Made by a program: the position numbers and the translations under genes
In this document: positions 1 through 64,000 of the stretch, in pieces
Layout: each line of letters opens with the position of its first letter
How positions within the stretch are numbered: position 1 is the first letter of the stretch
The notes under the pieces: generated by a model
Databases searched by the model: none
What the model saw: the letters and a program-made list of their open reading frames with translations, nothing else
Told to the model about the DNA's origin: nothing
Source of the DNA: an uncultured Holophagales bacterium
GTDB lineage: Bacteria > Acidobacteriota > Thermoanaerobaculia > Multivoradales > UBA5704
Assembly (NCBI GenBank): GCA_963842525.1
Contig: CAWJGT010000025.1
Location: 256,001 to 320,000, forward strand
Direction: 5' to 3'
DNA: 64,000 nt

Positions 1-1
1 C

Positions 2-82
2 GACCCGAACGGCTTCGGTCCCAACTGGTCGAACGTGGACGACTACGACATCCCGACCGTGCTGAGGAAGCAGATGGACTGA
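2..82 (+). CDS. ftsZ: Cell division protein FtsZ, C-terminal end (partial)
   Basis: Frame 2 reads DPNGFGPNWSNVDDYDIPTVLRKQMD*, matching the conserved FtsZ C-terminal peptide (DIPxFLRKQ.D). Confidence 0.8.
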   Translation, partial: DPNGFGPNWSNVDDYDIPTVLRKQMD

Positions 83-101
83 CACCGGGTAGACTCTCCT
101 C

Positions 102-704
102 ATGAAGACCACTGACTCCGGCCGGCCCGGGAGGCGGGCTCTGCTCCGCCTCCGCCGCGCATCCGTCCTCCTGTTCCCTCTCCTCCTGGCTGTGCCCGCC
201 GCCGCCCTGGACACCATCTGGCTCGTCCGCCACGCCGAGAAGGTCGAAGACAGCGAGACGGCGAAATGGCAGTTCCTCGACGCCCTCCGTCCGCTCACCC
301 CCGAAGGCACGAAACGGGCAGAGGCGCTCGCGACCCGTCTCAAAGACGCCGGTATCACCGCGGTCTACTCCAGCCGGACCACGCGCACCATCTCCACGGC
401 CCTGCCGCTGGTCCTGTCTGCTCCGGGGATCCGCCTGATCCCGGACGACGACACGATCGAAAAAGACAAACAGGCCGACTTCCTCGCCTGGCTCCGGAAG
501 ACCCATGCGAACGATCGCGCAATCCTGATCGTCGGCCACTCCAACACCATCCCCGTGCTCCTGGCAAAGTTCGGAGCAAAACCCGACTGCTACGAGCGGC
601 TCGGCATCCAGCAGACCCCGCAGGGCCTCATGATCGAAGGCTTTGAGGGCCTGTGGAAGGTGGATGCGAAGAAACTGTCGTGCCAGGGGATCACACGCGA
701 ATAA
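102..704 (+). CDS. Secreted histidine phosphatase (phosphoglycerate mutase/SixA-like) family protein
   Basis: Signal peptide, LVRHAEK catalytic motif, later LIVGHSNT motif. Confidence 0.85.
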   Translation: MKTTDSGRPGRRALLRLRRASVLLFPLLLAVPAAALDTIWLVRHAEKVEDSETAKWQFLDALRPLTPEGTKRAEALATRLKDAGITAVYSSRTTRTISTALPLVLSAPGIRLIPDDDTIEKDKQADFLAWLRKTHANDRAILIVGHSNTIPVLLAKFGAKPDCYERLGIQQTPQGLMIEGFEGLWKVDAKKLSCQGITRE

Positions 705-880
705 TCCCTATATTCATTCACAATACATCCCCATCGCCGCGTAGAGACGCCCCAGTCCACGACCACTTCACTGCCGGCGTGTAAACAGCCGGGGCGTCTC
801 TTGACCTCAGCCACCACCGACGCTGGCAACGTGCCTAGAACTACCCCAATCACTGCCCAAGAACCGGTCCACCGGCAAAG

Positions 881-979
881 GCCCCGGAGGGGCTCACGGC
901 ATGTAGCCCGGGGCCAGAGCGACGAAGGAGCGGCGGCCCCGGGTATGGAAACGAAAATATCCCCAAGCCCCAGAGGGGC
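881..979. repeat. REP-like palindromic element
   Basis: GCCCCGGAGGGGC (881-893) and GCCCCAGAGGGGC (967-979) hairpins flank the inverted pair CCCGGGGCC...GGCCCCGGG. Confidence 0.5.
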
Positions 980-1030
980 GGCAGCAGCTCGCCTTGACGC
1001 GGCCAGACTCTATGGACCACGATCTTGTCA

Positions 1031-1273
1031 ATGATTACGACCGTCACCCAGAAGAACACGGCCACAATACCCGCCGAAGTACGACGGAAGTTTGGGATCA
1101 AGCCCGGCTGTAAGCTCGACTGGCAGCCGATTGAGGACAGAGGCGAGATTCTCGTCAGGGTCATTCCCGACCGTGGAGAGCGTGCGCGCCGCCTGCTGGG
1201 TTCCGGTCGCAAGTTCTCACCGGATTGCGACTCCGTGGCCGATCTTGTGGCAGAGCGCGCTGCGGAAGGTTGA
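1031..1273 (+). CDS. AbrB/MazE/SpoVT-family antitoxin (copy 1)
   Basis: MITTVTQKNTATIPAEVRRKFGIKPG swapped-hairpin motif; near-identical to 2871-3113. Confidence 0.85.
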   Translation: MITTVTQKNTATIPAEVRRKFGIKPGCKLDWQPIEDRGEILVRVIPDRGERARRLLGSGRKFSPDCDSVADLVAERAAEG

Positions 1274-1338
1274 TGGGCTTGCGCTTCCTGCTCGATACCT
1301 CCGCACTGCTTGCCCACTTCCGCAAGGAGCGCGGCACC
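1273..1338 (+). pseudogene. Truncated PIN/VapC toxin (first ~20 codons only)
   Basis: MGLRFLLDTSALLAHFRKERG matches the start of the intact PIN at 3120, then similarity stops where the opposite-strand PIN gene ends. Confidence 0.75.
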
Positions 1339-1341
1339 TCT

Positions 1342-1737
1342 TCAAGGACTCCCCGGCCATTCGGCCCACTCACAGTAGGTCAGCAGGTCACGGTCCCTGG
1401 TCAGCAGAGTCGCTCCGCGTAGCGTTGCCTGGCTGGCGATCAGGCGATCGAAGGGGTCCCGTGTCCACGAGGCGGCGAGTGCGACGTCGATCACCTGAAG
1501 GAAAGGAAGATCGCAGATCTTGAGCGCGATCTCCTTCTCCAGTGTGTTGATGACGTGCTCTCCGGAGAACGTGACGCGGCGGATTTCATAGAGGTACTGG
1601 AGCTCGAGCTTGACCGCGGGAGAGATCAGCAGGTCGCTCTCCTCGAGGCGGGTCCGCACGCTCGCCGGCAGCAGGTTCACACGGTCCGAGAAGAGCCACG
1701 CAACGACATGGGTGTCGAGGTAGATCAGGGGCGCCAT
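1342..1737 (-). CDS. vapC: PIN-domain VapC toxin
   Basis: IYLDTHVVAWL ... RDPFDRLIASQA ... LLTRD PIN motifs. Confidence 0.9.
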   Translation of the reverse strand: MAPLIYLDTHVVAWLFSDRVNLLPASVRTRLEESDLLISPAVKLELQYLYEIRRVTFSGEHVINTLEKEIALKICDLPFLQVIDVALAASWTRDPFDRLIASQATLRGATLLTRDRDLLTYCEWAEWPGSP

Positions 1738-1946
1738 TCTGCGGACCAGTCGATGTGGACCAGATCCTCAGGATCGCCGACGATGAGGTCGCGTGGCTTC
1801 AGGTTCGCCAGCTTGCTCTTGGGCTCGACCGCCGCGATGCGGAGGAGCTTCCCTTTTCGCTCGATGTCGACGGGCACGCCGGTCTCCAGGATCTCGTCCA
1901 GGATCCGGTAGATGTTCTCGCGCAAGGCAGAGGCTCGAAGCGGCAT
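1725..1946 (-). CDS. Phd/YefM-family antitoxin
   Basis: ASALRENIYRILDEILETGVPVDIERKGK Phd fold; overlaps the downstream PIN gene. Confidence 0.85.
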   Translation of the reverse strand: MPLRASALRENIYRILDEILETGVPVDIERKGKLLRIAAVEPKSKLANLKPRDLIVGDPEDLVHIDWSAEWRP

Positions 1947-1972
1947 ACGGGGCACCCCCAAGGCCCGTTCCG

Positions 1973-2015
1973 AGGGTACAGCCAAGTCGTACGAGTGTCA
2001 AGTAGAGGTCGTACG
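1973..2015 (-). promoter_or_regulatory. Sigma70 promoter with TCGTACGA operator palindromes for the phd-vapC pair
   Basis: Minus strand TTGACA (2001-1996), 17 nt, TACCCT; palindromes at 1987-1994 and 2009-2015; duplicated at about 2675-2715. Confidence 0.6.
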
Positions 2016-2237
2016 CCCTAAAGCGCCAAGAAAACCCAAGCCCTTGCCCCTCCAGTCTCGGCGGAAGCGGGTCCACCGCGGGAAACACCTGATCGACACA
2101 TCGCAGGAGCGCTGACCGGGAGGCTTCGTCTGGTCCTAACCAAGAAACTACCCAAGAACCGAACTAGGTGGCTGGCACCCCGGCTGGCTGGGCACACCCT
2201 GTTCAAGAAACGCCGCCGCGGTATCTAACCCTCGCGG

Positions 2238-2632
2238 TGGATCTGCGGCTTCGCCAATGCGGAAGGTGGTGTGCTGGTCATCGGACGCGTTGACCGAGGC
2301 GTAGCCGTCGGGTTGCCGGCCTGGTTGCCCCGGAAGTCACCGAGGAAGCTACAGGCAAAACGCCGGTAGAAACTGGCAAAACGCCGGTAGAAACTGGCAA
2401 AACGCCGGTAGAAACTGGCAAAACGCCGGTAGAAACTGGGAAAATGCCGGTAGAAACCGAAGAGACGCCGGTAGAAACGCCGGACAGGATCGTCGAGCTG
2501 CTTCGTGCAAATCCGTACATGACCCTGGCCGAGGTGGCCGAGGAGATCGGTAAGTCACAGAGGGCCGTGGAGACCGCCAAATTGGTCGGTGAGGGGCGGC
2601 TTCGCTACGTGGGTCCCCGTAAAAGTGGCCGC
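2238..2632 (+). pseudogene. Internally deleted paralog of the AlbA_2/HATPase/wHTH gene
   Basis: WICGFANAEGGVLVIGR (AlbA_2 N-terminus, cf. ~6550) is joined out of frame to a GKTPVET-repeat linker and a wHTH (IVELLRANPYMTLAEVAEEIG...LRYVGPRKSG). Confidence 0.75.
2354..2479 (+). repeat. 21-nt tandem repeat GGCAAAACGCCGGTAGAAACT, 4 exact + 2 degenerate copies
   Basis: Units at 2354, 2375, 2396, 2417, 2438, 2459; encodes GKTPVET heptads. Confidence 0.95.
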
Positions 2633-2870
2633 GCAAGGCAGAGGCTCGAAGCGGCATAGGACCGTTCCCAACGTACAGCTCGGTCGTACGAGTGTCAAGA
2701 GGGAATCGTACGCCCTGAAGTGCGCCAAGAAACCCAAGCCCTTGACCCTCCAGGGCTTAGCGCGTTTTTTATCGGACCCTATGGGGCTGCCCGAACTAGG
2801 TGGCTGGCACCCCGGCCACCTGCACCTACTTACCTTGACGCGGTCTGCTCCATGGAACACAATAGTTTCC

Positions 2871-3113
2871 ATGATTACGACGGTCACCCAGAAGAACATG
2901 GTCACAATACCCGCCGAAGTAGGACGAAAGTTTGGGATCAAGCCTGGGTGGAGGCTCGACTGGCAGCCGGTGGAAGGCAAAGACGAAATTCTCGTCAGGG
3001 TCATTCCCGATCGCGGAGAGCGTGCGCGCCGCCTGCTGGGTTCCGGTCGCAGGTTCTCACCGGATCGCGACTCCGTGGCCGAGCTTGTGGCAGAGCGCGC
3101 TACGGAAGGTTGA
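2871..3113 (+). CDS. AbrB/MazE/SpoVT-family antitoxin (copy 2)
   Basis: MITTVTQKNMVTIPAEVGRKFGIKPG; lies upstream of an intact PIN gene. Confidence 0.9.
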   Translation: MITTVTQKNMVTIPAEVGRKFGIKPGWRLDWQPVEGKDEILVRVIPDRGERARRLLGSGRRFSPDRDSVAELVAERATEG

Positions 3114-3119
3114 TGGGCC

Positions 3120-3539
3120 GTGCGCTTCCTGCTCGATACCTCCGCACTACTTGCCCACTTCCGCAAGGAGCACGGTGGTGCTCGCGTCCAAACGTTGTTC
3201 GAGGAGGGCGACTCCGAGATCCTGGCTGCCAGTATCTCGCTGACCGAGTTTGCCCGGCGTCTGCGCGAGCTGGGCGCAACGGTCGATGAGGCTCGCCGTA
3301 CGGTTGAGGACTACCGAGAGTTGCTGGACGAGGTCGTCTCGGTCGATGAAAAAGTGGCTCTCACCGCCTTCTATATCGTCTGCGAAATGACGGAGCGGCT
3401 ACCCCTTGCCGACGCTCTGATCACAGCGGCCGCTCGCGAACGGGAGGCCCGCCTGGTTCACCGCGATCACCACATGGCGACGATTCCGGCCAGCGTTGTG
3501 GAGCAGATCGACCTCGCGAAGGAACCGGACCCGCGGTGA
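3120..3539 (+). CDS. vapC: PIN-domain VapC toxin
   Basis: FLLDTSALL ... SLTEF ... LPLADALITAAA ... LVHRDHH. Confidence 0.9.
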   Translation: MRFLLDTSALLAHFRKEHGGARVQTLFEEGDSEILAASISLTEFARRLRELGATVDEARRTVEDYRELLDEVVSVDEKVALTAFYIVCEMTERLPLADALITAAAREREARLVHRDHHMATIPASVVEQIDLAKEPDPR

Positions 3540-3731
3540 GGGGCTAATGCCTGTTCACCTCTTCGCCCTGGCCCCGCGTCCGGCGCAGCTTGAGGCCGAA
3601 GATAAGGAGCGCGCCCAAATCTGCCGCTGCAGTTGCCCTTGGGTCAACTGGCTTCCGCTGAAGGGTAGGACTATACTTTTAGCATGAGCCTGCCGAACAG
3701 GTGGAATCTCAAACCGGAAAGGCTAATACCG

Positions 3732-3944
3732 ATGAAACCATTTGTCGCAAGATTTGGGCGTTCAATCTCGCCCAAGACAGCCGGATTTCGCTCCGTGCGG
3801 TACGATGTCGAACGAGAGAGTACTGTGCTAGCCGAAAATTCTCTTCTCGCTATTGAGTCTCCCAACGTCCTATCTGAGGCTACGGGCAGTATGTGCACGA
3901 GAGCTGACGAAGATCCTACGGCTGATGAGGCAACAGACCGGTAA
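3732..3944 (+). CDS. Graspetide (ATP-grasp RiPP) precursor peptide A
   Basis: PFVARF leader (cf. microviridin PFFARFL), YDxExE motif, core TGSMCTRADEDPTADEATDR; upstream of the ATP-grasp ligase; alternative start 3684. Confidence 0.85.
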   Translation: MKPFVARFGRSISPKTAGFRSVRYDVERESTVLAENSLLAIESPNVLSEATGSMCTRADEDPTADEATDR

Positions 3945-3962
3945 TCTGGGAAGGAGAGCAAT

Positions 3963-4166
3963 ATGCGGCCTTTTATAGCGCGATATGCAGTAGCCCCAGA
4001 TCGAAATCCAATTCCCTCGCTGTACAACTACGATCCTGAGCAAGAAATTAGCGTCTCTCGAGGTGAGCCAGTCATCGGAGATCGAGCGCAAGCCATGGCG
4101 CTCACGGGAAGCTTGGTCACCTTGGCTGATAGAGACCCTACTCGGGATGAGGCAACAGACAGGTAA
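3963..4166 (+). CDS. Graspetide precursor peptide B
   Basis: PFIARY leader, YDPEQE, core TGSLVTLADRDPTRDEATDR; stop overlaps the ligase start (TAATG). Confidence 0.88.
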   Translation: MRPFIARYAVAPDRNPIPSLYNYDPEQEISVSRGEPVIGDRAQAMALTGSLVTLADRDPTRDEATDR

Positions 4167-5131
4167 TGATTCTTATAGTTTCCAATACGCAGGACATCAC
4201 ATGTGATTTCGTTGTAAGAGAACTTCGCAGACGGCACAGAGACTTTGCTCGGCTAAACATGGACGAATTTCCTCGGCTCGCGTCAGGTGTTGCAACGGCC
4301 GGAACGGGATTTCCCGAGCGAGCCGAGATAAGATGGTCTAATAGACATAAAGTCCTACGCTTCAGTGATGTCAGCTCTGTTCTCTATCGGAGGCCGGTGC
4401 CGCCCGTACCAGACGATGCCATCCAAGACGAAGCGCTCAGAAAATTCTGTACCGATGAGAGTTATGATTTCTTGCGGGGGCTTTTATTTTCATTGGATTG
4501 TCACTGGATCAGCCATCCAGATGCAATCAGAAGAGCGGAGCACAAACTATACCAAGCTAGAATCGCCAGCAAGGTCGGTCTTACAATGCCACGGACTCTT
4601 GTAACCAACGACCCTGATGAGGTCTTGGGCTTCTTCGATGCATGCTCTGGTAGAATGGTCGCAAAGTGTTTATACATGGGCTTTATCGACAGCAAGAAAG
4701 CCCCGGCAATGATTTTCACCAGTAACGTATCAAGAGAGGATCTTGATGATGTGGAATCGGTTCGGTTTACTCCGACTATATTTCAAGAGTATGTTGACAA
4801 GGAATTCGATTTGCGGGTGACAATAGTAGGTGAGAAGGTTTTTACTGCAAGAATTGACGCAGCGACTCCTCCGGGTACACCAGACTGGCGAGCCTGCGGT
4901 CCCGAGGAACTTTGTCACTCTCCGTACTCTCTACCAGCTTCAATAGAGCGAGCGTGCATCGACTTAGTCCATCTTCTTGAGCTTGACTTTGGCGCGATTG
5001 ATCTTGCAGTAGATAAAGAGGGGAATTTCTTCTTCCTGGAGATTAATCCCAACGGTCAATGGGCATGGCTGGAGGCGATACTTCCAATCAGCGCAGCTCT
5101 CGTGGACCGACTTGAGGAACTGGGGAGATGA
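4166..5131 (+). CDS. MvdC/MvdD-family ATP-grasp RiPP maturase
   Basis: AEHKLYQ, PRTLVTND, IFQEYVDKEFDLRVTIVG, DWR, FGAIDL, FLEINPNGQWAWLE. Confidence 0.92.
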   Translation: MILIVSNTQDITCDFVVRELRRRHRDFARLNMDEFPRLASGVATAGTGFPERAEIRWSNRHKVLRFSDVSSVLYRRPVPPVPDDAIQDEALRKFCTDESYDFLRGLLFSLDCHWISHPDAIRRAEHKLYQARIASKVGLTMPRTLVTNDPDEVLGFFDACSGRMVAKCLYMGFIDSKKAPAMIFTSNVSREDLDDVESVRFTPTIFQEYVDKEFDLRVTIVGEKVFTARIDAATPPGTPDWRACGPEELCHSPYSLPASIERACIDLVHLLELDFGAIDLAVDKEGNFFFLEINPNGQWAWLEAILPISAALVDRLEELGR

Positions 5132-6063
5132 GGTTTACTCGTTACCTTGGCAGGCTACTGCTGAATTTGAAAGGTCGGCTTCCACTAAACGGAGATTGGC
5201 TATTTGTAACTGAAAGCGTTTCAGGCGAGAAGCAGATTGATGCCGCCGATGAATATCAGGCGCCGAGCATGGTGCTGAAACTATTATCTGGGACTGTCAC
5301 GCCCGAGACAACCAAGCTAATATACGAGAGGGTGAAATCCTATGAGGGCACTGTAAACGATATTGCAAATAGGGTCTATGATAAGTCGAAGGTAATTTTT
5401 GGCGCTGCTTCCTTTGCATCAACTATAATTCTGGCTCTTGGATCGACACTCCTTCCTCCCTTGCTCGTGAGCTCAGTTTGGCTCAGAGTCGTCGGCGCCG
5501 CATTGTCGTTCTTTCTTGTTTTTCACCTTAGTCGAGCGTTGATCATCGCGGCCGAGGTTATGATAAGAGAGCTCATGGTCCGCGAAACGCCAGGAGAGCT
5601 GATAGAGTTGGGCGAGAATGATGAAGGCGGCGCTCTTAGAGAGCTGATTGCGAAAGTATTGGCGTATGCGATCCAGACTCAAACACTTGGCCTTGAAAAG
5701 CTCAATCGGCTGATTATTGCGCAACATTCTTTTCGATATGCACTAGTATTTTATTTCGCATTGGCGGTGCTCAGCGTTGTCGTACGTCTTGGCGAAAGCA
5801 ATATTGAGGGTACTAGCGCAGGAGCGGTTGCCGAAGAGATAAAGGACTTGAAGAATAAGGTAGAGGCGACCAGCGCAAGGCAAGGGAAGCTAGCCTCGGC
5901 AGTGGATACTCTGGAGAAGGAACACGCGCTCATACAACGGGAACTGAGGGAATCTATTGAGTTGAGAAGGGCTGAGCTAGACTTTCTACGGATACTCGAG
6001 GCTCAACTAATGAGCGGGTTGGCCAACCGACAGCCTCCCGCTGCCACGAGAAAACAGCCCTGA
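5128..6063 (+). CDS. Hypothetical membrane protein (about 3 TM helices plus a C-terminal coiled coil)
   Basis: ATGA overlap with the ligase; hydrophobic segments; heptad-rich C-terminus; same AT-richer composition as the cassette. Confidence 0.75.
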   Translation: MRFTRYLGRLLLNLKGRLPLNGDWLFVTESVSGEKQIDAADEYQAPSMVLKLLSGTVTPETTKLIYERVKSYEGTVNDIANRVYDKSKVIFGAASFASTIILALGSTLLPPLLVSSVWLRVVGAALSFFLVFHLSRALIIAAEVMIRELMVRETPGELIELGENDEGGALRELIAKVLAYAIQTQTLGLEKLNRLIIAQHSFRYALVFYFALAVLSVVVRLGESNIEGTSAGAVAEEIKDLKNKVEATSARQGKLASAVDTLEKEHALIQRELRESIELRRAELDFLRILEAQLMSGLANRQPPAATRKQP

Positions 6064-6099
6064 AGCTGTTTTTTGAATACATTCTACCCTCCACGCGAG

Positions 6100-6160
6100 C
6101 GACCCGCCGGTCTACGATTTTGGCAGGGCAGGCTTGATGCTGACCTTCCGGGCTGCCCCC
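6100..6160 (+). pseudogene. Fragment duplicated from the AlbA_2/HATPase gene
   Basis: GACCCGCCGGTCTACGATTTTGGCAGGGCAGGCTTGATGCTGACCTTCCG closely matches 7532-7581. Confidence 0.7.
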
Positions 6161-6490
6161 AATACGTTCCACCCGTTCCCATCCCAGCCCGGCAAGACGG
6201 TCCGCTGCAGCGGGGTGGCGGCAGTGCTGGGGCTGGTTGAGGGGAAACTGCCACGCGGGCACCTCGCCCGCTCGACCAGAGCGTCAAGTTCCCGGCTCAT
6301 GGCTTTTCACCTAGCACCGGCCGACATCCCCCGAACTCTGGTATCCTCATCCCAATACGGCTAACCGGTCGGCACCCGTATTCGGACTGCGCCGCCGACG
6401 CAGGATGGGGTTGGGCTGCGCAATGGTATGGACGCCGGCCGCCCCCTACGCGCCGATCAGGAGCCCGCTCACTGGGAGGATTCGCCTGGT

Positions 6491-7891
6491 ATGAAGGAAA
6501 GCCAGCAGGTCGAATGGAAGAGCTCGTGGCGTGACGAGTATCTGCGCTGGATCTGCGGCTTCGCCAATGCCGCGGGCGGTGTGCTGGTCCTCGGGCGGAA
6601 CGATAAGGGCGTAGCCGTCGGCGTGGACAATTCCCGCAAACTGCTGGAAGACCTGCCCAACAAGATCCGGGACGTGCTGGGCATCATGGCCGATGTCCAC
6701 CTCGTCAAGGAGGCGGGCAAGGAGCTGGTCGAAATCCACGTCGAGCCGTATCCCAGCCCCGTCAGCTACAAGGGGGAATACCACTACCGCAGCGGCAGCA
6801 CCAAGCAAGAGCTGAAGGGTCCGGCGCTGGAGCGGTTCCTGCTGAAGAAGCGCGGGCGTCACTGGGATGATGCGCCGGAGCCCTCGTTCACCGCACGATC
6901 ATGCAGCGCGGCAGCCTTGCGGCTGTTCAGGCAAAGGGCTGCAAAGAGCGGGCGCATGGACCCGATGGTGTTACGAGACAGCCGGGAGGTCGTTCTCGGC
7001 AACCTGGAGCTGGCCGAAAGGCATGGCCTCAAGCGCGCCGCCTGCCTGCTGTTCTCCGACCGCCCCGAGCAGTATGTGAGCGGCTCCTGGATCAAGATCG
7101 GCTTCTTCGTGACGGATGACGACCTCCGCTACCAAGACGAGGTGCACGGGAGCCTCTTCGAGCAGGTGGAAAAGACTCTCGAGCTCCTGCACACGAAGTA
7201 TCTCAAGGCCTACATCAGCTACCAGGGCTTGCATCGGCGGGAGACCTTCCTCTTCCCAACTGCCGCACTGCGCGAGGCCCTGCTCAACGCCGTGGTGCAC
7301 AAGGACTACAGCAGCGGCATCCCCATCCAGATCAGCGTGTATGACGATCAGATCGTCCTCTGGAATCCCGGTGACCTGCCGGAGAACTGGACGCTGAAAA
7401 AGCTGCTGGGCAAACACCCGTCCTGTCCCTTCAACCCACTGGTGGCGAATGCCTTCTTCCGGGCCGGCTACATCGAATCCTGGGGACGTGGCATCGAGAA
7501 GATCCACCGCGAGTGCCGGGAGCACGGGATCGATCCGCCGGTCTACGATTTCGGCATGGCGGGCCTGATGCTGACCTTCCGCGCCGACCCTGCGCACCTG
7601 CAAGCCTCTGCTCCGGAACTGGGCAGGGGCACTACCCCAATCACTACCCAAGAAACCGCCGGTACTACCCAAGAAACTACCCAAGAAACCGCCGGTACTA
7701 CCCAAGAAACTACCCAAGAAAGGGTTCTTGCTTTGTTGCGTGCCCAACCCTCGATTACTCGAAGGGAACTGGCAGGTAGACTGGGCTTAAGCGACAATGG
7801 CATCAAGTACCACTTGGAGAGGATGAAGACTGCCGGAGTGATTCGCCACGTGGGCGCAACCAAGTCCGGAAATTGGGAGGTCCTGAAGTGA
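6491..7891 (+). CDS. AlbA_2 (Schlafen-like) + HATPase_c_4 (RecG-C-like) + wHTH protein
   Basis: ESQQVEWKSSW, ICGFANAAGGVLVLG, ALREALLNAVVHKDY, IESWGRGI, TTQETAG repeats, C-terminal wHTH. Confidence 0.9.
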   Translation: MKESQQVEWKSSWRDEYLRWICGFANAAGGVLVLGRNDKGVAVGVDNSRKLLEDLPNKIRDVLGIMADVHLVKEAGKELVEIHVEPYPSPVSYKGEYHYRSGSTKQELKGPALERFLLKKRGRHWDDAPEPSFTARSCSAAALRLFRQRAAKSGRMDPMVLRDSREVVLGNLELAERHGLKRAACLLFSDRPEQYVSGSWIKIGFFVTDDDLRYQDEVHGSLFEQVEKTLELLHTKYLKAYISYQGLHRRETFLFPTAALREALLNAVVHKDYSSGIPIQISVYDDQIVLWNPGDLPENWTLKKLLGKHPSCPFNPLVANAFFRAGYIESWGRGIEKIHRECREHGIDPPVYDFGMAGLMLTFRADPAHLQASAPELGRGTTPITTQETAGTTQETTQETAGTTQETTQERVLALLRAQPSITRRELAGRLGLSDNGIKYHLERMKTAGVIRHVGATKSGNWEVLK

Positions 7892-7906
7892 CCCTCGCGC
7901 AGACAT

Positions 7907-8234
7907 GACCTGCGACGTAAGGCAGCGGACCTGCGGGCGTGCAGAAGCGGACCCGCAGGTCCGTCCACATGACCCGCAGGTCAGCCCTCGTGACCCGCAG
8001 CTTCGTCAGCCGGCCCTGCAGGTCAGCCTGCGCGACCTGCGGGTCAACCCACTTGCCCCGCGCGTCAACCCGTGTGACCCGCAGGTTGGAGTGCGTGACC
8101 CGCAGGTCAGCCCGAGTGACCTGCGGGTCCATCCACGCACGCCGCAGGTCCGTCAGCGCACGCCGCAGGTCCGTCGGCGCACGCCGCAGGTCCGTCGGCG
8201 CACGCCGCAGGTCCGTCGGCGCACGCCGCAGCGG
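7907..8234. repeat. 21-nt-period array with quasi-palindromic core GACC(C/T)GC(A/G)GGTC, about 16 units
   Basis: Cores at 7907, 7928, then every 21 nt from 7950 to 8223; later units become ACGCCGCAGGTCCGTCGGCGC. Confidence 0.9.
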
Positions 8235-8525
8235 CTACACCGCATGGAGCACGATCTCCGCCGGATCTTCCGGGCTCTTCAGGATGCGTACGATCTGGGT
8301 GCGTAGACGCACCGGGTCCGCCGGTGGCTGCTCCAGGTCCGTCCACAGGGCGAACCACCTGCCGCCAAAGCAGACGACCTGCAACGCAGCCTCGTCGGGC
8401 GTGTACGCGGCCGTGGCATCGGCCGGGCTGAACTGGATCTGAACGACGCGGTCGTACAGTCGCCGGCGCAGCGCTTCGCTGAACCGATCGAGGTCCAACA
8501 GGATAGACTGGGACACGTCGGGCAT
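8235..8525 (-). CDS. Small hypothetical protein (96 aa)
   Basis: AGGAGG RBS before ATG 8525; MPDVSQSILLDLDRFSEALRRRLYDRVVQ...; divergent from the XRE gene. Confidence 0.65.
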   Translation of the reverse strand: MPDVSQSILLDLDRFSEALRRRLYDRVVQIQFSPADATAAYTPDEAALQVVCFGGRWFALWTDLEQPPADPVRLRTQIVRILKSPEDPAEIVLHAV

Positions 8526-8750
8526 AGGCCCCTCCTCTGCTCGGCTGGGCCCCGGCGGATCTGCACTCCGCCGGGGCCGACTTGTTTCGAGCTCAGGCCC
8601 TCCTTCCGGGAGAGCCGCCTTGTCCGTTGTCGCCTCGAGGCAGCCACGAGTTCTCGCCATCGAGAACCGAAAGCACTTATAGCAGGTGATCCCGATTTGA
8701 GTCAATGGGACCGGAAATGGTATCCTCGATCCAACCGGAGGAGGATGACC

Positions 8751-9290
8751 ATGAGCCCGAAGCGAGACACCGAGGATCCTGTTCGGCAGGAGGTCGACCG
8801 CCTGATGGAGATGCTCCTCATCTTCGTCCGCACCCTGGGGTATGGCAACACGGAGATCGCGCGGCGGTCCAAGGTCCCGCACGCCAACGTTGGGAGGTAC
8901 TTCCGCGGGGAGTCCCGGGTGCCGCTCGACGTCGTGATCGCGGTCGTCCACGGGATCGGGCTGGACTTCGGAGAGTTCTTCGAGCTGGCCTATGCCGAGC
9001 AGCCGGCGGAGCCCACCGCGGCCCGGAAGAAGATCGAGCGCATCCTGCAGATCCTTCCCCTCCGGCATGCCGCTCCGGTGGAGCCGCCCGTCACCGCTGC
9101 GCAGCCGGAGCAGCGTCCGTCGCTGCCGCGCCCGGAGATCGAGAAGGTACTCGAAGACCTCCGGAAGGAGGTGAACGCCCTGCTCGACGCCCGCCAGGCC
9201 GGCAAGGCCGTCGCCACACCGCCCAAGCCGAAGGCCGGCCCCAAGCCCTCGAAGCCGAAATCCGGGAAGAAGCGCAACGACGAGAGCTGA
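8751..9290 (+). CDS. XRE-family HTH transcriptional regulator
   Basis: GYGNTEIARRSKVPHANVGRYFRGESRVPLDVVIAVVHGIG HTH; GGAGGAGG RBS. Confidence 0.8.
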   Translation: MSPKRDTEDPVRQEVDRLMEMLLIFVRTLGYGNTEIARRSKVPHANVGRYFRGESRVPLDVVIAVVHGIGLDFGEFFELAYAEQPAEPTAARKKIERILQILPLRHAAPVEPPVTAAQPEQRPSLPRPEIEKVLEDLRKEVNALLDARQAGKAVATPPKPKAGPKPSKPKSGKKRNDES

Positions 9291-9356
9291 GCGGGGAGAG
9301 AGCGGGTCAGGTCCGTGGCTCGTCGTCCGAGTTTTGCCGGCCGTTGCAATCCCGGC

Positions 9357-10006
9357 TTACCGGAAGTGCCGCGGGCCGATCTGACGCTCTTTGCGCCGGA
9401 TGTGCGCGACCGTAGCCTCGATCATGTCCGGTGTCACAGCGCGGCGCCGGAAGAGCTCTTCGAGGAGTATCACTGAGGTCATGAATTCGCGATAGATTTC
9501 GATGGTCGCGAAGATCTCCCCCGCCGCCACAACCTCCTGCTCCGCGACATCGAGCTTGTCCTGGCTCAGGAGGACCATGGCGAGTTCCAGACGAGTAAGA
9601 GCCAGTGAGAACGGAAGGTCGGCCTCGGTGAAGCCCTTCTTCGCGTCGTTTAACGGACCATCTCCCTCTTGTCCTGGAAGCGAACGGCCCAGCTCCGCAT
9701 GAGGAGGGCTTCGTAGACGCCGAGCCCAGCCAGCGGAAGATTGCCGTCCCGCATCAGAGCCCGGACATCCCCTCCCGAGGCAAGAAGGGTCTGCGCCTTC
9801 CGGTACCGGGCGCGTTCGCTGATGGAAAGCTGCTGCAGGGAGCGAACGTGGAGGGGCGTGTCGAGCGCCACCTCATCACGAAGGTCCAGGTCGGAGGGCG
9901 CTGGCGGGCCTCCGCCCGTGGGCTGACCGCCCCACTGCTCGAACGAGTCGAGCGAAAGATCATCCTCTGCCCCTTCGCCGTGTGCGACGTGGTCTCGTTC
10001 GCTCAA
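9357..10006 (-). pseudogene. Internally deleted helical-repeat (TPR-like) protein
   Basis: N-terminal part (…YEALLMRSWAVRFQDKREMVR*) abuts, out of frame at about 9650, a C-terminal helical part (NDAKKGFTEADLPFSLALTRLELAMVLLSQ…AEQEVVAAGEIF). Confidence 0.55.
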
Positions 10007-10116
10007 ATGGCGCCTCCTTGATGGGCGTGCATTTTCTCATATGGTGGGGAGGTTTTGAAGTCCCGCTCGAAAGGCGAGGCGGCTGAGCTCGCCGCCCCTC
10101 GTACCGGCTGAGGAGC

Positions 10117-10401
10117 TTAACCGCCGTTTGGGTCGATGCCGGGCCCTTCATCGCCTGGTGTCGTGCCACCGTTCGGGGCAACGCCTCCTTGAGCTCCTGG
10201 GGTGGCTTCCCCTCCTGCCGTGGGAGCCTCGCTCCAGGACCACAGAGCGGAGATCCCCTTCTCCCAGAGGCTGTCGAACCAGTCCCAGACGTGGACGGGA
10301 TTGGCGAGCTTGGCGGCTTGCGCCTGGGCGGGGCCGGCGAACGCCAGGCACGAGGCGAGGATTCCCACGAGCACGAGGCGAGAGAGATTGCGACGAGTCA
10401 T
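10117..10401 (-). CDS. Small secreted peptide precursor (94 aa) ending DEGPGIDPNGG
   Basis: GGAGGAGGA RBS; signal peptide ending AQA; Trp-rich helix; Gly/Pro linker. Confidence 0.75.
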   Translation of the reverse strand: MTRRNLSRLVLVGILASCLAFAGPAQAQAAKLANPVHVWDWFDSLWEKGISALWSWSEAPTAGGEATPGAQGGVAPNGGTTPGDEGPGIDPNGG

Positions 10402-10818
10402 ACCTGTCCTCCTCCGCCGCGGAACGAGCCGGGCCCGCATGGTCCGGCGCCCGCGGACGCGGCGTCTGTTGTCTGCCGTCGTGCCGCAGTCTGACAGCGT
10501 GCAGGGCGTCCATGCGGCGGCGGACTCTCCATGCCACTTAGGTGCTCTCCGGCCGGCAGGAGGGGACGGCGTTACGCGTAAGCGTTAAACCGACGCGAAG
10601 ATCGTGGCCTCTATGCGGTGCCTTGTAACCGTTGCACACAATCTTCAGAAAATACGTTCAACCCTGTTGACAACCCGCCCGTTTCTGCTAGAGTGACCTC
10701 TCTGAACGGTTTTGATCCGACAGAGCCATGAAGGCAATGAGCAGCGGAATTGAAAATTCGGGTGAATGACCCTTCCGGAGCCACTGACGGCCCGGATTTT
10801 TCCGAAAGGAGAAGCAGT

Positions 10819-11139
10819 ATGGATACGAAGCAGGTTTTCACGCAGCAGGGCGGTGTCGAGACGGGGCTGAAGGCGGAGCGGGTGCAGGAGCCGCTCGCGG
10901 CCACGCAGGCGTTCACACCTGGACTGGAGCTCCATCTCAAGGCGGAGCGGGTGCAGGAGCCGGCGTCGTTCGGGGCGGAGGCCAACGTGAGCTACAGCTA
11001 CGAGGTCACCGTCAATCAGCTCCAGCCGGTGACGATCGAGCTGCCTCTGTTCGTCGTCACTCTCCATGGACTTCCCGCCTGGGGTATCCCCGGCGGGCCG
11101 ACCGAGGCCGTGCCCGCTGCCGCGGGCCGGCGGGGATGA
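10819..11139 (+). CDS. Small hypothetical protein with duplicated LKAERVQEP motif
   Basis: AAAGGAG RBS; motif repeated at about 10867 and 10936. Confidence 0.65.
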   Translation: MDTKQVFTQQGGVETGLKAERVQEPLAATQAFTPGLELHLKAERVQEPASFGAEANVSYSYEVTVNQLQPVTIELPLFVVTLHGLPAWGIPGGPTEAVPAAAGRRG

Positions 11140-11152
11140 AAGGAGGAAGGTT

Positions 11153-11530
11153 ATGCCCAGCATCAATTCGTTCGCCGACGTCCTGCGCGACTGGGAGGCG
11201 CTGCTTGCCGCGCTGCAGGATCATCCGGGGGTCCTGGTCACCCTCGAAGCCGAGCGGCTGGATCTGGAAGCGGATCTGGCGGCGGCGCGGGTCCTCAAGG
11301 CGCGCCAGGAGACGCAGACGGCCAGCCGGCAGGAGGTGACGCAGCAGATCAAGGCGGTGGTGAGCCACGGCAAGGGAGTGGCGATCGGGATTCGGGCCGT
11401 GGTGAAGGGCAAGATCGGGTATCGCAACGAACGGCTGGTCCAGTTCAAAGTGGCCCCGTCCCGCAAGCGGCCGCGCAAGCCGCCGGAGGTCGAGCCCACC
11501 GAGGAGGCCGCCGGTCCGGATGAGTCCTGA
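11153..11530 (+). CDS. Hypothetical helical protein (paralog 1)
   Basis: AAAGGAGG RBS; shares DWxxLL and G(K/R)(I/L)GYRNExLVxFxVAP with 11598-11969. Confidence 0.8.
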   Translation: MPSINSFADVLRDWEALLAALQDHPGVLVTLEAERLDLEADLAAARVLKARQETQTASRQEVTQQIKAVVSHGKGVAIGIRAVVKGKIGYRNERLVQFKVAPSRKRPRKPPEVEPTEEAAGPDES

Positions 11531-11537
11531 ACAACCC

Positions 11538-11566
11538 GGGGGCGTGCTCCGGCACGCCCCCTTTTT
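11538..11566 (+). terminator. Rho-independent terminator
   Basis: GGGGGCGTGC-TCCG-GCACGCCCCC-TTTTT. Confidence 0.85.
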
Positions 11567-11597
11567 CTGAATGCATCCTCAACAGAAAGGAACGAAT

Positions 11598-11969
11598 ATG
11601 CCAAAGAAAGCCTTGCAGGACTTCGTCGCAGACTGGGATGGCCTGCTCAGCGAGCTCCGAGCGACGACGTACGACATTCCGGACATCGAGCCCTTCCGCA
11701 TCGCCCTGGAAAAGGCTGTCCGGAAGACACGGGTCGCCAAGACCCGGCAGATGGCGTGCCAGATCGCCAGCCGGCTGGCGACGCGCTGGTTGGCCGAGGC
11801 GGTGGAAGAGGGCCGCGATGCGGCCATCGGGATGCGCTCCTATCTGAGGGGCCGCCTCGGCTACCGCAACGAGGATCTGGTCCGCTTCGGGGTGGCCCCG
11901 GTCCGCAAGCGCAAGCCGCGCGCCACACGCAAACCCACGCCGCCGAGCGTGGACCCCGCGGTCCACTGA
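11598..11969 (+). CDS. Hypothetical helical protein (paralog 2)
   Basis: AGAAAGGA RBS; GRLGYRNEDLVRFGVAPVRKR. Confidence 0.8.
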   Translation: MPKKALQDFVADWDGLLSELRATTYDIPDIEPFRIALEKAVRKTRVAKTRQMACQIASRLATRWLAEAVEEGRDAAIGMRSYLRGRLGYRNEDLVRFGVAPVRKRKPRATRKPTPPSVDPAVH

Positions 11970-11986
11970 TCTCCCCTCACCACCCC

Positions 11987-12014
11987 GGGGGCGTGCTCCG
12001 GCACGCTCTCCTTT
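11987..12014 (+). terminator. Terminator (copy of 11538-11566)
   Basis: GGGGGCGTGC-TCCG-GCACGCTCTCC-TTT. Confidence 0.7.
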
Positions 12015-12049
12015 GCCCCAGAACCTGGCAAGGATCAGGGTCAACGGAG

Positions 12050-13132
12050 TCACTCGATCGTCTGTGTGTTGACCTCAAGGCCGCTCGCTTCTCTCTTGAC
12101 CGGCTTCTCCCAGCGGACGCAGACCTCGATTCCCAGATGCGGAGCTGGCCACCGCAGCCAGTAGAAGAGGAAGCGCTGGGGCAGCTTCAGCGAAGAGGCT
12201 ATTTCGGCCCTGGCTGCCTCCGAGACCTGCTTGCCGGCGGCCGCATCACGCTCGAGAATGGCAGTGGCTCGTTGCTTGAGCCGGCGGACGCGGTTCAGCA
12301 TCTCGTCTGCTCCTTCGTCAGAGGCTCGGCCGAACCGTTCCTGGATGGAGATTTCGGGCAAGAGGGCGACTTCCTTACCCTCGAAACGGGCGGACTCCCG
12401 ATTGCGGAACTCCAAGGCAAGGTTGGCGATCTCGTCCTCCGGGATGTCTGTGAAGGCGAACAGATCCAGGTCGACAACGACGCAGACCTCAAGCTCGGAG
12501 GTCGGGATATCGATGGGGATGTCGAAGCGATCGAAGACAGGGGTCTTCGGCTCCTTCCACTGGACGTAATCGTGGAGCCCCAAGGTGATCTCGCGGGTCA
12601 GGAACCGGCCGCTGAGCGCATGAACGGCCAGGTCGGCGTTCTTGTAGGTCGTACCCACCGTGTCGACGTAGGAGCCGAGCGGCGGCGGCTCGAAGTCCTG
12701 AAGATGATCGGCGGACTTCTTGCCGTTCCAGACAGCGAAATAATTGAGCAACCACTGCTCCTTGAACCACTCGTACTCGCCCGTCTCGGGGCGGGGCTCG
12801 CTCTCCCGGTACGTCCGATGATAGGATTCGCGCTTCTCGGGCTTCATCTCGACGAAGCAGGGGAGCTTCTCACGAGGGGAGTTCAGGCGGAGGATCTCGA
12901 CTTGGCGGGAGAAGATGTTTCCTTCCCGGGTGACATAGACGGTATGGCGCGCAGACCGGCAGACATAGGGGGAATGCCTCCACTTGGCGGCAGTGGCGGC
13001 GACCATCTCCCGGATTACCGCCGAGTGCCGGCCCCGGGCATCCTTGGAACCCTGCTCCTGGGCGAGCTCTCCTACAAGGTCCCATAGGGATGAAGACATG
13101 CGGATCTGGCAGGTACGCTCGTTACGAGGCAT
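12050..13132 (-). CDS. Hypothetical protein with possible N-terminal ribbon-helix-helix domain
   Basis: AAGGAG RBS; RTCQIRMSSSLWDLVGELAQEQG...SAVIREMV beta-alpha-alpha pattern, then about 300 aa of unknown domain. Confidence 0.7.
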   Translation of the reverse strand: MPRNERTCQIRMSSSLWDLVGELAQEQGSKDARGRHSAVIREMVAATAAKWRHSPYVCRSARHTVYVTREGNIFSRQVEILRLNSPREKLPCFVEMKPEKRESYHRTYRESEPRPETGEYEWFKEQWLLNYFAVWNGKKSADHLQDFEPPPLGSYVDTVGTTYKNADLAVHALSGRFLTREITLGLHDYVQWKEPKTPVFDRFDIPIDIPTSELEVCVVVDLDLFAFTDIPEDEIANLALEFRNRESARFEGKEVALLPEISIQERFGRASDEGADEMLNRVRRLKQRATAILERDAAAGKQVSEAARAEIASSLKLPQRFLFYWLRWPAPHLGIEVCVRWEKPVKREASGLEVNTQTIE

Positions 13133-13219
13133 GCTCTCTCCTTGAAGCGGGAGGAATTGTACCCCAGATTTGTCAAGACGTTCCTGGGCGACAGTTTTCG
13201 GGCATAATTCCGAAGTCAT

Positions 13220-13267
13220 CCTGGCGCTTGACAGTGATTCAGAACCTGGCGCTTGACAGTGATTCAG
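13220..13267. repeat. 23-nt direct repeat (25-nt period) containing TTGACA
   Basis: CCTGGCGCTTGACAGTGATTCAG at 13220 and 13245, between divergent genes. Confidence 0.85.
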
Positions 13268-13473
13268 GATATGATCTGCTAGAAGAGTGATGGCCTTCTC
13301 GATGAGGGGAGGGTCTGTGTGGGTTGACGGCTGGCGAGGGCCTTTGATATGGTCTGAAATCGCCTGTCGAAGTGTTGTCTAACCGAACGTAATGGCGCCG
13401 GGCCATCGGCGTCTTTCTGCCAAATGCCGTCGCCGACGCGACTGGGCGGCTGGACGTAGAAGGGGCTGAGAGA

Positions 13474-14031
13474 ATGAACAACAGGTACCTGAAGCTAGCT
13501 GCGATTCTGCTGTTGCTGGTGGCCGTCGACGTTCGTGCGCAGTTCGCGGTGCCAAAGTCGAACGAAGTGGTGGAAGGCGAGCTTGTGCTCCCGGACGGTG
13601 GTGGCACTGCCCACTTCTTTGCCCGCGAGGGGGCCATGGTTACCGTCCGGAGCGAAGAAGAGCAGGGTTACTGGTACGGCATTGTGCCCGTCATCGACAA
13701 AGGCCAGGTGGCTTTCTCCGTTTTCGAGCTGACCTCCCGCGGTGATGATCCCCCTGCCATTCGGGAAATCGCTTCCGGGATGAAGGGGCGCCTCAATGAG
13801 GCGGTGGAGGTTGATGTCCTCCAAGGCACTTTTCAAGTGAAGGCTTTGGATATCCAAACTTGGCGCTTTACTAAAGTTCGTCTGGTGGATCCCAGGGGAG
13901 CGAGCCCGGCCGCCCTTCAAAAGCTCTACGGAGCCTCCGGAGGAGGTCTGTGCTCTGTGTCTTGCGGCACTGTCACGATTACTGCGACCTCTGTGAAGGC
14001 GTCGTGCGGGACCTGTCAAGGCGATCGGTAG
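13474..14031 (+). CDS. Secreted protein with Cys-rich C-terminal tail (paralog 1)
   Basis: Signal peptide ending VRA; tail LQKLYGASGGGLCSVSCGTVTITATSVKASCGTC. Confidence 0.8.
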   Translation: MNNRYLKLAAILLLLVAVDVRAQFAVPKSNEVVEGELVLPDGGGTAHFFAREGAMVTVRSEEEQGYWYGIVPVIDKGQVAFSVFELTSRGDDPPAIREIASGMKGRLNEAVEVDVLQGTFQVKALDIQTWRFTKVRLVDPRGASPAALQKLYGASGGGLCSVSCGTVTITATSVKASCGTCQGDR

Positions 14032-14270
14032 CCGGCCTCCAGAAGCACATCCCCTACACAAGAAGAACAAGAAGACCAGCCGTCTCCATCGGAGCGGTTC
14101 AGGAATGCTTTCCCTAAACAGTCTTGCCCAAGAGCGTGTCTACATCTCTGGCCCACGAAGATCATTTAGGGGCTTGCGTTGACCGCAGGCCTTCATCTAC
14201 ACTAGGGTCTTCGTATTCGCAGCCCCTGACGAAGCTCTGGGAGATCACCGTTCTAGAGGTTTGCCTCCGG

Positions 14271-15928
14271 GTATCTGTTTACCGCCCTAGTGCCGCCTTC
14301 CCCGAGCGGTGGCACGTCCGCAAGGGCTTGAAGTTCTCTTCTCGGCATGGTCTAATGTCTTTCAGGCATGCCGACTTACGAGGAACTCCTTCAAGAGAAC
14401 TCTGAGCTTCGCCAAGACAACGGTGAGCTTCGCCAGCGGGTGGAGGAGCAGGAGCGCCAGATTGCGCACCTGAAGCGCCGAATCGTCGATCTGGAGAAAC
14501 TTGTCGAGGAGCTACGGCGCCGGGGCAAACGCCAGGCTGCCCCCTTCTCGAAGGGAGATCCGAGCGAGGATCCCAAGTCTCCAGGGCGCAAAGCCGGGGA
14601 TCAATATGGTCAGCAAGCGACTCGAGCTGTGCCCGATCACGTCGACGAAACCATCGTGGTGGAGTGCCCGCTGTATTGTGAGCACTGTGGGGGTCAGGTC
14701 ATTCCGCAGGGCGAAGCTCGCCAGTATCAGACCGATCTGCCGCCGATTCGGCCGGTGACGACGGAGTTCATCCTCCATTATGGGAAGTGCTCGGCATGTG
14801 GCCGGGAAGCTGTGGGGCGTCACCCGCGCCAGACTTCCCAGGCGTTCCGGGTCGGCAACGTGCAACTCGGTCCAAACGTGTTGGGGCTCGCCGCCTGGCT
14901 CAACAAGGTCGGAGGCTTGAGCTACGGCAAGATCGCCGCGTTGCTGAAGGAGCTGGCTGGACTGTCTGTGTCGCGCTCGGCCCTGTGCCGCGCGCTGCTT
15001 CGCATGAGTAAGAAGCTGGAGCCCTTGTACGAGGAGCTGAAGGCGAAGATCCGGAGCTCTCCTGTGGTGTACCCGGACGAGACGGGCTGGCGGGAGGGGG
15101 GCTATAGCGTGTGGTTGTGGGTGTTCACCAATCGCAGCGAGACGGTCTACAGCATCCAGCCGGGTCGTGGCTATGCCGAGGCCTCTGAGGTCCTGGGGGA
15201 GGGCTTTGTCGGCGTGCTGGTGGCTGATGGTTGGGCTCCCTATCAGAAATTTGAAGAAGCGACTCATCAGACCTGTCTGGCGCATCTGTTGCGCCGTTGC
15301 GAGGAGCTGCTGGAGAAGGCGACAGGGGGTGCGGTGCGCTTTCCTCGGGCGGTGAAAGAGATCCTGCAGGCCGCCTTGGAGGCGCGAGATCAGCGGGACG
15401 CGGGCAAGCTCAGCGGCGAGGCGCTGGAGAAGGTCAAGCAGGACTTGGAGCTTCCAGATGGAAAGGCGTCTGTCGGGGCAGTTCACGAACCCCGACAACC
15501 AGCGTCTGGCTCAGCATTTGATACGTCACCAGGAGCAGCTGTTTGTCTTCCTGGAACGCACGGATGTGGAGGCGACCAATTGGCCGGCCGAACAAGGGAT
15601 TCGCCCGGCGGTCATCAACCGCAAGACATCTGGGGGAAATCGGACGGCCGAGGGGTCCCAGGCGCAAGCGGTCTTGATGAGTGCCCTGCGCACATTTCAG
15701 CAACACCAAGTCGGGACACTCGAGATCTTGCCCCAGCTTCTGCGCAGCCCCCAGTCACCCAAGCTTGAGGCAATACTTCCTGCGTCACAGCCACCGTAAC
15801 AGTTCTCGCCACGAGTTATCCGTGGCTCCAGGTCGGTAGCCGCTCGCCCTCGTCAGGTCGCCTGGCCAGCGCGGACGTGTGTCCAGGGAAAACCTTCCCC
15901 AAAAGTGCCGCTGACGGTAAACAGATAC
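14271..15928 (+). mobile_element. IS66-family (single-ORF, ISBst12-like) insertion sequence
   Basis: Perfect 14-bp terminal IRs GTATCTGTTTACCG (14271-14284 / 15915-15928); 8-bp TSD GCCTCCGG at 14263-14270 and 15929-15936. Confidence 0.93.
14368..15799 (+). CDS. IS66 transposase, frameshifted at about 15454
   Basis: Coiled coil, CxxC zinc finger, DETGW, ADGW, CLAHLLR; continues in another frame with ATNWPAEQGIRPAVINRKTSGG. Confidence 0.9.
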
Positions 15929-15991
15929 GCCTCCGGTTGGGAGACTACCGGGGAGCACACTTGTGTGCGCCAACGCTCTTGGGAGGAAAAC

Positions 15992-16570
15992 ATGTCGAGA
16001 CATGCGCTGTTGTGGGGAACGCTGGTTCTTTGGCTGTTGGTTCTGCCTCTCCCCTCTTTAGGACAAGCCTTCTCCGTTCCCATCTCTGACCGGGTTGTAG
16101 AGGGGGATCTCGCAATGCCGGACGGAAGCGCCGCGCATTTTACGGTTCGCGAAGGCTCGATGCTGACCGTCCGTAGCGAAGACGACGGGTATTGGTACGG
16201 GTTCATTCCCCAGGTGGTTCAAGGGGAGACGCTTCTCCTTACCCCCTTTGAGATTACTGAGATCAAGGGCCGCGCGCCCCATATCGCTCAAATTGGTAGT
16301 CCTATCGGTCAGGCTGACACCCTATCTCTAGAAGTTCCAACAAAAGACGGGACATTTCAGATTTCTCCCACATCAATTTCCCTCGGAAGCTTTCCGCGGC
16401 AAAAATTGGTAGAAATGAACAGCAAGTCGCCTCGCGAGCTTCAAAAGATATTTGGCGCTTCTGGAGGCGGCCTGTGCTGTGTAACCTGCGGCGGAATCAC
16501 TGTCTGTGGTGGGTCTGTTGTTATGTCGTGCGGTTCATGCGAAAGCGGCGGAGGCCGTCCGGCTGTGTAA
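15992..16570 (+). CDS. Secreted protein with Cys-rich C-terminal tail (paralog 2)
   Basis: GGAGG RBS; signal peptide; VVEGDLAMPDGSAAHFTVREG similar to paralog 1; tail CCVTCGGITVCGGSVVMSCGSC. Confidence 0.8.
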   Translation: MSRHALLWGTLVLWLLVLPLPSLGQAFSVPISDRVVEGDLAMPDGSAAHFTVREGSMLTVRSEDDGYWYGFIPQVVQGETLLLTPFEITEIKGRAPHIAQIGSPIGQADTLSLEVPTKDGTFQISPTSISLGSFPRQKLVEMNSKSPRELQKIFGASGGGLCCVTCGGITVCGGSVVMSCGSCESGGGRPAV

Positions 16571-16598
16571 ACCTGGCTGACGGCCAAGGATTTTCACG

Positions 16599-17909
16599 AT
16601 GAGAATCAAATGGTGGTGGCGTCTTTGTGCATTTGTTCTTGCAGTCATCATTCTCATCTCCTTGGCTGTCCAGATTTGGCGGTCGGAAAGGTATTTGAGC
16701 TTTGAGGGAACGAGGATTCTCGCAAGCGGTAAGCCCCTAGACATGTGGTTCTCCTCTCCCAGGCATCTCGTGGCCCTGGTTATCAAGAATTTCGTGGTGA
16801 CTGTGAAGCACTGGGATCTTCCCCGTAAAGAGACAGTAAGAGAATCTGTCTTTGACTTTAGCCGAGTAGGGGAAGGCAGAGAAATTAAACTGGACTATTC
16901 GCTGTTCCCGCGAACGACGGATCAGGGCCAGCGCTCCATTCCCTATGCGGTATCTCTCGATGGAGGTTTCATAGCTTGGGCGCGAGAAGGGAAAGTCTAC
17001 GCGAAAAATCTTGCTGATGATATCCAATCGTTCGAAGAAGTCGCGGTACTTGAACAGAACCCGACTGCTATCTATTTCGTGCGGGCGGACCTTTTGGCTA
17101 TCTTTCGCCGGGACGGTAAGGTGGAAGCATGGGATCGGAGAAAGAAAAAGAAAGGGCTGGCTGGGACTTGGCTTGATGGGCGATGGTCTATTTGGTCACA
17201 CGGTCCTGGCATCGCGTTGTCGTCCTTTGAAACAAGGGACATTGGCCGGATAGATTTTGATGAGACAGGGGATCATATTGACGCACGCTACCGCCAAGTT
17301 CCTTCCGAGAGGGGAACATTTCTTGCTATTAATGAAATAGGTTCCATGGCGGTCGGCACGGATCTGGGGCAGGTTCACTGGATTTCCACCCAAGAGACGG
17401 CATCGTCGCGAGAGGATGGGGGAGTATCGCCGGTTGATAGTGAGCCGGAAAAAACGCAGGTCGAGGATGCTGTTATCGCGTTGGCGTTCTACGATGACAG
17501 AAATCTCTTCGCCTTGCTTCGGAATGGCCGCTCATTTTTAATTTCGGATAGATTATTAAATGGTGAGGGAGTGCCGAATTCACCGCCAGCTAACCTGCTC
17601 AGCACAAGTAAAGAGTACTTGGCTCTTGCGGCGGGTGACCTAATCGAAGTGACTGAGTTGACCCTCAAGAGAAAATTGTCTTGGAGCAGGGTCAATATTA
17701 TATTGACAATCCTGCTGGTGCTCTGCGCCGCAGTGGTCGTTTGGCCCACTAAAAGACTTTTAACCATTCAGAAGGTTTTATTGATAGCTACGCTGGTTGC
17801 GGGGATTTTGTGGCTGTGCTTCGGTGATCCTAACGGTATTTACGAATCAATTGCGATTGTGTTGGGTGCAATTTTTTCGTTGACAGTTCTTGCGAGGGAA
17901 GTTTTCTAG
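16599..17909 (+). CDS. Membrane-anchored beta-propeller-like (WD40-like) hypothetical protein
   Basis: N-terminal TM, beta-rich repeats ([19 protein letters not shown]), three C-terminal hydrophobic helices; AT-richer DNA. Confidence 0.65.
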
Positions 17910-18121
17910 AGAATACGGTCTATGAGAGGACGCCGGATCCGCGGATCCGGGAGGTCGAGCGGCTTCACTATGATAGGAAGCAACCGCAAGAGCCTTCACC
18001 CGCAGGAAGGCGACCGTGCCAGTCTCTTCACCTTTGGTGCCTCCAATCCGGAGCCCTTCTCCCCAAGGACCAAAAACTGGGGGCGTACGGTAAGCTTCCT
18101 CCTTCGAAAGGAGGAGGAAGC

Positions 18122-18475
18122 ATGAGCGAGAGCGAGCAGACCACGACCCCTTCGGGCCTCAAGTACACGGATCTCCAGACCGGGCAGGGCGAGGAAGCCA
18201 GGCCCGGCAAGACTGTCGACGTCCACTACACCGGCTGGCTCGAGAACGGCACCAAGTTCGATTCGAGCAAGGATCACGGGAAGCCCTTCTCCTTCCCTCT
18301 GGGAGCGGGCCACGTCATCAAGGGCTGGGACGAGGGGGTCGCCGGCATGAAGGTGGGCGGCAAGCGCAAGCTGACCATCCCCGCCAGCCTGGGCTACGGC
18401 GCGCAGGGCGCCGGCGGGGTGATCCCGCCAAACGCCACGCTGATCTTCGAGGTGGAGCTGCTGGGAGTGAAGTAG
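18122..18475 (+). CDS. FKBP-type peptidyl-prolyl cis-trans isomerase
   Basis: [41 protein letters not shown]. Confidence 0.97.
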
Positions 18476-18622
18476 GACCGGAGGGACCCCGAGTCCGAGA
18501 AATCCCAGAGAGCCATGACGGCCATACTTCAGATGAAGAAACCCGACATCGCTGAGATGAAGCGGGCGTACGCCGGCGGGTAGGGGGAAACGAGGAGGCT
18601 AAAGCTAAACAGAAGCTCGGGA

Positions 18623-19409
18623 TCAGAGCCGCGGCCCGGACCTCTCCCGGAGTGAGGCCGGTCTCGCGTTTCAGCAGGCGCCCCATGTGGGCCTGGTCGT
18701 AGAAGCCGCACTCGATTGCAATGTCGCACAGCGGCCGCCGTGACGCGCGGATCTGGTCGAGCGCCCGACCCAGCCGCGCGTCGCGAATCGATTCGCCGAC
18801 CGAGCGGTCGAGGTGATGGCGAAAGCCGCCGGCCAGTACCGACCGGCGCATGCCCAGAGCCGTAGCGACGGTTGCCAGCGAAATGGGCTCCCCGAGGTGG
18901 CGGTCGATGAACGCCAGAGCAGCGGCCAGCCAGCCCGGCGGTGCCGCTTTATGCGCGCGCTCGACCCGCGACAAGAGCAGCAGAGCCAGGCCCTCGAGCG
19001 CGTGGTCGGCGGCACCGTCGCCGCGCGGCAGCTCGAGGAGGATCTGGTGCTTGAGCATGGGGGACAGCGCCGGCAGCTCCGCCGGCCGCGGGTGGAAAGC
19101 GAAGGGAGCCAAACGCTCGGGCGGATACGAGATGACCAGCGCCTGCACCTCGTCGCGGTCGAAGTCGTTCTCGTGCTCCTGCACCGGCGGCCGGAAGAGG
19201 ACCGAGCCGGCGTGGAGTCGGACGTCCCCTTGGCGCCAGGTCTCCGCGTAGCTGCCGGCGAGCACGAAGACGAGCTGAGCGCGCGGGTGGGCGTGGGCCG
19301 GCAGACGGAGGCCGGCCGGCATGGTGACTTGCGCGAAGCGAATGCCGCCGGCCTGACGCCGGCACAGCTCGCGGCCATGGCTCTCGTGAGCCTCGCGCTC
19401 CTTGGACAT
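18623..19409 (-). CDS. AraC-family transcriptional regulator (cupin + HTH)
   Basis: HAHPRAQLVFVLAG cupin; IAIECGFYDQAHMGRLLKRETGLTPGE; as read, the frame runs on to 18318 across FKBP, while removing one base at about 18635 gives TGA at 18623. Confidence 0.8.
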
Positions 19410-19512
19410 GGCGACAGTGTAGCGCGCTCGCTCGGTCGCCGCGGTCGCCAGCCGTCCCAAGCCGGTCCGCGCGTCCTATACAGGGCGCGCGATCTCGGGC
19501 ATCCTCGGGCCC

Positions 19513-19935
19513 ATGACACTGCGCGATTCATGGAAGTCCGTCCTGCGTCTGGTCGTGGTTGGAACCCTGGGCTACGCGCTCATCGTGGCACTGACCACGA
19601 TCGGCTTCGGCTGGGTCAAAGGCGCCGGCTCGTACGGCGGGGACTGGCGGCTCATGGCCCAGGGAGGGGCAGTCGCCCTCGTTTCGGGATTGGCCGGCGG
19701 GGCGCTGGCCGGGCTCCTGGGCGGGCGCCGCCCGCTGCGCCATGCCCTCGCCATCCTGCCGTGGCTGCTGGTGGATACAACCTACGTCCTCTTCTTTTTT
19801 CCGCGCCAGGACCCGCTGTGGTTCGATCTGCTCGGCAGCCTGGGCCTCATCTCGGCGACGATTGCCGGCGGCGCCCTGATAGGAGCCGTTCGCCGTCGGG
19901 GGGCCTCCCCAGGTAGAGACGCTCCAAGGGTGTGA
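19513..19935 (+). CDS. Hypothetical 4-TM membrane protein
   Basis: Four hydrophobic helices; divergent from the AraC gene. Confidence 0.7.
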   Translation: MTLRDSWKSVLRLVVVGTLGYALIVALTTIGFGWVKGAGSYGGDWRLMAQGGAVALVSGLAGGALAGLLGGRRPLRHALAILPWLLVDTTYVLFFFPRQDPLWFDLLGSLGLISATIAGGALIGAVRRRGASPGRDAPRV

Positions 19936-20089
19936 TGGAACCAAGGGCTCGTGGGGCGCGCAGACTGAGCCGCCCTCTCCTTCCTGGCACTCTACCGGGA
20001 AGCTCGCGGGCTCGCTCGCCGCGAGCTGGCGCGCTCGGGTCCGGGCGCCTCGCTCGGCGGTGCGCCTGTCCGACGTGGTCCACGATCTG

Positions 20090-20200
20090 CGCCTGCGGCG
20101 CGAGCTTCGCGGCGACCTCGACACCATCGTCGCCAAGGCCTTGAAGAAACGCCCCGAAGAGCGCGCTACGCGTCGGTCACCGCCCTGGCCGAGGACAGGT
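20090..20200 (+). pseudogene. Ser/Thr protein kinase C-lobe remnant
   Basis: RLRRELRGDLDTIVAKALKKRPEER, then after a 2-nt shift YASVTALAEDR. Confidence 0.7.
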
Positions 20201-20315
20201 TGACCCCGCCGTGCTCTCTGGCCGGCGGGTTTGCCTGTCCCCTGCCGCGGCCGGTGTCGCTCCGGCTGCCGAAGATCGCCTCGTAACATTTCGTCGCGGT
20301 CCTCGTAATGCCTGT

Positions 20316-22199
20316 ATGACCATCGCGCAGACCGACAAACCGACTCCGCGGAAGCCGCTCCGGCTGTGGCCCGGCGTGGCCGCCGCGGTCCTGCTGTTGC
20401 TGGCCCGGTTCGGACTGAAGGCTGTCATCCCTGGATTCAGGGGCTTTTCGCTCGCGATGATGTGGGCATTCGGCGCCGCGTTGGCTGTCGTCCTGTGGTG
20501 GGTGTTCCTCAGCCGGGCGCGTTGGTCCGAGCGCCTGGGCGTCATCGGCCTGATGATCGCCGGGCTGGCCGGAGCATGGTTCCTCAGACACGAGTCGATG
20601 GGTCCGGCGTGGCTCGCCGCTTATGCCGTCCCGGGCCTGTGTCTCGCCTTGGTCGCCGGGGCGGCAGTCAGCCGCCGCCTCCCTGATGGACCTCGGCGTG
20701 CGACGATGGCCGCGGCCATCCTGCTCGCCTGCGGGGTCTGGACGCTCGTCCGGACCACTGGTATCAACGGCGACCACGTTGCGGAGTTCGGGTGGCGTTG
20801 GCAGAAGAGCGCCGAGGAACAGCTCCTCGCCCAGGCCGGCGATCAGCCGGCGGCGCGCTCCTCGGCTCCGGCCGCGGAGGCTCCCAAGGAGCCGCCCGTG
20901 GCCCAAGCCGGCGACGAGCTGGCGGCGGTTCCTGGCGACGCGCCGGCTTCCTCACCGCCGGAGGCTTCCGAGGAACAGGTCGTGACCCAAGCCGGCGACC
21001 AGCCGGCGGTGGTTCCTGGCGCCGCGACGGCTTTGGCAGGAGCGAAAACGGCCGGCGACTGGCCCGGCTTTCGCGGACCCGGCCGCGACGGAACCATCAC
21101 GGGCGTGCGGATCGAGACCGACTGGGCGGCATCGCCGCCGGCCGAGTTGTGGCGCCGGCCGGTCGGACCGGCCTGGTCGTCTTTCGCGGTCCATGGCAAC
21201 CTCCTCTACACCCAGGAGCAGCGCGGTGACGACGAGGTCGTGGCCTGCTACAACGCGACCACCGGCGAGCCGGTGTGGACACACCGCGACGCGGCCCGGT
21301 TCTTTGAGTCGAATGCGGGCGCCGGTCCGCGCGGGACGCCGACGCTCAGCAACGGCCGTGTCTACACCTTCGGTGCGACCGGAATCCTGAACGCGCTCGA
21401 CGCCGGGAACGGAGCCGTCGTGTGGTCGCGCAACGCGGCGTCCGACACCAAGGCGAAGCTCCCGGACTGGGGCTTTTCGAGCTCGCCCTTGGTGGTGGAC
21501 GATGTCGTCATCGTCGCCGTCTCCGGCCAACTCGCCGCCTACGACCTCGCCACCGGCAAGCCGCGCTGGTCCGGCCCGGCCAATGGCGTGAGCTACAGCT
21601 CGCCGCATCTGGTGACGATCGACGGAGTCGCGCAGGTCCTCCTGCTGAGCCAGGCCGGCGCGGCCGGCTTCACGCCCGCCGATGGCAAGCGGCTCTGGGA
21701 GCACGCGTGGCCGGGCTTTCCCATCGTGCAGCCGGCCGTGATCGCGGACGGCGACGTCCTGATCAACGTCGGTGGACAAAGCACGCGCCGCATCGCGGTC
21801 GCGCACGGCCCCGGCGGATGGACCACCGAAGAGCGCTGGACCTCGATCGGGCTGAAGCCCTACTTCAACGACTTCGTCGTTCACAAGGGCCATGCCTTCG
21901 GCTTCGACGGCCGCATTCTCGCGTCCATCGACCTCAAGGACGGCAAGCGCAAGTGGAAGGGCGGACGCTACGGCAACGGCCAGCTCGTCCTCCTGCCCGA
22001 CCAGGACCTGCTGCTGGTGCTGTCGGAGCAGGGAGACCTGGCGCTGGTCCGGGCGACCCCTGACCAGTTCACGGAGCTCGCGCGGTTCCCGGCGATCGAG
22101 GGCAAAACCTGGAATCACCCGGTGCTGGCAGGCGACGTCCTGCTGGTTCGCAACGGCGAGGAAATGGCCGCTTTCCGCCTGCCCCTCGCGAGCAACTGA
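20316..22199 (+). CDS. Membrane protein with PQQ-binding-like (BamB-type) beta-propeller
   Basis: N-terminal TMs; AQAGDQPA x3 linker; DWPGFRGPGRDG, GPRGTPT, YSSP, TWNHPV repeats. Confidence 0.88.
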   Translation: MTIAQTDKPTPRKPLRLWPGVAAAVLLLLARFGLKAVIPGFRGFSLAMMWAFGAALAVVLWWVFLSRARWSERLGVIGLMIAGLAGAWFLRHESMGPAWLAAYAVPGLCLALVAGAAVSRRLPDGPRRATMAAAILLACGVWTLVRTTGINGDHVAEFGWRWQKSAEEQLLAQAGDQPAARSSAPAAEAPKEPPVAQAGDELAAVPGDAPASSPPEASEEQVVTQAGDQPAVVPGAATALAGAKTAGDWPGFRGPGRDGTITGVRIETDWAASPPAELWRRPVGPAWSSFAVHGNLLYTQEQRGDDEVVACYNATTGEPVWTHRDAARFFESNAGAGPRGTPTLSNGRVYTFGATGILNALDAGNGAVVWSRNAASDTKAKLPDWGFSSSPLVVDDVVIVAVSGQLAAYDLATGKPRWSGPANGVSYSSPHLVTIDGVAQVLLLSQAGAAGFTPADGKRLWEHAWPGFPIVQPAVIADGDVLINVGGQSTRRIAVAHGPGGWTTEERWTSIGLKPYFNDFVVHKGHAFGFDGRILASIDLKDGKRKWKGGRYGNGQLVLLPDQDLLLVLSEQGDLALVRATPDQFTELARFPAIEGKTWNHPVLAGDVLLVRNGEEMAAFRLPLASN

Positions 22200-22351
22200 G
22201 GGGCGCCGCGGAGGTCAAGCAAGGAAGCGTGCCTTTGTGCGCGTGGGCCTCCTTGAGGAGACACGCCAGACCCATCCGGACCAGATGGACTCGGTCAACG
22301 TCCCCGAATGGGTCTACGCATAAGAAGGTCGCTCTTCCCCACAATTTCCTC

Positions 22352-22381
22352 TTGACAGCCCGCCTCGTCCTCTGTTACGCT
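22352..22381 (+). promoter_or_regulatory. Sigma70-type promoter
   Basis: TTGACA (22352-22357), 18 nt, extended -10 TGtTACGCT. Confidence 0.6.
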
Positions 22382-22383
22382 TC

Positions 22384-22586
22384 AAGGCGTAAGACGTCGT
22401 ACCTCCACTCCTCGAAAGGAGGTGCTGCAGAAGACGGACATCGCGAGAAAACGCCTGAAAGTCTGAAAGTAAGGTAGAAGCTCCACTCCCGAGCCGGTCG
22501 ATGTGGAGGGAGAGGCTCTGTCCGGCTCAGATGAGTCCGGTATCTGTCCGTTCCGAAGTTCCGTCGTTCCATAACGCCTTTACGCC
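22384..22586 (+). ncRNA. Candidate structured ncRNA (~200 nt), family unknown
   Basis: Begins right after the promoter; 5' AAGGCGT pairs with 3' ACGCCTT; GACGGACA/TGTCCGTT; several internal hairpins; no good ORF. Confidence 0.4.
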
Positions 22587-22814
22587 GCGCCCGGCGTCCA
22601 GCTCGCGAGCCCCAGCCGCGCAGTCGTGAGTGCGGGGCAAGCGACAGGTTGTCGATTTTTCGACAACTTCGCCCCCGGTGGCCGTTTGTTTCCTCCAAGT
22701 CCCCGGCGGCAGCCCAAGCCCTGCGGTGTCATGGTGTTGCGCTCCGCGCGCCGGGGGTTTCGGCGGGTTGGCAGGCATTTGGCTCTAGGGAGGAAGCGCC
22801 GAGGAGGCGGGCCC

Positions 22815-22841
22815 TGTCGAAAAACCGGGGTCCCATTCGAC
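22815..22841 (+). promoter_or_regulatory. ECF42-type promoter
   Basis: TGTCGA-N17-CGAC; same spacing as 30913-30939. Confidence 0.65.
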
Positions 22842-22861
22842 GAATAAGCAGGAGGAGGAGC

Positions 22862-23098
22862 ATGAGCCAGTCCAATGTCGAGCGGGTGGTTGGGCGGCTG
22901 GTGACCGACGAGGGGTTCCGGCGGCGGTTCGCCGAGAGTCCTGCCGCAGTGTTGCGGGAGCTCACGGAGAACGGCTGGGAGCTGACGGACTGCGAGCTGC
23001 GTGCGCTCTCGGGCTTCGATGTCAGGGTCGCAGCGCGTTGCGCCCACGCGATCGACCCGCGGATCCAGAAGGCTGATCTCCAGGGAGGTGGACGATGA
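22862..23098 (+). CDS. Os1348/Franean1_4349-like (NHLP-clan leader) small protein
   Basis: MSQSNVERVVGRLVTDEGFRRRF...ELTDCELRAL; strong RBS. Confidence 0.75.
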   Translation: MSQSNVERVVGRLVTDEGFRRRFAESPAAVLRELTENGWELTDCELRALSGFDVRVAARCAHAIDPRIQKADLQGGGR

Positions 23099-24717
23099 GG
23101 AGTGTGATGCCGGGACGGGCGGTCGGGATCGCGCTGGTGGCGATCCTGGCGGCTGCGGTCCCAGGGATGGCGCAAGGCGCCTTGGAGCGCCCGCTGACGC
23201 TTGCGGAAGCGATCGCCCTCGCCCTCGAGAACAACGAGGGGATCCTGGTCGAGCGCGAGTCGCTGGTGTCGGCCGAGGCCGCGATCACTGGCGCCCGGGG
23301 CGCGTATGACCCGCTGCTGGAGGTCGAGGGTGGGTGGCGGCAGACCAGCCCGCCCCCGACCTCGGCGTTTTCGGGCGCGCCGCCGGGACGGCTGTCGCCG
23401 ACGACCGAGGTCAGCGGGGCGAGCGCCGGAGTCCGCCGGCTCCTGCCCACGGGCGGCACGGTCGCGCTCCGCAGCTCGGCCGAGCGCGCGACGACCGACG
23501 GAGTGTTCAACCTGTTCTCGCCGTCCTACGGCACCGGGTTGGGGGTGGAATTCCGGCAGCCGTTGCTGCGCGATCGGAAGATCGACGCGGCCCGGTTCGG
23601 GATCCGGGTCGCCGCCGCCGACCGCGAGCGCGCGGCCGCCGGGCTGCGGCGTGAGCTCACCGACACGGTCGCGGCGGTCGAACGCGCCTACTGGACGCTG
23701 GTCGCCGCGCGCCGCGAGCTGAGCGTGCGGGACGAGGCGATCCGTCTGGCTCAGGAGCAACTCTCCGAGACCGATGCGCGTATTGAGGTGGGTACGGCGC
23801 CGGAGACCGAGGTCGCGCAGCCGCGCGCCGAGCTGGAACGGCGCCGTGGCGAGCTGTTTGCCGCGCGCGAGGCGGCGGCCCGTGCCGAAAACGCTTTGAA
23901 GCTGCTGATCCTGGGCGACTCCGACACCGGTTCCTGGGGCGAACAGCTCGTGCCGGCCGAGGACGCGGAGCCCGCGGTCGCGCCGGTCGACGTCGCCGCT
24001 GCGATGGTGCGCGCGCTCGCCGCGCGTCCCGAGCTCGCGGCGTTCGAGGCCGTCGTGGAGCGCCGCCGCGCCGAGACGGCGCTGGCGCTGGATGCGATCC
24101 GGCCGGCTCTCGATGCCGTCGTCTCGCATGATCGCTTCGGCCTCGCGGGCTCGCGCAACCCGGCCTCGACGCCGGCGCCCGGAGCACCGGACCCTGGAAC
24201 GGGCGAGATTCCGCGCCGGCTGGAGGGCGGCCTGGACGGCTCCCTCGGCCTGCTCGCCGACGGAGACTTCGCCGACACGCGGGTGGCGCTCGTCTTCGCG
24301 GTTCCGCTCGGCAACCGCAGGGCGCGTGCCGGGGCGGCGATCGCCGGCAGCGTCGAGCGGCAGGCCCAGGCCGACCTGACGCGCGCCCGCAAGCAGGTGC
24401 GCACCGAGGTGCTCGACGCCGCGGCTGCGTTGGATACCGCCGGCCAGAGGATCGAGGCGGCCCGGGCGGCGCGCGAGGCGGCGGAGGTGCAGCTCATGGC
24501 CGAACGCGAGCGCTACGGGGCGGGGATGTCCACGAGCTTCCTCGTGCTCACCCGCCAGAACGATTTATCGCGTGCCCGTCTCGAAGAGATTGCGGCCCAG
24601 ACCGACTACCGCCGGGCGACGACCGAAATGGCGCGTGTTACCGGCGCACTGCTCGATGAGCGCGGGATCGAGCTCGAGGAAGAGGAAGGGGATGCAGCGC
24701 GTCCCACGGCTCCGTAA
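23095..24717 (+). CDS. TolC-family outer membrane efflux protein
   Basis: LTLAEAIALALENN, FRQPLLR, VERAYWTLV, ERYGAGMST. Confidence 0.92.
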   Translation: MRSVMPGRAVGIALVAILAAAVPGMAQGALERPLTLAEAIALALENNEGILVERESLVSAEAAITGARGAYDPLLEVEGGWRQTSPPPTSAFSGAPPGRLSPTTEVSGASAGVRRLLPTGGTVALRSSAERATTDGVFNLFSPSYGTGLGVEFRQPLLRDRKIDAARFGIRVAAADRERAAAGLRRELTDTVAAVERAYWTLVAARRELSVRDEAIRLAQEQLSETDARIEVGTAPETEVAQPRAELERRRGELFAAREAAARAENALKLLILGDSDTGSWGEQLVPAEDAEPAVAPVDVAAAMVRALAARPELAAFEAVVERRRAETALALDAIRPALDAVVSHDRFGLAGSRNPASTPAPGAPDPGTGEIPRRLEGGLDGSLGLLADGDFADTRVALVFAVPLGNRRARAGAAIAGSVERQAQADLTRARKQVRTEVLDAAAALDTAGQRIEAARAAREAAEVQLMAERERYGAGMSTSFLVLTRQNDLSRARLEEIAAQTDYRRATTEMARVTGALLDERGIELEEEEGDAARPTAP

Positions 24718-24729
24718 GGAGGGCTTGTC

Positions 24730-25857
24730 ATGAAAAAGAGGATGATTCTCACAATTGGGGCGATGTTGGTCTTCATCGCCGTGATCGGTTTGGTGAAGTT
24801 TTCCCAGGTCCGGACGGCGATCGCCCAGTCCTCCTCGTTCCAGCCGCCGCCTGAGGCGGTGACCACGACCGTGGCCCATGCGGAGCAGTGGCCGGCGATG
24901 CTCAGCGCCATCGGATCGGTGGTCGCCGTCCAGGGCGTCACGGTGAGCGCGGACCTGCCCGGCATTGTCGAGAAGATCGCCTTCCAGTCGGGTGCCAGGG
25001 TGCGCCAGGGCGATCTCCTGGTCCAGCTCGACACCAGCCAGGAGCGCGCGCAGCTCGCCGCCGCCGATTCGGCGGGCCGGCTCTCCTCCGTCAACCTGGA
25101 GCGGATGCGCGGTCTGCGCCAGAAGGGCGTGGTCTCGCAGGCGGAGCTCGACCGGTTCCTGGCGGAGTCGCAGCAGGCCTCGGCCAGGACGGCGGAGATC
25201 CGCGCCACGATCGAGCGCAAGCGGATCCGGGCGCCGTTTTCCGGGGCCTTGGGCATCCGCCAGGTGAACCTCGGCCAATACTTGAACCCCGGCGATCCGG
25301 TGGTGCAGCTCCAGACGCTCGATCCGATCTATGTCAACTTCGCGGTGCCGCAGCAGGAGATCGCGCAGTTGCGGGTGGGTGCCGACGTGCGCGTCACGGC
25401 CGAGGGCATGGCAGGCATGGAAGCCACGGGCAAGATCACCGCCTTCGAGGCGGTGGTGGACGAGGCCACGCGCAACGTGCAGGTCCAGGCCACCTTCGCC
25501 AATGGGGAAGGCGCGCTGCGCCCCGGTATGTTCGTCGACGCCAAGGTCTTCCTGGGCGCCGGCCGGCCGGTGGTGCCGCTCCCCGCTTCCGCGGTCAACT
25601 ATGCCCCCTACGGCGATTCGGTCTTCATCGTCGAGGACGTGAAGGGGCCTGACGGCAAGCCCTACCGCGGCGTGCGGCAGCAGATCGTCAAGCTCGGCGG
25701 CTCGCGCGGCGACCAGGTCGCTGTGCTCACGGGGGTGAAGCCCGGCGAGGAGGTCGTGACCTCGGGGGTCTTCAAGCTGCGCCCCGGGGCCGCCGTGCAC
25801 GTCAACAACCAGGTCCAGCCCGCGAACAGCGCCGCGCCGGAGCCGGAGGACAGCTGA
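24730..25857 (+). CDS. RND efflux periplasmic adaptor (MFP)
   Basis: GIVEKIAFQSGARVRQGDLLVQLD, IRAPFSG, LRPGMF. Confidence 0.95.
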   Translation: MKKRMILTIGAMLVFIAVIGLVKFSQVRTAIAQSSSFQPPPEAVTTTVAHAEQWPAMLSAIGSVVAVQGVTVSADLPGIVEKIAFQSGARVRQGDLLVQLDTSQERAQLAAADSAGRLSSVNLERMRGLRQKGVVSQAELDRFLAESQQASARTAEIRATIERKRIRAPFSGALGIRQVNLGQYLNPGDPVVQLQTLDPIYVNFAVPQQEIAQLRVGADVRVTAEGMAGMEATGKITAFEAVVDEATRNVQVQATFANGEGALRPGMFVDAKVFLGAGRPVVPLPASAVNYAPYGDSVFIVEDVKGPDGKPYRGVRQQIVKLGGSRGDQVAVLTGVKPGEEVVTSGVFKLRPGAAVHVNNQVQPANSAAPEPEDS

Positions 25858-28800
25858 TGAAACTCACCGATCTTTTCATCCGCCGGCCGGTCCTGGCGGT
25901 GGTCGTCAACCTGGTGATCCTGATCGCCGGGCTGCAGTCGATCCGCTCGCTCTCCGTGCGGCAGTTTCCGCGCAGCGACGTCGCCGTCATCCGGGTGACC
26001 ACGGCCTACATCGGCGCCAACGCCGACCTGGTGCGCGGGTTCATCACCACGCCGCTCGAGAGGGTGATCGCCTCGATGGACGGCATCGACTACATGGAGT
26101 CGTCGAGCGCGCAAAACCTTTGCACGATCACCGTCCACCTGAAGCTCAATTTCGACACCAACGCCGCCCTCACCCAGATCCAGGCCAAGGTGGCGCAGGT
26201 GAGGAACGAGCTGCCCCCCGAGGCCGAGGCGCCGATCATCCAGCTCGAAACGGCGGACACCGCGTTTGCCGGGATGTATCTCGGCTTTTCCTCGCAGGAC
26301 CTCGACCCGAATCAGATCACCGACTACCTGACGCGCGTCGTGCAGCCGAAGCTTTCGGCCATCAGCGGCGTCCAGCGCGCCAGCATCGAGGGCGGACGCA
26401 CTTTCGCCATGCGCATCTGGCTCAAGCCCGGGAGGATGGCGGCGCGCGGCATCTCGCCCTCCGACGTGCAGCAGGCCCTGGCCGCGAACAACTATCTTTC
26501 CGCCCTGGGCCGGACCAAGGGGTCCATGGTGTCGGTCAACCTGGTCGCCAACACAGACCTGCAGACGGTCGAGGAGTTCCGCCAACTGGTGATCAAGGAG
26601 GACCAGGGCGGCGTCGTCCGCCTGGGCGAGATCGCCGACGTCGTGCTCGGCGCCGAGGACTACGACCAGGAGGTGCTCTTCAACGGCGAAGCGGCGACCT
26701 TCATGGGCATCTGGGTGCTGCCCACCGCCAACACCCTGGAGGTGATCGGCAAGGTGCGCGACGCGATGCCGGAGATCCAGGCGCAGCTCCCGGCCGGCAT
26801 GAAGGGCAGCATTCCCTACGACTCGACGGTCTACATCCAGAGCTCGATCGAGGAGGTCCTGAAGACGCTCAGCGAGACCCTCCTGATCGTGATCCTGGTC
26901 ATCTTCCTCTTCCTGGGATCGGTGCGCGCGGTCCTCATCCCGGTGGTCGCGATCCCGATCTCGCTCGTCGGCGCGGCCTTCCTCATGGTGGCGGCGGGCT
27001 TCACGATCAACCTGCTCACGCTGCTCGCGATCGTGCTTTCGGTCGGGCTCGTGGTGGACGACGCGATCGTCATGGTCGAGAACGTGGAGCGCCACCTGCA
27101 CCTCGGCCAGCCGCCGTTCCAGGCCGCGATCCTCGCCGCCCGCGAGCTGGTCGGCCCGATCATCGCAATGACCATCACGCTCGCCGCGGTGTACACGCCG
27201 CTCGCCATCCAGGGCGGCCTCACCGGCTCGCTCTTCCGCGAGTTCGCGTTCACGCTGGCCGGCGCGGTGATCGTCTCCGGCATCGTGGCGCTGACGCTGT
27301 CGCCGATGATGGCCTCGAAGCTGCTGCGCGCCGGCGACACCGAGCGCGGCTTCGCGGGATTCGTCAACCGCCGCTTCGAGAGCGTCCGCCAGCGCTACAT
27401 GCGCCTGCTCTCGGGCACGCTCAACTATCGCCCCGTCGTCCTGACGCTGTGGGTGATGGTCGTGGCGCTGATCTTTCCTTTCTATATGTTCTCGCAGCGC
27501 GAGCTGGCGCCCGCCGAGGACCAGGGCGTGGTCTTCGGGATCGTCCAGGGCTCCGCCAACTCGACGATCGATCAGACGACCCTCTTCACGAAGAAGATCT
27601 ACGACGTGTTCGCGTCGTTCCCGGAGACCGATGCCATCTTCCAGCTCACCTTCCCGACCGGGGGGTTTGCCGGCATGGTCACCAAGCCGAGCAGCGAGCG
27701 GGAGCGGACATCCGCTGAGATCCAGGTCGAGGCGGCGGCGAAGCTCTCACAGATCCCCGGCGTGCGGATCATCCCGATCACCCCGCCGTCGCTGCCCGGA
27801 GGCAGCGATTTCCCGGTGGACTTTGTGATCGCCTCCACGGCGGAGCCCGAACGGCTGATCGAGATTGCCAACCAGCTCGTGGCGAAGGCTTTCGCGAGCG
27901 GCCTCTTCATGTTCGCCGACGCCGACCTCAAATTCGACCAGCCGCAGGCGGAGCTGGTCTTCGACCGCGACAAGGTGCGCTCCCTGGGTGTGGACATGAG
28001 CCAGACCGGCCGCGACCTCTCGACGCTGATGGGCGGCAACTACGTCAACCGCTTCAGCATCCAGGGCCGCAGCTACAAGGTGATCCCGCAGATCAAACGC
28101 AGCGAGCGGCTGACGCCCGACCAGCTCAAGGACGTCCACGTCACCGGCCCCGACGGCCGCCTGGTGCCGCTGTCAACATTCGCCACGGTCAAGATGACCA
28201 CCGAGCCGCGCGAGCTCAAGCGCTTCCAGCAGCTCAACGCGGTGCGCATCCAGGGTGTGGTGCCGCCCGGCGTGGCGCTCGACCAGGCGCTCGCCTTCCT
28301 CGAGCAGGAGGCGGCGAAGATCCTGCCGCCGGGGCAGGGCTTCACCGTCGACTACGCCGGCGAGTCGCGCCAGCTCCGCACCGAAGGGAGCCGGTTCCTC
28401 GGCACGTTCCTCCTGTCGGCGATCCTGATCTACCTGGTGCTGGCCGCCCAGTTCGAGAGCTTCCGCGACCCCTTCATCATCCTGGCGGGCTCGGTGCCGT
28501 TGGCTATCTCCGGCGCGCTGCTCTTCTCCTTCCTGGGCTTCACGACGCTCAACATCTACAGCCAGGTGGGGCTGATCACACTGGTCGGCCTGGTGTCGAA
28601 GAACGGCATCCTGATCGTCGAGTTCGCCAACCACCTGCAGGAGCAGGGGCGGGAGAAGCTGCAGGCGATCATCGAGGCTGCCGGCACCCGGCTGCGGCCG
28701 ATCCTCATGACCACCGCCGCCACCGTCGTCGGCCACCTGCCGCTGGTGTTCGCCGCCGGCCCGGGAGCCGGAGCGCGCAACTCGATCGGCATCATGCTGG

Positions 28801-28946
28801 TCTCCGGCATGATCATCGGCTCCGTCTTCACTCTCTTCGTTGTGCCGTCGATCTACATGCTGGTCGCGCAGACTCACAAGGCGGAAGCGCCGGAGCCGGA
28901 GGCCGTGCCCGGGCTGGCGGCGGCAGAGACGACTGCGATCTCCTGA
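25857..28946 (+). CDS. RND efflux permease (AcrB/MexW-like)
   Basis: FIRRPVLA, GLVVDDAIVMVEN, KNGILIVEFA, RLRPILMTT. Confidence 0.97.
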   Translation: MKLTDLFIRRPVLAVVVNLVILIAGLQSIRSLSVRQFPRSDVAVIRVTTAYIGANADLVRGFITTPLERVIASMDGIDYMESSSAQNLCTITVHLKLNFDTNAALTQIQAKVAQVRNELPPEAEAPIIQLETADTAFAGMYLGFSSQDLDPNQITDYLTRVVQPKLSAISGVQRASIEGGRTFAMRIWLKPGRMAARGISPSDVQQALAANNYLSALGRTKGSMVSVNLVANTDLQTVEEFRQLVIKEDQGGVVRLGEIADVVLGAEDYDQEVLFNGEAATFMGIWVLPTANTLEVIGKVRDAMPEIQAQLPAGMKGSIPYDSTVYIQSSIEEVLKTLSETLLIVILVIFLFLGSVRAVLIPVVAIPISLVGAAFLMVAAGFTINLLTLLAIVLSVGLVVDDAIVMVENVERHLHLGQPPFQAAILAARELVGPIIAMTITLAAVYTPLAIQGGLTGSLFREFAFTLAGAVIVSGIVALTLSPMMASKLLRAGDTERGFAGFVNRRFESVRQRYMRLLSGTLNYRPVVLTLWVMVVALIFPFYMFSQRELAPAEDQGVVFGIVQGSANSTIDQTTLFTKKIYDVFASFPETDAIFQLTFPTGGFAGMVTKPSSERERTSAEIQVEAAAKLSQIPGVRIIPITPPSLPGGSDFPVDFVIASTAEPERLIEIANQLVAKAFASGLFMFADADLKFDQPQAELVFDRDKVRSLGVDMSQTGRDLSTLMGGNYVNRFSIQGRSYKVIPQIKRSERLTPDQLKDVHVTGPDGRLVPLSTFATVKMTTEPRELKRFQQLNAVRIQGVVPPGVALDQALAFLEQEAAKILPPGQGFTVDYAGESRQLRTEGSRFLGTFLLSAILIYLVLAAQFESFRDPFIILAGSVPLAISGALLFSFLGFTTLNIYSQVGLITLVGLVSKNGILIVEFANHLQEQGREKLQAIIEAAGTRLRPILMTTAATVVGHLPLVFAAGPGAGARNSIGIMLVSGMIIGSVFTLFVVPSIYMLVAQTHKAEAPEPEAVPGLAAAETTAIS

Positions 28947-28983
28947 ACCGGACTACGAGCAACACACAAAACAGGAGCCAACC

Positions 28984-29472
28984 ATGAAAAAGCCCGAACC
29001 GCAGCAGGAACACCAGTGGCTGGAGAAGCTCGTCGGCGAATGGATTCTCGAAGGCGAGGCGACGACGGAGCCGGACAAGTCCCCCGAGCCGTGGACCGAG
29101 AGCGTGCGGTCGCTCGATGGGCTCTGGGTCGTGGCCGAGGGGAAGGGCGAAATGCCCGAAGGCGGCGGCCCCGCGACCACGATCATGACGCTCGGCTATG
29201 ACCCGCAGAAAAAGCGTTTCGTCGGCACCTGGATCGGGTCGATGATGACCTACCTCTGGGTGTACGATGGCTCGCTCGACGGAAACGTGCTGACGCTCGA
29301 AAGCGAGGGCCCCGGCATGGCCGAGGGCGCCGAGGGCGCCGAAGGGAAGATGGCCAAGTACAAGGACGTGATCGAGCTCAAGGACGACGATCACCGGGTG
29401 ATGACATCCCACGCGCTGGGCGATGACGGGGAGTGGAGCCAGTTCATGACGGTCAACTACCGGCGGAAGTAG
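28984..29472 (+). CDS. DUF1579-family protein
   Basis: EHQWLEKLVGEW, GYDPQKKRFVGTWIGSM. Confidence 0.85.
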   Translation: MKKPEPQQEHQWLEKLVGEWILEGEATTEPDKSPEPWTESVRSLDGLWVVAEGKGEMPEGGGPATTIMTLGYDPQKKRFVGTWIGSMMTYLWVYDGSLDGNVLTLESEGPGMAEGAEGAEGKMAKYKDVIELKDDDHRVMTSHALGDDGEWSQFMTVNYRRK

Positions 29473-30890
29473 TGAGCGGGACGTCGACGCCGGAGAAACG
29501 ACGCTACGACAGGTCCATCGTCGCGGGGCCGTTGCTCCCCGCGGTCTGGAAGATCGCGTGGCCGACGATGCTCACGAACGTCTTTGGCGGGCTTCAGGGC
29601 ATCGTCGACCATGCGCTCGTCGGCCATCTGGTCGGTTTCAAGGGCAACGCCGCGATCGGCGTGGCATGGCAGATCTTCATCGTCGTCATCGTCTTCATCA
29701 ACTCGCTGTTCATCGGCATGAGCGTGCTCGTCGCCCGCTTCGCCGGCGCCGGCGAGGAAGACAAGGTCAACCGCACGGTCTACCAGGCATTCCTCACGGC
29801 GATCGGGATCTCGCTGCTGGTCATGGCACCGCTCGGGTATCTCTTCTCGCCGTCGCTGCTCGATCTGGTCAACGCCGCGCCCGACGTGAAGGCGGAAGCG
29901 CTGCCGTTCCTCCGCATCGCATTCCTCTTCAGCAGCGGCATGCTCGTCTTCTACATGCTCGGCGGCGCCCTGCGCTCGGCGGGCGACGCGCGCACGCCGA
30001 TGGTCCTCGGCATCGTCATGACGGTGCTGAATCTCGTGCTGAACGTCATCCTGATCCGCGGTCTGGGACCGATTCCCGCTTTCGGCACCACCGGTTCGGC
30101 GATGGGGACGATGATCGCTTCCGGTCTCGTCGCGCTGTACGCGGTGGTGAAGCTGTGGCGCGGCGGGTGGGTCGTGTCGTTCCCGCGCGGACAGGGTTTC
30201 GGTCCGGATTGGAGCATCATCAGGTCGCTTTTCCGATTCGGCCTGCCGGCCGGCATTCAGGGAATCGCGATGAACATCGGCGGCGTGTTGATGATGGCGT
30301 TCATCGGCTCGCTCGCGCAGAGCGCGGCGGCGCAGGCGGCGTTCGCCGTCTCGTATACCCAGCTTTTCTCGCTGATCACGTGGACATCGATCGGGCTGAT
30401 GGGCGCGGCTGCGGCCGTCGCTGGACAATGCCTCGGCGCGGGCGATCCCGATCGGGCCAACGCGGCGGTGCATGTGGCGGCGCGCTTCGGGTTCGCCGGC
30501 GCGGGGCTCATCGGATTCTTCTTCCTGTTCTTTCCGCGGCAATTGCTCGCCATCTTCGGCATGAACGAGCCGGCCGTCGTCGAGATCGGCGTCCAGCTTC
30601 TGCGCGTGCTGAGCGTCTCGGGTATCTTCATCGCCGTCGCGCTCACGTACACAGGCGGGCTGCAAGGGACGGGCGACACCAGGAGCCCGCTCTACATCTC
30701 GATCGTCTCGCAGATCCTCGTGCCCCTCGGCATCTGCTTCGTGATCCAGCAGACGGGCAGGCTGGACCCGATCGACATCTGGATCGCGATCCTCGTCGGT
30801 CACGCGACGCGGTGCGCGCTGAGCGTGCTTCGCTTCAACCAGGGAAAGTGGCGCGGCATCGCGGTGGATATCGAGCCGAAGGCGCCATGA
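29472..30890 (+). CDS. MATE-family efflux transporter
   Basis: AWPTML...IVDHALVGHL, LRSAGDARTPM, LQGTGDTRSPL; about 12 TM. Confidence 0.92.
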   Translation: MSGTSTPEKRRYDRSIVAGPLLPAVWKIAWPTMLTNVFGGLQGIVDHALVGHLVGFKGNAAIGVAWQIFIVVIVFINSLFIGMSVLVARFAGAGEEDKVNRTVYQAFLTAIGISLLVMAPLGYLFSPSLLDLVNAAPDVKAEALPFLRIAFLFSSGMLVFYMLGGALRSAGDARTPMVLGIVMTVLNLVLNVILIRGLGPIPAFGTTGSAMGTMIASGLVALYAVVKLWRGGWVVSFPRGQGFGPDWSIIRSLFRFGLPAGIQGIAMNIGGVLMMAFIGSLAQSAAAQAAFAVSYTQLFSLITWTSIGLMGAAAAVAGQCLGAGDPDRANAAVHVAARFGFAGAGLIGFFFLFFPRQLLAIFGMNEPAVVEIGVQLLRVLSVSGIFIAVALTYTGGLQGTGDTRSPLYISIVSQILVPLGICFVIQQTGRLDPIDIWIAILVGHATRCALSVLRFNQGKWRGIAVDIEPKAP

Positions 30891-30912
30891 GCCGGAGGGA
30901 AACAGGGCGCCG

Positions 30913-30939
30913 TGTCGATTTCGCGGCGCCTCGTTCGTC
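30913..30939 (+). promoter_or_regulatory. ECF42-type promoter of the YciI/DGPF gene
   Basis: TGTCGA-N17-CGTC; DGPF genes are established ECF42 targets. Confidence 0.7.
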
Positions 30940-31022
30940 GTCCTGGTAGAGCCGGGGCTCACATCCGGTCGAGGTCGTCCGGAAGCCCGGCTCCGAACCC
31001 GAAACCAGAAGGAGGAACGACG

Positions 31023-31439
31023 ATGCGATTCATGATGCTGATGATCCCCAAGGGGTACGAGACGGCGGAGCCGGGCACCATGCCGGAGGCCGAGGCCGTT
31101 GCCGCGATGATGAAGTACAACGAATCCCTGCAGAAGGCCGGTGTGCTGCTCGCGCTCGATGGCCTCCACCCGCCCTCGATGGGTGCGCGCGTCTCGTTCT
31201 CCGGCGGCAAGCCCAAGGTGACCGATGGGCCCTTCGCTGAGGCGAAGGAGGTGCTCGGCGGCTATTGGATGATTCAGGTGAAGTCGAGGGAAGAGGCTAT
31301 CGAATGGGCGTCGCGCTGCCCCGCTTCGGACAACGAAGTGATCGAGGTGCGCCAGGTGCAGGAGCTCGCGGACTTCCCGCCCGACGTCCAGAAGGCCGCG
31401 GAGAAGTATCCCGAGATGCAGAAGGCGGCCGGGCGGTAG
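31023..31439 (+). CDS. YciI/DGPF-family protein
   Basis: VTDGPFAEAKEVLGGYW, IEVRQV. Confidence 0.93.
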   Translation: MRFMMLMIPKGYETAEPGTMPEAEAVAAMMKYNESLQKAGVLLALDGLHPPSMGARVSFSGGKPKVTDGPFAEAKEVLGGYWMIQVKSREEAIEWASRCPASDNEVIEVRQVQELADFPPDVQKAAEKYPEMQKAAGR

Positions 31440-31502
31440 GAGCCACATTGCGGGCATTGTGCTTGCACGTTACCCAGGGGTGTGCGGGGAAAGGAGAGCA
31501 GA

Positions 31503-31904
31503 ATGCTAAGTGACGCAACTGTACAGCCCATGCTTCCGGTCAAGGACCTGGAGGTGGCAAAGAAGTTCTATGAAGGAGCCCTGGGGCTCAAGAAAACCGG
31601 CGAAGAGCCCGGTATGGCGGTCGTCTACCAGAGCGCCGGCAGCAGCACTCTTTGTGTCTATCGTTCGGAGTTTGCGGGAACGAACAAGGCCACGGCCGCC
31701 CTATGGGAAGTGAAGGACGTCGAGCAGACGGTCAAGGAGCTGAAAGGAGCAGGGGTGGACTTCGAGCACTACGACGACCTCCCTGGCCTGACCCGCAAGG
31801 GCGACATCCATCTGGCAGAGGATTTCCGAGTCGCGTGGTTCAAGGACCCGGACGGGAACATCCTTTCCGTACAGAATAACCCCGCAGGATCTGGAGCGAG
31901 CTGA
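31503..31904 (+). CDS. VOC/glyoxalase-family protein
   Basis: LPVKDLEVAKKFYEGALGL, AWFKDPDGNIL. Confidence 0.92.
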   Translation: MLSDATVQPMLPVKDLEVAKKFYEGALGLKKTGEEPGMAVVYQSAGSSTLCVYRSEFAGTNKATAALWEVKDVEQTVKELKGAGVDFEHYDDLPGLTRKGDIHLAEDFRVAWFKDPDGNILSVQNNPAGSGAS

Positions 31905-32037
31905 AGAGGCGGTTTTACCGCCCCTCTCGTACTGAAGGGCAGGCCCCGCCCATTGACATCTCCGGGGATGCAAAGTAGGGTTCTCCGAGGCCCAAGCTCG
32001 GGCTCCGGGAGGGCGGGCACACCGAAAGGAATGATCT

Positions 32038-32268
32038 ATGGCTCGAAGCTTTGAAGAGATCAGAACGGAGGCACTCGGTCTCGATCTCGACTCGCGGGCT
32101 GCCCTCGCACACCTCCTCCTGAATAGCCTCGAAGATGTTTCGGAAGATGAAAGTGAGCGTCTCTGGCTGGACGAAGCGGAGAGACGGCAGACCGAAGTCC
32201 GGGAAGGTCGCGTACAGCTCGTACCTGGCGATCAGGTGATGGAGCGGCTGGCCAAGGTCCTCGATTGA
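32038..32268 (+). CDS. Addiction-module antitoxin (TIGR02574-like)
   Basis: ALGLDLDSRAALAHLLLNSL...WLDEAERR; upstream of ParE. Confidence 0.85.
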   Translation: MARSFEEIRTEALGLDLDSRAALAHLLLNSLEDVSEDESERLWLDEAERRQTEVREGRVQLVPGDQVMERLAKVLD

Positions 32269-32567
32269 TCGGCTATTCATTCCATCCTCAAGCCGAAGAG
32301 GAGGTTCTTGAGGTTGCCCGGTACTATGAGGCGCGATCTCCGGGGCTGGGAAAAGGCTTCCGGGCTGAGCTTGATTCGGTAATCCAGTTTTTGCGTCGCC
32401 TCCCAGACGCGGCTCCAGCCGTTCGAGGCAACCTTCGGCGCAAATCTCTGAATCGCTTTCCTTATCTTCTGATCTATGCCGTTGAATCTGCCGAGATCCG
32501 GATCTATGCCGTTTCGCATCGGCGCCGCCGTCCGGATTATTGGGTGAGCCGTCTACCACGCGGATAG
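32265..32567 (+). CDS. RelE/ParE-family toxin
   Basis: FHPQAEEE...YYE...GLG...RFPYLLIY...AVSHRRRRPDYW. Confidence 0.9.
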   Translation: MIGYSFHPQAEEEVLEVARYYEARSPGLGKGFRAELDSVIQFLRRLPDAAPAVRGNLRRKSLNRFPYLLIYAVESAEIRIYAVSHRRRRPDYWVSRLPRG

Positions 32568-32586
32568 CAAGGGGGCCGCAGAGGAT

Positions 32587-32784
32587 ATGACCCGAGTCGC
32601 CGTCAACACCGGTGCCTCGCGCGGGACGCACTTCGCCGGCTCCACCCCGGGCGCCCCCGGCAAGGAGTGGTTCCTGCCGCCTGCTACGGTCGGAGAGGCC
32701 GTCCGCTTCGCGCTACGGCTCCCCCCGGAGGCCCGGGTCGAGGAGATCGTCTTGCGGAGCGCGGGGCCGGCGCCGGGGCTCTGA
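32587..32784 (+). pseudogene. Internally deleted SDR oxidoreductase remnant
   Basis: N-terminal RVAVNTGASRG fused directly to C-terminal THFAG...LPPATVGEAVRFALRLP...VEEIVLR. Confidence 0.6.
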
Positions 32785-32797
32785 GCAGTCCGCCGAC

Positions 32798-33244
32798 CTA
32801 CGGCTCGGCGGGAATGTCCTCGATCTCGAGGAAAGGGAAGATCTGGAAGTCGCCGGGGTTGAAGGTGGCCAGACGCCGCACTCCCACGGACTCCAGCGTC
32901 GCAGCCAGCGCGGTATCGAGGATCCTTTTTCGACCCAACCGGAGACTTTCGATCAGGTTCAGAGTACGGCGAAGCACCTCCGGCGTGGGCAGGATCTGGA
33001 CCACCTCTTCGGCATCCCACAGGGATCGTGCGAGTTGCAGGGCGTCCCGCATTTTCAGAGGAGCTTCGAACCGCCTCGGATCGGTGGTGATGTGGAGGAA
33101 TTCGTGCAGCACCTGCGGCGTGAGCCCCAGGAGCCCTCCACGATCCTGGACCTCGGCGGCAAAGATCCGGCGTGCCGTTTCATGCCGGGGTGCTCCCGTC
33201 ATCGCCCAGGCGACGAGCACGTCCGTGTCGATGCCCAGGATCAC
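32798..33244 (-). CDS. vapC: PIN-domain toxin
   Basis: ILGIDTDVLV, PQVLHEF, ILDTALAAT, LATFNPGDF; GTGA overlap. Confidence 0.88.
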   Translation of the reverse strand: MILGIDTDVLVAWAMTGAPRHETARRIFAAEVQDRGGLLGLTPQVLHEFLHITTDPRRFEAPLKMRDALQLARSLWDAEEVVQILPTPEVLRRTLNLIESLRLGRKRILDTALAATLESVGVRRLATFNPGDFQIFPFLEIEDIPAEP

Positions 33245-33471
33245 CGCTCGCGCATCTCGCCCAGCAGCTCGTCCCGGGTCCACGAGCGGAGCAGCTCGCC
33301 GCTCGCGTGCGGAGCCAGGTCGAAGACGGAGCCTTTGCGGCGCCCCCTCCGTTCGAGATACTCGGCCATCGCTTCCCGGATGAGCTCGGCGACGGGCTTG
33401 CCCGCGCGCTCCGCCATCCGCTTGAAGCTCCGGTACTCCTCGTCCTCGACGTGCAGCGAGATCGGCCTCAT
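33241..33471 (-). CDS. CopG/RHH antitoxin
   Basis: ISLHVEDEEYRSFKRMAERAGKPVAELIREAM. Confidence 0.85.
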   Translation of the reverse strand: MRPISLHVEDEEYRSFKRMAERAGKPVAELIREAMAEYLERRGRRKGSVFDLAPHASGELLRSWTRDELLGEMRER

Positions 33472-33477
33472 GGCACC

Positions 33478-33504
33478 ATCCTATATCGGAATCCTATATA
33501 GGAT
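33478..33504. promoter_or_regulatory. Palindromic operator upstream of the RHH antitoxin
   Basis: Perfect palindrome ATCCTATATAGGAT (33491-33504) preceded by a degenerate copy. Confidence 0.55.
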
Positions 33505-33575
33505 CAACCGGCGGCGCCTGCACCGCATCAAATTCGCAAGACGTCCCTGGCAGAGGCCTTGCTTGACAAGCCGGC

Positions 33576-36500
33576 ATGGAGATGCAGGGCGTCCTCCGTC
33601 ATGTCCGGACCCGCTGGCGGGGGCTCTCCCGCCAGACGGCTTGGTTGACGATCGGGATCGCGCTCGTACTGGCCCTGCTCGTCCTGGAATTCTCCTGGGA
33701 ACGCTGCTTCTTCGACGGCTGCCCGGACGTTTCGACCCTGGCGGCGTACCAGCCGGGCGGGGCGCCCGTGATCCTCGACCGGCACGGCGAGGTCTTCGCC
33801 GACCTGACGCCGGTCGAGCAGAAGATCGTCCCTCTGGGCTCGCTGCCGTCCCATGTGGCGGAGGCCTTCCTCGCCGTGGAAGACCAGCGCTTTTACGCAC
33901 ACAACGGGGTCGACCTGCGGCGGGTCGGGGGAGCGTTGCTTGCAAACCTCCGGTCCGGCGGATTCGACCAGGGCTTCAGCACGATCTCCATGCAGCTTGC
34001 GCGCAACGTGTTCCCGGACCGCATCCCCGGGCAGGAGCAGAGCCTCGCGCGCAAGGCCCTGGAGGTCCGGGTGGCCCGGGAGATCGAGCACCGGTACTCG
34101 AAGCAGGAGATCCTCGAGCTCTATCTCAACCACATCTACTTCGGCAACCGGGCGCACGGCATCGAGGCCGCGGCCCAGCAATACTTCCGGATACCGGCCA
34201 CGCAGTTGAGCCTCACCCAGGCGGCGCTCCTGGCGGCGTTACCCAAGGCACCCAGCTATTACGACCCGCGCCGCCATCCCGAGCGGGCCCTCGAACGGCG
34301 CAATCTGGTCCTCAAGCTCCTGGAGGATCAGGGTCGGGTCCCTCACCTCCAGGCCCTCGAGGCGCAGCGCTCGCCGCTGGGCATGGCGCCGCCGCCGCGG
34401 CAGGAGAGGGTCGAGTCCGGCCTCGCCCCCTACTTCGTCGAGCAGGTCCGGCACGAGCTGGAGGAGCGCTTCGGCGCCGACCTCTACCGGCGGCCGCTGC
34501 GCATCCGGACGACTCTGGACTCGCGGGTGCAGCGCGCTGCCGAGGAGGAGCTCGCCCGGCAGCTCCGCCTCGTCGAGGACGGCGAGCTCGGGAGCTTCCA
34601 GGGCCCGCGCTACATGGCCGCCGATCAGCCTCCTCCCACCGGCACTCCCTATGTCCAGGGCGCGGTGGTGATGCTCGACGCCGTGCGCGGCGACGTGCTC
34701 GCCTGGGTCGGGGGCCGCAACTTCGCCCACTCGCAGTTCGACCGGGTGTCGCAGGCCCGGCGGCAGGCCGGCAGCGCGTTCAAGCCGTTCGTCTACGCCG
34801 CAGCGCTCCGCGACGGCTGGGTGCTCTCCCAGCCGCTCCTCGACCAGCCGCTGCGCGTGCGGCTGGCCAGCGGTCAGGTCTGGCGGCCCCGCAACTTCAC
34901 CAACGAATACGAGGGGCAGATCACCGTCCGCGATGCCCTGGTGCGCTCGAAGAACGTGCCGACCGTGCGCCTGGCGGACGCCATCGGCCTGCGGGAGGTG
35001 GCGGACACCGCCCGGGAGGCGGGGATCGACGAGCGCTTCTCCGTGGTCCCGGCCATGGCGCTCGGCACGGTCGCGGTATCGCCTCTGGAGCTGAGCGCGG
35101 CCTATACCGCCTTCGCCGGCCTCGGCGAGGGGGTCGAGCCCCGCTATCTCCTCGATATCCAGGACCTCGACGGCAAGGTGCTCTGGTCGTCGTCCTCTTC
35201 GCGCCGCAAGGTCCTCGATCCCGGCGTGGCCTTCCTGATCACCGACGTCCTGGCCGAGGCGTTGGAGCGGGGGACCGGCTACCGCGTCCGGCAGGCCGGC
35301 GTGCGGGTCCCCGCCGCGGGCAAGACCGGCACGACCAACGACGGCGCCGACGCCTGGTTCGTCGGTTATACGCCCGAGGTGGTCGCCGGCGTCTGGATCG
35401 GCTTCGACAAGCCGCGGCCCATTCTGGAGGACGCGACCGGAGGCCGTCTCGCGGCTCCGCTCTGGGCGCGTCTCGTCCAGCGGTTCCACGAACAGCGCCG
35501 ACCGCCACAGCCCTGGAAACGTCCGGCCGGCGTCGTGGTCCGGAAGGCGGACCCGGCGACCGGGCTGCGGCTGGAGGATGGCTGCGCGCCTCTCCGTGGC
35601 GAGGCGTACGACGAGCTCTTCCTCCAGGACTACGAGCCCAAGGCGTACTGCCCAGGCAAGGAGCCCGTGCCGCAGGACGGTTTCCCGACGATATGGCTCG
35701 CCAACAACCGCCGCCTCCGCGAGGAGGAGGAGCGCCGCCCCCTCGCACAGAAAGCGGAGCAGGCCGACGAGGCGCGCAAGCAGGCCGAACAGGAGCAGCT
35801 TACCCGTCAGGCCGCGGCCCGCCGCCAAGCCGAGCAGCAGGCCGCCCGCGAGACCGAGGAGCGGGAGCGGCTCGCCCAGGAGCGTCAGGCCCGCGACGAG
35901 GAGGCCCGCCACCTCGCCCAGCAGCGCGAAACCGCGCAGAAAAAAGCCGAGGAACGGCAAGTCGCCGCCGAGGCGCAGCGCAAAGAAGAGGAGAAGGCGG
36001 GGAGGTTGGCCCAGACACAGCGCCCGGAGGAGCTCCGGCGTGAGCGCGCAGAGCGGCAGGCGAAGGAGGTCCAGGAGACCCGGGCGGAGCAGGAGCGCCT
36101 GGCCCGCCTCCAGGACGGAGAGCGCCGCCTGGTCGAGAAGGAGCGCGAGCTGCGACGCCGCGAGGAGCGGCTGAGCAAGGAGCGAAAAGATCCGGAGTCG
36201 CGGCGGGCTGAGCCCAAGGCCGAAGAGCCGAAAGAAGAAACGAAACAGGATGAGGACGCAGAAGAGGACCGGGAAGAGGAGCCCCGGCACGGTCTCTCCG
36301 GCTGGTGGGAGATGACGAACCGGATCGACTCCACGAATTATGCCTCCTTCAAGGGGCTCCGGCTCGGCTATCGCGTCCAGCTCGAGCAGGACGGCAACCG
36401 GATCACCGGCCGCGGCCAGAAATGGGCCGAGGACGGCCGCACCCTGCCCGCCTCCGCCCGCACGCCCATCCGGGTTACGGGCTCCATCGACGGCGGCAAG

Positions 36501-36653
36501 ATCACCCTCCAGTTCACCGAACAGGGTGCTAAGAGGTCGACCAGCGGCGGCTTCACCTGGACCCTCTCGGCCGATCGAACCGAGCTGCGAGGCAGTTTCT
36601 GGAGCACCGCGGCCGGTACCAGCGGCAAATCGACGGCGGTGCGGATGCCGTAG
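33576..36653 (+). CDS. Class A penicillin-binding protein (PBP1A family) with coiled-coil and beta-rich C-terminal extension
   Basis: EDQRFYAHNGVD, GFSTISMQLARN, GSAFKPF (SxxK), SKN, GKTGTT. Confidence 0.93.
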   Translation: MEMQGVLRHVRTRWRGLSRQTAWLTIGIALVLALLVLEFSWERCFFDGCPDVSTLAAYQPGGAPVILDRHGEVFADLTPVEQKIVPLGSLPSHVAEAFLAVEDQRFYAHNGVDLRRVGGALLANLRSGGFDQGFSTISMQLARNVFPDRIPGQEQSLARKALEVRVAREIEHRYSKQEILELYLNHIYFGNRAHGIEAAAQQYFRIPATQLSLTQAALLAALPKAPSYYDPRRHPERALERRNLVLKLLEDQGRVPHLQALEAQRSPLGMAPPPRQERVESGLAPYFVEQVRHELEERFGADLYRRPLRIRTTLDSRVQRAAEEELARQLRLVEDGELGSFQGPRYMAADQPPPTGTPYVQGAVVMLDAVRGDVLAWVGGRNFAHSQFDRVSQARRQAGSAFKPFVYAAALRDGWVLSQPLLDQPLRVRLASGQVWRPRNFTNEYEGQITVRDALVRSKNVPTVRLADAIGLREVADTAREAGIDERFSVVPAMALGTVAVSPLELSAAYTAFAGLGEGVEPRYLLDIQDLDGKVLWSSSSSRRKVLDPGVAFLITDVLAEALERGTGYRVRQAGVRVPAAGKTGTTNDGADAWFVGYTPEVVAGVWIGFDKPRPILEDATGGRLAAPLWARLVQRFHEQRRPPQPWKRPAGVVVRKADPATGLRLEDGCAPLRGEAYDELFLQDYEPKAYCPGKEPVPQDGFPTIWLANNRRLREEEERRPLAQKAEQADEARKQAEQEQLTRQAAARRQAEQQAARETEERERLAQERQARDEEARHLAQQRETAQKKAEERQVAAEAQRKEEEKAGRLAQTQRPEELRRERAERQAKEVQETRAEQERLARLQDGERRLVEKERELRRREERLSKERKDPESRRAEPKAEEPKEETKQDEDAEEDREEEPRHGLSGWWEMTNRIDSTNYASFKGLRLGYRVQLEQDGNRITGRGQKWAEDGRTLPASARTPIRVTGSIDGGKITLQFTEQGAKRSTSGGFTWTLSADRTELRGSFWSTAAGTSGKSTAVRMP

Positions 36654-36735
36654 GGCTGGGCACCGCTACAGAGAGACAGTACACTCTCTGGCGGGGGCCG
36701 GTGGGTTTAAAGTATGTGGCCAGTCATCCTGACTC

Positions 36736-37044
36736 ATGGACATCGAGACGATCAAGGCCAAGATCCGCGCCGACGAGTATGTCTATACTTCCCATGCCGA
36801 TCTGGAACGCAAGGCGGACGATTTGACGTTTACAGAGATCGAGACAGCGCTGCTTGGAGGCGAGATCCTGGAATCGTATCCCGACACTGGACGAGGCGAG
36901 AGTTGCCTCGTCGTAGGGTTCAGCGGCAACCGAGCCATCCACATTGTTTGCGGCTGGCGTGGGGTGAAAGCGGCGATCGTCACCGTCTATGTCCCGAAGC
37001 CTCCCCAATTCGTTGATCCCTGGACACGAGGAACTGAGTTATGA
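36736..37044 (+). CDS. DUF4258 (RelE-like) toxin
   Basis: YTSHA...GEILESYPD...SCLVVG...IHIVCG...IVTVYVP. Confidence 0.85.
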   Translation: MDIETIKAKIRADEYVYTSHADLERKADDLTFTEIETALLGGEILESYPDTGRGESCLVVGFSGNRAIHIVCGWRGVKAAIVTVYVPKPPQFVDPWTRGTEL

Positions 37045-37289
37045 CGAAGGCGCGTTGCACCTACTGCGGGTCGGAGAGATCGGAGACGAGGAAGGTCGAT
37101 TACCTCTACAGCCATCAGGGGCAGTACCTCCTTGTTCCGAACACCCCGGTGGAAGTCTGCCTGGACTGCGGTATGTCGTTCTACGATGCGAAAGTCCTCA
37201 AGGAGATTGAGCGGCGTTTCTTCGCCATCCAGAACCATACAGAGCAACCCGAGGGCTACATCGAGATCCCGAAGGTCGCCTATCGTTGA
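37041..37289 (+). CDS. YgiT-type zinc finger (MqsA-like) protein
   Basis: CTYCG ... NTPVEVCLDCG. Confidence 0.85.
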   Translation: MTKARCTYCGSERSETRKVDYLYSHQGQYLLVPNTPVEVCLDCGMSFYDAKVLKEIERRFFAIQNHTEQPEGYIEIPKVAYR

Positions 37290-37341
37290 GGCCTTCGCCC
37301 TCCTCTTATCGGCTCAGACGGGAGTGAGATAAGAGAGACAG

Positions 37342-38349
37342 TCAGGGCTGTGAGGTGATCTCCTTCGCCAGCTCCACCGCCGACAGCGGCGCGCTTCCTT
37401 CGGCGTTGTTGTTGATCGTGCAGAGGAAGGGCCGGCCGGCGGCGAGGGCGTCGCGGGCGAGCGCGGCGACGGCGTTGCGGGCGGCGGGGTCCGGAGCCGC
37501 CATCTTGTCGAAGGGGGCGTAGAGGCGGCCGGCGGCCTCGTAGGTCATGTTCGGCGCGAGGAGCCAGCGGATGATCGTCAGCGGCGTGCCCGGACGGTCG
37601 GTGCCGGCGCGCTTGGCCTGCACCCGGATCTCCGGCATCCGCGGGTGGACGTTGTGGCAGTGGCAGGCTCCCACCGCCGCCAGGGCGTCCGCATAGGCCG
37701 GGGTCAGGATCTCGCGGTTGCGCAGCTCCACGGCATAGACCGGACCCTTCGGCAGGGCGCCGAGGAAGGCCTGGAGCTCGTCCGCGAACTTCTCGGGGAC
37801 GCCGAGGTCCTGCGGCGCGATCTGGAAGAGGAGCGCGCCACCCTTCGCCCCCAATCCCTCGACGTAGGGCGCCACGACCTGCTCGGTCGTATAGACCGGA
37901 TCGAAGAAGAGCGGATTCACCTGGCCCCGGTGCTCGCCGTAGCGCGGCCGGTCCGGATAGCGCGCGATCGTGCAGGCCTCGTGCGCCTTGACCAGGAACA
38001 GGAAGCCCTCGGGCACCGCCTCCGCGTACTCGGCGAGGTCGTCCGCCGTGACAGGCGCGTAGTGGGTGCGATCGACCCCCACGCCCCGGAAAAGCGGATG
38101 TTTCGCATAGGCCGCGAGCCCTTCGTGCGCCAGCCGTGATTCGCTGTAGCGCTGGTCGTAGACCAGCCCCGCCCAGCCGGGGAACGACCAGGTCGATCCT
38201 CCCAGATGGATGCTCCGCGGCAACCGCCTCCCCAGGTCCCAGACCTCGCCGGACACCGGCGCCGGCTCCACGGCCGCCGGCTCCAGGTCTTCGGGAGTCA
38301 TCCCTGGGAAGAGCACGAGCTGGTCCTTGGATCCTTTCCGCCGCGCCAT
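37342..38349 (-). CDS. DUF72-family protein
   Basis: LGGSTWSFPGWAG, FLVKAH, LLFQ, YAVELRN, NNNAEGSAP. Confidence 0.88.
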   Translation of the reverse strand: MARRKGSKDQLVLFPGMTPEDLEPAAVEPAPVSGEVWDLGRRLPRSIHLGGSTWSFPGWAGLVYDQRYSESRLAHEGLAAYAKHPLFRGVGVDRTHYAPVTADDLAEYAEAVPEGFLFLVKAHEACTIARYPDRPRYGEHRGQVNPLFFDPVYTTEQVVAPYVEGLGAKGGALLFQIAPQDLGVPEKFADELQAFLGALPKGPVYAVELRNREILTPAYADALAAVGACHCHNVHPRMPEIRVQAKRAGTDRPGTPLTIIRWLLAPNMTYEAAGRLYAPFDKMAAPDPAARNAVAALARDALAAGRPFLCTINNNAEGSAPLSAVELAKEITSQP

Positions 38350-38636
38350 GGCACAAGTCTATTCCCGGAACAGGGATGCGCGCTACACCTCCAGCCGGAA
38401 AAAATGCCGCCCGCGGGCCACAGCCATCCCACCTCAGCCGCTTGGATGCGATTCAAGGAACCGCATCGTCTCCGTGCCGGCGCGGAATTCAGTTTTCCGG
38501 ACGCCCCTGAAGAGGTCTCTCGGGAGCCGGCGGCAGGACGTTTCAAATTTCCGGAGCTGCACGCACGAACAATTGAACGATTTCGATCCATTCTCCTGGA
38601 TCGACCGTTCACCCTGCGGAGTTGGCATAAGGATCA

Positions 38637-38695
38637 CAAGTCATTGATTTTCTTGGGTCAACTATGGTTTCCCGACCCATGGCACATCGCTTGCG
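38637..38695 (+). promoter_or_regulatory. IHF site and sigma54 (-24/-12) promoter
   Basis: TGGCAC-ATCGC-TTGC at 38680-38694; reverse complement of 38637-38649 is AATCAATGACTTG (WATCAANNNNTTR). Confidence 0.65.
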
Positions 38696-38768
38696 CTGAC
38701 CGGGCACATGGTTTGTTGCATGTTTTTGATTTGCAAGAGAGGGCGTAACGCGTAAGGAGACACATCCG

Positions 38769-41715
38769 ATGAGTAGAAACAGGTTGTGGCAGATCGTCCT
38801 CGCGCTCGCCTTGCTCCTTGGTTCTCTTGGAGGACCGGCGACGGCTCAACTGCAGACAGGAACCCTTTTTGGGACCGTTTCAGGACCGGATGGCGCGCCC
38901 ATTCCCGCGGTCAGAGTGACCCTCTCCGGCAGTGGAGCGCCTCAGGCCCAGGTGGCCGATGACCGCGGGAAGTTCCGGTTCCCGGGGCTTCCTCCCGGCA
39001 GCTACACAGTGGAGGCGCAGCCCGATGGTTTCACCCCGGTAAGATATCCGAACGTGATCGTCAGCGTAGGGCGCAACACTGAGATCGAGCTCACCCTCAC
39101 GCCGACACCGAACTTCACCGAAGTCGTGACGATCACGACCGAGCCTCCTCTGCTCGACACGCGCCGGATCTCGACGGGCAACGCCGTGTCCCAGACGGAG
39201 CTCGAGAAGATTCCCACCACTCGCGACCCGTGGGCCATCCTGCAGTCGACCCCGGGCGTGCTGGTCGACCGCGTCAACGTCGGCGGCAATGAGAGCGGTC
39301 AGCAGTCGCAGTACGTGGGGCCCGGCTCGAGCGGCGCCCAGGCCGTCTGGTCTCTCGACGGCGTGGTGATCACCGACATGTCGGCGACCGGCTCCTCGCC
39401 CGGCTATTTCGATTTCGACGCCTTCGAGGAGATGCAGGTGACGACGGGCGGCAGCGACGCCACGATCGCCACCGGCGGCGTCGTGCTCAACATGGTCACC
39501 CGGCGGGGCACCAACGAGTGGCGGGGCTCGGGCCGCTACTACGTCTCTGACCAGGACCTGCAGTCGGATCTCGAATTCGACGAGAATCGAGCTCGGCCAG
39601 GCCGGGCCCTGGAACCGCGGCACCGCGCAGACCGAGTTCAAGCAGGGCAACCGGATCGTCGAGGTCCGGGACTATGGCGTCGAGGCCGGTGGTCCGATTG
39701 TCCGCGACCGGCTCTGGTTCTGGGGCTCCTATGCCAAGCCGGAGATCGACCTCCTGACCATCAACGATTTCAGCGACAAGACCACTCTCGAAAGCTGGAA
39801 CGGCAAGATCACCGCGCAGATCTCATCGCACAACTCGGCCACTTTGTTCGCCTGGGACAGCGACAAGGTGAAGATCGGCCGTGATGCCGGTCCCCTGCGG
39901 CCGCAGGAGACCACCTTCAACCAGTCGGCTTTCGGCGACAAGCCGACCGCCTACAAGGTGGAGGACACCCATCTCTTCGGGTCGAGCTTCTACCTGTCAG
40001 GCATGTACTCGGTCGTCAACGGAGGATTCCAGCTCGAGCCGCAGGGCGGAGACAAGGTCCCCTATCTGGACTCGAATTTCAAGTGGAACAACAGCTTCTT
40101 CCTCTTCCAGATCGAGCGGCCGCAGGAGCAGCTCAAGGCGGACGCCGCCAGCTTCTTCAACACCGGCGGCTTGAGCCACGAGCTGAAGTACGGCGCCGGC
40201 TACCGGGTGGTGGAGCAGAGCTCGCTGGCCCACACCCCGGGAGGCGGCTGGGAGTTTGACGGCATCCTGCTGCTCGCCCGCGACGGCGTCACCAATTTCG
40301 AGGTCGACTATACCGACCTTTACATCCAGGACACGGTGGCGGCCGGCTCGTTCACGGCCAACATCGGTCTGCGCTATGACATCCAGGGCGGCCAGATCCG
40401 CGACACGGTCGTGGGCGCCAACCAGGCCTTCCCCGAGCTCCTGCCGGAGGCCCGTTTCGAGGGCCGCGACGCCGGCTTCGAGTGGAAGACCCTGGCGCCC
40501 CGGCTGGGCCTGACCTATGCCCTGGGCGAGCAGAAGAACACCCTCCTGCGCGCCAGCTATTCGCGCTTCGCGGACCAGCTCGCCTCCGGCTTCATCGGCT
40601 TCCTCAACCCCCTCGCCGGTCAGCAGTACCGGTATTTCCTCACCTCCAACAACGGCGGTCCGACTCTCGAGCCCGGCGAGCTGGGCCCCGAGATCGCGTC
40701 GCCGAGCGGGAACATCCACCCGGTCACGCTGCAGGCGCTGCAGTCGAACGCAATCGACTCCGACCTCCGCGCGCCCGTCACCGACGAGCTGCTGATCGGC
40801 GTCGAGCATGCGCTGCGTCCGGAGCTCGTGGTCGGCTTCAACGTCAACTACCGCCGGTACCACGACCTGCTGGAAGCCGAGCTGTTGGTCTTCGATGACG
40901 ACGATCCGTACTCTGCCGAAAACCTGAATCGTGTCGGCCGTGCGCACCGGCACGACGACTACGTCGCCGCCGAGACCCCTCTGACGGGCGTGCTGCCCAA
41001 CGGCGAGACCTACTCCATCCCGTACTACGAGCTGCGGCCGGGGCTCTCCACGCGCAACGGCTTCCTGCTGGAGAACGGAGACCGCGAGCAGGAGTTCAAA
41101 GGCGCGTCGTTCACCTTCACCAAGCGCCTCTCCAACCGCTGGATGATGCGCGGCAACCTCTCCTGGCAGGACTGGACGTGGGACATCCCCGACAGCGAGA
41201 ACGAGGACCCGACCGACACCATCGGCGGCGGCATCGTCGACGGTACCGAGGTCATGCAGGGCTCCGGCGTGGTCTCCGGCTCCAAGGGGAACGTGTTCAT
41301 CAACAGCGGGTGGTCGTACAACCTGAACGGTCTGTACCAGATCGCTCCCAGCCGGCCCTGGGGTTTCAACGTCGCCGCCAACCTGACCGGCCGTGAGGGT
41401 TATCCCCTTCGCTATGCCCGCCGCACCTCGCGGGAGACGCTCGCCGACACGCCGGGAATCGGCATCGACATCCCGGCCGCGACCGATCCGGACGCCTTCC
41501 GGTATGAGGACACCCACATCCTCGACTTCCGGGTGGAGAAGGAGCTCCACTTCAGCGACTTCGGGCTCACCGTGGGCGCCGACGTCTTCAACGTCTTCAA
41601 CCAGTCCTACGTGTTGCAGCGGCAGGGCCTCCTGAACGGGGGCAACTCGGACCACGTGCTGGAGATCCTCAACCCGCGCATCGTCCGCCTCGGAGCCCGG
41701 TTCAGCTTCCGCTGA
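38769..41715 (+). CDS. TonB-dependent receptor (Oar-like) with carboxypeptidase-regulatory N-domain; frameshift at about 39585
   Basis: Signal peptide, plug RDPWAILQSTPGV, barrel ending RLGARFSFR; removing one A at 39585-39586 joins the two ORFs. Confidence 0.88.
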
Positions 41716-41750
41716 GCCGGCGCTGATCCCGCCTACGACCCTCCACCCAA

Positions 41751-41777
41751 GCCGCCGGGGGCCCAACCCCCGGCGGT
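41751..41777 (+). terminator. Hairpin terminator
   Basis: GCCGCCGGGGG-CCCAA-CCCCCGGCGGT followed by pyrimidines. Confidence 0.6.
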
Positions 41778-41837
41778 CCCTTCCGGTTCTTTCCGCACGG
41801 GCTGGACCGCCCGGAAGTCTTCCTTTAGATTGAGGCC

Positions 41838-43778
41838 TTGCGCCGCCTCCTCCGCGATCCCCGCTTCCTGGCACTCGCCCTCCTCTGCCTGCTCCACGTC
41901 GCCTGGCTCGCGGCGTACCTCGTCTATCCGGACCTCAACCTGGACTATCCCTTCCTCGACGGGGATTCCCCCGAGTGGATCTCCAACGGCCTGCGCCTGG
42001 CGGGTGAGGACGTCCATTACACCGGCCGGTCGCCGCTGCTCCCGCTGGCGATCGCCCTGCTCGAGCGCTGCGGCGCGCTGTCCTGGCTGCCGGTACTCCT
42101 CGCGGTCCTGTTCCATGGCACGGTGCTGGCCTTCTACGGCCTGGCAGCGCGCCTCGCTCCGCCGTGGGCGGCGTTCGCGGTCGCGCTCTCGCTGCTGGCC
42201 AGCCACTCCCTCCAGGGGCTCGCGTCGCAGGTCATGGCCGATGTGCCGGCCTCCTGCCTGCTGTTCCTGAGCGCCCGCGCCTTCGTGCTCGCCGGCGAAC
42301 CTGGCGAACCCGGAAGACATTCGTGGCGTTATCTGCTCAGCGGGTTGCTGGCCGGTCTCTCCTACCTCGCCCAGTCGGCGGCTCTTTTCTGGGCGCCAGC
42401 CGCGGTGGTCACGGTCCTTTGGAGCCGCCGGCGGGACCTGCGCTCGCCGTTCTTCTACGCGGGGCTCGCCCTGTTCGCCGGTCTGCCGGTGCTGTGGCAA
42501 TCTGCGCAGCTCGCCTTCGTGGGCACCGAAGGCAATCTGCCGGCCCGCCAGTGGGAGCTCCTGCGGCTCCACGCCGACTCCGTGCCGTTCTATCTCTGGA
42601 GCCTCGTCTCGGTCCTCGGGCTGCCGGCCTGCCTGCTCCTCGTCCCGGCGGTCGTCGGGGCAGTCCGCCGTGCGCTGGCGCGGAGCGCCCCGGACCTCTT
42701 CAGCCTGGCGCTCCTGGCCGGGCTCCTGGGTTTCTTCGTCTTCCTCTACGACTTCAACGCCAAGCGTTTCTTGGCCTATGTCGTCTGGCCGGCTGGCCTG
42801 CTGCTGGCGCAGGCCCTGGCGCGGCTGCCCAGGCGGATCGCTCCCTGGGTGGCCGGGCTGGTGGTGATCGGCTCGGCGCTTCCGCTGCCCGGCACCGGCA
42901 ACGATCCGTTCTGGGTGGGACTGTGGCCCCTGCCCCCCGTCTATGCGCGCGCAGACTTCCAGGCCTCGCCGTCGGGCAGCCCCATCCTCGTCCCCGGCGC
43001 CATCCGGCTCGAAACCCATCCGGTCGCGAGCCTGGGCCGATTCTGCCAGCCCTGCCGGGTGCTGGCGGCGCGCGCCGCCTGGAGACGGCAGCCGCGGGTC
43101 GCACGGCCCGACCCAGCGCTCTATGCGTCCGACCGGTCCGCGCTCTTCCTCTACGAGCGGGAAAGCGACGGCGGGGGGCGCCACCGGACCGCCTCGCGGC
43201 TCTCGAATGCCCTGCGCCGGCGGGTGAAGTTCCTGCCGGCCGACCACTTCGAGGCCTACTGGCCCCTCTTGGAGATCTCTGCCTCCGGGGTGTTCATTCC
43301 GGACTACGCTGTCTATCGCACCCGCCTGCCGGGGCTCGACAAGACCTGGCTGCTGGTCGCACCCTTCGGCAGTCGTCTCCAGGGCCGCCTGGACAGTCTC
43401 GCGGCGTCTCCGGAGACGGGCCGGATTCCGGGCTCTCCAGGGCTTCTCGAAGCGCCCCGCAAGGCGGACGAGATCCTCCGCTTCCTGGTGGACAGCGACG
43501 CCTATCTGGTGATCGTCCCCTTCCGGCAGCGGGCCGACCTGTCGCAGCTCTACCTGCCGTTCCTGGCCGAGAGCACGGAGATGATCTTGAGCGATCAAGG
43601 GAAGGAGAGAGAGCTGCTCGGCCTTGCCACCGCCCTTCCCGTCCTTGCGGAGAGGCGCTTCGGGACCACGCAGGTGAAGAAGATCCGGCTCTTCGGCCGC
43701 GACGCCGGGCTGGTGTCCTATCTGCCGGAGAGTGCGGTCACTCCGCCGACCGATCGAGGACGTCGACCACCGTCTTGA
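41838..43778 (+). CDS. GT-C (PMT/ArnT-like) membrane glycosyltransferase-like protein
   Basis: N-terminal TM then PFLDGDSPEW, multiple TMs, KRFLAY; start uncertain. Confidence 0.6.
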   Translation: MRRLLRDPRFLALALLCLLHVAWLAAYLVYPDLNLDYPFLDGDSPEWISNGLRLAGEDVHYTGRSPLLPLAIALLERCGALSWLPVLLAVLFHGTVLAFYGLAARLAPPWAAFAVALSLLASHSLQGLASQVMADVPASCLLFLSARAFVLAGEPGEPGRHSWRYLLSGLLAGLSYLAQSAALFWAPAAVVTVLWSRRRDLRSPFFYAGLALFAGLPVLWQSAQLAFVGTEGNLPARQWELLRLHADSVPFYLWSLVSVLGLPACLLLVPAVVGAVRRALARSAPDLFSLALLAGLLGFFVFLYDFNAKRFLAYVVWPAGLLLAQALARLPRRIAPWVAGLVVIGSALPLPGTGNDPFWVGLWPLPPVYARADFQASPSGSPILVPGAIRLETHPVASLGRFCQPCRVLAARAAWRRQPRVARPDPALYASDRSALFLYERESDGGGRHRTASRLSNALRRRVKFLPADHFEAYWPLLEISASGVFIPDYAVYRTRLPGLDKTWLLVAPFGSRLQGRLDSLAASPETGRIPGSPGLLEAPRKADEILRFLVDSDAYLVIVPFRQRADLSQLYLPFLAESTEMILSDQGKERELLGLATALPVLAERRFGTTQVKKIRLFGRDAGLVSYLPESAVTPPTDRGRRPPS

Positions 43779-44229
43779 GCGTGAGGAACAGGGTCCCGCT
43801 CTCCTCTTCGGAAAATTCAGCCGCCTCCGGATCATCCCTCTCTTCAGCCGCCTCCTCCATGGCTTCCAGCACATAGCGAAGCACGTGCGGCTGATTCGAG
43901 GAGACCTCGACCGCCACGCCCTCGAGGGTCTCGTCGTCCGATTCCAGATGCTGCTCGAGAAGGTCCGAATTCGCCTCGAGCTGCTCCTCGAGCATCTCAC
44001 CCGAGACCTGGCGGACCGTGCCGGCCTTTTCGAACATCCGGTGCACGACGAACAGGAGGTAGATCGCCATCTCCTGGGCTTCTTCGGAGAGGTCCTCCAC
44101 CATCCCGGCGGCGAATGCGAGGAGATACGGTTGCTGCTTGCCGAAGCGCGTCATCTCCTTGCGGGCCCGCGATTCGGAGTACTGCGCGACTTCCTGCCAG
44201 GTCTCGGTGACCAGCTCTTCGGACAGCAT
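43738..44229 (-). CDS. Acidic hypothetical protein
   Basis: AGGAG RBS; MLSEELVTETWQEV...QPYLLAF...QPHVLRYV. Confidence 0.75.
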   Translation of the reverse strand: MLSEELVTETWQEVAQYSESRARKEMTRFGKQQPYLLAFAAGMVEDLSEEAQEMAIYLLFVVHRMFEKAGTVRQVSGEMLEEQLEANSDLLEQHLESDDETLEGVAVEVSSNQPHVLRYVLEAMEEAAEERDDPEAAEFSEEESGTLFLTLKTVVDVLDRSAE

Positions 44230-44251
44230 TCGGATCTCCTCTTGAAACGGC

Positions 44252-44452
44252 CTACCCGGCCCGCTCGATCCGCACGTCCGGATCGCCATACGAGTCGCGG
44301 GTGACGGTGACCTCCCACGGGTTGCAGCAGACCTCGCAGTCCTGGACGAAATTGCCCCAGACATCGGGCTCGATCGAGATCTCGACCCGTTCGCCGCACC
44401 AGGGGCACTGCACCTCGATCGCGTCGTTCCAGTAGCCGTCGCCGCTCATCAT
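44252..44452 (-). CDS. CPXCG-motif cysteine-rich protein
   Basis: QCPWCGE ... QDCEVCCNPW. Confidence 0.88.
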   Translation of the reverse strand: MMSGDGYWNDAIEVQCPWCGERVEISIEPDVWGNFVQDCEVCCNPWEVTVTRDSYGDPDVRIERAG

Positions 44453-44925
44453 CCGCCCTTCCGCCCGAGCCGCCGCACGATCTCATGCTCCTGCTTCGTC
44501 ACCGGCTGGACCGAGAGGCGCGAACCCTTCTGGGTCACCACCATCTTCTCCAGGCCGGGCGTCTCCTTGAGGGTCGAGAGCGGCACGATCCCGGGGAACT
44601 TCTCGACGAAGCGGATCTCGACTGTAACCCAGGTCGGATTGGCTGGATCGCTCTTGGGATCGTAGTACACGTGGCCCTTTTGGAAGGCGAAGGGGTCGGG
44701 GTAGGCTTCCCGCGACACCTCGGCGAGGCCGGTCACCCCCGAAGGCTCGGCGTTCGAGGCATAGAAGAGCACGCCGTCGCCCTTCTTCATGTCGTCGCGC
44801 AGGAAGTTGCGCGCCTGGAAGTTGCGCACCCCCTCCCACGTCGTTGAGCCGTCGCGCTCCAGATCCTCGATCGTGTAGGCCTCCGGCTCGCACTTCATCA
44901 GCCAATACCGCTTGGCTCGCGCCAT
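44449..44925 (-). CDS. EVE domain protein
   Basis: YWLMKCEP, WEGVRNFQARN, LFYAS, SRLSVQPV. Confidence 0.93.
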   Translation of the reverse strand: MARAKRYWLMKCEPEAYTIEDLERDGSTTWEGVRNFQARNFLRDDMKKGDGVLFYASNAEPSGVTGLAEVSREAYPDPFAFQKGHVYYDPKSDPANPTWVTVEIRFVEKFPGIVPLSTLKETPGLEKMVVTQKGSRLSVQPVTKQEHEIVRRLGRKGG

Positions 44926-45063
44926 CCCGTCCTCCCGGAATCCGTCCACGGACCGGTCCGCAGACCCGCGCATGATATCGCGCCCGGAGATGACCGGGGC
45001 TGCTGGGGATGCTGCAGGGAGCTGAAGGGTAGAATCCGGTTGATTCTGCCAGCCAAGCTTCCC

Positions 45064-46191
45064 ATGCCCAAGCCCGATCCCACTCCGCCACTGCCCTGGC
45101 AGCCCCGCTACACCCTCTCCCCAGCCATCATGCGTGCGCTGCTGGAGGTCGAGGCTGCCCGTGCGGTGATCGAGCACACGCCGATTCCGCCGGCAGCCCG
45201 GGAAGAGCTGCGCCGCCGAGCCCGGCTGCGCTCCACCCACTACTCGACCCGCATCGAGGGCAACCGGCTCACCCTGGCTGAAGCCGAGGAGGTCATTGAA
45301 GGCCGGCGAGCCCGGTTTCTCGGCCGAGAGCGGGATGTGGGCGAGGTGAAGAACTACTGGACCGCCCTCTTGCGAGTGGAAGAATGGGCGGCCCGGAGAA
45401 TACCGCTCAGCGAAGAGCTGATCCAGCGCCTCCACGGGCTCGTCGAGCGCGGAACGCGGGCCAGACCGAGCCGCTATCGGGATGGGCAGAACTCGATCAG
45501 GGATGAGACCGGTGCGCTCGTCTACCTGCCGCCGGAGGCTCGGGACGTGCCGGGCCTGATGGCCGGCTTGGAGGATTGGGTGAGGCGGGCCGGGGAGGAG
45601 GATCTGCCCGTCCCGATCCTGGCGGGCCTGGCTCATTACCAGCTCGTCACTATTCATCCCTACTACGACGGCAATGGACGGACTGCCCGACTGCTGGCTA
45701 CCTTCCTCCTGCACCGGGGAGGCTACGGCCTCCAGGGCTTCTTCTCTCTGGAGGAGCACCATGCCCGGGACCTCGCCGCCTACTATCGGTCTCTCGCGAC
45801 CCATCCTCACCACAATTACTATGAGGGACGCGCCTCCGCGGACCTGACTCCCTGGCTACAATACTTCCTTCAGACCCTTGCGGGAGTCTTCACAAACGCG
45901 AGAGAGGAAGCCTTGCGGGCCGCCGAGAAAGGAAAGGCCGTCGAGCCCGAGGCGTTGCGCCGCCTCGATGCACGGGCCCGGGTGGTGCTCGGGCTGTTCG
46001 GGCGTTCCGAGCGGATCACGAGCCGCGACGTCGCAGCGGCTCTGGGGCTCTCAGACCGCATGGCTCGGGAGCTTCTGCGAGACTGGGTTGGCGAAGGCTG
46101 GCTCGAAATGGCCGAGCCCTCGCGGCGGGGGCGCGCCTACGCGTTATCGGCGGTTTATCGGCAATTCATCGGCAATTTAACGGCAGAGTAG
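45064..46191 (+). CDS. Fic-family protein with C-terminal wHTH
   Basis: STRIEGN; Fic motif HPYYDGNGRTAR. Confidence 0.93.
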   Translation: MPKPDPTPPLPWQPRYTLSPAIMRALLEVEAARAVIEHTPIPPAAREELRRRARLRSTHYSTRIEGNRLTLAEAEEVIEGRRARFLGRERDVGEVKNYWTALLRVEEWAARRIPLSEELIQRLHGLVERGTRARPSRYRDGQNSIRDETGALVYLPPEARDVPGLMAGLEDWVRRAGEEDLPVPILAGLAHYQLVTIHPYYDGNGRTARLLATFLLHRGGYGLQGFFSLEEHHARDLAAYYRSLATHPHHNYYEGRASADLTPWLQYFLQTLAGVFTNAREEALRAAEKGKAVEPEALRRLDARARVVLGLFGRSERITSRDVAAALGLSDRMARELLRDWVGEGWLEMAEPSRRGRAYALSAVYRQFIGNLTAE

Positions 46192-46236
46192 AGGCACGCC
46201 ACATCGGGAGCGGCGGGCATAGATGGCAGGGGAGGT

Positions 46237-47307
46237 TTAGCGCGAACCTTCCGGAGCTTGCATCTGGAGGTAGAACCCCGCGGCGGCGAGCCGGTCGAGG
46301 AGCGGCCGGGCGCCAAGGGCTTCCCAGGCGGTGAGAAAGCCGCGGGCTGCGATCCTGCCCTCCCGGAGGTCCCGGGCCACGAAGGCGGCCGGCAGGGCGG
46401 CCATGCGCTGGCCCTCCTGTGGGCCGCCGAGCGATGCGGTGGCGCGCCGGCCGTCGCCGTCCCAGAGCTCGACCTGCACGCACCCGCCGGAATGGCCGAA
46501 GTGGGAGAAGAGGCCGGCGGCCCGGCCTAGGACGGAGGCCGCCCGGGATCCCAGGTCCGGCCCGAGATACGACAGCGCCACGAAGGAGGTCGTGGCCAGC
46601 CGCGATTCGAACCCCACCTTCACCCGTACCTCGCGAGCGCCGAGGAGATCCGGGAAGAGATCGTATTCCGGGCTGTCGAGGTTGAGCACGGCCCGGCGTC
46701 CGAACGGAGGCGGCAGGCTCACGACCTCCCGGCCACGGAGCCCGATGAGCGTCCCCTGGGGAGCCCGGAACCGCCGGCCAAGCTGCGACGAGGCCGAGGC
46801 CACGGCTGCCTGCCCCTTCGGGTTGGCGTTGCCGATGAACAGGGTGACCCGTGCCCGCTCGACCCGGGGCAGGCCCTCGGCCGCGACGAGCGCCAGGGCG
46901 CCGGAGATTCCAGGCAAAGACGAGCAGCCGCAGGCCGCAGCGAGGCCCCGCGTCCGGAAGCGCTTTCCCAGACCCTGCAGCCGCGCCAGCCAGGCGCGGT
47001 CATCCGCGATGTCGACGTAGTGGACGCCTGCGGCGAGGCAGGCTTCCGGCAGAGCGAGCCCCATCCGGTCCGCACGGAAGGGACCAATGCAGGAAACTGC
47101 GACCTGCGCTCCGGCGAGCGCCGCCGCGCACGAGGCCGGATCGGAAGCGTCGGCCGCGATCCCCTCGTGCCCTGGACCCAGATCAGATGCGAATCGGGCC
47201 GCCCGTCCCGCATCCCGGCCGGCGATCCGCAGCCGCAGCCCATCCGCCGCGAGGGCCCGCGCCACGAGGGAACCGAAGGTGCCATAGCCGCCGAAGACGA
47301 CGATCAC
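46237..47307 (-). CDS. Saccharopine dehydrogenase-like NAD(P)-binding protein
   Basis: IVVFGGYGTFG, IAGRD, IGPF, HYVDIAD, GCSSLPGIS; GTGA overlap. Confidence 0.85.
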   Translation of the reverse strand: MIVVFGGYGTFGSLVARALAADGLRLRIAGRDAGRAARFASDLGPGHEGIAADASDPASCAAALAGAQVAVSCIGPFRADRMGLALPEACLAAGVHYVDIADDRAWLARLQGLGKRFRTRGLAAACGCSSLPGISGALALVAAEGLPRVERARVTLFIGNANPKGQAAVASASSQLGRRFRAPQGTLIGLRGREVVSLPPPFGRRAVLNLDSPEYDLFPDLLGAREVRVKVGFESRLATTSFVALSYLGPDLGSRAASVLGRAAGLFSHFGHSGGCVQVELWDGDGRRATASLGGPQEGQRMAALPAAFVARDLREGRIAARGFLTAWEALGARPLLDRLAAAGFYLQMQAPEGSR

Positions 47308-47945
47308 GACCGCAGGTCCCGCGCCACGAGCACGGTCCACAGGCTGTACAAGACGATGGTCGGCCCGGTGGCCGCCGCCAGCAGCCACGGGGACGGCAGC
47401 AGGCCCGCCACGGCCATGGCGTATCCGGCGATCACCGTTCCGAAACCGGCCCAGCGTGCCGCAGCACCGATCTGGCTCCGGAGACGTAAGGTCATCAGAA
47501 GGATGCCGGTCGTGTAGAGGCCGTTTGCGACTGTGGCACCGCCGGTAAAGGCCAGACCCTCCAGGTAGCGGAAGACGCCGATCTCGGGCGAGCCGGCGGC
47601 CCGTGGCAGGTAGACGATCTGGACCAGATCGCACAGCAGGTCCACGGGCATCCCGGTCGCGGTGAGGAGGACGGCCAGCGAGGCGGTGACGGAGCGGCCG
47701 GGGATCTGCGTCCGCAGCACGACCATGTAGGCGACCAGCAGGAGCGAGCAGACGATCCAGGTCGCCCAGCCCCACGTCCAGCCCGCCGGACGGCCGGCGA
47801 GGTACGCCATGCGCTCGGCAAGCGGCACGAGCGCGCTGCCCGGCCGCATGCCGATCCAGGCGAGAACCAGACCGGCAGCGTGCAGAACGACGTTGGCCCA
47901 GGCGAGGACCCATAAAGCGCGGACGGTTACGGTACGCGGCGACAC
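47304..47945 (-). CDS. Hypothetical multi-TM membrane protein
   Basis: About 6 hydrophobic helices; coupled to the downstream gene. Confidence 0.7.
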   Translation of the reverse strand: MSPRTVTVRALWVLAWANVVLHAAGLVLAWIGMRPGSALVPLAERMAYLAGRPAGWTWGWATWIVCSLLLVAYMVVLRTQIPGRSVTASLAVLLTATGMPVDLLCDLVQIVYLPRAAGSPEIGVFRYLEGLAFTGGATVANGLYTTGILLMTLRLRSQIGAAARWAGFGTVIAGYAMAVAGLLPSPWLLAAATGPTIVLYSLWTVLVARDLRS

Positions 47946-47979
47946 GGTGACGCGAGTCTATGACACTTCAGCCTACCAG

Positions 47980-48340
47980 GGAATGCATCTCCAATTCCCT
48001 GGATCGATCCAGAGTGACGTGGAACCGATTCCAAAAAATCTGTAGCGATTCCGGAAAACGTGGAACCGGTTCCAAATTTTCTGGATCGCTTCCAAAAAAT
48101 CTGTAGCGATTCCGGAAAACATGGAACCGGTTCCAAATTTTCTGGACGCGTTCCAGATTTCCTGGATCACTTCCAAAAAATCTGTACCGGTTCCGGGAAA
48201 CGTGGAACCGGTCCCAAATTTTCTGGACGCCTTCCAAATTTCCTGAATCGATTCAGCGTGACCCGGAATCGATTCCAAAAAATCTGTAGCGGTTCCAAAT
48301 TTTCTGGACGCGTTCCAGATTTCCTGGAGCGCTTCCACGC
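47980..48340. repeat. Non-coding 20/21-nt tandem array: GGA-N(4-5)-TTCC palindrome plus A/T tract, about 18 units
   Basis: Units such as GGAACCGGTTCCAAATTTTCT, GGATCGCTTCCAAAAAATCT, GTAGCGATTCCGGAAAACGT. Confidence 0.92.
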
Positions 48341-48387
48341 GGCTCGAAGGCCTCTCCGGCCGGGGGGTGAAGGTATCATCCCCCACC

Positions 48388-49194
48388 ATGTACGGCCTCC
48401 CCATCTTCCAGAACGATAGAGAAACATCGCACCTGGCGCTGCGCTTCGACGAGCCGGCTGGAGGCGAAGCCGCCCCGTTCTGCTTCCTCTATCTTCACGG
48501 ATTCGGCTCGGAGCAGACCGGCGAGAAGGCGGATTTCTTCCGACGGCAGGCCCTGGAGGCCGGTTTTCCCTTCTGCTCCTTCGACTTCCAGGGACACGGT
48601 CAATCCGGCGGATCGCTCTCCGATCTTACCCTGACGCGGAACCTCGAGGACATCGCCCGCGCGCAGGGCTGGCTGCGCGAGCACGGCCACGAGCGGCTCG
48701 TCCTCCTCGGCTCGTCGATGGGCGGCGGCTCGGCCCTCTGGTACACGGCTCTCCATCCCGATCTGGTCGTGGCCGGCCTGCACATCGCGCCGGCTCTGGA
48801 GCTCGACCTCTCGCTCCTCGCCTGGGCCGGCCCGGAGCGGGCCCAGGAGTGGGAGGCGACCGGCTCCATCGACTTCCAGAACGACCTGGTCTCCTGCCAG
48901 CTCGGCTGGTGCCTGATCGAGGACCTCCGCCGCCATCCCCATCGGGACCTCCTCACCCTCTACCGCACCCCCACCCTCCTACTTCAGGGCAAGCGGGACA
49001 CCTCGGTTTCCTGGAAAACCGTGGCCGATTTTGCCACCTCCTGCGCCTATGAAGGGATCGACCTCCACCTCTTCGCAGATGGCGACCACCGCCTCACCGA
49101 CCGCAAGGAGCGGCTGTGGGGCCTGATGTTGGAATTTTTGCGAGGAAGAGGTCTGGTGGAAGGGAGAGGGGGTGAGGGCCCCCTCTCCTGGTAA
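48388..49194 (+). CDS. Alpha/beta hydrolase
   Basis: YLHGFGS, FDFQGHGQS, GSSMGG nucleophile, GDHRL. Confidence 0.92.
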   Translation: MYGLPIFQNDRETSHLALRFDEPAGGEAAPFCFLYLHGFGSEQTGEKADFFRRQALEAGFPFCSFDFQGHGQSGGSLSDLTLTRNLEDIARAQGWLREHGHERLVLLGSSMGGGSALWYTALHPDLVVAGLHIAPALELDLSLLAWAGPERAQEWEATGSIDFQNDLVSCQLGWCLIEDLRRHPHRDLLTLYRTPTLLLQGKRDTSVSWKTVADFATSCAYEGIDLHLFADGDHRLTDRKERLWGLMLEFLRGRGLVEGRGGEGPLSW

Positions 49195-49200
49195 GGGCTT

Positions 49201-50025
49201 CTAGCCGCCGGCGGCCGCCGGCGCCGCGCCGGCCGGGTACGCGACGTTCACCGTCGCGGTGCCGTTGGGCTCGACCGTGACCTGCTGGGTCTGCGGGCCC
49301 AACGTCTCGTGCCACATCTCGATGGTGTAGGTGCCCGGCGGGAGGTTGCCGATCTCGAACGTCCCGTCCTCGCCGCTCACCGCGTAGTAGGGGTGATCGA
49401 CCACGCCCACGTAGGAGCTCATCCAGGGGTGGACGTCGCACTTGAAGTGGACCATCACCTCGGTCTTGTCGAACTTCCGTTCGAATACCGCGTTCTGGAA
49501 CGGCTGCGCCGTGTTGAACTCCTGGTTCGTCTTGGGCAGGGCGTGGATGTTGTGCAGCGTCGCGTCGCTGTTCTTGATCTTCAACGTCTGGCCCACCTGG
49601 AGGCCGAAGACGTGCGGGTGATACTGGCAGCCCTGCTGATCCAGGGTCTTCGCTTCGGTGGGCGCCGGGAAGGTCTTCCCTTCGAGGCCGCTCTTCACGT
49701 AGACGAAGACACTTGCCAGCTTGCCGTCTTTGGTCTCGACAGTCTGGGTGGTGACGGGCGTCTGGTGCAGACTGCCGCAGACCGGGTCGGCGGAGGCCAT
49801 CTGGATCGGGGTATCTGGGTCGGTGCCGGTGTAGGTGATGGTGCCGGTGATCTTGCCGGCATTCGCCACGTCGGCGGCCGGCGCGGTCGCGGAGGGGCCT
49901 TCCGTGGAAGCCTCGGGGACGGCGCCGCCGTCGCCCGACTCTTCGCCTTCCTTCCCGCCGCACGCCACGAGCACGGCCAGGGCGCAGACGAGGGCGAGGA
50001 GCAACCACAGCTTATTCCTGCTCAT
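49201..50025 (-). CDS. Lipoprotein with cupredoxin-like and carboxypeptidase-regulatory-like domains
   Basis: Lipobox LVAC; DQQGCQYHPHV, HNIH, KCDVHPWM, WHETLG. Confidence 0.85.
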   Translation of the reverse strand: MSRNKLWLLLALVCALAVLVACGGKEGEESGDGGAVPEASTEGPSATAPAADVANAGKITGTITYTGTDPDTPIQMASADPVCGSLHQTPVTTQTVETKDGKLASVFVYVKSGLEGKTFPAPTEAKTLDQQGCQYHPHVFGLQVGQTLKIKNSDATLHNIHALPKTNQEFNTAQPFQNAVFERKFDKTEVMVHFKCDVHPWMSSYVGVVDHPYYAVSGEDGTFEIGNLPPGTYTIEMWHETLGPQTQQVTVEPNGTATVNVAYPAGAAPAAAGG

Positions 50026-50147
50026 GCCAATACCTCCTTCGAAAATGCACGCACGTTGAATTAGAATGGCGAACTTCGTCGGTCCGTCGGAGGACCGGCC
50101 GGCGCATTATTCCACACCGTACTACACACCAGCTCCCAGGTGCCCTC

Positions 50148-53100
50148 CTACCGCCCTCCCGCCGCGCCCGCCGTGGCAGATGTGGTGGTGTCCATTCCCC
50201 CGGCCGGGTTGGCCAGGGCCGGAGGCCGCCGGAGGCCGCCGGAGATGCTCCAGATGTAGTCGCGCAACGCTCCGGCGACCTTGTCGGGGTCCGCCAGATA
50301 GGCCTTCAGCTCCGCCTCCGACGCGAAGTGCTGCAGCATCTGCGCCTTCTGCGCGGCGTAGGTCGGCGCGTCGATGCCCATGGCGAACGGCGACGAATAC
50401 GTGCCGTCCTCCGACTTCTGGAAGAAGTTGGGCATCCGGGTGCCGGGGATCCACTTCTGCGGGTCCTTGATCCAGTCCGGGACCCAGTCGTGGCGCAGGC
50501 GGTCGTCGGCGAGCAGCAGCGACGGCGCAAGCTCGGCCGTCGAGGCCGCCGCCCCGGCCGTGGTCGGACCCGACGGATGGCAGCGGGCGCACTGGGAGAT
50601 GCCGAAGACCACACCGCCCACGGCCAGGTCGCGCGCCTGGACCGTGATCGACCGCGAGAGGAAGGGCGGGCGCTCCTCGCGCGCGGTGAAATAGGAGATC
50701 ACCGTGTTGGCCTGCGCGTCGGTGAAGCCGAAGGTGGGCATGCGCGCCGTGAGCCACGGCCGCATCTGCACCTGGCCGGGATCGTGGAGGTAGCTGAACA
50801 GCCAGTCGGCCTGGACGCGCGCGCCCTCGGCGGCCAGGTTCGGCGGCAGCAGCGCCGGGTCCTGGATCACCTGCTGGATCGCGTGCCCCTGCCCTTCGAT
50901 CAGGTGGCAGCCCTGGCAGTTGAAACGGGTGATGAGCTTGCGCCCCTCGGCCAGGGCGGCGCTGCGGCTGTCCTGCGCCGCCTTCCGGGAAGCCTGGGCC
51001 GTCTCCCTGGTGAAGCCGACGATGTTGGCCGCGACCGCCCGCGCCTCGCGCTCCGAGGCCGCGAAGTCGGGCATCTTGAGCAGCTCGTTGTAGTCCTTGG
51101 TCGGCTCCTTGTCCTTGTCCCAGATGCGCGGCGTCTTGACCTTGGTGAGGACCCAGTCGTGCCGCGTGTGCGGGACGTCGTGGACGTGCCCGAAGTCGAA
51201 CTGGTGGAGCGGCTTCGAACCTTCCTGCGTCAGCTCCGTGCCGATCGGCTTGAGGCTCTCGAACCCGGCGATGTCGTGGCAGCCGTAGCAGCCATACTTG
51301 GCGATCGTCTGCTCGCCGAGATAGACGCTGCGGTCCGTCTCCGACATCGCGGCGAGCTTCGCGCCGGCGCGGTCGACCGTATAGACGTTGCGCAGATAGC
51401 CTAGCGCCAGCTCGTCGCGCACCTTCGGATCGATCGCCGGCAGGCGAACGTTCTCGTATTTGCCATCGCGGCTCGACAGCAGCCAGGCCGCGAGATCCGC
51501 GGCCTCCTGATCGGTCAACCGCAGGTTGGGCATGTTCGTGTCGGGGAAGTACTGCTTCGGGTCCTTGAGCCAGGCATAGAGCCAGCCGGGATGGACCTTG
51601 CTCCCCGTGCGCACCAGGTTGGGCCCGTGCAGCCGGTTGATCGTCGGGAAGAACTCGTCGCGCTTCGCCTTGGGGTCGTTGATGTGGCAGCCGGCGCAGC
51701 CGATCGTCTCGAAGAGCTGCTTGCCGCGCGCCGGATCGCCCTGCATCGGCAGCGGCCCATACGACGGCCGCTCGGACTTCGCCCAGAGATAGGACACCAT
51801 GGCCCCGATCTCGGCCTGCTGCCGCTTCTGGTTGACCGGCAGCCTGGTGTTCTCCTGGTAGAAGAAGTGGGGCATGAAGGTCGTGGGGTGGAAGTCGCGC
51901 GGCGCCTCGATCCACTTGTAGGCCCAGCCGGGATTGGTCTTGGCGGCGATGCGGGTGAGCGAGGGCCCGGCCTTGCGCAGGTTGGTGTAGGCCGGCAGGT
52001 TGATCGCGTGGCAGCCGTTGCAGCCCATATGGACGATCAGCTCGCGGCCGACGTCCTGCGTCTCGGACTCCGCGGTCCAGACGCCGCCGGCATGGCAGCT
52101 CGCGCAACCGGCCTCGCTCATGCCGGCCGGAAGGATCGGGTACTCGAGGTAGTGCTGCTCCTCCCACTCGTACTTCTTCTCCCACTCGCGCCGCTGCTCC
52201 TCGTTGCGCGGGCTGTGGCCGGCGCGGGAGAAATCGGTGGCCCGGTCGAGGCCGCCGTGGCAGACCGTGCAGCCGAACTGGGTATAGGGGTGGGGCGAGC
52301 CGTCGCCCACGAACAGGTCGAGCCGCGGATGGCTGCGGAAGGGCTGCTTCCAGTCCACTTCCTCCACCTTGCCATCCTTGCCCTGGACCTTCCGCTTCTC
52401 GAAGCCCGGACGGTTGGAAGCCACGTGGCAGGTCATGCACCGGTCGACCCGGGTGATCTCGGTGAAGTTGATGTTGTGGGTGATGCCGGGGAGGATCGCC
52501 TGCTCGATCTTGAGGCTCGGCACCAGGAAGTCCATGAGCGGGGCGTTGAGCAGGAAGTAGTCGATGCCCTTGTTCAGGCCGGCGACGCGGGTCTCGAGGC
52601 TCTCGACGCCGCTGCGCAGCGCCTTGAGCTTCTCCTCCGCCGCGGTCACCGAATGGCGCAGCTCGGCGAGCTCGGCCTCCCTGGCGGTCTGCTGGTCCGT
52701 GATCCGATCGACCTTCTCCTTGGCCTCGTCCAGATTGCGGCGGGCCTCGTCCGCCGCCTGCCGCCTCCCGGCGATCTTGCCCTCGTCGCCGGACTGGAGG
52801 GCCGTGTCGTGCTGGAAGCGCTTTTCGTCGAGGACCGCCTTGGCGCCACGCCAGCTCGCATCGGCCGTGTAGGCGTCGGCCTTCAACTGGCGGAGCTCGG
52901 CCTCGAGCTTTTCGATGCGGTCGCGATGCGACGCGAGGCCCTTCTCGGCCGCCTTGATCTCCTGGCGCAGGGCGACCAGCTCCGTCTGGCTGATCCGCTG
53001 GCGCTCCTCCTCCATCTCGCCCGCCAGCTTCTGGCGCTCCAGGCTGCGGAATTCCGACTGGTAGCGCTTCCACGGCTGGGCATAGTCGGCGACGACCATC

Positions 53101-53213
53101 CACAGGGTGATCGCCAGGAGCCCCAGCGAGCTCAGGGCGAACACCATGTTCATCCGACCGAAGTTGTAATGCCGGTCCGGTTTTTTCTCGGGCGGTGTGA
53201 TCGGTGGAGTCAC
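50148..53213 (-). CDS. Membrane-anchored octaheme cytochrome c with coiled-coil stalk
   Basis: Eight CxxCH motifs: CMTCH, CTVCH, CASCH, CNGCH, CAGCH, CYGCH, CQGCH, CARCH. Confidence 0.92.
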   Translation of the reverse strand: MTPPITPPEKKPDRHYNFGRMNMVFALSSLGLLAITLWMVVADYAQPWKRYQSEFRSLERQKLAGEMEEERQRISQTELVALRQEIKAAEKGLASHRDRIEKLEAELRQLKADAYTADASWRGAKAVLDEKRFQHDTALQSGDEGKIAGRRQAADEARRNLDEAKEKVDRITDQQTAREAELAELRHSVTAAEEKLKALRSGVESLETRVAGLNKGIDYFLLNAPLMDFLVPSLKIEQAILPGITHNINFTEITRVDRCMTCHVASNRPGFEKRKVQGKDGKVEEVDWKQPFRSHPRLDLFVGDGSPHPYTQFGCTVCHGGLDRATDFSRAGHSPRNEEQRREWEKKYEWEEQHYLEYPILPAGMSEAGCASCHAGGVWTAESETQDVGRELIVHMGCNGCHAINLPAYTNLRKAGPSLTRIAAKTNPGWAYKWIEAPRDFHPTTFMPHFFYQENTRLPVNQKRQQAEIGAMVSYLWAKSERPSYGPLPMQGDPARGKQLFETIGCAGCHINDPKAKRDEFFPTINRLHGPNLVRTGSKVHPGWLYAWLKDPKQYFPDTNMPNLRLTDQEAADLAAWLLSSRDGKYENVRLPAIDPKVRDELALGYLRNVYTVDRAGAKLAAMSETDRSVYLGEQTIAKYGCYGCHDIAGFESLKPIGTELTQEGSKPLHQFDFGHVHDVPHTRHDWVLTKVKTPRIWDKDKEPTKDYNELLKMPDFAASEREARAVAANIVGFTRETAQASRKAAQDSRSAALAEGRKLITRFNCQGCHLIEGQGHAIQQVIQDPALLPPNLAAEGARVQADWLFSYLHDPGQVQMRPWLTARMPTFGFTDAQANTVISYFTAREERPPFLSRSITVQARDLAVGGVVFGISQCARCHPSGPTTAGAAASTAELAPSLLLADDRLRHDWVPDWIKDPQKWIPGTRMPNFFQKSEDGTYSSPFAMGIDAPTYAAQKAQMLQHFASEAELKAYLADPDKVAGALRDYIWSISGGLRRPPALANPAGGMDTTTSATAGAAGGR

Positions 53214-53237
53214 TCGAGCATCTCCTGAGGGACGCGC

Positions 53238-54317
53238 CTAGATATTGAAGAAGTATTCCTGGATGTGGACGAAATACTTCAAGTTGAACAGCCAGCGGCA
53301 GTACATCTTGAGCGGCAGCAGCATCATGAAGAGGAATAGCGTGATGCCGGTGTAGTACCGCGGCGGGCCCATCCTCTCGTAGTAGCGACGGAACCGCTTC
53401 ACCCGGCGCAGCAGGATGGGCAGCGCGAAGAAATAGAACCCGACCAGGAGGATGCCCGGCAGCTCGCGGAGGAACCAGTTGCCGGGCAGGCCCGTGCCGA
53501 GGAGCTTGATCCAGAAGTACTCCGAGAGGTCGACGTTGACCAGCGCCTCGACCTTGTTCTGGTCCCAGTACTCATAGGGGCCGAAGAAGTTCCAGTTCGG
53601 GCCGCGCAGGAACGTGCCGATCACGATCATCTGGCTCCACAGGATCAGGAAGCCGAAGAGGAAGAGCGCGATCTCGAACCTGCGCTCCCGGAACGTGTAG
53701 TAGCCGTTTCCCTTGGGGTTGGTGTCGATGTAGGGGATGGCCATCAGGCCGACGATGATCAGGCCGGGGAGCACCACGCCGGCGAGCCAGGGATCGAAGT
53801 AGACGAGCATCTCCTGGAGGCCGAGGAAGTACCACGGCGCCTTCGACGGGTTCGGCGCCAGCGCCGGGTTGGCCGGCTCTTCGAGCGGCGCCCGCAAGGC
53901 GATCGACCAGACCACCATCACCACGGTCAGGATCACCATGCAGATGAACTCGGAGAAGACGAGGTCCGGCCAGGTGAAGATGCGGTCCTCGGCCTCGGTG
54001 CCCTCGTAGGTGGGGGAGCCCGCGGCGATCTGCCGGTCGTTGCGCGCCGCCTTGTACATGGCGAACCAGACGAAGAAGCCGACCAGGAACACCATCATGA
54101 CGATGGGCACGTTGTCCGGCTTGGCGACGATCTGGAAGAAGTCGGGATCGAACAGCGACAGCAGGAAGAACGCCACGCTCGCCGCGAGCAGGGCCAGACC
54201 GCCCTTCTTCGACCACAGCGACCGCGAGCGGAGCATGAGGACGAAGAGGATCACCGACAGCGTGAACGACCACGTCGGGTAGGCGAGGAAATCGATCGCA
54301 TCCTTGAGGAGCTCCAT
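53238..54317 (-). CDS. Cytochrome bc complex subunit IV-like (cytochrome b C-terminal) protein with extra TMs
   Basis: [26 protein letters not shown] (PEWY equivalent). Confidence 0.85.
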
Positions 54318-54335
54318 CGTGTCTCCCGTCTTGGC

Positions 54336-55097
54336 CTACATCGGTCCCGAGATGCCGCCGTCCTTGCGGACCCGCCAGAAGTGGACGGCCATGAGGAAGG
54401 CCGCGACCAGCGGAATGCCGACGCAGTGGAGGACGTAGAAGCGCAGGAGCGTCGCACCGCCGATCGTGCGCCCGCCGATCAGGGCGAAGCGGGCGTCGCT
54501 GCCGGCGTGGATCAGCCGTGCGCCGCCGAGCTGGAGCATCGCGGCGCCGGGCCCTTCGTTGCCCAACAGCGGCGTGGCGCGGGCCATGTTCGAGCCGACC
54601 GTGATGGCCCAGATGGCGAGCTGGTCCCACGGCAGCAGATAGCCGGTGAACGAGAGGAGCAGCGTCAGCACGAGCAGGATGACGCCGACGTTCCAGTTGA
54701 ACTCGCGCGGCGGCTTGTACGAGCCGGTCATGAAGACGCGGAACATGTGCAGCCAGACCGCGATGACCATGGCGTGGGCGCCCCAGCGGTGCAGCTCGCG
54801 CATGATGCCGAAGGCGAGGGCCTCGCGCAGGTCCACGATGTCGACGAAGGCGTACTCGACCGTGGGCCGGTAATAGAACATCAGCAGCAGGCCGGTGATC
54901 GTCTCGACCAGGAACAGGAAGAAGGTCGTGCCGCCCATGCACCAGGTGTAGCTCATCCGGATGCCGGACTTCTTCACCTTGATCGGGTGCAGGTGGAGCA
55001 CCACGTTGCCCAGCATGGCGAGGGCGCGCTTGCGGTTGTCCGTCGGGATGCCCACCCGGAAGATGGACTTCCAGATCTGGGTCTTCGTGATGTTCAT
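54336..55097 (-). CDS. Cytochrome b6-like (cytochrome b N-terminal) subunit
   Basis: WCMGG (heme ci Cys), [31 protein letters not shown]. Confidence 0.93.
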
Positions 55098-55110
55098 ATG
55101 CCTCTCTGGC

Positions 55111-55737
55111 TCAGGCCGGGATGAAGGAATTGGGGTCGGTCCACTGACCCAGCTCGTATTGGAACTTCTGCGATTTGTCGACGACGACCTGGCCGTCGTC
55201 GGGGCTGATGAAGATGCGCGCCCTTTCGAGCGGCCGGGGGGTCGGCCCCTCGAAGTTGACGCCCGTTTTGTAATAGCCGCTGCCGTGGCAGGGGCACTTG
55301 AACTTGTTCTGCGTCTCGAGCCACGCCGGCGGACAGCCGAGGTGGGTGCAGATCGCGATCAGGGCGTAGATCTGGCCGCCGTTGTTCACCACCCAGACGC
55401 CGTACTTGTCGACGAGGCGGGTGTCGACCACGCCGGGCTGGAAGTCCTCGGGCGGGCCGGCCTTGAACATGGTGGGCGGCTCGAAGAGGACGTTGGGCAC
55501 CATGAACCGCCCCATGGCCGTCACGCAGCCGCCGATGGCGGCGGTGAAGCCGACCCAGGCGACCGCGGCCCAGGAGAAGAACCCGCGCCGGGTCATGTCC
55601 CCCCCGGCCGGCTTCGCAGCGGGCCTGGCCGCCGCTGGTTTTGCTGCAACGGGGACAGCCGGCTTCGCGGCCGCCGGTGTTGCCTCCGGCCCTGCTGTAT
55701 CCGCAGCAGCGGGGCTGTCCTTGGTCTCATCAGCCAT
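55111..55737 (-). CDS. Rieske iron-sulfur subunit
   Basis: Tat motif TRRGFF; CTHLGC, CPCHGS, GPTPRPL. Confidence 0.95.
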   Translation of the reverse strand: MADETKDSPAAADTAGPEATPAAAKPAVPVAAKPAAARPAAKPAGGDMTRRGFFSWAAVAWVGFTAAIGGCVTAMGRFMVPNVLFEPPTMFKAGPPEDFQPGVVDTRLVDKYGVWVVNNGGQIYALIAICTHLGCPPAWLETQNKFKCPCHGSGYYKTGVNFEGPTPRPLERARIFISPDDGQVVVDKSQKFQYELGQWTDPNSFIPA

Positions 55738-55877
55738 GTGGCCCCTTTCCAGCGCCGTAAACGGTTGAATCCGGGCTCCCTGCGCGACCTTGCTTACTTC
55801 CCGCTTCTTGTCGACGTCTCTCCTGCGCCTTGCCGGTTTTACGGGTACCTCTTTCTAGCGGAACGGGTCGAGAGGTG

Positions 55878-56771
55878 TCAAGGGGTGGCCCTCCCGGCCT
55901 CGATCGCGGCCTGGCGCACCTTGAGGCTGGGGTCGTGCTCGGCGATCCGCGCGAAGGCGGCGCGGTGCTCGGGGCCGCCTACCCGGGCGAGGGCCTGGAG
56001 GGCGCTGATCATGGCGTCCTCCTGCTGCTCGTGGGTGATGTCGGGCACCTGAGCGAGGAGGCCGCGGTCGACCATGGTCTCGAGCACGGGCACGCCAGCG
56101 TCGCTGCCCAGCCGGGCGAGGGACAGGGCGGCGTTCCACCGCACGTCCGCCGCGGCATCGTCCAGCCGTTCGACGAGCGCCGGGACGGCGCTCCGGTCGC
56201 CGATCTCGCCGAGGGCGTAGGCAGCGATCTTCCGGATCCCGGGATCGGGGTCGGCCAGGGCCTTGACGAGGGGTTCGCGCGCCCGCTTGTCACCGAGCGT
56301 GCCGAGGGCCCAGAGGATGTAGATGCGGTTCTTGGCGTCGGGATCGTCGAGCGCCTGGACGAGGAGGGGGAGGGCCTCCGCGTCGTGCGTGCGACCGAGC
56401 ACGAGAGCGAGGTACTGGCGCATCTCGGGCTGCTCGGCGCGCTGGAAGAGGTCGCGCACACGGGCCCGCGCCCCCGGCTCCTTGTCGAGCGCCGCGGGAT
56501 CGGCGACCAAAATCTTGGACAGCTCGTAGGCGGCCTGGACCCGCCGCGGCGCATACCACGACTCCAGCTCGTTCAGGTAGTCCGATGTCGTCTGCCGGTC
56601 ATAGGCGATCCACCCGAAGCCGATGAACACCGCCACGCACAGCAGGATGACCAGCAGGGGGACGACGAACAGCCCGAGGAACGACCGCAGCGCCGAGCTG
56701 CCGCCGGTCTCTTGCTGGATCTCGGGCGCTTCCGGGGTTCCAGGGGGCTGGGGGGATTCGGGTTCGGACAT
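55878..56771 (-). CDS. Membrane-anchored HEAT-repeat protein
   Basis: TM, then ALGxxGD...LxxxLxDxD repeats. Confidence 0.85.
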   Translation of the reverse strand: MSEPESPQPPGTPEAPEIQQETGGSSALRSFLGLFVVPLLVILLCVAVFIGFGWIAYDRQTTSDYLNELESWYAPRRVQAAYELSKILVADPAALDKEPGARARVRDLFQRAEQPEMRQYLALVLGRTHDAEALPLLVQALDDPDAKNRIYILWALGTLGDKRAREPLVKALADPDPGIRKIAAYALGEIGDRSAVPALVERLDDAAADVRWNAALSLARLGSDAGVPVLETMVDRGLLAQVPDITHEQQEDAMISALQALARVGGPEHRAAFARIAEHDPSLKVRQAAIEAGRATP

Positions 56772-56843
56772 CGGCCGGGAAGCATAGCCGAACCAGGAGG
56801 GGGGCGCCAGGGAGGGACCGCGTGCGGCGGCTCGGTCACGGCA

Positions 56844-58967
56844 TCACTTGAGATACCCCAGGGCCCGCAGCTTGGTGATGTGGTTCCACTCCAGGTAGGT
56901 GGCGCCCAGGGCCTCGTCGCCGGGGACGAAGCGGGAGCGGGCCTTGCGCCTCTCCGCCAGCTCCCGCTGTCCGACGGCGCGCAGGGTGGCGACGAGGTCG
57001 GGCCGGCTCGCGGCCAGATTCCTCGTCTCCCCGGGGTCGCGCGCCAGGTCGTAGAGCTCCACGATGCGGGACGGGTCTTCCAGGACGACGAGCTTCCACG
57101 GGCCGCGGCGGATCGACCAGCGCGGGGCGCCGTGCAGGATGAATCCGGCGAGCAGGTTCGGCCGGGAGGTGGGAGGTGAGCCGTCGAGGCGCGGCGCGAG
57201 GTCCGTCCCCTGGCTCGGCGGCGGCTGGACGCCCACCAGGCCGAGCAGGGTCGGGAAGAGGTCGGGGAGCTGGGCCGGCCCGCGCACCACCGCCGGCCCG
57301 CGGCCGGGCACCCGTAGAAGGGCCGGCACGTGCACGAGCTCCTGGTAGAGGGTGTGGCCGTGGTCGGCGTTCGGCTCGTAGCCCATGGCCCGCTCCGCCT
57401 CCAGGCGGGTCCAGAATTCCTCGCCGTGATCGCTCACCACGGCCACCACGGTGTCATCGTCCAGGCCCAGGTCCCGGAGGCCGTCCAGGAAACGGCCCAC
57501 CTGGCGGTCGGTGTAGGCGACCTCAGCGCGGTAGAGCGCCTCGTGCCAGCGGCGGTCCTCGGGGGGCGGGATCGGCAGCTCGGGCCGGCGGTCCGCCTTG
57601 CAACCGAGACGGCCCCGGTAGCCCGGAAGGATGCGGCGTGCCACCCGCTCGCAGTCTCCGGCCGGCGGCTCGTACGGGTTGTGCGGGTCGAAGAGGTGGA
57701 GATAGAGGAAGAAACGGCGGTCCGGCGCGACGCGGCGCAGGTCGGCGAGGGCGCGGTCGACCAGGACCCCGGCCCGCTCCTCGATCGAGGTGTACTCGTC
57801 GAACCCCTGCTGCAGGCCAAAAGCCGGGTTGACGTAGATGTTGTGGTAGACCCCCAGGTTGTAGAACCCGGCATCGCGCAGCACCTCGGCCATCGTCAGC
57901 GCCCCCCCGGTCAGGCCGGAGGGCGCGAACTCGCCGCTGCGGATGCCGGCGCCGTGCGTCTGCGGCTGGAGGCCGGTCATCAGGGAGGAGACGCTGGGGA
58001 GCGTCCAGGGCGAGGGGGCGAGCATCTCCTCGAAGCGGACCGCCTCGCGGGCCAGCCCGTCGAGGCGCGGCGTGAGCCCCTCCCGGTTTCCATAGACGCC
58101 CAACAGGTCGGCCCGGAGGGTGTCGATCAGCACCACGACCAGGTTCTTCCCCTGCGGGCGGCCGGGAGTCACGACCACCGGATCGCCCCAGAGAGCGGCC
58201 CCCTCGGGCAGGGTCCGGCCGCGGCGCGAGGCCTCGACCTCCAGGGAGAGCCAACCGCCGCCGGACGGCAGGACCTTGCGGACCGGGTGCCACTGCTGGC
58301 CCTTGCCGGTCCCCTCGATCACCCGCTCCAGCCAGAGCGTCCTGCGGCCCCCGTCCTGGTGCCAGGCACGGAACACGGCCCGGACGCCCGGATGGTCGTG
58401 CTCCGGGATCAGGCCGAGGTGCGCCTCCAGGATCGAGCCGCGCGGCAGGTCGCGGGGAAGGGGGATGTCCATGCGCGAGAGGCCGGCCAGCGACGGGCGG
58501 GTCGTGCCGCCGAGCGACATCGAGCGGTACGGTTCGGTAGGAGGGTCGCCGGAGAGCTCGAGCAGCTCTAGCGTCCCGCGGTCCACGGCCAGGCGCAGGA
58601 CCTCGATCCGCCCCGACCAGTACGGCTCCCGCTGGAGGTCGATCTCGTAGGTGTGCTCCTGGCCGTCCGGGACCAGCGGGAAGCTCAGGGTGCGGAAGGC
58701 CGGAAAGCCGCGGTCCCAGTCGAGCTTCCAGGAGAGCGTCGCGAGCCGGGCATCCCCCCGTGCCCGCAGCCGCAGCCGGGCCACGAGAGCGGCCGTCAGG
58801 CGCGGCTTGACGCGATAGGGGAGCGCCGCCGAGGCCTTGCCCCTGGGCAGGGACACCATCTCGGCGCTCCCGACGTCCAGCAGCGATCCCAGACGGACCA
58901 GCCGCCGGGGGGAGCCGTCGCAGGCGAGGAGGACGAGGAGGCCGATGAAGAGGATGGGCTTCTTCAC
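56844..58967 (-). CDS. Sulfatase-like (alkaline phosphatase superfamily) protein
   Basis: IDTLRAD, SPWTLPS, DPHNPY, SDHGEEF, LRALGY; GTG start overlaps the mnmA stop. Confidence 0.85.
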   Translation of the reverse strand: MKKPILFIGLLVLLACDGSPRRLVRLGSLLDVGSAEMVSLPRGKASAALPYRVKPRLTAALVARLRLRARGDARLATLSWKLDWDRGFPAFRTLSFPLVPDGQEHTYEIDLQREPYWSGRIEVLRLAVDRGTLELLELSGDPPTEPYRSMSLGGTTRPSLAGLSRMDIPLPRDLPRGSILEAHLGLIPEHDHPGVRAVFRAWHQDGGRRTLWLERVIEGTGKGQQWHPVRKVLPSGGGWLSLEVEASRRGRTLPEGAALWGDPVVVTPGRPQGKNLVVVLIDTLRADLLGVYGNREGLTPRLDGLAREAVRFEEMLAPSPWTLPSVSSLMTGLQPQTHGAGIRSGEFAPSGLTGGALTMAEVLRDAGFYNLGVYHNIYVNPAFGLQQGFDEYTSIEERAGVLVDRALADLRRVAPDRRFFLYLHLFDPHNPYEPPAGDCERVARRILPGYRGRLGCKADRRPELPIPPPEDRRWHEALYRAEVAYTDRQVGRFLDGLRDLGLDDDTVVAVVSDHGEEFWTRLEAERAMGYEPNADHGHTLYQELVHVPALLRVPGRGPAVVRGPAQLPDLFPTLLGLVGVQPPPSQGTDLAPRLDGSPPTSRPNLLAGFILHGAPRWSIRRGPWKLVVLEDPSRIVELYDLARDPGETRNLAASRPDLVATLRAVGQRELAERRKARSRFVPGDEALGATYLEWNHITKLRALGYLK

Positions 58968-60055
58968 ATCCGCCCCTGGATCCAGCAGCCGCCCAGGACT
59001 CTCGTCCCGCGATAGAAGACGGCGGCTTGACCCGGGGTGATACCCCGCTGCGGCGCGGCGAATTCGACCGCCGCCCGGCCCTCGCCCAACGCCCGGATGC
59101 GGGCAGCCACCCCGGGGTGCCGGGACCGGATGCGGACCACCGCCTCGACGTCCCCTTCCGGCGCCGGACCGATCCAGTGGAGGCGTTCGCCCACGAGGCC
59201 GGGCGCCAGCAGCTCCTCGGCCGCGCCCACCACGACCCGGTTCTCCTCCGGCTCGATGGCGAGGACGAAGAGCGGGCTCTTCGCCGCCAGGCCGAGGCCG
59301 CGGCGCTGCCCCACGGTGTAGCGGTAGTAGGGCTGGCCTGCGCCGAGCTCGCGGCCCGCCGGGTCGACCAGCCGCGCCGGGGCGGCCGGGGCCGCGCCCG
59401 CGAAGCGGTCCGGATGCTCGGCGACCTGTGCTTCGACGAACTCGCGGATCCCGCCGGAGACGAAGCAGACCTCCATGCTCTCGCCCTTCTCCGCCACCAC
59501 CAGCCCGGCCTGGCGGGCGATCTCCCGCACCTCCGGCTTGGTCATGCCGCCCAACGGGAAAAGGCTCGCCGCGAGCTGCTCTTGGCTCAGCTCGAAGAGG
59601 TAGTAGCTCTGGTCCTTGTCCTCGTCGAGGGCGGTGTGGAGCTCGGGCCCGTCGGGGCCCTCCACGATCCGCGCATAGTGCCCGGTGGCGATGCGCTCCG
59701 CCCCCAGCGACCGCGCCTTCTCGAGCAGCAGGTCGAACTTGATCCAGGTGTTGCAGCGCACGCAGGGACTGGGCGTACGGCCGGCCAGGTAGTCCTGCAC
59801 GAAAGGATCGACCACCTGCCGGCGGAACTCCTCGTCCATGCGCAGGGTGTAGTGCGGGATGCCCGCCTGCTGCGCCACCCGCTTCGCGTCGCCCAGGTCG
59901 AGCGCGCCGCAGCAGCGGCCGTGGGCCTCCTCCTCCGAGCGGTCCCAAAGGAGCATGGAGAGGCCGACCACCGGCCCCCCGCCGCGCGCCAGGAGCCAGG
60001 CGGTAACCGACGAGTCGAGGCCGCCGCTCATGGCGACCGCCGTCAAGCCGCTCAT
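58964..60055 (-). CDS. mnmA: tRNA 2-thiouridine(34) synthase MnmA
   Basis: AMSGGLDSS, TPSPCVRCN, ATGHYAR, KDQSYYL, YTVGQRRGL, TPGQAAVFY. Confidence 0.97.
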   Translation of the reverse strand: MSGLTAVAMSGGLDSSVTAWLLARGGGPVVGLSMLLWDRSEEEAHGRCCGALDLGDAKRVAQQAGIPHYTLRMDEEFRRQVVDPFVQDYLAGRTPSPCVRCNTWIKFDLLLEKARSLGAERIATGHYARIVEGPDGPELHTALDEDKDQSYYLFELSQEQLAASLFPLGGMTKPEVREIARQAGLVVAEKGESMEVCFVSGGIREFVEAQVAEHPDRFAGAAPAAPARLVDPAGRELGAGQPYYRYTVGQRRGLGLAAKSPLFVLAIEPEENRVVVGAAEELLAPGLVGERLHWIGPAPEGDVEAVVRIRSRHPGVAARIRALGEGRAAVEFAAPQRGITPGQAAVFYRGTRVLGGCWIQGRM

Positions 60056-61230
60056 CGCGCCTCCACAGGAACGGCGAGCGGCGAGAGCCGGCGCAGCTCG
60101 GCCACCTCGCGGGCCAGGGCGGCAAGGAAGAGGTCGACCTCCTCGGGCCGGTTCTCCATGCCGAAGCTCACCCGCAGGGACGACAGCGCCTCCTCGGGCG
60201 AGAGGCCCATGGCGAGCAGGGTTTTGCTCGGCTCGACGCGGCCCGACGAGCAGGCCGAGCCGGTGGAGACCGCGAAGCCGGCGAGGTCGAGCCGGATCAG
60301 CAGCGACTCCCCTTCGACGCCGGGGAAGGCCACGTGCGAGGTGTTGGGGAGGCGCGGCGCGGCGGCGCAGTGAACGACCGCGCCGGGGACCCGCAGGGGC
60401 AGCTCCGCCTCGAAGCGGTCGCGCAGGCCGGCGAGGTGCGCGCGGCGCGCGGCCAGCTCCTCGCGGGCCGCCGCAGCAGCAGCGCCGAAGCCGGCGAGGG
60501 CCGGCACGTTCTCGGTGCTCGCCCGCCGCCGCCGCTCCTGGCTGCCGCCGACGAGCAGGCCCGAGATCCCGGCCCCCTTGCGCACCCAGACCGCCGCCGC
60601 CCCCAGAGGGCCGTGGAGCTTGTGCGCTCCCAGGGTCAGGTAGTCGACCCCCAGAGCATGGACGTCCACCGGGATCTTGCCGGCCGCCTGCACGGCGTCG
60701 CAAAGGATCGGAATGCCTCGCGCACGGCAGGCGGCGGCCACCTCGGCGACCGGCTGGAGGGTGCCGAGCTCGTTGTTGGCGAGCATCAGGCAGACCAGGA
60801 CCGTGTCGGGCCGCAGGGCGCCCGTCACGGCCGCGGCGGGGACGACACCGTCCGCTCCGGGAGACACTCTCGTCACCTCGAAGCCGCTTTCCTGCTCCAG
60901 CCGCGCCGCCGCCTCCCGCACGGATGGATGCTCGATGGCGGAGATCACCAGGTGCCCCTGGCCCGTGTTTCGCGCCAGGCGCGCCAGGTGGAAAACCACC
61001 GCGTTGTTGGCTTCTGTGCCCGAGGCGGTGAAAACGACCTCGGGCGGGCGGGCGCCGAGGAGGGCCGCAACCTGCTCGCGCGCCTCCTCCATCGCGTTGC
61101 GCGCGGCCTGGCCGAAGCGGTGCAGCGACGAGGGGTTGCCATGCTGCTCTCCCAGCCAGGGGAGCATCGCCGCCCGGGCCCGGGGGTGGAGCGGCGTCGT
61201 CGCGTTGTTGTCCAGGTACACGAAGCCCAT
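60052..61230 (-). CDS. iscS: Cysteine desulfurase (IscS/NifS family)
   Basis: YLDNNATT, GNPSSLH, ANNELG, DAVQ, AHKLHGP, STGSACSS. Confidence 0.93.
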   Translation of the reverse strand: MGFVYLDNNATTPLHPRARAAMLPWLGEQHGNPSSLHRFGQAARNAMEEAREQVAALLGARPPEVVFTASGTEANNAVVFHLARLARNTGQGHLVISAIEHPSVREAAARLEQESGFEVTRVSPGADGVVPAAAVTGALRPDTVLVCLMLANNELGTLQPVAEVAAACRARGIPILCDAVQAAGKIPVDVHALGVDYLTLGAHKLHGPLGAAAVWVRKGAGISGLLVGGSQERRRRASTENVPALAGFGAAAAAAREELAARRAHLAGLRDRFEAELPLRVPGAVVHCAAAPRLPNTSHVAFPGVEGESLLIRLDLAGFAVSTGSACSSGRVEPSKTLLAMGLSPEEALSSLRVSFGMENRPEEVDLFLAALAREVAELRRLSPLAVPVEAR

Positions 61231-61367
61231 AAGCGAGCTATTGTAACGGGAGCGGTCTTCCCTTTCTTCCGGTGTCTCCGGCATGGGGAGAGGGGAGGCA
61301 TGGGAGTTGAATACCATGGGGCCCGTCCGGGGCTGAGCCTCGGACGTTGTCCTCTAGAGGTGAGAGC

Positions 61368-63932
61368 ATGCGCGCAACCCGAGCCCTGAAGGCGGCGCTT
61401 TCCCGCAGAGCGTCCCTCTGTGTCGTCGCATCCCTCCTGATCCCCGCCCTCCTGTACCCCGCTCCCGCGGCGGCCGAACGGCAGTCGCGCGAAGAGAAGA
61501 AGGAACAGAAGGAGGCCATCGCCAAGCTGCCGGAGAAGTACCGGCTGTGGCTGGAGGAGGTGGACGTCCTGATCACCGCCGAGGAGCGCAAGGCGTTCCT
61601 CGCCCTGGAGAAGGACTACCAGCGCGACGCCTTCATCAAGCGCTTCTGGGAGGTGCGGGACAAGTACAAGGCCACGGCGCGCAACGAGTTCCACGACCGC
61701 TGGAGCGCCCTGGTGGAAGAGGTGCGCAGCCGCTTCGGCGACCTCACCGACGAACGCGCCCGCATCATGCTGCTCAACGGCTTTCCCACCGTCGTGTTCA
61801 CCTCCTCCTGCACGCAGATCCTCTGGCCGATCGAGGCCTGGTACTACAACGGCAGCGACCAGCTCAGGGAAGACTTCCTGGTCATCTTCTACCGCCGGTG
61901 GGGGCTGGGGCCGTTCCGCATCTGGAACCCCTTGGAGGGGCTCGAGGTCCTCTTCTCGGACACCGGTGCGGGCATGGGCGCCCGGGCCCCCTCCCTCGAG
62001 CAGATCGCCAACAGTTGCCGCGACGGCGACAAGCTCGCCGGCGCCATCGGCTGGGTGCTCAACCAGCGCATGGGTTATTCGATGATCCAGGCGCGGATCG
62101 AATCGGCCGGCAAGGGCCCCGGCGGCGAGTGGGTCGCCTCCTTCGGCTCCTATTCGACGGACATCCCCGAGGGGGCTCCGGCCCTCCCGGCCAAGATGGA
62201 CGTCGAGTTCCCGGGCCGCCACCAGAACCGCACGGTCCTCCAGGGCATCCTCACGGTGCAGGCGGCGGACGCCGGCCAGGTGAAGCTCGCCGACCACCGC
62301 TCCTACAACTTCCTGGTGACCGGCGAGATCCTCCAGGACGGGCAGCTCTTCGACAACTTCCGCTACAAGTTCGACTTTCCCGGCACCGAGGCGCCCGGCA
62401 CCCAGCTCCCGCTCCTCTTCCAGCGCTATGTGCGGCCGGGCGAGTACACCCTGGTGGTCAAGCTGGAGGACGTCAACTCGGGCAAGCTCTTCCGCGCCGA
62501 GCGCGCCCTCACGGTCCCCACCGCCGACAAGGAGCTGCCGCCGCCAACCCCCGACGATCCCGAGACCGCGCAGCTGCTGGCCGAGGCCAACGCCGCCATC
62601 GCCAATGGCGAGACGACGGTGAAGATCATCCGCCCTCCGGGCGACCTGAAGACCGGCATGCAGCGCTTCGACACCCTGGCGACCGGCGACATCGCGAGCG
62701 TGACCTTCGCGCTCGAGGGCAAGCCGGTCCTCACCAAGAAGAAGCCGCCGTACAGCGTCGAGCTGGACCTGGGCTCGCTGCCGCGCCCCCGCCGGTTGAC
62801 CGTCACCGCCTTCGACCAGACCGGCGCCGAGATCGCCGGCGACGAGATGCTGGTCAACTCCACCGGCCACCGCTTCCGGGCACGGCTGGTCGATCCGCAA
62901 CAGGGCAAGACCTACGACAGCAGCCTGCTCGCCCGCGCCGACGTGGAGGCCCCCGAGGGCGAGGCGATCGAGCGGGTCGAATTCTTCGTCAACGACACCC
63001 GGGTCGCCACCCTCTTCCAGCCGCCCTGGGAGCAGCCGCTCGTGCTGCCCAAGGACCAGCAGATCGCCTACGTCCGGGTGGCGGCCTTCCTCACCGACGG
63101 CAACTCCACCGAGGACCTGGTCTTCGTCAACGCGCCGGAGTATCTGGAGAACCTCGACGTCGACATGGTCGAGCTCTACACCACGGTGCTCGACCGCCGG
63201 GGGCGCCCGGTCCAGGGCCTGGAGCAGAAGGACTTCGCGGTCGCCGAGGACGGCGCCCGCCAGGAGATCGCCCGCTTCGAGCAGGTAACCGACCTGCCGA
63301 TCCACGCCACCGTGGCCCTCGACGTCTCGGCCTCCATGACCGACAACCTCGAGCAGGCACGCGATGCGGCCCTCCAGTTCCTCCAGAAGTCGATCCGGCC
63401 CAAGGACCGGGCCGCGATCGTCACCTTCAACGACCGGCCGAACCTGGCGGTGAAGTTCACCAAGGACGTGACCACCCTGGCCGGCGGGCTCGCCGGCCTC
63501 AAGGCCGAGCGCGGCACCGCGCTCTACGATACCGTAGTTTTCTCTCTGTACTACTTCAACGGCATCAAGGGGCAGCGCACCCTGCTCCTGCTCTCCGACG
63601 GCAAGGACGAGGGGAGCCGCTTCACCTTCGACGATGCCATGGAGTACGCCCGCCGGGCCGGCGTCACGATCTACGCGATCGGCCTCGGCAAGGACGCGGA
63701 CAAGAAGAAGCTGGAGAAGATCGCCGAGGAGACGGGCGGGCGGTCCTTCTTCCCCGCCACCACCGCCGAGCTGGGCGGCATCTATGCCACGATCGAGCAG
63801 GAGCTGCGCTCGCAGTATCTGGTCGCCTACCAGTCGACCAACACGAGCGGCGCCACCGAGTTCCGCTCCGTGGACCTCAAGATCTTGCAGTCCGGGATGG
63901 AGGCCAAGACGATGCGGGGCTATTACCCGTGA
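61368..63932 (+). CDS. GWxTD-domain + VWA-domain protein
   Basis: FIKRFWEVRD...NEFHDRW...TDERARIMLLNGFP; MIDAS DVSAS, GTALYD, LSDGKD, ELRSQY. Confidence 0.88.
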   Translation: MRATRALKAALSRRASLCVVASLLIPALLYPAPAAAERQSREEKKEQKEAIAKLPEKYRLWLEEVDVLITAEERKAFLALEKDYQRDAFIKRFWEVRDKYKATARNEFHDRWSALVEEVRSRFGDLTDERARIMLLNGFPTVVFTSSCTQILWPIEAWYYNGSDQLREDFLVIFYRRWGLGPFRIWNPLEGLEVLFSDTGAGMGARAPSLEQIANSCRDGDKLAGAIGWVLNQRMGYSMIQARIESAGKGPGGEWVASFGSYSTDIPEGAPALPAKMDVEFPGRHQNRTVLQGILTVQAADAGQVKLADHRSYNFLVTGEILQDGQLFDNFRYKFDFPGTEAPGTQLPLLFQRYVRPGEYTLVVKLEDVNSGKLFRAERALTVPTADKELPPPTPDDPETAQLLAEANAAIANGETTVKIIRPPGDLKTGMQRFDTLATGDIASVTFALEGKPVLTKKKPPYSVELDLGSLPRPRRLTVTAFDQTGAEIAGDEMLVNSTGHRFRARLVDPQQGKTYDSSLLARADVEAPEGEAIERVEFFVNDTRVATLFQPPWEQPLVLPKDQQIAYVRVAAFLTDGNSTEDLVFVNAPEYLENLDVDMVELYTTVLDRRGRPVQGLEQKDFAVAEDGARQEIARFEQVTDLPIHATVALDVSASMTDNLEQARDAALQFLQKSIRPKDRAAIVTFNDRPNLAVKFTKDVTTLAGGLAGLKAERGTALYDTVVFSLYYFNGIKGQRTLLLLSDGKDEGSRFTFDDAMEYARRAGVTIYAIGLGKDADKKKLEKIAEETGGRSFFPATTAELGGIYATIEQELRSQYLVAYQSTNTSGATEFRSVDLKILQSGMEAKTMRGYYP

Positions 63933-63990
63933 CCTCACCCCCTGTCCCCCTCTCCCATCGCCCCCCCTTCCCCCGGGAGAGGGGGGACGT
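63933..63990. repeat. REP-like hairpin after the last gene
   Basis: GTCCCCCTCTCCC ... GGGAGAGGGGGGAC inverted pair. Confidence 0.55.
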
Positions 63991-64000
63991 AGTTGTGGCC

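Follow-up and report, generated by a model that had tools for sequence, protein, structure and literature searches.

A compact cassette of four co-directional genes was identified from the open reading frame (ORF) list and the sequence of the window, the 64,000-nucleotide stretch of an uncultured Holophagales genome (contig CAWJGT010000025.1, positions 256,001 to 320,000) analyzed here. It comprises two precursor genes (P1 and P2), one ATP-grasp ligase gene and one membrane protein gene, and is a genuine graspetide gene cassette that, as read from its sequence, is probably functional. The 20-residue core at the C-terminus of both precursors belongs to a family that is conserved and widespread, and is not a one-off. 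We consider it very likely that this set of coupled genes was acquired horizontally and makes an omega-ester macrolactone graspetide.

Gene layout, ligase and precursors

All four genes are located on the forward strand. P1 (3732..3944) encodes a protein of 70 aa with the leader MKPFVARF, the motif YDVERE and the C-terminal core TGSMCTRADEDPTADEATDR, while P2 (3963..4166) encodes 67 aa with the leader MRPFIARY, the motif YDPEQE and the core TGSLVTLADRDPTRDEATDR. A putative Shine-Dalgarno-like element, GGAAAGG (3716..3722, forward strand), lies 9 nt 5′ of the P1 start, and the purine-rich GGGAAGGAG (3948..3956, forward strand), 6 nt 5′ of the P2 start, may be a second one. The P2 stop codon TAA (4164-4166) and the ATG (4166-4168) of the ligase gene (4166..5131, 321 aa) have one base in common, giving TAATG, and the ligase stop overlaps the ATG of the membrane protein gene (5128..6063, 311 aa) as ATGA in the 5128-5131 region. 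An earlier sequence-only reading of this locus had given the position of the two precursor genes and the ligase gene (3732-5131), the M(K/R)PF(V/I)AR(F/Y) and YDxExE motifs common to both precursors, and the coupling of P2 to a single ligase via TAATG. The coordinates agree with the ORF list and the sequence, both motifs are present in P1 and P2, and the coupling was confirmed through the shared base 4166; the fourth coupled gene was absent from that reading. Neither a peptidase gene nor an ABC/PCAT transporter gene was found within the four-gene cassette, and a promoter and terminator scan returned no more sites than shuffled sequence.

The ligase matched PF21068, the MvdD pre-ATP-grasp domain, above threshold (41.5 bits, cut-off 27). 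Among the NCBIfam maturase models, the best was TIGR04187 (E 5.9e-78, 262.2 bits, curated cut-off 350), followed by TIGR04185 (E 1.5e-65, 221.4 bits, cut-off 425) and TIGR04184 (E 2.2e-60, 204.5 bits, cut-off 475). Since none of the three curated cut-offs was reached, the ligase lies in the superfamily and outside those three named families. It aligned over its whole length with the solved structures of AMdnB, MdnB, MdnC and CdnC (E 1e-45 to 7e-36), the match to AMdnB (E 1.2e-45) spanning residues 2-316 and that to MdnB reaching E 2e-44, and matched PsnB only distantly (E 4.6e-6). In an alignment of 31 close homologues, the invariant residues included K127, K167, K212, R217, D279, E292 and N294, which we take to be the ATP-grasp catalytic residues. 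The domain match, the maturase models and the end-to-end alignment with AMdnB and MdnB support the proposal that the ligase is of the MvdC/MvdD type, and by its sequence the product of 4166-5131 is an MvdC/MvdD-type graspetide synthetase.

The P1 and P2 cores are identical at 15 of 20 positions, and the underlying DNA is 72% identical. Each core contains four Thr, one Ser and no Lys, with six acidic residues in P1 and five in P2, so that the residue counts proposed from sequence (four Thr, one Ser, at least five acidic residues, no Lys) are correct for both. The description of the core as Lys-free holds for the two window cores and fails for the family, 49 of whose 157 cores have Lys at the variable position 7. 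Similarly, the claim that only esters can form stands for the conserved positions, with the qualification that a non-native thioester through Cys5 of P1 is possible.

The leader segments PFVARF (P1) and PFIARY (P2), both at residues 3-8, carry the Phhx(1,2)h motif that is described in the main text of PMC8939145 as lying within about 30 N-terminal residues of graspetide precursors. Together with the conserved Thr/Ser and Asp/Glu residues of the core, this supports the earlier view that the small ORFs are graspetide precursors. The P2 leader alone showed a weak match to Pfam Strep_pep, below the cut-off (E 0.01), and the nearest ESM Atlas clusters to P2 were also Strep_pep (score 0.86), which serves as a lead only. 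The AF2 model of P2 has a helix at residues 4-8 and strands at 22-24 and 29-32, with lower confidence in the core. Compared with the corresponding cores of a related locus (L081), the P1 core differs by nine synonymous and six non-synonymous codons out of 22 and the P2 core by eight and five, respectively; the P1 counterpart in that locus is unchanged in length and type.

Core family, ligase clade and membrane partner

The leader and the core recur in 15 precursors from six loci, the window included. A family profile built from 17 aligned precursors was scored against 1.84 billion representative proteins and returned 187 cluster representatives at E<=1e-3, with 47 at E<=1e-10. Because the leader and core recur both across loci and in the profile search, the two-precursor pattern is beyond chance. 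In the 17-sequence alignment, P3 (17/17), D58, D62, E63, D66 and R67 were invariant and Y23, E28, T48, T53 and T60 nearly so, and the C-terminal consensus of the family was T-G-S/T-x-x-T-x-A-x-x-D-P-T-x-D-E-x-T-D-R. The motif D[PA][TS]xDExxDR formed the exact protein end in 120 of 151 fetched members, the remainder being mostly one residue off or bearing a short tail.

The anchor DxTxDExx[D/E] could be placed in 152 of 153 proteins, and a logo was derived from 157 cores. By construction, this anchor fixes D at position 11, T/S at 13, D and E at 15 and 16, and D/E at 19, where D was found in 153 cores and E in 4. Conservation extended to positions not fixed by the anchor, with S (120) or T (37) at position 3 and T (154) or S (3) at position 6 in all 157 cores, and R at position 20 in 149 of 157. 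The remaining conserved positions were 1 (T 133, S 14; 147/157), 2 (G 119), 8 (A 117), 12 (P 134) and 18 (T 106, S 22), and the protein terminated directly after position 20 in 139 cores. Besides Lys, position 7 commonly held Arg, Glu or Ala. A few family proteins (P0132, P0135, P0250) carried two or four cores.

The family thus has four conserved hydroxyl donors (T1, S/T3, T6, T13), with T/S18 as a possible fifth, four conserved acidic acceptors (D11, D15, E16, D19) and no conserved Lys. Four donors and four acceptors allow at most four esters on conserved positions. Since Lys occurs at the variable position 7, a lactam is not a conserved feature.

A word-based protein search recovered 2567 relatives of the ligase, the nearest of which showed 79% and 75% identity; one of these two came from a Thermoanaerobaculia metagenome-assembled genome. 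Genome and metagenome scans yielded 160 related loci that were kept. Ligase identity showed a gap between seven loci at 75-48.5%, designated type A, and the next locus at 42.8%. The type-A ligases were 75% (L081), 55% (L082), 54% (L083), 52% (L084), 50% (L038), 49% (L001) and 49% (L118) identical to that of the window. The five of these seven loci with enough flank contain 2, 2, 2, 3 and 4 precursors that share this leader and C-terminal core, those of L038 lying downstream of the membrane gene and not upstream of the ligase; L083 (348 bases 5′ of the ligase) and L118 (starting inside the ligase) offer too little flank for a view of the precursors. A sequencing-run search listed one soil-metagenome DNA run holding a fifth of the sampled words, and no RNA run.

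In a FastTree phylogeny of 170 ligases, from which L118 (match shorter than 250 aa) and the window's own entry, L161, had been dropped beforehand, the seven type-A ligases formed one clade with an SH-like support of 100. The neighboring clades came from loci encoding TxT....ExDD repeats; the corresponding regular expression matched 94 of 171 loci and none of the six type-A loci, while T.K.PSD matched two other loci, the window locus not being among them. Using network-style alignment scores, the window ligase scored 86-151 within its clade and at best 69.95 outside it, while the other six clade ligases scored 70.6-76.0 to ligases of TxT....ExDD loci. A graspetide similarity network has been built at a threshold score of 70, according to the text of PMC13097080. 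At that score, single linkage would probably merge the window clade into a larger group, which could place the ligase in a network group that is already defined, with a core unlike the motif of that group.

The 311-aa membrane protein carries LPLNGDWLFVT near its N-terminus, an RDKAK motif and hydrophobic helices, and no Pfam, NCBIfam or PADLOC family matched it. Its AlphaFold2 model, from an 11-sequence alignment, was all-helical with a mean pLDDT of 77.5, and the hydrophobic stretches suggest about three membrane-spanning helices followed by a C-terminal coiled coil. A Foldseek search of the model against the PDB gave generic long-helix matches only, with nothing at E<=1e-3, and the ESM Atlas gave only unnamed clusters. 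The invariant residues include K15, G22, D23 and W24 of the LPLNGDWLFVT motif region, D85, K86 and K88.

In each of the seven type-A loci, a homologue of this protein directly follows the ligase (E 3e-91 to 9e-8); the best match in any other locus has E 3.1. Two homologues come from named sources, a Thermoanaerobaculia genome with adjacent locus tags for ligase and membrane protein, and Leptospira sanjuanensis, in which the two genes share one contig. A membrane protein profile matched the ORF directly 3′ of the ligase in 76 of the 160 loci and an ORF elsewhere in 4 more, with 69 loci lacking a match and 11 having no room after the ligase; the matched region was the membrane core, at about profile positions 45-225. 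These matches beside ligases mark the protein as a diverged representative of a family that is widely associated with this graspetide branch. In the main text of PMC8939145, a cluster of uncharacterized membrane proteins is reported to be restricted to thuringinin loci, with a proposed role in transport, and the window family would appear to be that cluster.

Comparison with known graspetides

Microviridins (Lee group 1; MdnB/MdnC, AMdnB, CdnC) resemble the window in ligase fold, domain order and end-to-end alignment, and they have the PFFARFL-like leader and, as far as homology predicts for the window, the side-chain cross-linking chemistry in common with it. They differ in using an ester ligase plus an amide ligase, whereas the window has one ligase, and in their core, which we take to be TxKxPSDx(D/E)(D/E). 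The window core has no conserved Lys, the protein ends with the invariant D-R of the core, and the two annotated neighbor genes are neither an acetyltransferase nor an ABC transporter. The plesiocin type (group 2), with a core of TTxxxxEE repeats in the text of PMC11626197, is also unlike the window, to whose ligase PsnB is distant. Direct inspection of the P1 and P2 cores confirmed that neither TxKxPSD nor TTxxxxEE fits them, as the sequence-only reading had stated, and the same is true of the TxT....ExDD repeats encoded at loci of the nearest ligase clades.

The nearest ligase clades, at 40-43% identity, are those of thuringinin-like loci (Lee groups 3/5/6; precursor cluster 13 and membrane-protein cluster 18 in the main text of PMC8939145), with which we infer the loci encoding TxT....ExDD repeats ('type B') to belong. 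They have in common with the window a two-part leader (Phh.R/K.h, then YDxExxhW/V) and a related membrane protein directly 3′ of the ligase. Their precursors contain one to four TxT....ExDD repeats, whereas those of the window have one 20-residue C-terminal core with another pattern, and the window membrane protein is extended by an NGDW region at its N-terminus and a coiled coil at its C-terminus.

Two further groups share single features with the window. Graspimiditides (group 13) have Strep_pep precursors and TIGR04187 ligases; among the NCBIfam models, TIGR04187 scores highest with the window ligase, and the P2 leader is weakly Strep_pep-like, both matches being below their cut-offs. No PIMT-type O-methyltransferase like that of group 13 was found among the products of the cassette and of its two annotated neighbors, and the window core does not have the long donor-loop-acceptor layout of that group described in the accessible text of 10.1101/2023.06.21.545981. 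Thatisin (group 16) shows isomerism at its Asp14-Pro15 bond, according to the text of a review (PMC10849128), and the window family likewise has a conserved Asp-Pro, D11-P12 (P in 134/157 cores). In the text of PMC13097080, group 16 co-occurs with NHLM-type transporters and DUFs, neither of which was found at the window.

Published catalogues cover 43 network groups with more than 21,000 predicted graspetides (text of PMC13097080) and 174 precursor families (main text of PMC8939145), and family members present in NCBI are probably already inside them. Literature searches of main texts, in which the catalogued group motifs are given only in part, returned no description of this core motif. The main text of PMC8939145 makes no mention of Planctomycetes, Acidobacteria, Leptospira, Ignavibacteria or Orenia. 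As far as such text searches reach, the core family appears uncharacterized in the literature.

Genomic setting, proposed chemistry and role

The cassette lies in a low-GC island (3600..6090), with a GC content of 0.50, the left flank having 0.63 and the right flank 0.65. The same holds for L081 (0.49 versus 0.64 and 0.63), L082 (0.39 versus 0.46 and 0.48) and L001 (0.29 versus 0.37 in its flank), while the L038 cassette and its flanks have equal GC; the lower value could partly be due to amino-acid make-up and not to transfer. The 9.95-Mb host genome contains three other graspetide-type ligases of 31-32% identity. The cassette was not found in 40 relatives, in which the best ligase match was 39% identical, and 400 other genomes sampled from the phylum gave no ligase match at E<=1e-70. 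Horizontal acquisition is the simplest reading of its origin.

The insertion region is rearranged, with duplicated MazE/PIN modules. The cassette and one toxin-antitoxin copy are flanked by two fragments of an AlbA_2-type gene (2235-2315 and 6092-6160), the second of which abuts the right edge of the island; an intact paralogue of this gene occupies 6428-7891, and an IS66 transposase lies at 14368-15768. The neighbors of the cassette include MazE/PIN pairs upstream and a Schlafen AlbA_2/HATPase_c_4 gene downstream. The Pfam description of HATPase_c_4 reads 'putative ATP-dependent DNA helicase recG C-terminal', and a link to graspetide group 10, which frequently occurs with a DNA helicase according to the text of PMC13097080, is therefore conceivable. 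In L081, HNH_2 nucleases lie on both sides, and in L082 an E1-E2/JAB fusion (PADLOC E1-E2, 260 bits) with a patatin gene lies upstream and a SNF2 helicase (ZorD/DpdE-like) downstream.

Defense-type or mobile neighbors were therefore present in all three loci with long flanks and family matches (the window, L081 and L082), and, along with the sporadic distribution and low GC of the cassette, they are what a mobile conflict or defense module residing in defense islands, as opposed to a classical secondary-metabolite cluster, would show. In that case, proteins of phages or competitors would be the targets of the cross-linked peptide, protease inhibition being one example of its action, or else the membrane protein would serve as an effector or as a partner in immunity; the text of PMC11626197 reports protease-inhibiting and antiviral graspetides and suggests phage protection as a possible natural role. 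However, three contexts without a control set do not separate a conflict role from mere residence in a variable region, either of which fits the neighborhood, and toxin-antitoxin genes, nucleases and helicases are typical of variable regions in general. Moreover, none of the four cassette proteins matched a PADLOC model, the three scanned flanking ORFs of L038 had no Pfam match, and no clade member was found among IMG/VR contigs (19 loci, at most 37% identity) or PLSDB plasmids (at most 38% identity). We therefore consider a defense module unlikely.

Since the island looks foreign and its surroundings are rearranged, with fragmented and duplicated genes, the cassette could also be a silent or decaying relic of transfer that gives no product in its host, and no sigma-70-like promoter was found 5′ of P1 with the one consensus used, which may not suit this host. 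This is quite improbable, as none of the four coupled reading frames is disrupted and every family-invariant residue is kept in the precursors, the ligase and the membrane protein. A further alternative, in which the ligase acts on a different substrate in the manner of RimK-type ligases and not on the products of the small ORFs, is scarcely credible, since RimK-family models matched only weakly (E 2e-14) compared with RiPP maturase models (E 6e-78), and small ORFs stand beside the clade ligase in 6/6 loci with enough flank and bear the graspetide-precursor leader motif.

For the preferred reading, a graspetide cassette with omega-ester products, a mechanism can be proposed by homology. The single MvdC/MvdD-type ligase would recognize the precursors via the N-terminal PF(V/I)AR(F/Y) helix, which would dock on it, and via YDxExE. 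With ATP, it would phosphorylate Asp/Glu side chains of the 20-residue C-terminal core, and Thr/Ser hydroxyls would attack the activated side chains to form omega-ester macrolactones. The boundary between leader and core may lie after the conserved T-G. Since T13 sits between acceptors, the conserved residues cannot all take part in a purely nested hairpin. As a working guess from residue conservation, the rings might consist of a nested stem of T6-D11 and S3/T1-D15/E16/D19, plus a T13-E16 or T13-D19 link.

The protein encoded by the fourth gene has no recognizable family or fold, so that assigning it a role is guesswork. It is a candidate exporter, immunity protein or partner; from the association of its family with this branch of ligases, export of the product or protection of the producer seems the most likely function. 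A bolder proposal holds that the T-G-S-x-x-T-x-A-x-x-D-P-T-x-D-E-x-T-D-R family is a widespread, uncharacterized mobile graspetide type whose four esters form a new, partly interlocked topology, because the donor T13 sits among the acceptors, and which acts with its NGDW membrane protein as an anti-phage or conflict module settling in defense islands. We regard this combination as a long shot.

Graspetides are valued as compact multicyclic scaffolds and protease inhibitors, and, to our knowledge, every new graspetide core pattern so far has led to a new ring topology. The cassette is a sound genome-mining lead and not a surprise, its core family being conserved and widespread within the known graspetide class. 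The family defined here has at least 187 representatives. Its core logo is precise, its ligases form a clade of their own and its membrane partner is a dedicated one, so that a chemist can pick substrates and mutants straight from these data. The same 2.4-kb cassette, with a GC content below that of its surroundings, occurs in unrelated phyla beside defense-type genes, and this spread poses a testable question on the role of such peptides in the cell.

Gene fragments and repeats around the cassette

An intact gene with Schlafen AlbA_2, HATPase_c_4 and HTH domains was located at 6428-7891 of the window, and two short fragments matching its product were found at 2235-2315 (residues 40-66, 81% identity) and 6092-6160 (residues 366-388, 83%). 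The fragments look as if they were the remains of a paralogue that had been split by insertions. Between them lie the graspetide cassette and one toxin-antitoxin copy.

The intact gene also encodes a TTQETAG-type peptide repeat, which arises from 33-nt DNA repeats at 7628-7726, and relatives of these repeats occurred at 837-869 and 2132-2164. A separate 21-nt tandem repeat with six copies was present at 2323-2490. An IS66-family transposase (DDE_Tnp_IS66, 108 bits, plus zf-IS66) was encoded at 14368-15768, 8 kb downstream of the cassette.

Toxin-antitoxin modules upstream

Two copies of a MazE/AbrB antitoxin gene with the beginning of a PIN toxin gene were observed at 981-1334 and 2822-3175, sharing 89-93% identity at a spacing of 1.84 kb. 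The region also includes the plus-strand feature at 3120-3539 and a further PIN gene at 1342-1737 on the minus strand. Together these amount to three PIN-type toxin-antitoxin modules in a 3.5-kb stretch.

Related loci and precursor variants

In the closest related cassette, L081, HNH_2 endonuclease genes stood at both flanks (2316-3233 and 6049-7011 of that locus). The related cassette L082 also had neighbours at both ends (82-3473 and 6068-8374 of that locus): at one end, a patatin-like phospholipase accompanied a CBASS-type E1-E2/JAB fusion, and at the other lay a ZorD/DpdE-like SNF2/ResIII helicase. At the related locus L038, four tandem precursors of this precursor family were positioned at 7105-7940, 3′ of the membrane gene and not 5′ of the ligase, and the GC content of the cassette equaled that of its flanks.

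A few family members from the profile search (P0132, P0135, and P0250) contained two or four core copies per precursor, with T-E replacing the terminal D-R in P0250.

Other ligases of the host genome

The host genome encoded three more graspetide-type ATP-grasp ligases, at 1649078-1649974 of contig C3, 18033-18935 of C33, and 709907-710836 of C1, with 31-32% identity to the window ligase. In the FastTree phylogeny of 170 ligases, these three were placed with ligases from close relatives.

Follow-up and report, generated by a model that had tools for sequence, protein, structure and literature searches.

A proposed decayed copy of an expanded, lineage-specific peptide/TPR cassette in an uncultured Holophagales bacterium, and its possible role in peptide sensing

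The question raised by this locus, located within a 64,000-nucleotide stretch of DNA from an uncultured Holophagales bacterium (here termed the window), is whether a short gene for a putatively exported peptide, a disrupted TPR gene, and a small XRE-type regulator gene belong together as a peptide-signaling module. The answer proposed here, which we regard as about evenly balanced between right and wrong, is that the locus represents a decayed copy of a lineage-specific, expanded peptide/TPR-sensor cassette of one Thermoanaerobaculia family, the intact copies of which would be peptide sensing. The window module is considered to be more than a chance arrangement because the genome harbors 63 further matches to the peptide profile, and these are linked to a TPR family.

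The peptide gene (10117..10401, minus strand) encodes a propeptide of 94 aa which, as the sequence-only reading had described, carries a signal peptide, a Trp-rich amphipathic helix, a spacer rich in Gly and Pro, and a single unit at the C terminus, DEGPGIDPNG(G), and is preceded by a strong ribosome-binding site, GGAGGAGG, ahead of the ATG at position 10401. The product begins with the basic segment MTRRNLSR, which precedes a hydrophobic core and AQA; next come VWDWFDSLWEKGISALWSW and a stretch rich in Gly and Pro, and the sequence terminates in DEGPGIDPNGG. The signal peptides of this protein and its paralogues were assessed by eye (basic N terminus, hydrophobic core, and AxA-type site), and the window propeptide is expected to be of the Sec type, with cleavage following AQA; the family shows no conserved twin-arginine motif. 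The open frame extends from 10117 to 10440 on the minus strand (107 aa), and the 94-aa start is favored because the alternative ATG at 10440 falls within the loop of an inverted repeat, GCCGGACC-ATGCG-GGCCCGGC (10428-10448), which, together with the ribosome-binding site, occupies the leader region (10402..10448, minus strand) and is situated approximately 43 nt 5′ of the ATG. A sigma-70 consensus scan returned no promoter-like site on the strand of the peptide gene, and the coding score of the open reading frame (ORF) in our own codon model was low (6.0).

No Pfam or NCBIfam family was assigned to the window peptide, and NCBIfam was likewise blank for two paralogous peptides; membership of the peptide family is apparent from the profile search of its own genome, in which the window peptide scored with an E value of 5.9e-15. 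The tail is retained in two metagenome homologues (54 to 57% identity to the window peptide), which end in GPGIDPNG and GPGIDPNGG, and in a 23-row peptide alignment conservation reaches at least 90% in each of the D-P-x-G columns, so that the tail is conserved among homologues, as the sequence-only reading required. An orthologue from the same genus was absent from five genomes at an E value of <= 1e-8, barring three relatives (37 to 46%) in G004, and the remaining members of the same subfamily within the genome possess either partners which are also split or an internal stop.

Downstream of the peptide gene and on the same strand lies what had been described as a broken helical-repeat gene, which proves to be two frames of a single TPR-family gene. 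The N-terminal remnant (9650..10006, minus strand) is a 118-aa ORF whose homologous part spans 9653-9826, while the C-terminal remnant of approximately 98 aa (9357..9653, minus strand), identified by blastx and by the class-2 profile (E value of 3.3e-13), is in another frame. Both pieces align to one family (columns 1-168 and 391-495, respectively), and blastx comparison to L049, an intact relative of the same genus, places the N-terminal remnant at residues 97-154 (52% identity) and the C-terminal remnant at residues 364-452 (frame 3 against frame 1). Approximately 209 aa, corresponding to residues 155-363 or thereabouts of L049 and comprising the central TPRs, have thus been lost, with a frameshift near 9653, in agreement with the earlier suggestion of a decayed receptor; the CxxC-bearing segment of intact relatives is also missing from the N-terminal remnant. 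A 151-nt contig of soil run X1, possibly derived from the same sample as the genome assembly, spans 9594-9744 without difference. NCBIfam returned no family for the receptor remnants. Owing to the loss of the central TPRs and the frameshift, the window copy cannot sense anything by itself, and the locus is an example of cassette decay, in which a receptor has been gutted by internal deletion beside a peptide gene which, like the small HTH gene, is still intact.

The TPR remnant converges, as previously noted, on an XRE-type regulator gene (8751..9290, plus strand) encoding a small HTH protein of 179 aa with a Lys/Pro-rich tail. Its Pfam HTH_3 match is weak (E value of 0.006; 17 bits, under the cutoff of 23) and NCBIfam provided no family; its HTH assignment is supported by a 17-member small-HTH cluster to which the product belongs, the profile of which aligns to the HTH of class-1 receptors (described below) with 95% hhalign probability and an E value of 3.7e-8. 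Members of this cluster occur at 17 peptide loci, mostly as the second gene downstream and on the opposite strand, and the separate small HTH gene is, consequently, a recurrent third component of class-2 cassettes rather than a chance neighbor. The window gene itself has a good coding score (78.7, own codon model) and a paralogue with 87.5% DNA identity at C7:24853-25484, away from any peptide gene. The 97-aa ORF divergent from the XRE gene (8235..8526, minus strand), which the sequence-only reading had counted as a small divergent partner, is not a general component of the cassette: it lacks a Pfam or NCBIfam match and has just two weak homologues in the genome (E values of 1e-10 and 2e-7), which lie at distances of 1 nt and 3.4 kb from a peptide gene, and its cassette membership is doubtful. 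The region as a whole is variable and of low GC content, with an IS66 transposase and PIN genes.

Across the 9.95-Mb genome, profile search (E value of <= 2e-3) identified 64 peptide ORFs, whose products, where a start was assigned, are 61 to 141 aa in length (mostly 80 to 115 aa); gene calls and start codons were those of our own simple caller. The peptide was present in 18 of 18 genomes of the same taxonomic family and in none of 150 other genomes of the phylum Acidobacteriota. A single-protein search retrieved two loci of one Thermoanaerobaculia metagenome-assembled genome (MAG). In public data, the cassette is represented by 3890 representative clusters. Besides the Trp-rich amphipathic helix, which is among the most conserved parts of the family, the propeptides carry one to four copies of a unit, D-x-G-x-x-[ILMV]-D-P-x-G, the last of which is at or near the C terminus, with two or more units in 37 of 56 unit-bearing proteins. 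The invariant D-P-x-G leaves only about three to four variable positions per unit, and the residues at these positions are more alike within proteins (identity of 0.598) than between them (0.307), a value reached by none of 2000 permutations; the same within-protein likeness holds in homologues of other genomes. Where unit residues are identical, different codons are used at 164 of 525 positions (0.31, versus 0.50 expected if independent), and the likeness is, therefore, not only the result of recent copying.

The association with TPR/HTH genes, likewise posited in the sequence-only reading, is evident in both directions. A single TPR family is found within four called genes at 61 of the 64 peptide loci, and in at least 48 placements no other called gene separates its member from the peptide gene (30 on the same strand and 18 on the opposite strand). 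Conversely, a peptide lies within 1 kb of 72 of 93 TPR loci (67 of 93 within 500 nt), and three further "orphan" TPR loci carry divergent DPxG peptides; about a third of TPR loci appear fragmented or short, which could reflect decay or assembly error. Eleven loci were retrieved from other genomes, in all of which the TPR partner adjoins the peptide, and it is also found beside the peptide at L029, a locus of a Thermoanaerobaculia MAG.

Two receptor classes can be distinguished. In class 1, an XRE-type HTH is fused to the TPR region and the gene is convergent with that of a Cys-loop peptide, the two being separated by gaps of 0 to 80 nt, while in class 2, to which the window belongs, a CxxC-TPR gene lies downstream of the peptide gene in the same orientation, and a small convergent HTH gene often comes next. 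Peptide type tracks receptor class: among 57 distinct peptides, 17 combine a Cys loop with class 1 and 31 lack the loop and accompany class 2, with 3 Cys-loop peptides beside class 2 and 6 peptides without a partner. Intact partners are 394 to 503 aa in length, and Pfam TPR-type matches (TPR_12, TPR_2, TPR_MalT, and others) were obtained for 22 of 22 tested partners (E value of <= 0.01), with HTH_3 or HTH_31 in 7 of 9 class-1 and 0 of 13 class-2 partners. Class-2 receptors begin with a conserved His, followed some 25 residues later by H-x4-C-x2-C, in which both Cys residues are invariant or nearly so, and their N terminus aligns to that of class 1 (hhalign, 93% probability). The location of the HTH, inside the receptor in class 1 but on a separate protein in class 2, together with the alignable N termini, would count in favor of a functional pairing of regulator and receptor. 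The TPR proteins are cytoplasmic, carrying either an HTH or no signal sequence of any kind.

Among the neighbors of the 64 peptide loci, no protease, exporter, or importer was recurrent. The genome encodes three SBP_bac_5 proteins, none of which is a cassette component; the C28 copy heads an Opp/Dpp-like five-gene operon, and the C9 copy adjoins a gene for a dCache histidine kinase. The proximity of SBP_bac_5 genes to TPR loci (two of three within approximately 4 kb) was discounted, as the cases are too few.

The inverted repeat of the leader is the local version of a positional element with the consensus GGCC-ATGGN-GGCC. Exact GGCC-N5-GGCC sites were present in 14 of 57 peptide upstream regions versus 126 of 5000 random 120-mers, and 13 of these 14 sites are at -41 to -48; at least 10 of the 12 consensus positions were matched in 24 of the 57 regions. 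Hairpin propensity in general (stem of at least 6) was found in 26 of 57 peptide upstream regions versus 160 of 514 for neighboring genes; this excess is only slight, and a general hairpin upstream of peptide genes was, therefore, dropped and the GGCC-ATGGN-GGCC motif alone retained.

Structural models of both receptor classes (pLDDT of 87.4 for class 1 and 89.7 for class 2) are predicted to be all-helical TPR superhelices. The best bacterial structures for both were Rap and NprR, with Z scores of 20 to 22 over approximately 300 aligned residues: the class-1 model matched RapJ-CSF (PDB 4gyo) with a Z score of 21.8 (297 aligned residues; root mean square deviation of 3.9), the Rap of phage phi3T with its pheromone at 21.8, and RapF-PhrF at 21.6, and the class-2 model matched NprR at 21.6. 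Rap and NprR thereby stand 2 to 3 Z units above generic TPR proteins, APC/C and designed TPRs reaching 18 to 19, yet eukaryotic LGN/Pins exceeds them for class 2 (24.3 to 26.8) and is level for class 1 (21.7), and the modeled TPR fold of the receptors appears generic. A predicted complex of the class-2 receptor of L018 with residues 27-98 of its own peptide gave a score of 0.02 and a mark of 0.32, in a prediction without controls and with an uncertain peptide fold.

We propose that an intact cassette would consist of a Sec-exported propeptide of approximately 60 to 140 aa (signal peptide, Trp-rich amphipathic helix, and one to four units), a cytoplasmic TPR protein of approximately 390 to 500 aa, and an XRE-type DNA-binding domain, either fused to the TPR protein (class 1) or encoded by a separate convergent gene (class 2). 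The propeptide would be exported and then cut into short unit peptides, which in class 1 are probably disulfide-closed C-x-x-D-P-x-G-x-C loops. These may subsequently be reimported to dock on the concave surface of the TPR domain of their cognate receptor, which would modulate the HTH, whether attached or partnered, in the manner of Rap-Phr, NprR-NprX, and PlcR-PapR, with the few variable unit residues giving each cassette its own specificity. The role of the peptide as the signal which is sensed by the TPR protein is presumed, and several points weigh against it: the conserved Trp-rich helix hints at a membrane or other role, the diderm host requires the peptide to cross the outer membrane twice, and three to four variable positions per unit must separate dozens of channels.

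Some of these points would suit the opposite polarity, in which the exported protein is the output rather than the input, that is, a membrane-active or surface-bound effector acting through its Trp-rich helix, with the HTH-TPR protein a dedicated regulator which senses something else. The family-wide conservation of that helix, the absence of recurrent transporters or proteases near the cassettes, a TPR fold which matches many nonpheromone TPR proteins equally well, and an upstream element befitting regulated expression are all consistent with such an effector, but it would leave unexplained why the same variable residues recur within a protein despite synonymous divergence, why peptide type follows receptor class, and why pairing is near obligate in both directions over some 60 paralogues, and we consider it unlikely. 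Slightly more doubtful still is the notion that the window ORFs are simply leftovers of a dead cassette, in which the peptide gene has ceased to be expressed or to serve a purpose. The deleted and frameshifted receptor, the low coding score of the peptide ORF, the damaged loci of its subfamily, and the variable low-GC surroundings with transposase and PIN genes would all fit; set against them are the intact peptide ORF with its strong ribosome-binding site and conserved tail, and the intact, well-scoring HTH gene, and the notion in any case touches only the window copy and not the cassette family.

Sensing might also precede export, with the TPR protein binding the unexported precursor and the cassette reporting export or envelope state rather than density, much as type III secretion employs substrate-binding TPR chaperones which, once freed, coactivate transcription. 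This arrangement would accommodate cytoplasmic TPR proteins opposite a Sec-signal-bearing peptide and the separate DNA-binding partner of class 2, and would make reimport across two membranes unnecessary, but some 60 parallel copies with diversified units are difficult to justify for one export pathway, the cassettes have no link to any secretion system, and we hold it to be improbable. Least probable, in our estimation, is that the propeptides are RiPP precursors in which each repeated unit is a core peptide for modification by a maturase, such as an MvdD-like ATP-grasp enzyme, with the TPR/HTH proteins regulating the cluster. Multicore precursors are typical of graspetides, an MvdD-type pre-ATP-grasp domain is encoded at 4166-5131 of the window, 5 kb from the peptide gene, and two of four such enzymes of the genome are encoded no more than 5 kb from a peptide gene. 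The window ATP-grasp gene, however, is in a segment of 49% GC and is directly preceded by two precursor-like ORFs of its own, with M(K/R)PF(V/I)AR(F/Y) leaders (the leader of graspetide precursors bearing a PFFARFL-type motif), and a link of the enzyme to the cassette peptide was rejected on account of these ORFs; moreover, no maturase or ATP-grasp cluster recurs at the 64 loci, and the peptides start with a Sec signal peptide in place of a RiPP leader.

Returning to peptide sensing, its boldest form, which we rate at somewhat below an even chance, is a Thermoanaerobaculia pheromone system independent of RRNPP(A), with dozens of orthogonal turn-peptide channels, each with its own HTH-coupled TPR receptor; that the peptides are, in addition, released in several copies per exported precursor and disulfide closed in class 1 is part of this same reading and shares its tentative standing. 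If true, the rapid gain and loss of cassettes, of which the window locus would be a dead copy, would be the mark of diversifying selection that favors private communication or kin discrimination in soil, and Acidobacteriota would be the first diderm phylum with peptide quorum sensing through cytoplasmic receptors. More generally, if the cassettes do signal, an abundant and poorly cultured soil phylum would possess a large unexplored communication or kin-recognition code and a natural library of orthogonal peptide-receptor pairs, and the export and reimport of peptide signals in a diderm would become directly testable. In the available text of the sources consulted, cytoplasmic-TPR peptide signaling is presented as belonging to Gram-positive Bacillota and their mobile elements (PMC10075063, PMC12700828, PMC11343458), and searches of the openly accessible literature listed no such system beyond Bacillota.

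Resemblances outside known pheromone systems are of a more general nature. The class-2 model is structurally closest to the TPR domain of LGN/Pins (about 300 to 325 aligned residues), and the entries matched are complexes of this domain with partner proteins; LGN/Pins differs in being eukaryotic, in sharing 15 to 16% identity, and in lacking an HTH or CxxC domain, and the likeness is one of shared fold, not demonstrable kinship. The His/Cys motif at the start of class-2 receptors is reminiscent of zf-HC2 anti-sigma factors, whose motif is H-x3-C-x2-C, but the cassette spacing, H-x4-C-x2-C, is different. An identity with zf-HC2 was rejected, as matches were obtained for 3 of 10 class-2 N termini at E values of 0.1 to 1.7, far under the 22.2-bit cutoff; no sigma-factor gene cluster is present among the neighbors of the 64 loci, and the CxxC domain, unlike zf-HC2 anti-sigma factors, aligns with the HTH region of class 1.

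The closest comparison is with RRNPP(A) systems (Rap-Phr, NprR-NprX, PlcR-PapR, and AimR-AimP), with which the cassettes have in common a small Sec-type propeptide gene adjoining that of a cytoplasmic TPR receptor, the presence or absence of an N-terminal XRE HTH in the receptor, and many diversified paralogues per genome. The proposal of an RRNPP-analogous system thus stands with regard to layout, tail, and TPR linkage, while the signal role is presumed and a common sequence family is not detectable: Pfam yields only generic TPR and HTH matches for the cassette receptors, phmmer of a receptor against PDB chains gave 12 matches at an E value of <= 1 with no RRNPP protein among them, and a receptor profile found no Rap, NprR, or PlcR among the best 60 of 95 PDB matches. 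We know of no conserved Trp-rich amphipathic helix in RRNPP propeptides, in contrast to the cassette propeptides, which combine such a helix with a turn unit, D-P-x-G, that a pair of cysteines often closes. To our knowledge, convergent receptor-propeptide pairs, as in class 1, are also unusual among known systems, and further differences are the approximately 60 copies per genome and the lack of a match to a class-1 receptor in phage and plasmid collections. The host, too, is of the diderm phylum Acidobacteriota, whereas RRNPPA is placed in Bacillota in the available text of two sources (PMC12700828, PMC11343458). The RRNPP signature, as given in the available text of Bernard et al. 2023 (PMC10075063), includes a Sec-exported propeptide of 10 to 100 aa and a TPR receptor of 250 to 500 aa as direct neighbors, and intact cassettes display all five of its features; only the window copy, with receptor remnants of approximately 118 and 98 aa, falls short of the receptor length, which the family as a whole attains. 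In phage Rap-Phr systems, pheromone propeptides may be tandemly duplicated, with several putative mature peptide copies in one propeptide, according to the available text of one source (PMC11343458), and the cassette propeptides are similar in carrying several like units in one protein, while differing in that these units are of approximately 10 residues and share an invariant D-P-x-G.

The peptide gene lies on the minus strand at 10117-10401, within an open frame spanning 10117-10440, and its 94-aa product starts at an ATG at 10401 preceded by GGAGGAGG. From the N to the C terminus, this product comprises a basic N-terminus, a hydrophobic core, AQA, a Trp-rich segment (VWDWFDSLWEKGISALWSW), a spacer rich in Gly and Pro and a terminal DEGPGIDPNGG, and it matched no Pfam or NCBIfam family. 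Downstream on the same strand, a 118-aa ORF (9650-10006) represents the N-terminal piece of a TPR gene, continued in another frame by a C-terminal piece reaching down to 9357. A small HTH gene on the plus strand (8751-9290; sole domain match HTH_3, below threshold, Pfam, E 0.006) converges with these pieces, while a 97-aa ORF (8235-8526, minus strand) diverges from it. The peptide ORF, the broken gene downstream, the convergent HTH gene and the small divergent ORF were thus all present at the positions claimed in the sequence-only reading, whose interpretation as a peptide-receptor-regulator module with a decayed receptor was borne out for architecture, by the linkage of peptide, TPR and HTH, and for decay, by a deletion and a frame change, the signalling function proposed there being putative.

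A peptide profile built from 25 paralogues and run on six-frame ORFs of the genome (9.95 Mb, 34 contigs; window at G000:C25:256001-320000) retrieved 79 ORFs at E <= 1, of which 64 reached E <= 2e-3. Start codons were assigned by our own rule to 60 of these 64, giving 57 distinct peptides, the identical copies being three pairs at contig ends. All share a plan in which a signal peptide and an LWxxLTxxW-type amphipathic helix are followed by one to four units D-x-G-x-x-[ILMV]-D-P-x-G, the last of which forms, or lies a few residues from, the C-terminus; at least two units occur in 37 of 56 unit-bearing proteins. Across the seven variable positions, unit identity was 0.598 within proteins (74 pairs) versus 0.307 between proteins (6031 pairs), a value reached in none of 2000 permutations, and homologues from other genomes follow the same pattern, one protein bearing, for example, three GCGIDP, three GCSVDP or three GCMIDP/GCMLDP units. 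Where units of one protein share a residue, the codons differ in 164 of 525 cases (0.31; 0.50 expected if independent), and gene conversion or recent duplication can, therefore, not be the sole source of the likeness, which fits selection for the peptide sequence, the unit behaving like a functional word. In two long, secreted proteins of a rare type from public metagenomes, P0062 (783 aa) and P0164 (669 aa), an N-terminal domain is separated from a C-terminal region of VDEWDxEVVKRG repeats by numerous x-x-D-P-N-G units, often with Lys or Arg after the unit; both proteins resemble polyprotein precursors of the family unit.

Linkage of such peptides to TPR/HTH genes, as earlier proposed, was evident genome-wide. 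Genes were called with a codon log-odds caller trained on long ORFs, by which starts and short genes are approximate, and those lying up to four positions away from any of the 64 peptide genes were clustered. The dominant cluster, the TPR family (104 genes or fragments), is represented at 61 of the 64 loci; the second comprises 17 small HTH proteins (71-181 aa) at 17 loci, the window gene 8751-9290 among them, mostly encoded second downstream of the peptide gene on the opposite strand. Viewed from the receptor side, of the 93 TPR loci scoring 100 bits or more, 67 had a peptide-profile match within 500 nt, 72 within 1000 nt and 74 within 2000 nt, and three further loci had divergent DPxG peptides which the profile missed. 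All 22 partners analyzed gave TPR matches in Pfam. Convergent partners (class 1; 469-503 aa) carried HTH_3 or HTH_31 in 7 of 9 cases, same-strand partners (class 2; 414-460 aa) in none of 13. The latter begin with a conserved His and, in addition, H-x4-C-x2-C, zf-HC2 being faintly matched in 3 of 10 class-2 N-termini (E 0.1-1.7). As hhalign matched the class-2 N-terminus to the HTH-plus-linker region of class 1 (93%) and the small HTH to the class-1 HTH (95%), the DNA-binding module is fused in class 1 and separate in class 2, an argument for joint action of TPR and HTH. Peptide type also tracks receptor class: among the 57 distinct peptides, C-x-x-D-P-x-G-x-C loop peptides accompany class 1 in 17 cases and class 2 in 3, loop-less peptides accompany class 2 in 31, and for six, including that of the window, no partner reaching 100 bits lies within 1 kb.

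The proposed decay of the window receptor was substantiated by comparison with L049, an intact same-genus relative of 453 aa. Window 9826-9653 matches its residues 97-154 and window 9653-9387, in another frame, residues 364-452, leaving approximately 209 residues (the central TPRs) missing; aligned with the class-2 proteins, the 118-aa piece occupies columns 1-168, without the CxxC segment, and the second piece columns 391-495. In soil metagenome run X1, a contig of 151 nt is identical to 9594-9744; the junction, therefore, exists in the X1 data, a run which may be the genome's own source. The closest paralogues of the window peptide in the same genome have split partners or an internal stop, and its relatives in another genome, G004, retain the intact order of peptide followed by class-2 TPR (376 and 389 bits). 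The locus is a decayed member of the cassette family.

The peptide profile matched 25 of 31 genomes, the window's own counted. Within its taxonomic family, all 18 further genomes had matches (8-55 each); among genomes representing the remaining families of the order, 6 of 12 did, three of the six with a single weak match. In a set of 150 further genomes drawn evenly from the whole phylum, with fewer candidates scored per genome, none matched at E <= 1e-5. Phage and plasmid collections yielded no match to a class-1 receptor. At 11 of 11 loci fetched from other genomes, a class-1 receptor adjoins the peptide, a sample which favors class 1 because it represents the best peptide matches; class-2 relatives (57-59% identity) occur at two loci of one MAG named Thermoanaerobaculia bacterium. 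In a 5.8-billion-protein collection, the only name among the 59 matches scored was "hypothetical protein" and none had a Pfam domain, the named ones belonging to Acidobacteriota or Thermoanaerobaculia MAGs; among 1.84 billion cluster representatives, 3890 proteins reached E <= 1e-3, of which 1017 reached E <= 1e-10. The DPNG tail, for which conservation had been anticipated, is kept in two homologues, 54% and 57% identical to the window peptide, which end GPGIDPNG and GPGIDPNGG.

An inverted repeat, GGCC-ATGGN-GGCC, is positioned 41-48 nt before many peptide start codons genome-wide and may be an operator or leader hairpin. Of 57 upstream regions, 14 contain it in exact form (13 at -41 to -48), versus 126 of 5000 random 120-mers, and at least 10 of 12 consensus positions are matched in 24 of 57; the window version is GCCGGACC-ATGCG-GGCCCGGC (10428-10448), and one locus has another stem with the same loop type, CTGGTCA-ATGGC-TGACCAG. 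General hairpin propensity upstream of peptide genes was not clearly above that of neighboring genes. Divergent from the peptide gene, a three-gene row (10819-11969, plus strand), preceded by the sole sigma-70-like site found (10667-10694), encodes three proteins without Pfam matches: one of 106 aa, in which LKAERVQEP is repeated twice, and a pair of paralogues of ~125 aa. KAERVQE occurs at 13 genome sites in ~10 loci, of which, by our own reading, ~7 lie within ~5 kb of cassettes, and the ~125-aa family has ~35 members, mostly far from cassettes; the genes of the row could be targets.

Window 1-18000 is a variable region, GC-poor (49-64% versus ~67.5% genome-wide) and harboring PIN-domain genes at 1342-1737 (minus strand) and 3120-3539 (plus strand), an AlbA_2/HATPase_c_4/winged-HTH protein gene (6428-7891) and an IS66-family transposase gene (14368-15768). 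Two adjoining 21-bp tandem-repeat arrays occupy 7950-8231, with units GACCCGCAGGTCAGCCCGCGT (8.6 copies, 67% matches) and CGCACGCCGCAGGTCCGTCGG (4.6 copies, 98% matches), and similar arrays are found on contigs C28, C12 and C11. The small XRE gene region (8681-9315) has an 87.5% identical DNA copy at G000:C7:24853-25484, consisting of the XRE gene alone, 67 kb from the nearest peptide gene. Elsewhere in the genome, a gene for an SBP_bac_5 peptide-binding protein lies beside that of a dCache-HAMP histidine kinase (G000:C9:401405-405072), 3 kb upstream of an intact class-2 cassette, and a further SBP_bac_5 gene, on C1, has a TPR locus ~2 kb away, two cases being too small a number to indicate an association.

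We propose, at about even chances, that the peptide would be exported, processed to unit peptides and re-taken up by the cell, where a unit would bind its cognate TPR protein, which would in turn control the fused or partnered HTH. Gene content, linkage, conservation across genomes, unit behavior and receptor fold were observed, the steps from export to regulation being inferred. Counting against such peptide sensing are the conserved Trp helix of the propeptides (not known from RRNPP propeptides), the two membranes to be crossed, the lack of a recurrent transporter or protease among the clustered neighbor genes, the few variable positions per unit and the generic nature of the TPR fold. Weighing the Trp helix against the likeness of units within proteins and the match of peptide type to receptor class, we consider it unlikely that the peptide is instead a regulated effector. 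Sensing of an unexported precursor by the TPR protein would require no re-import; we regard this as distinctly improbable.

A dead remnant, for the window copy alone, is suggested by its deleted receptor, its peptide frame being open, and is rather doubtful. The peptide as a RiPP precursor was rejected as very improbable, as no maturase cluster recurs beside the 64 peptide genes and the ATP-grasp gene near this one has two precursor-like ORFs of its own. A likely graspetide (ATP-grasp RiPP) cluster occupies 3732-6063 (plus strand) in a 49% GC segment: two small ORFs (3732-3944 and 3963-4166), starting M(K/R)PF(V/I)AR(F/Y) and ending ...DP-T-x-DEATDR, precede a gene (4166-5131) for a pre-ATP-grasp protein of the MvdD type (PF21068, E 1.6e-10) and another (5128-6063) whose 311-aa product has no Pfam match; the ATP-grasp gene has three further paralogues in the genome.

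Models of the class-2 (pLDDT 89.7, pTM 0.76) and class-1 (pLDDT 87.4, pTM 0.73) receptors both display an N-terminal helical domain, a long helix and ~8-9 helix pairs. With Foldseek and VIA-align, the top match of the class-2 model was LGN/Pins (Z 24.3-26.8), with NprR (5dbk) at 21.6 (298 aligned, rmsd 4.2), phage phi3T Rap with pheromone at 20.3-20.9 and NprR-NprX at 20.4. For class 1, RapJ-CSF (21.8), phi3T Rap (21.8), LGN (21.7) and RapF-PhrF (21.6) were tied, with NprR at 20.0-20.2; APC/C subunits and designed TPRs scored 18-19. As modelled, these matches show a peptide-binding type of TPR superhelix, not kinship.

No description of such systems in Acidobacteriota or other diderm phyla was found in the openly accessible full-text literature. 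Intact cassettes display all five features of the RRNPP signature as set out in PMC10075063. By sequence, their receptors matched no RRNPPA subfamily among the Pfam and PDB-chain matches listed. The cassettes also occur outside Bacillota, unlike RRNPPA, which PMC12700828 and PMC11343458 tie to that phylum. Propeptides with several pheromone copies, described in PMC11343458, are the closest parallel to the cassette-peptide repeats. The cassette family is a variant of an RRNPP-like kind of system, whose function would, by analogy, be peptide sensing.
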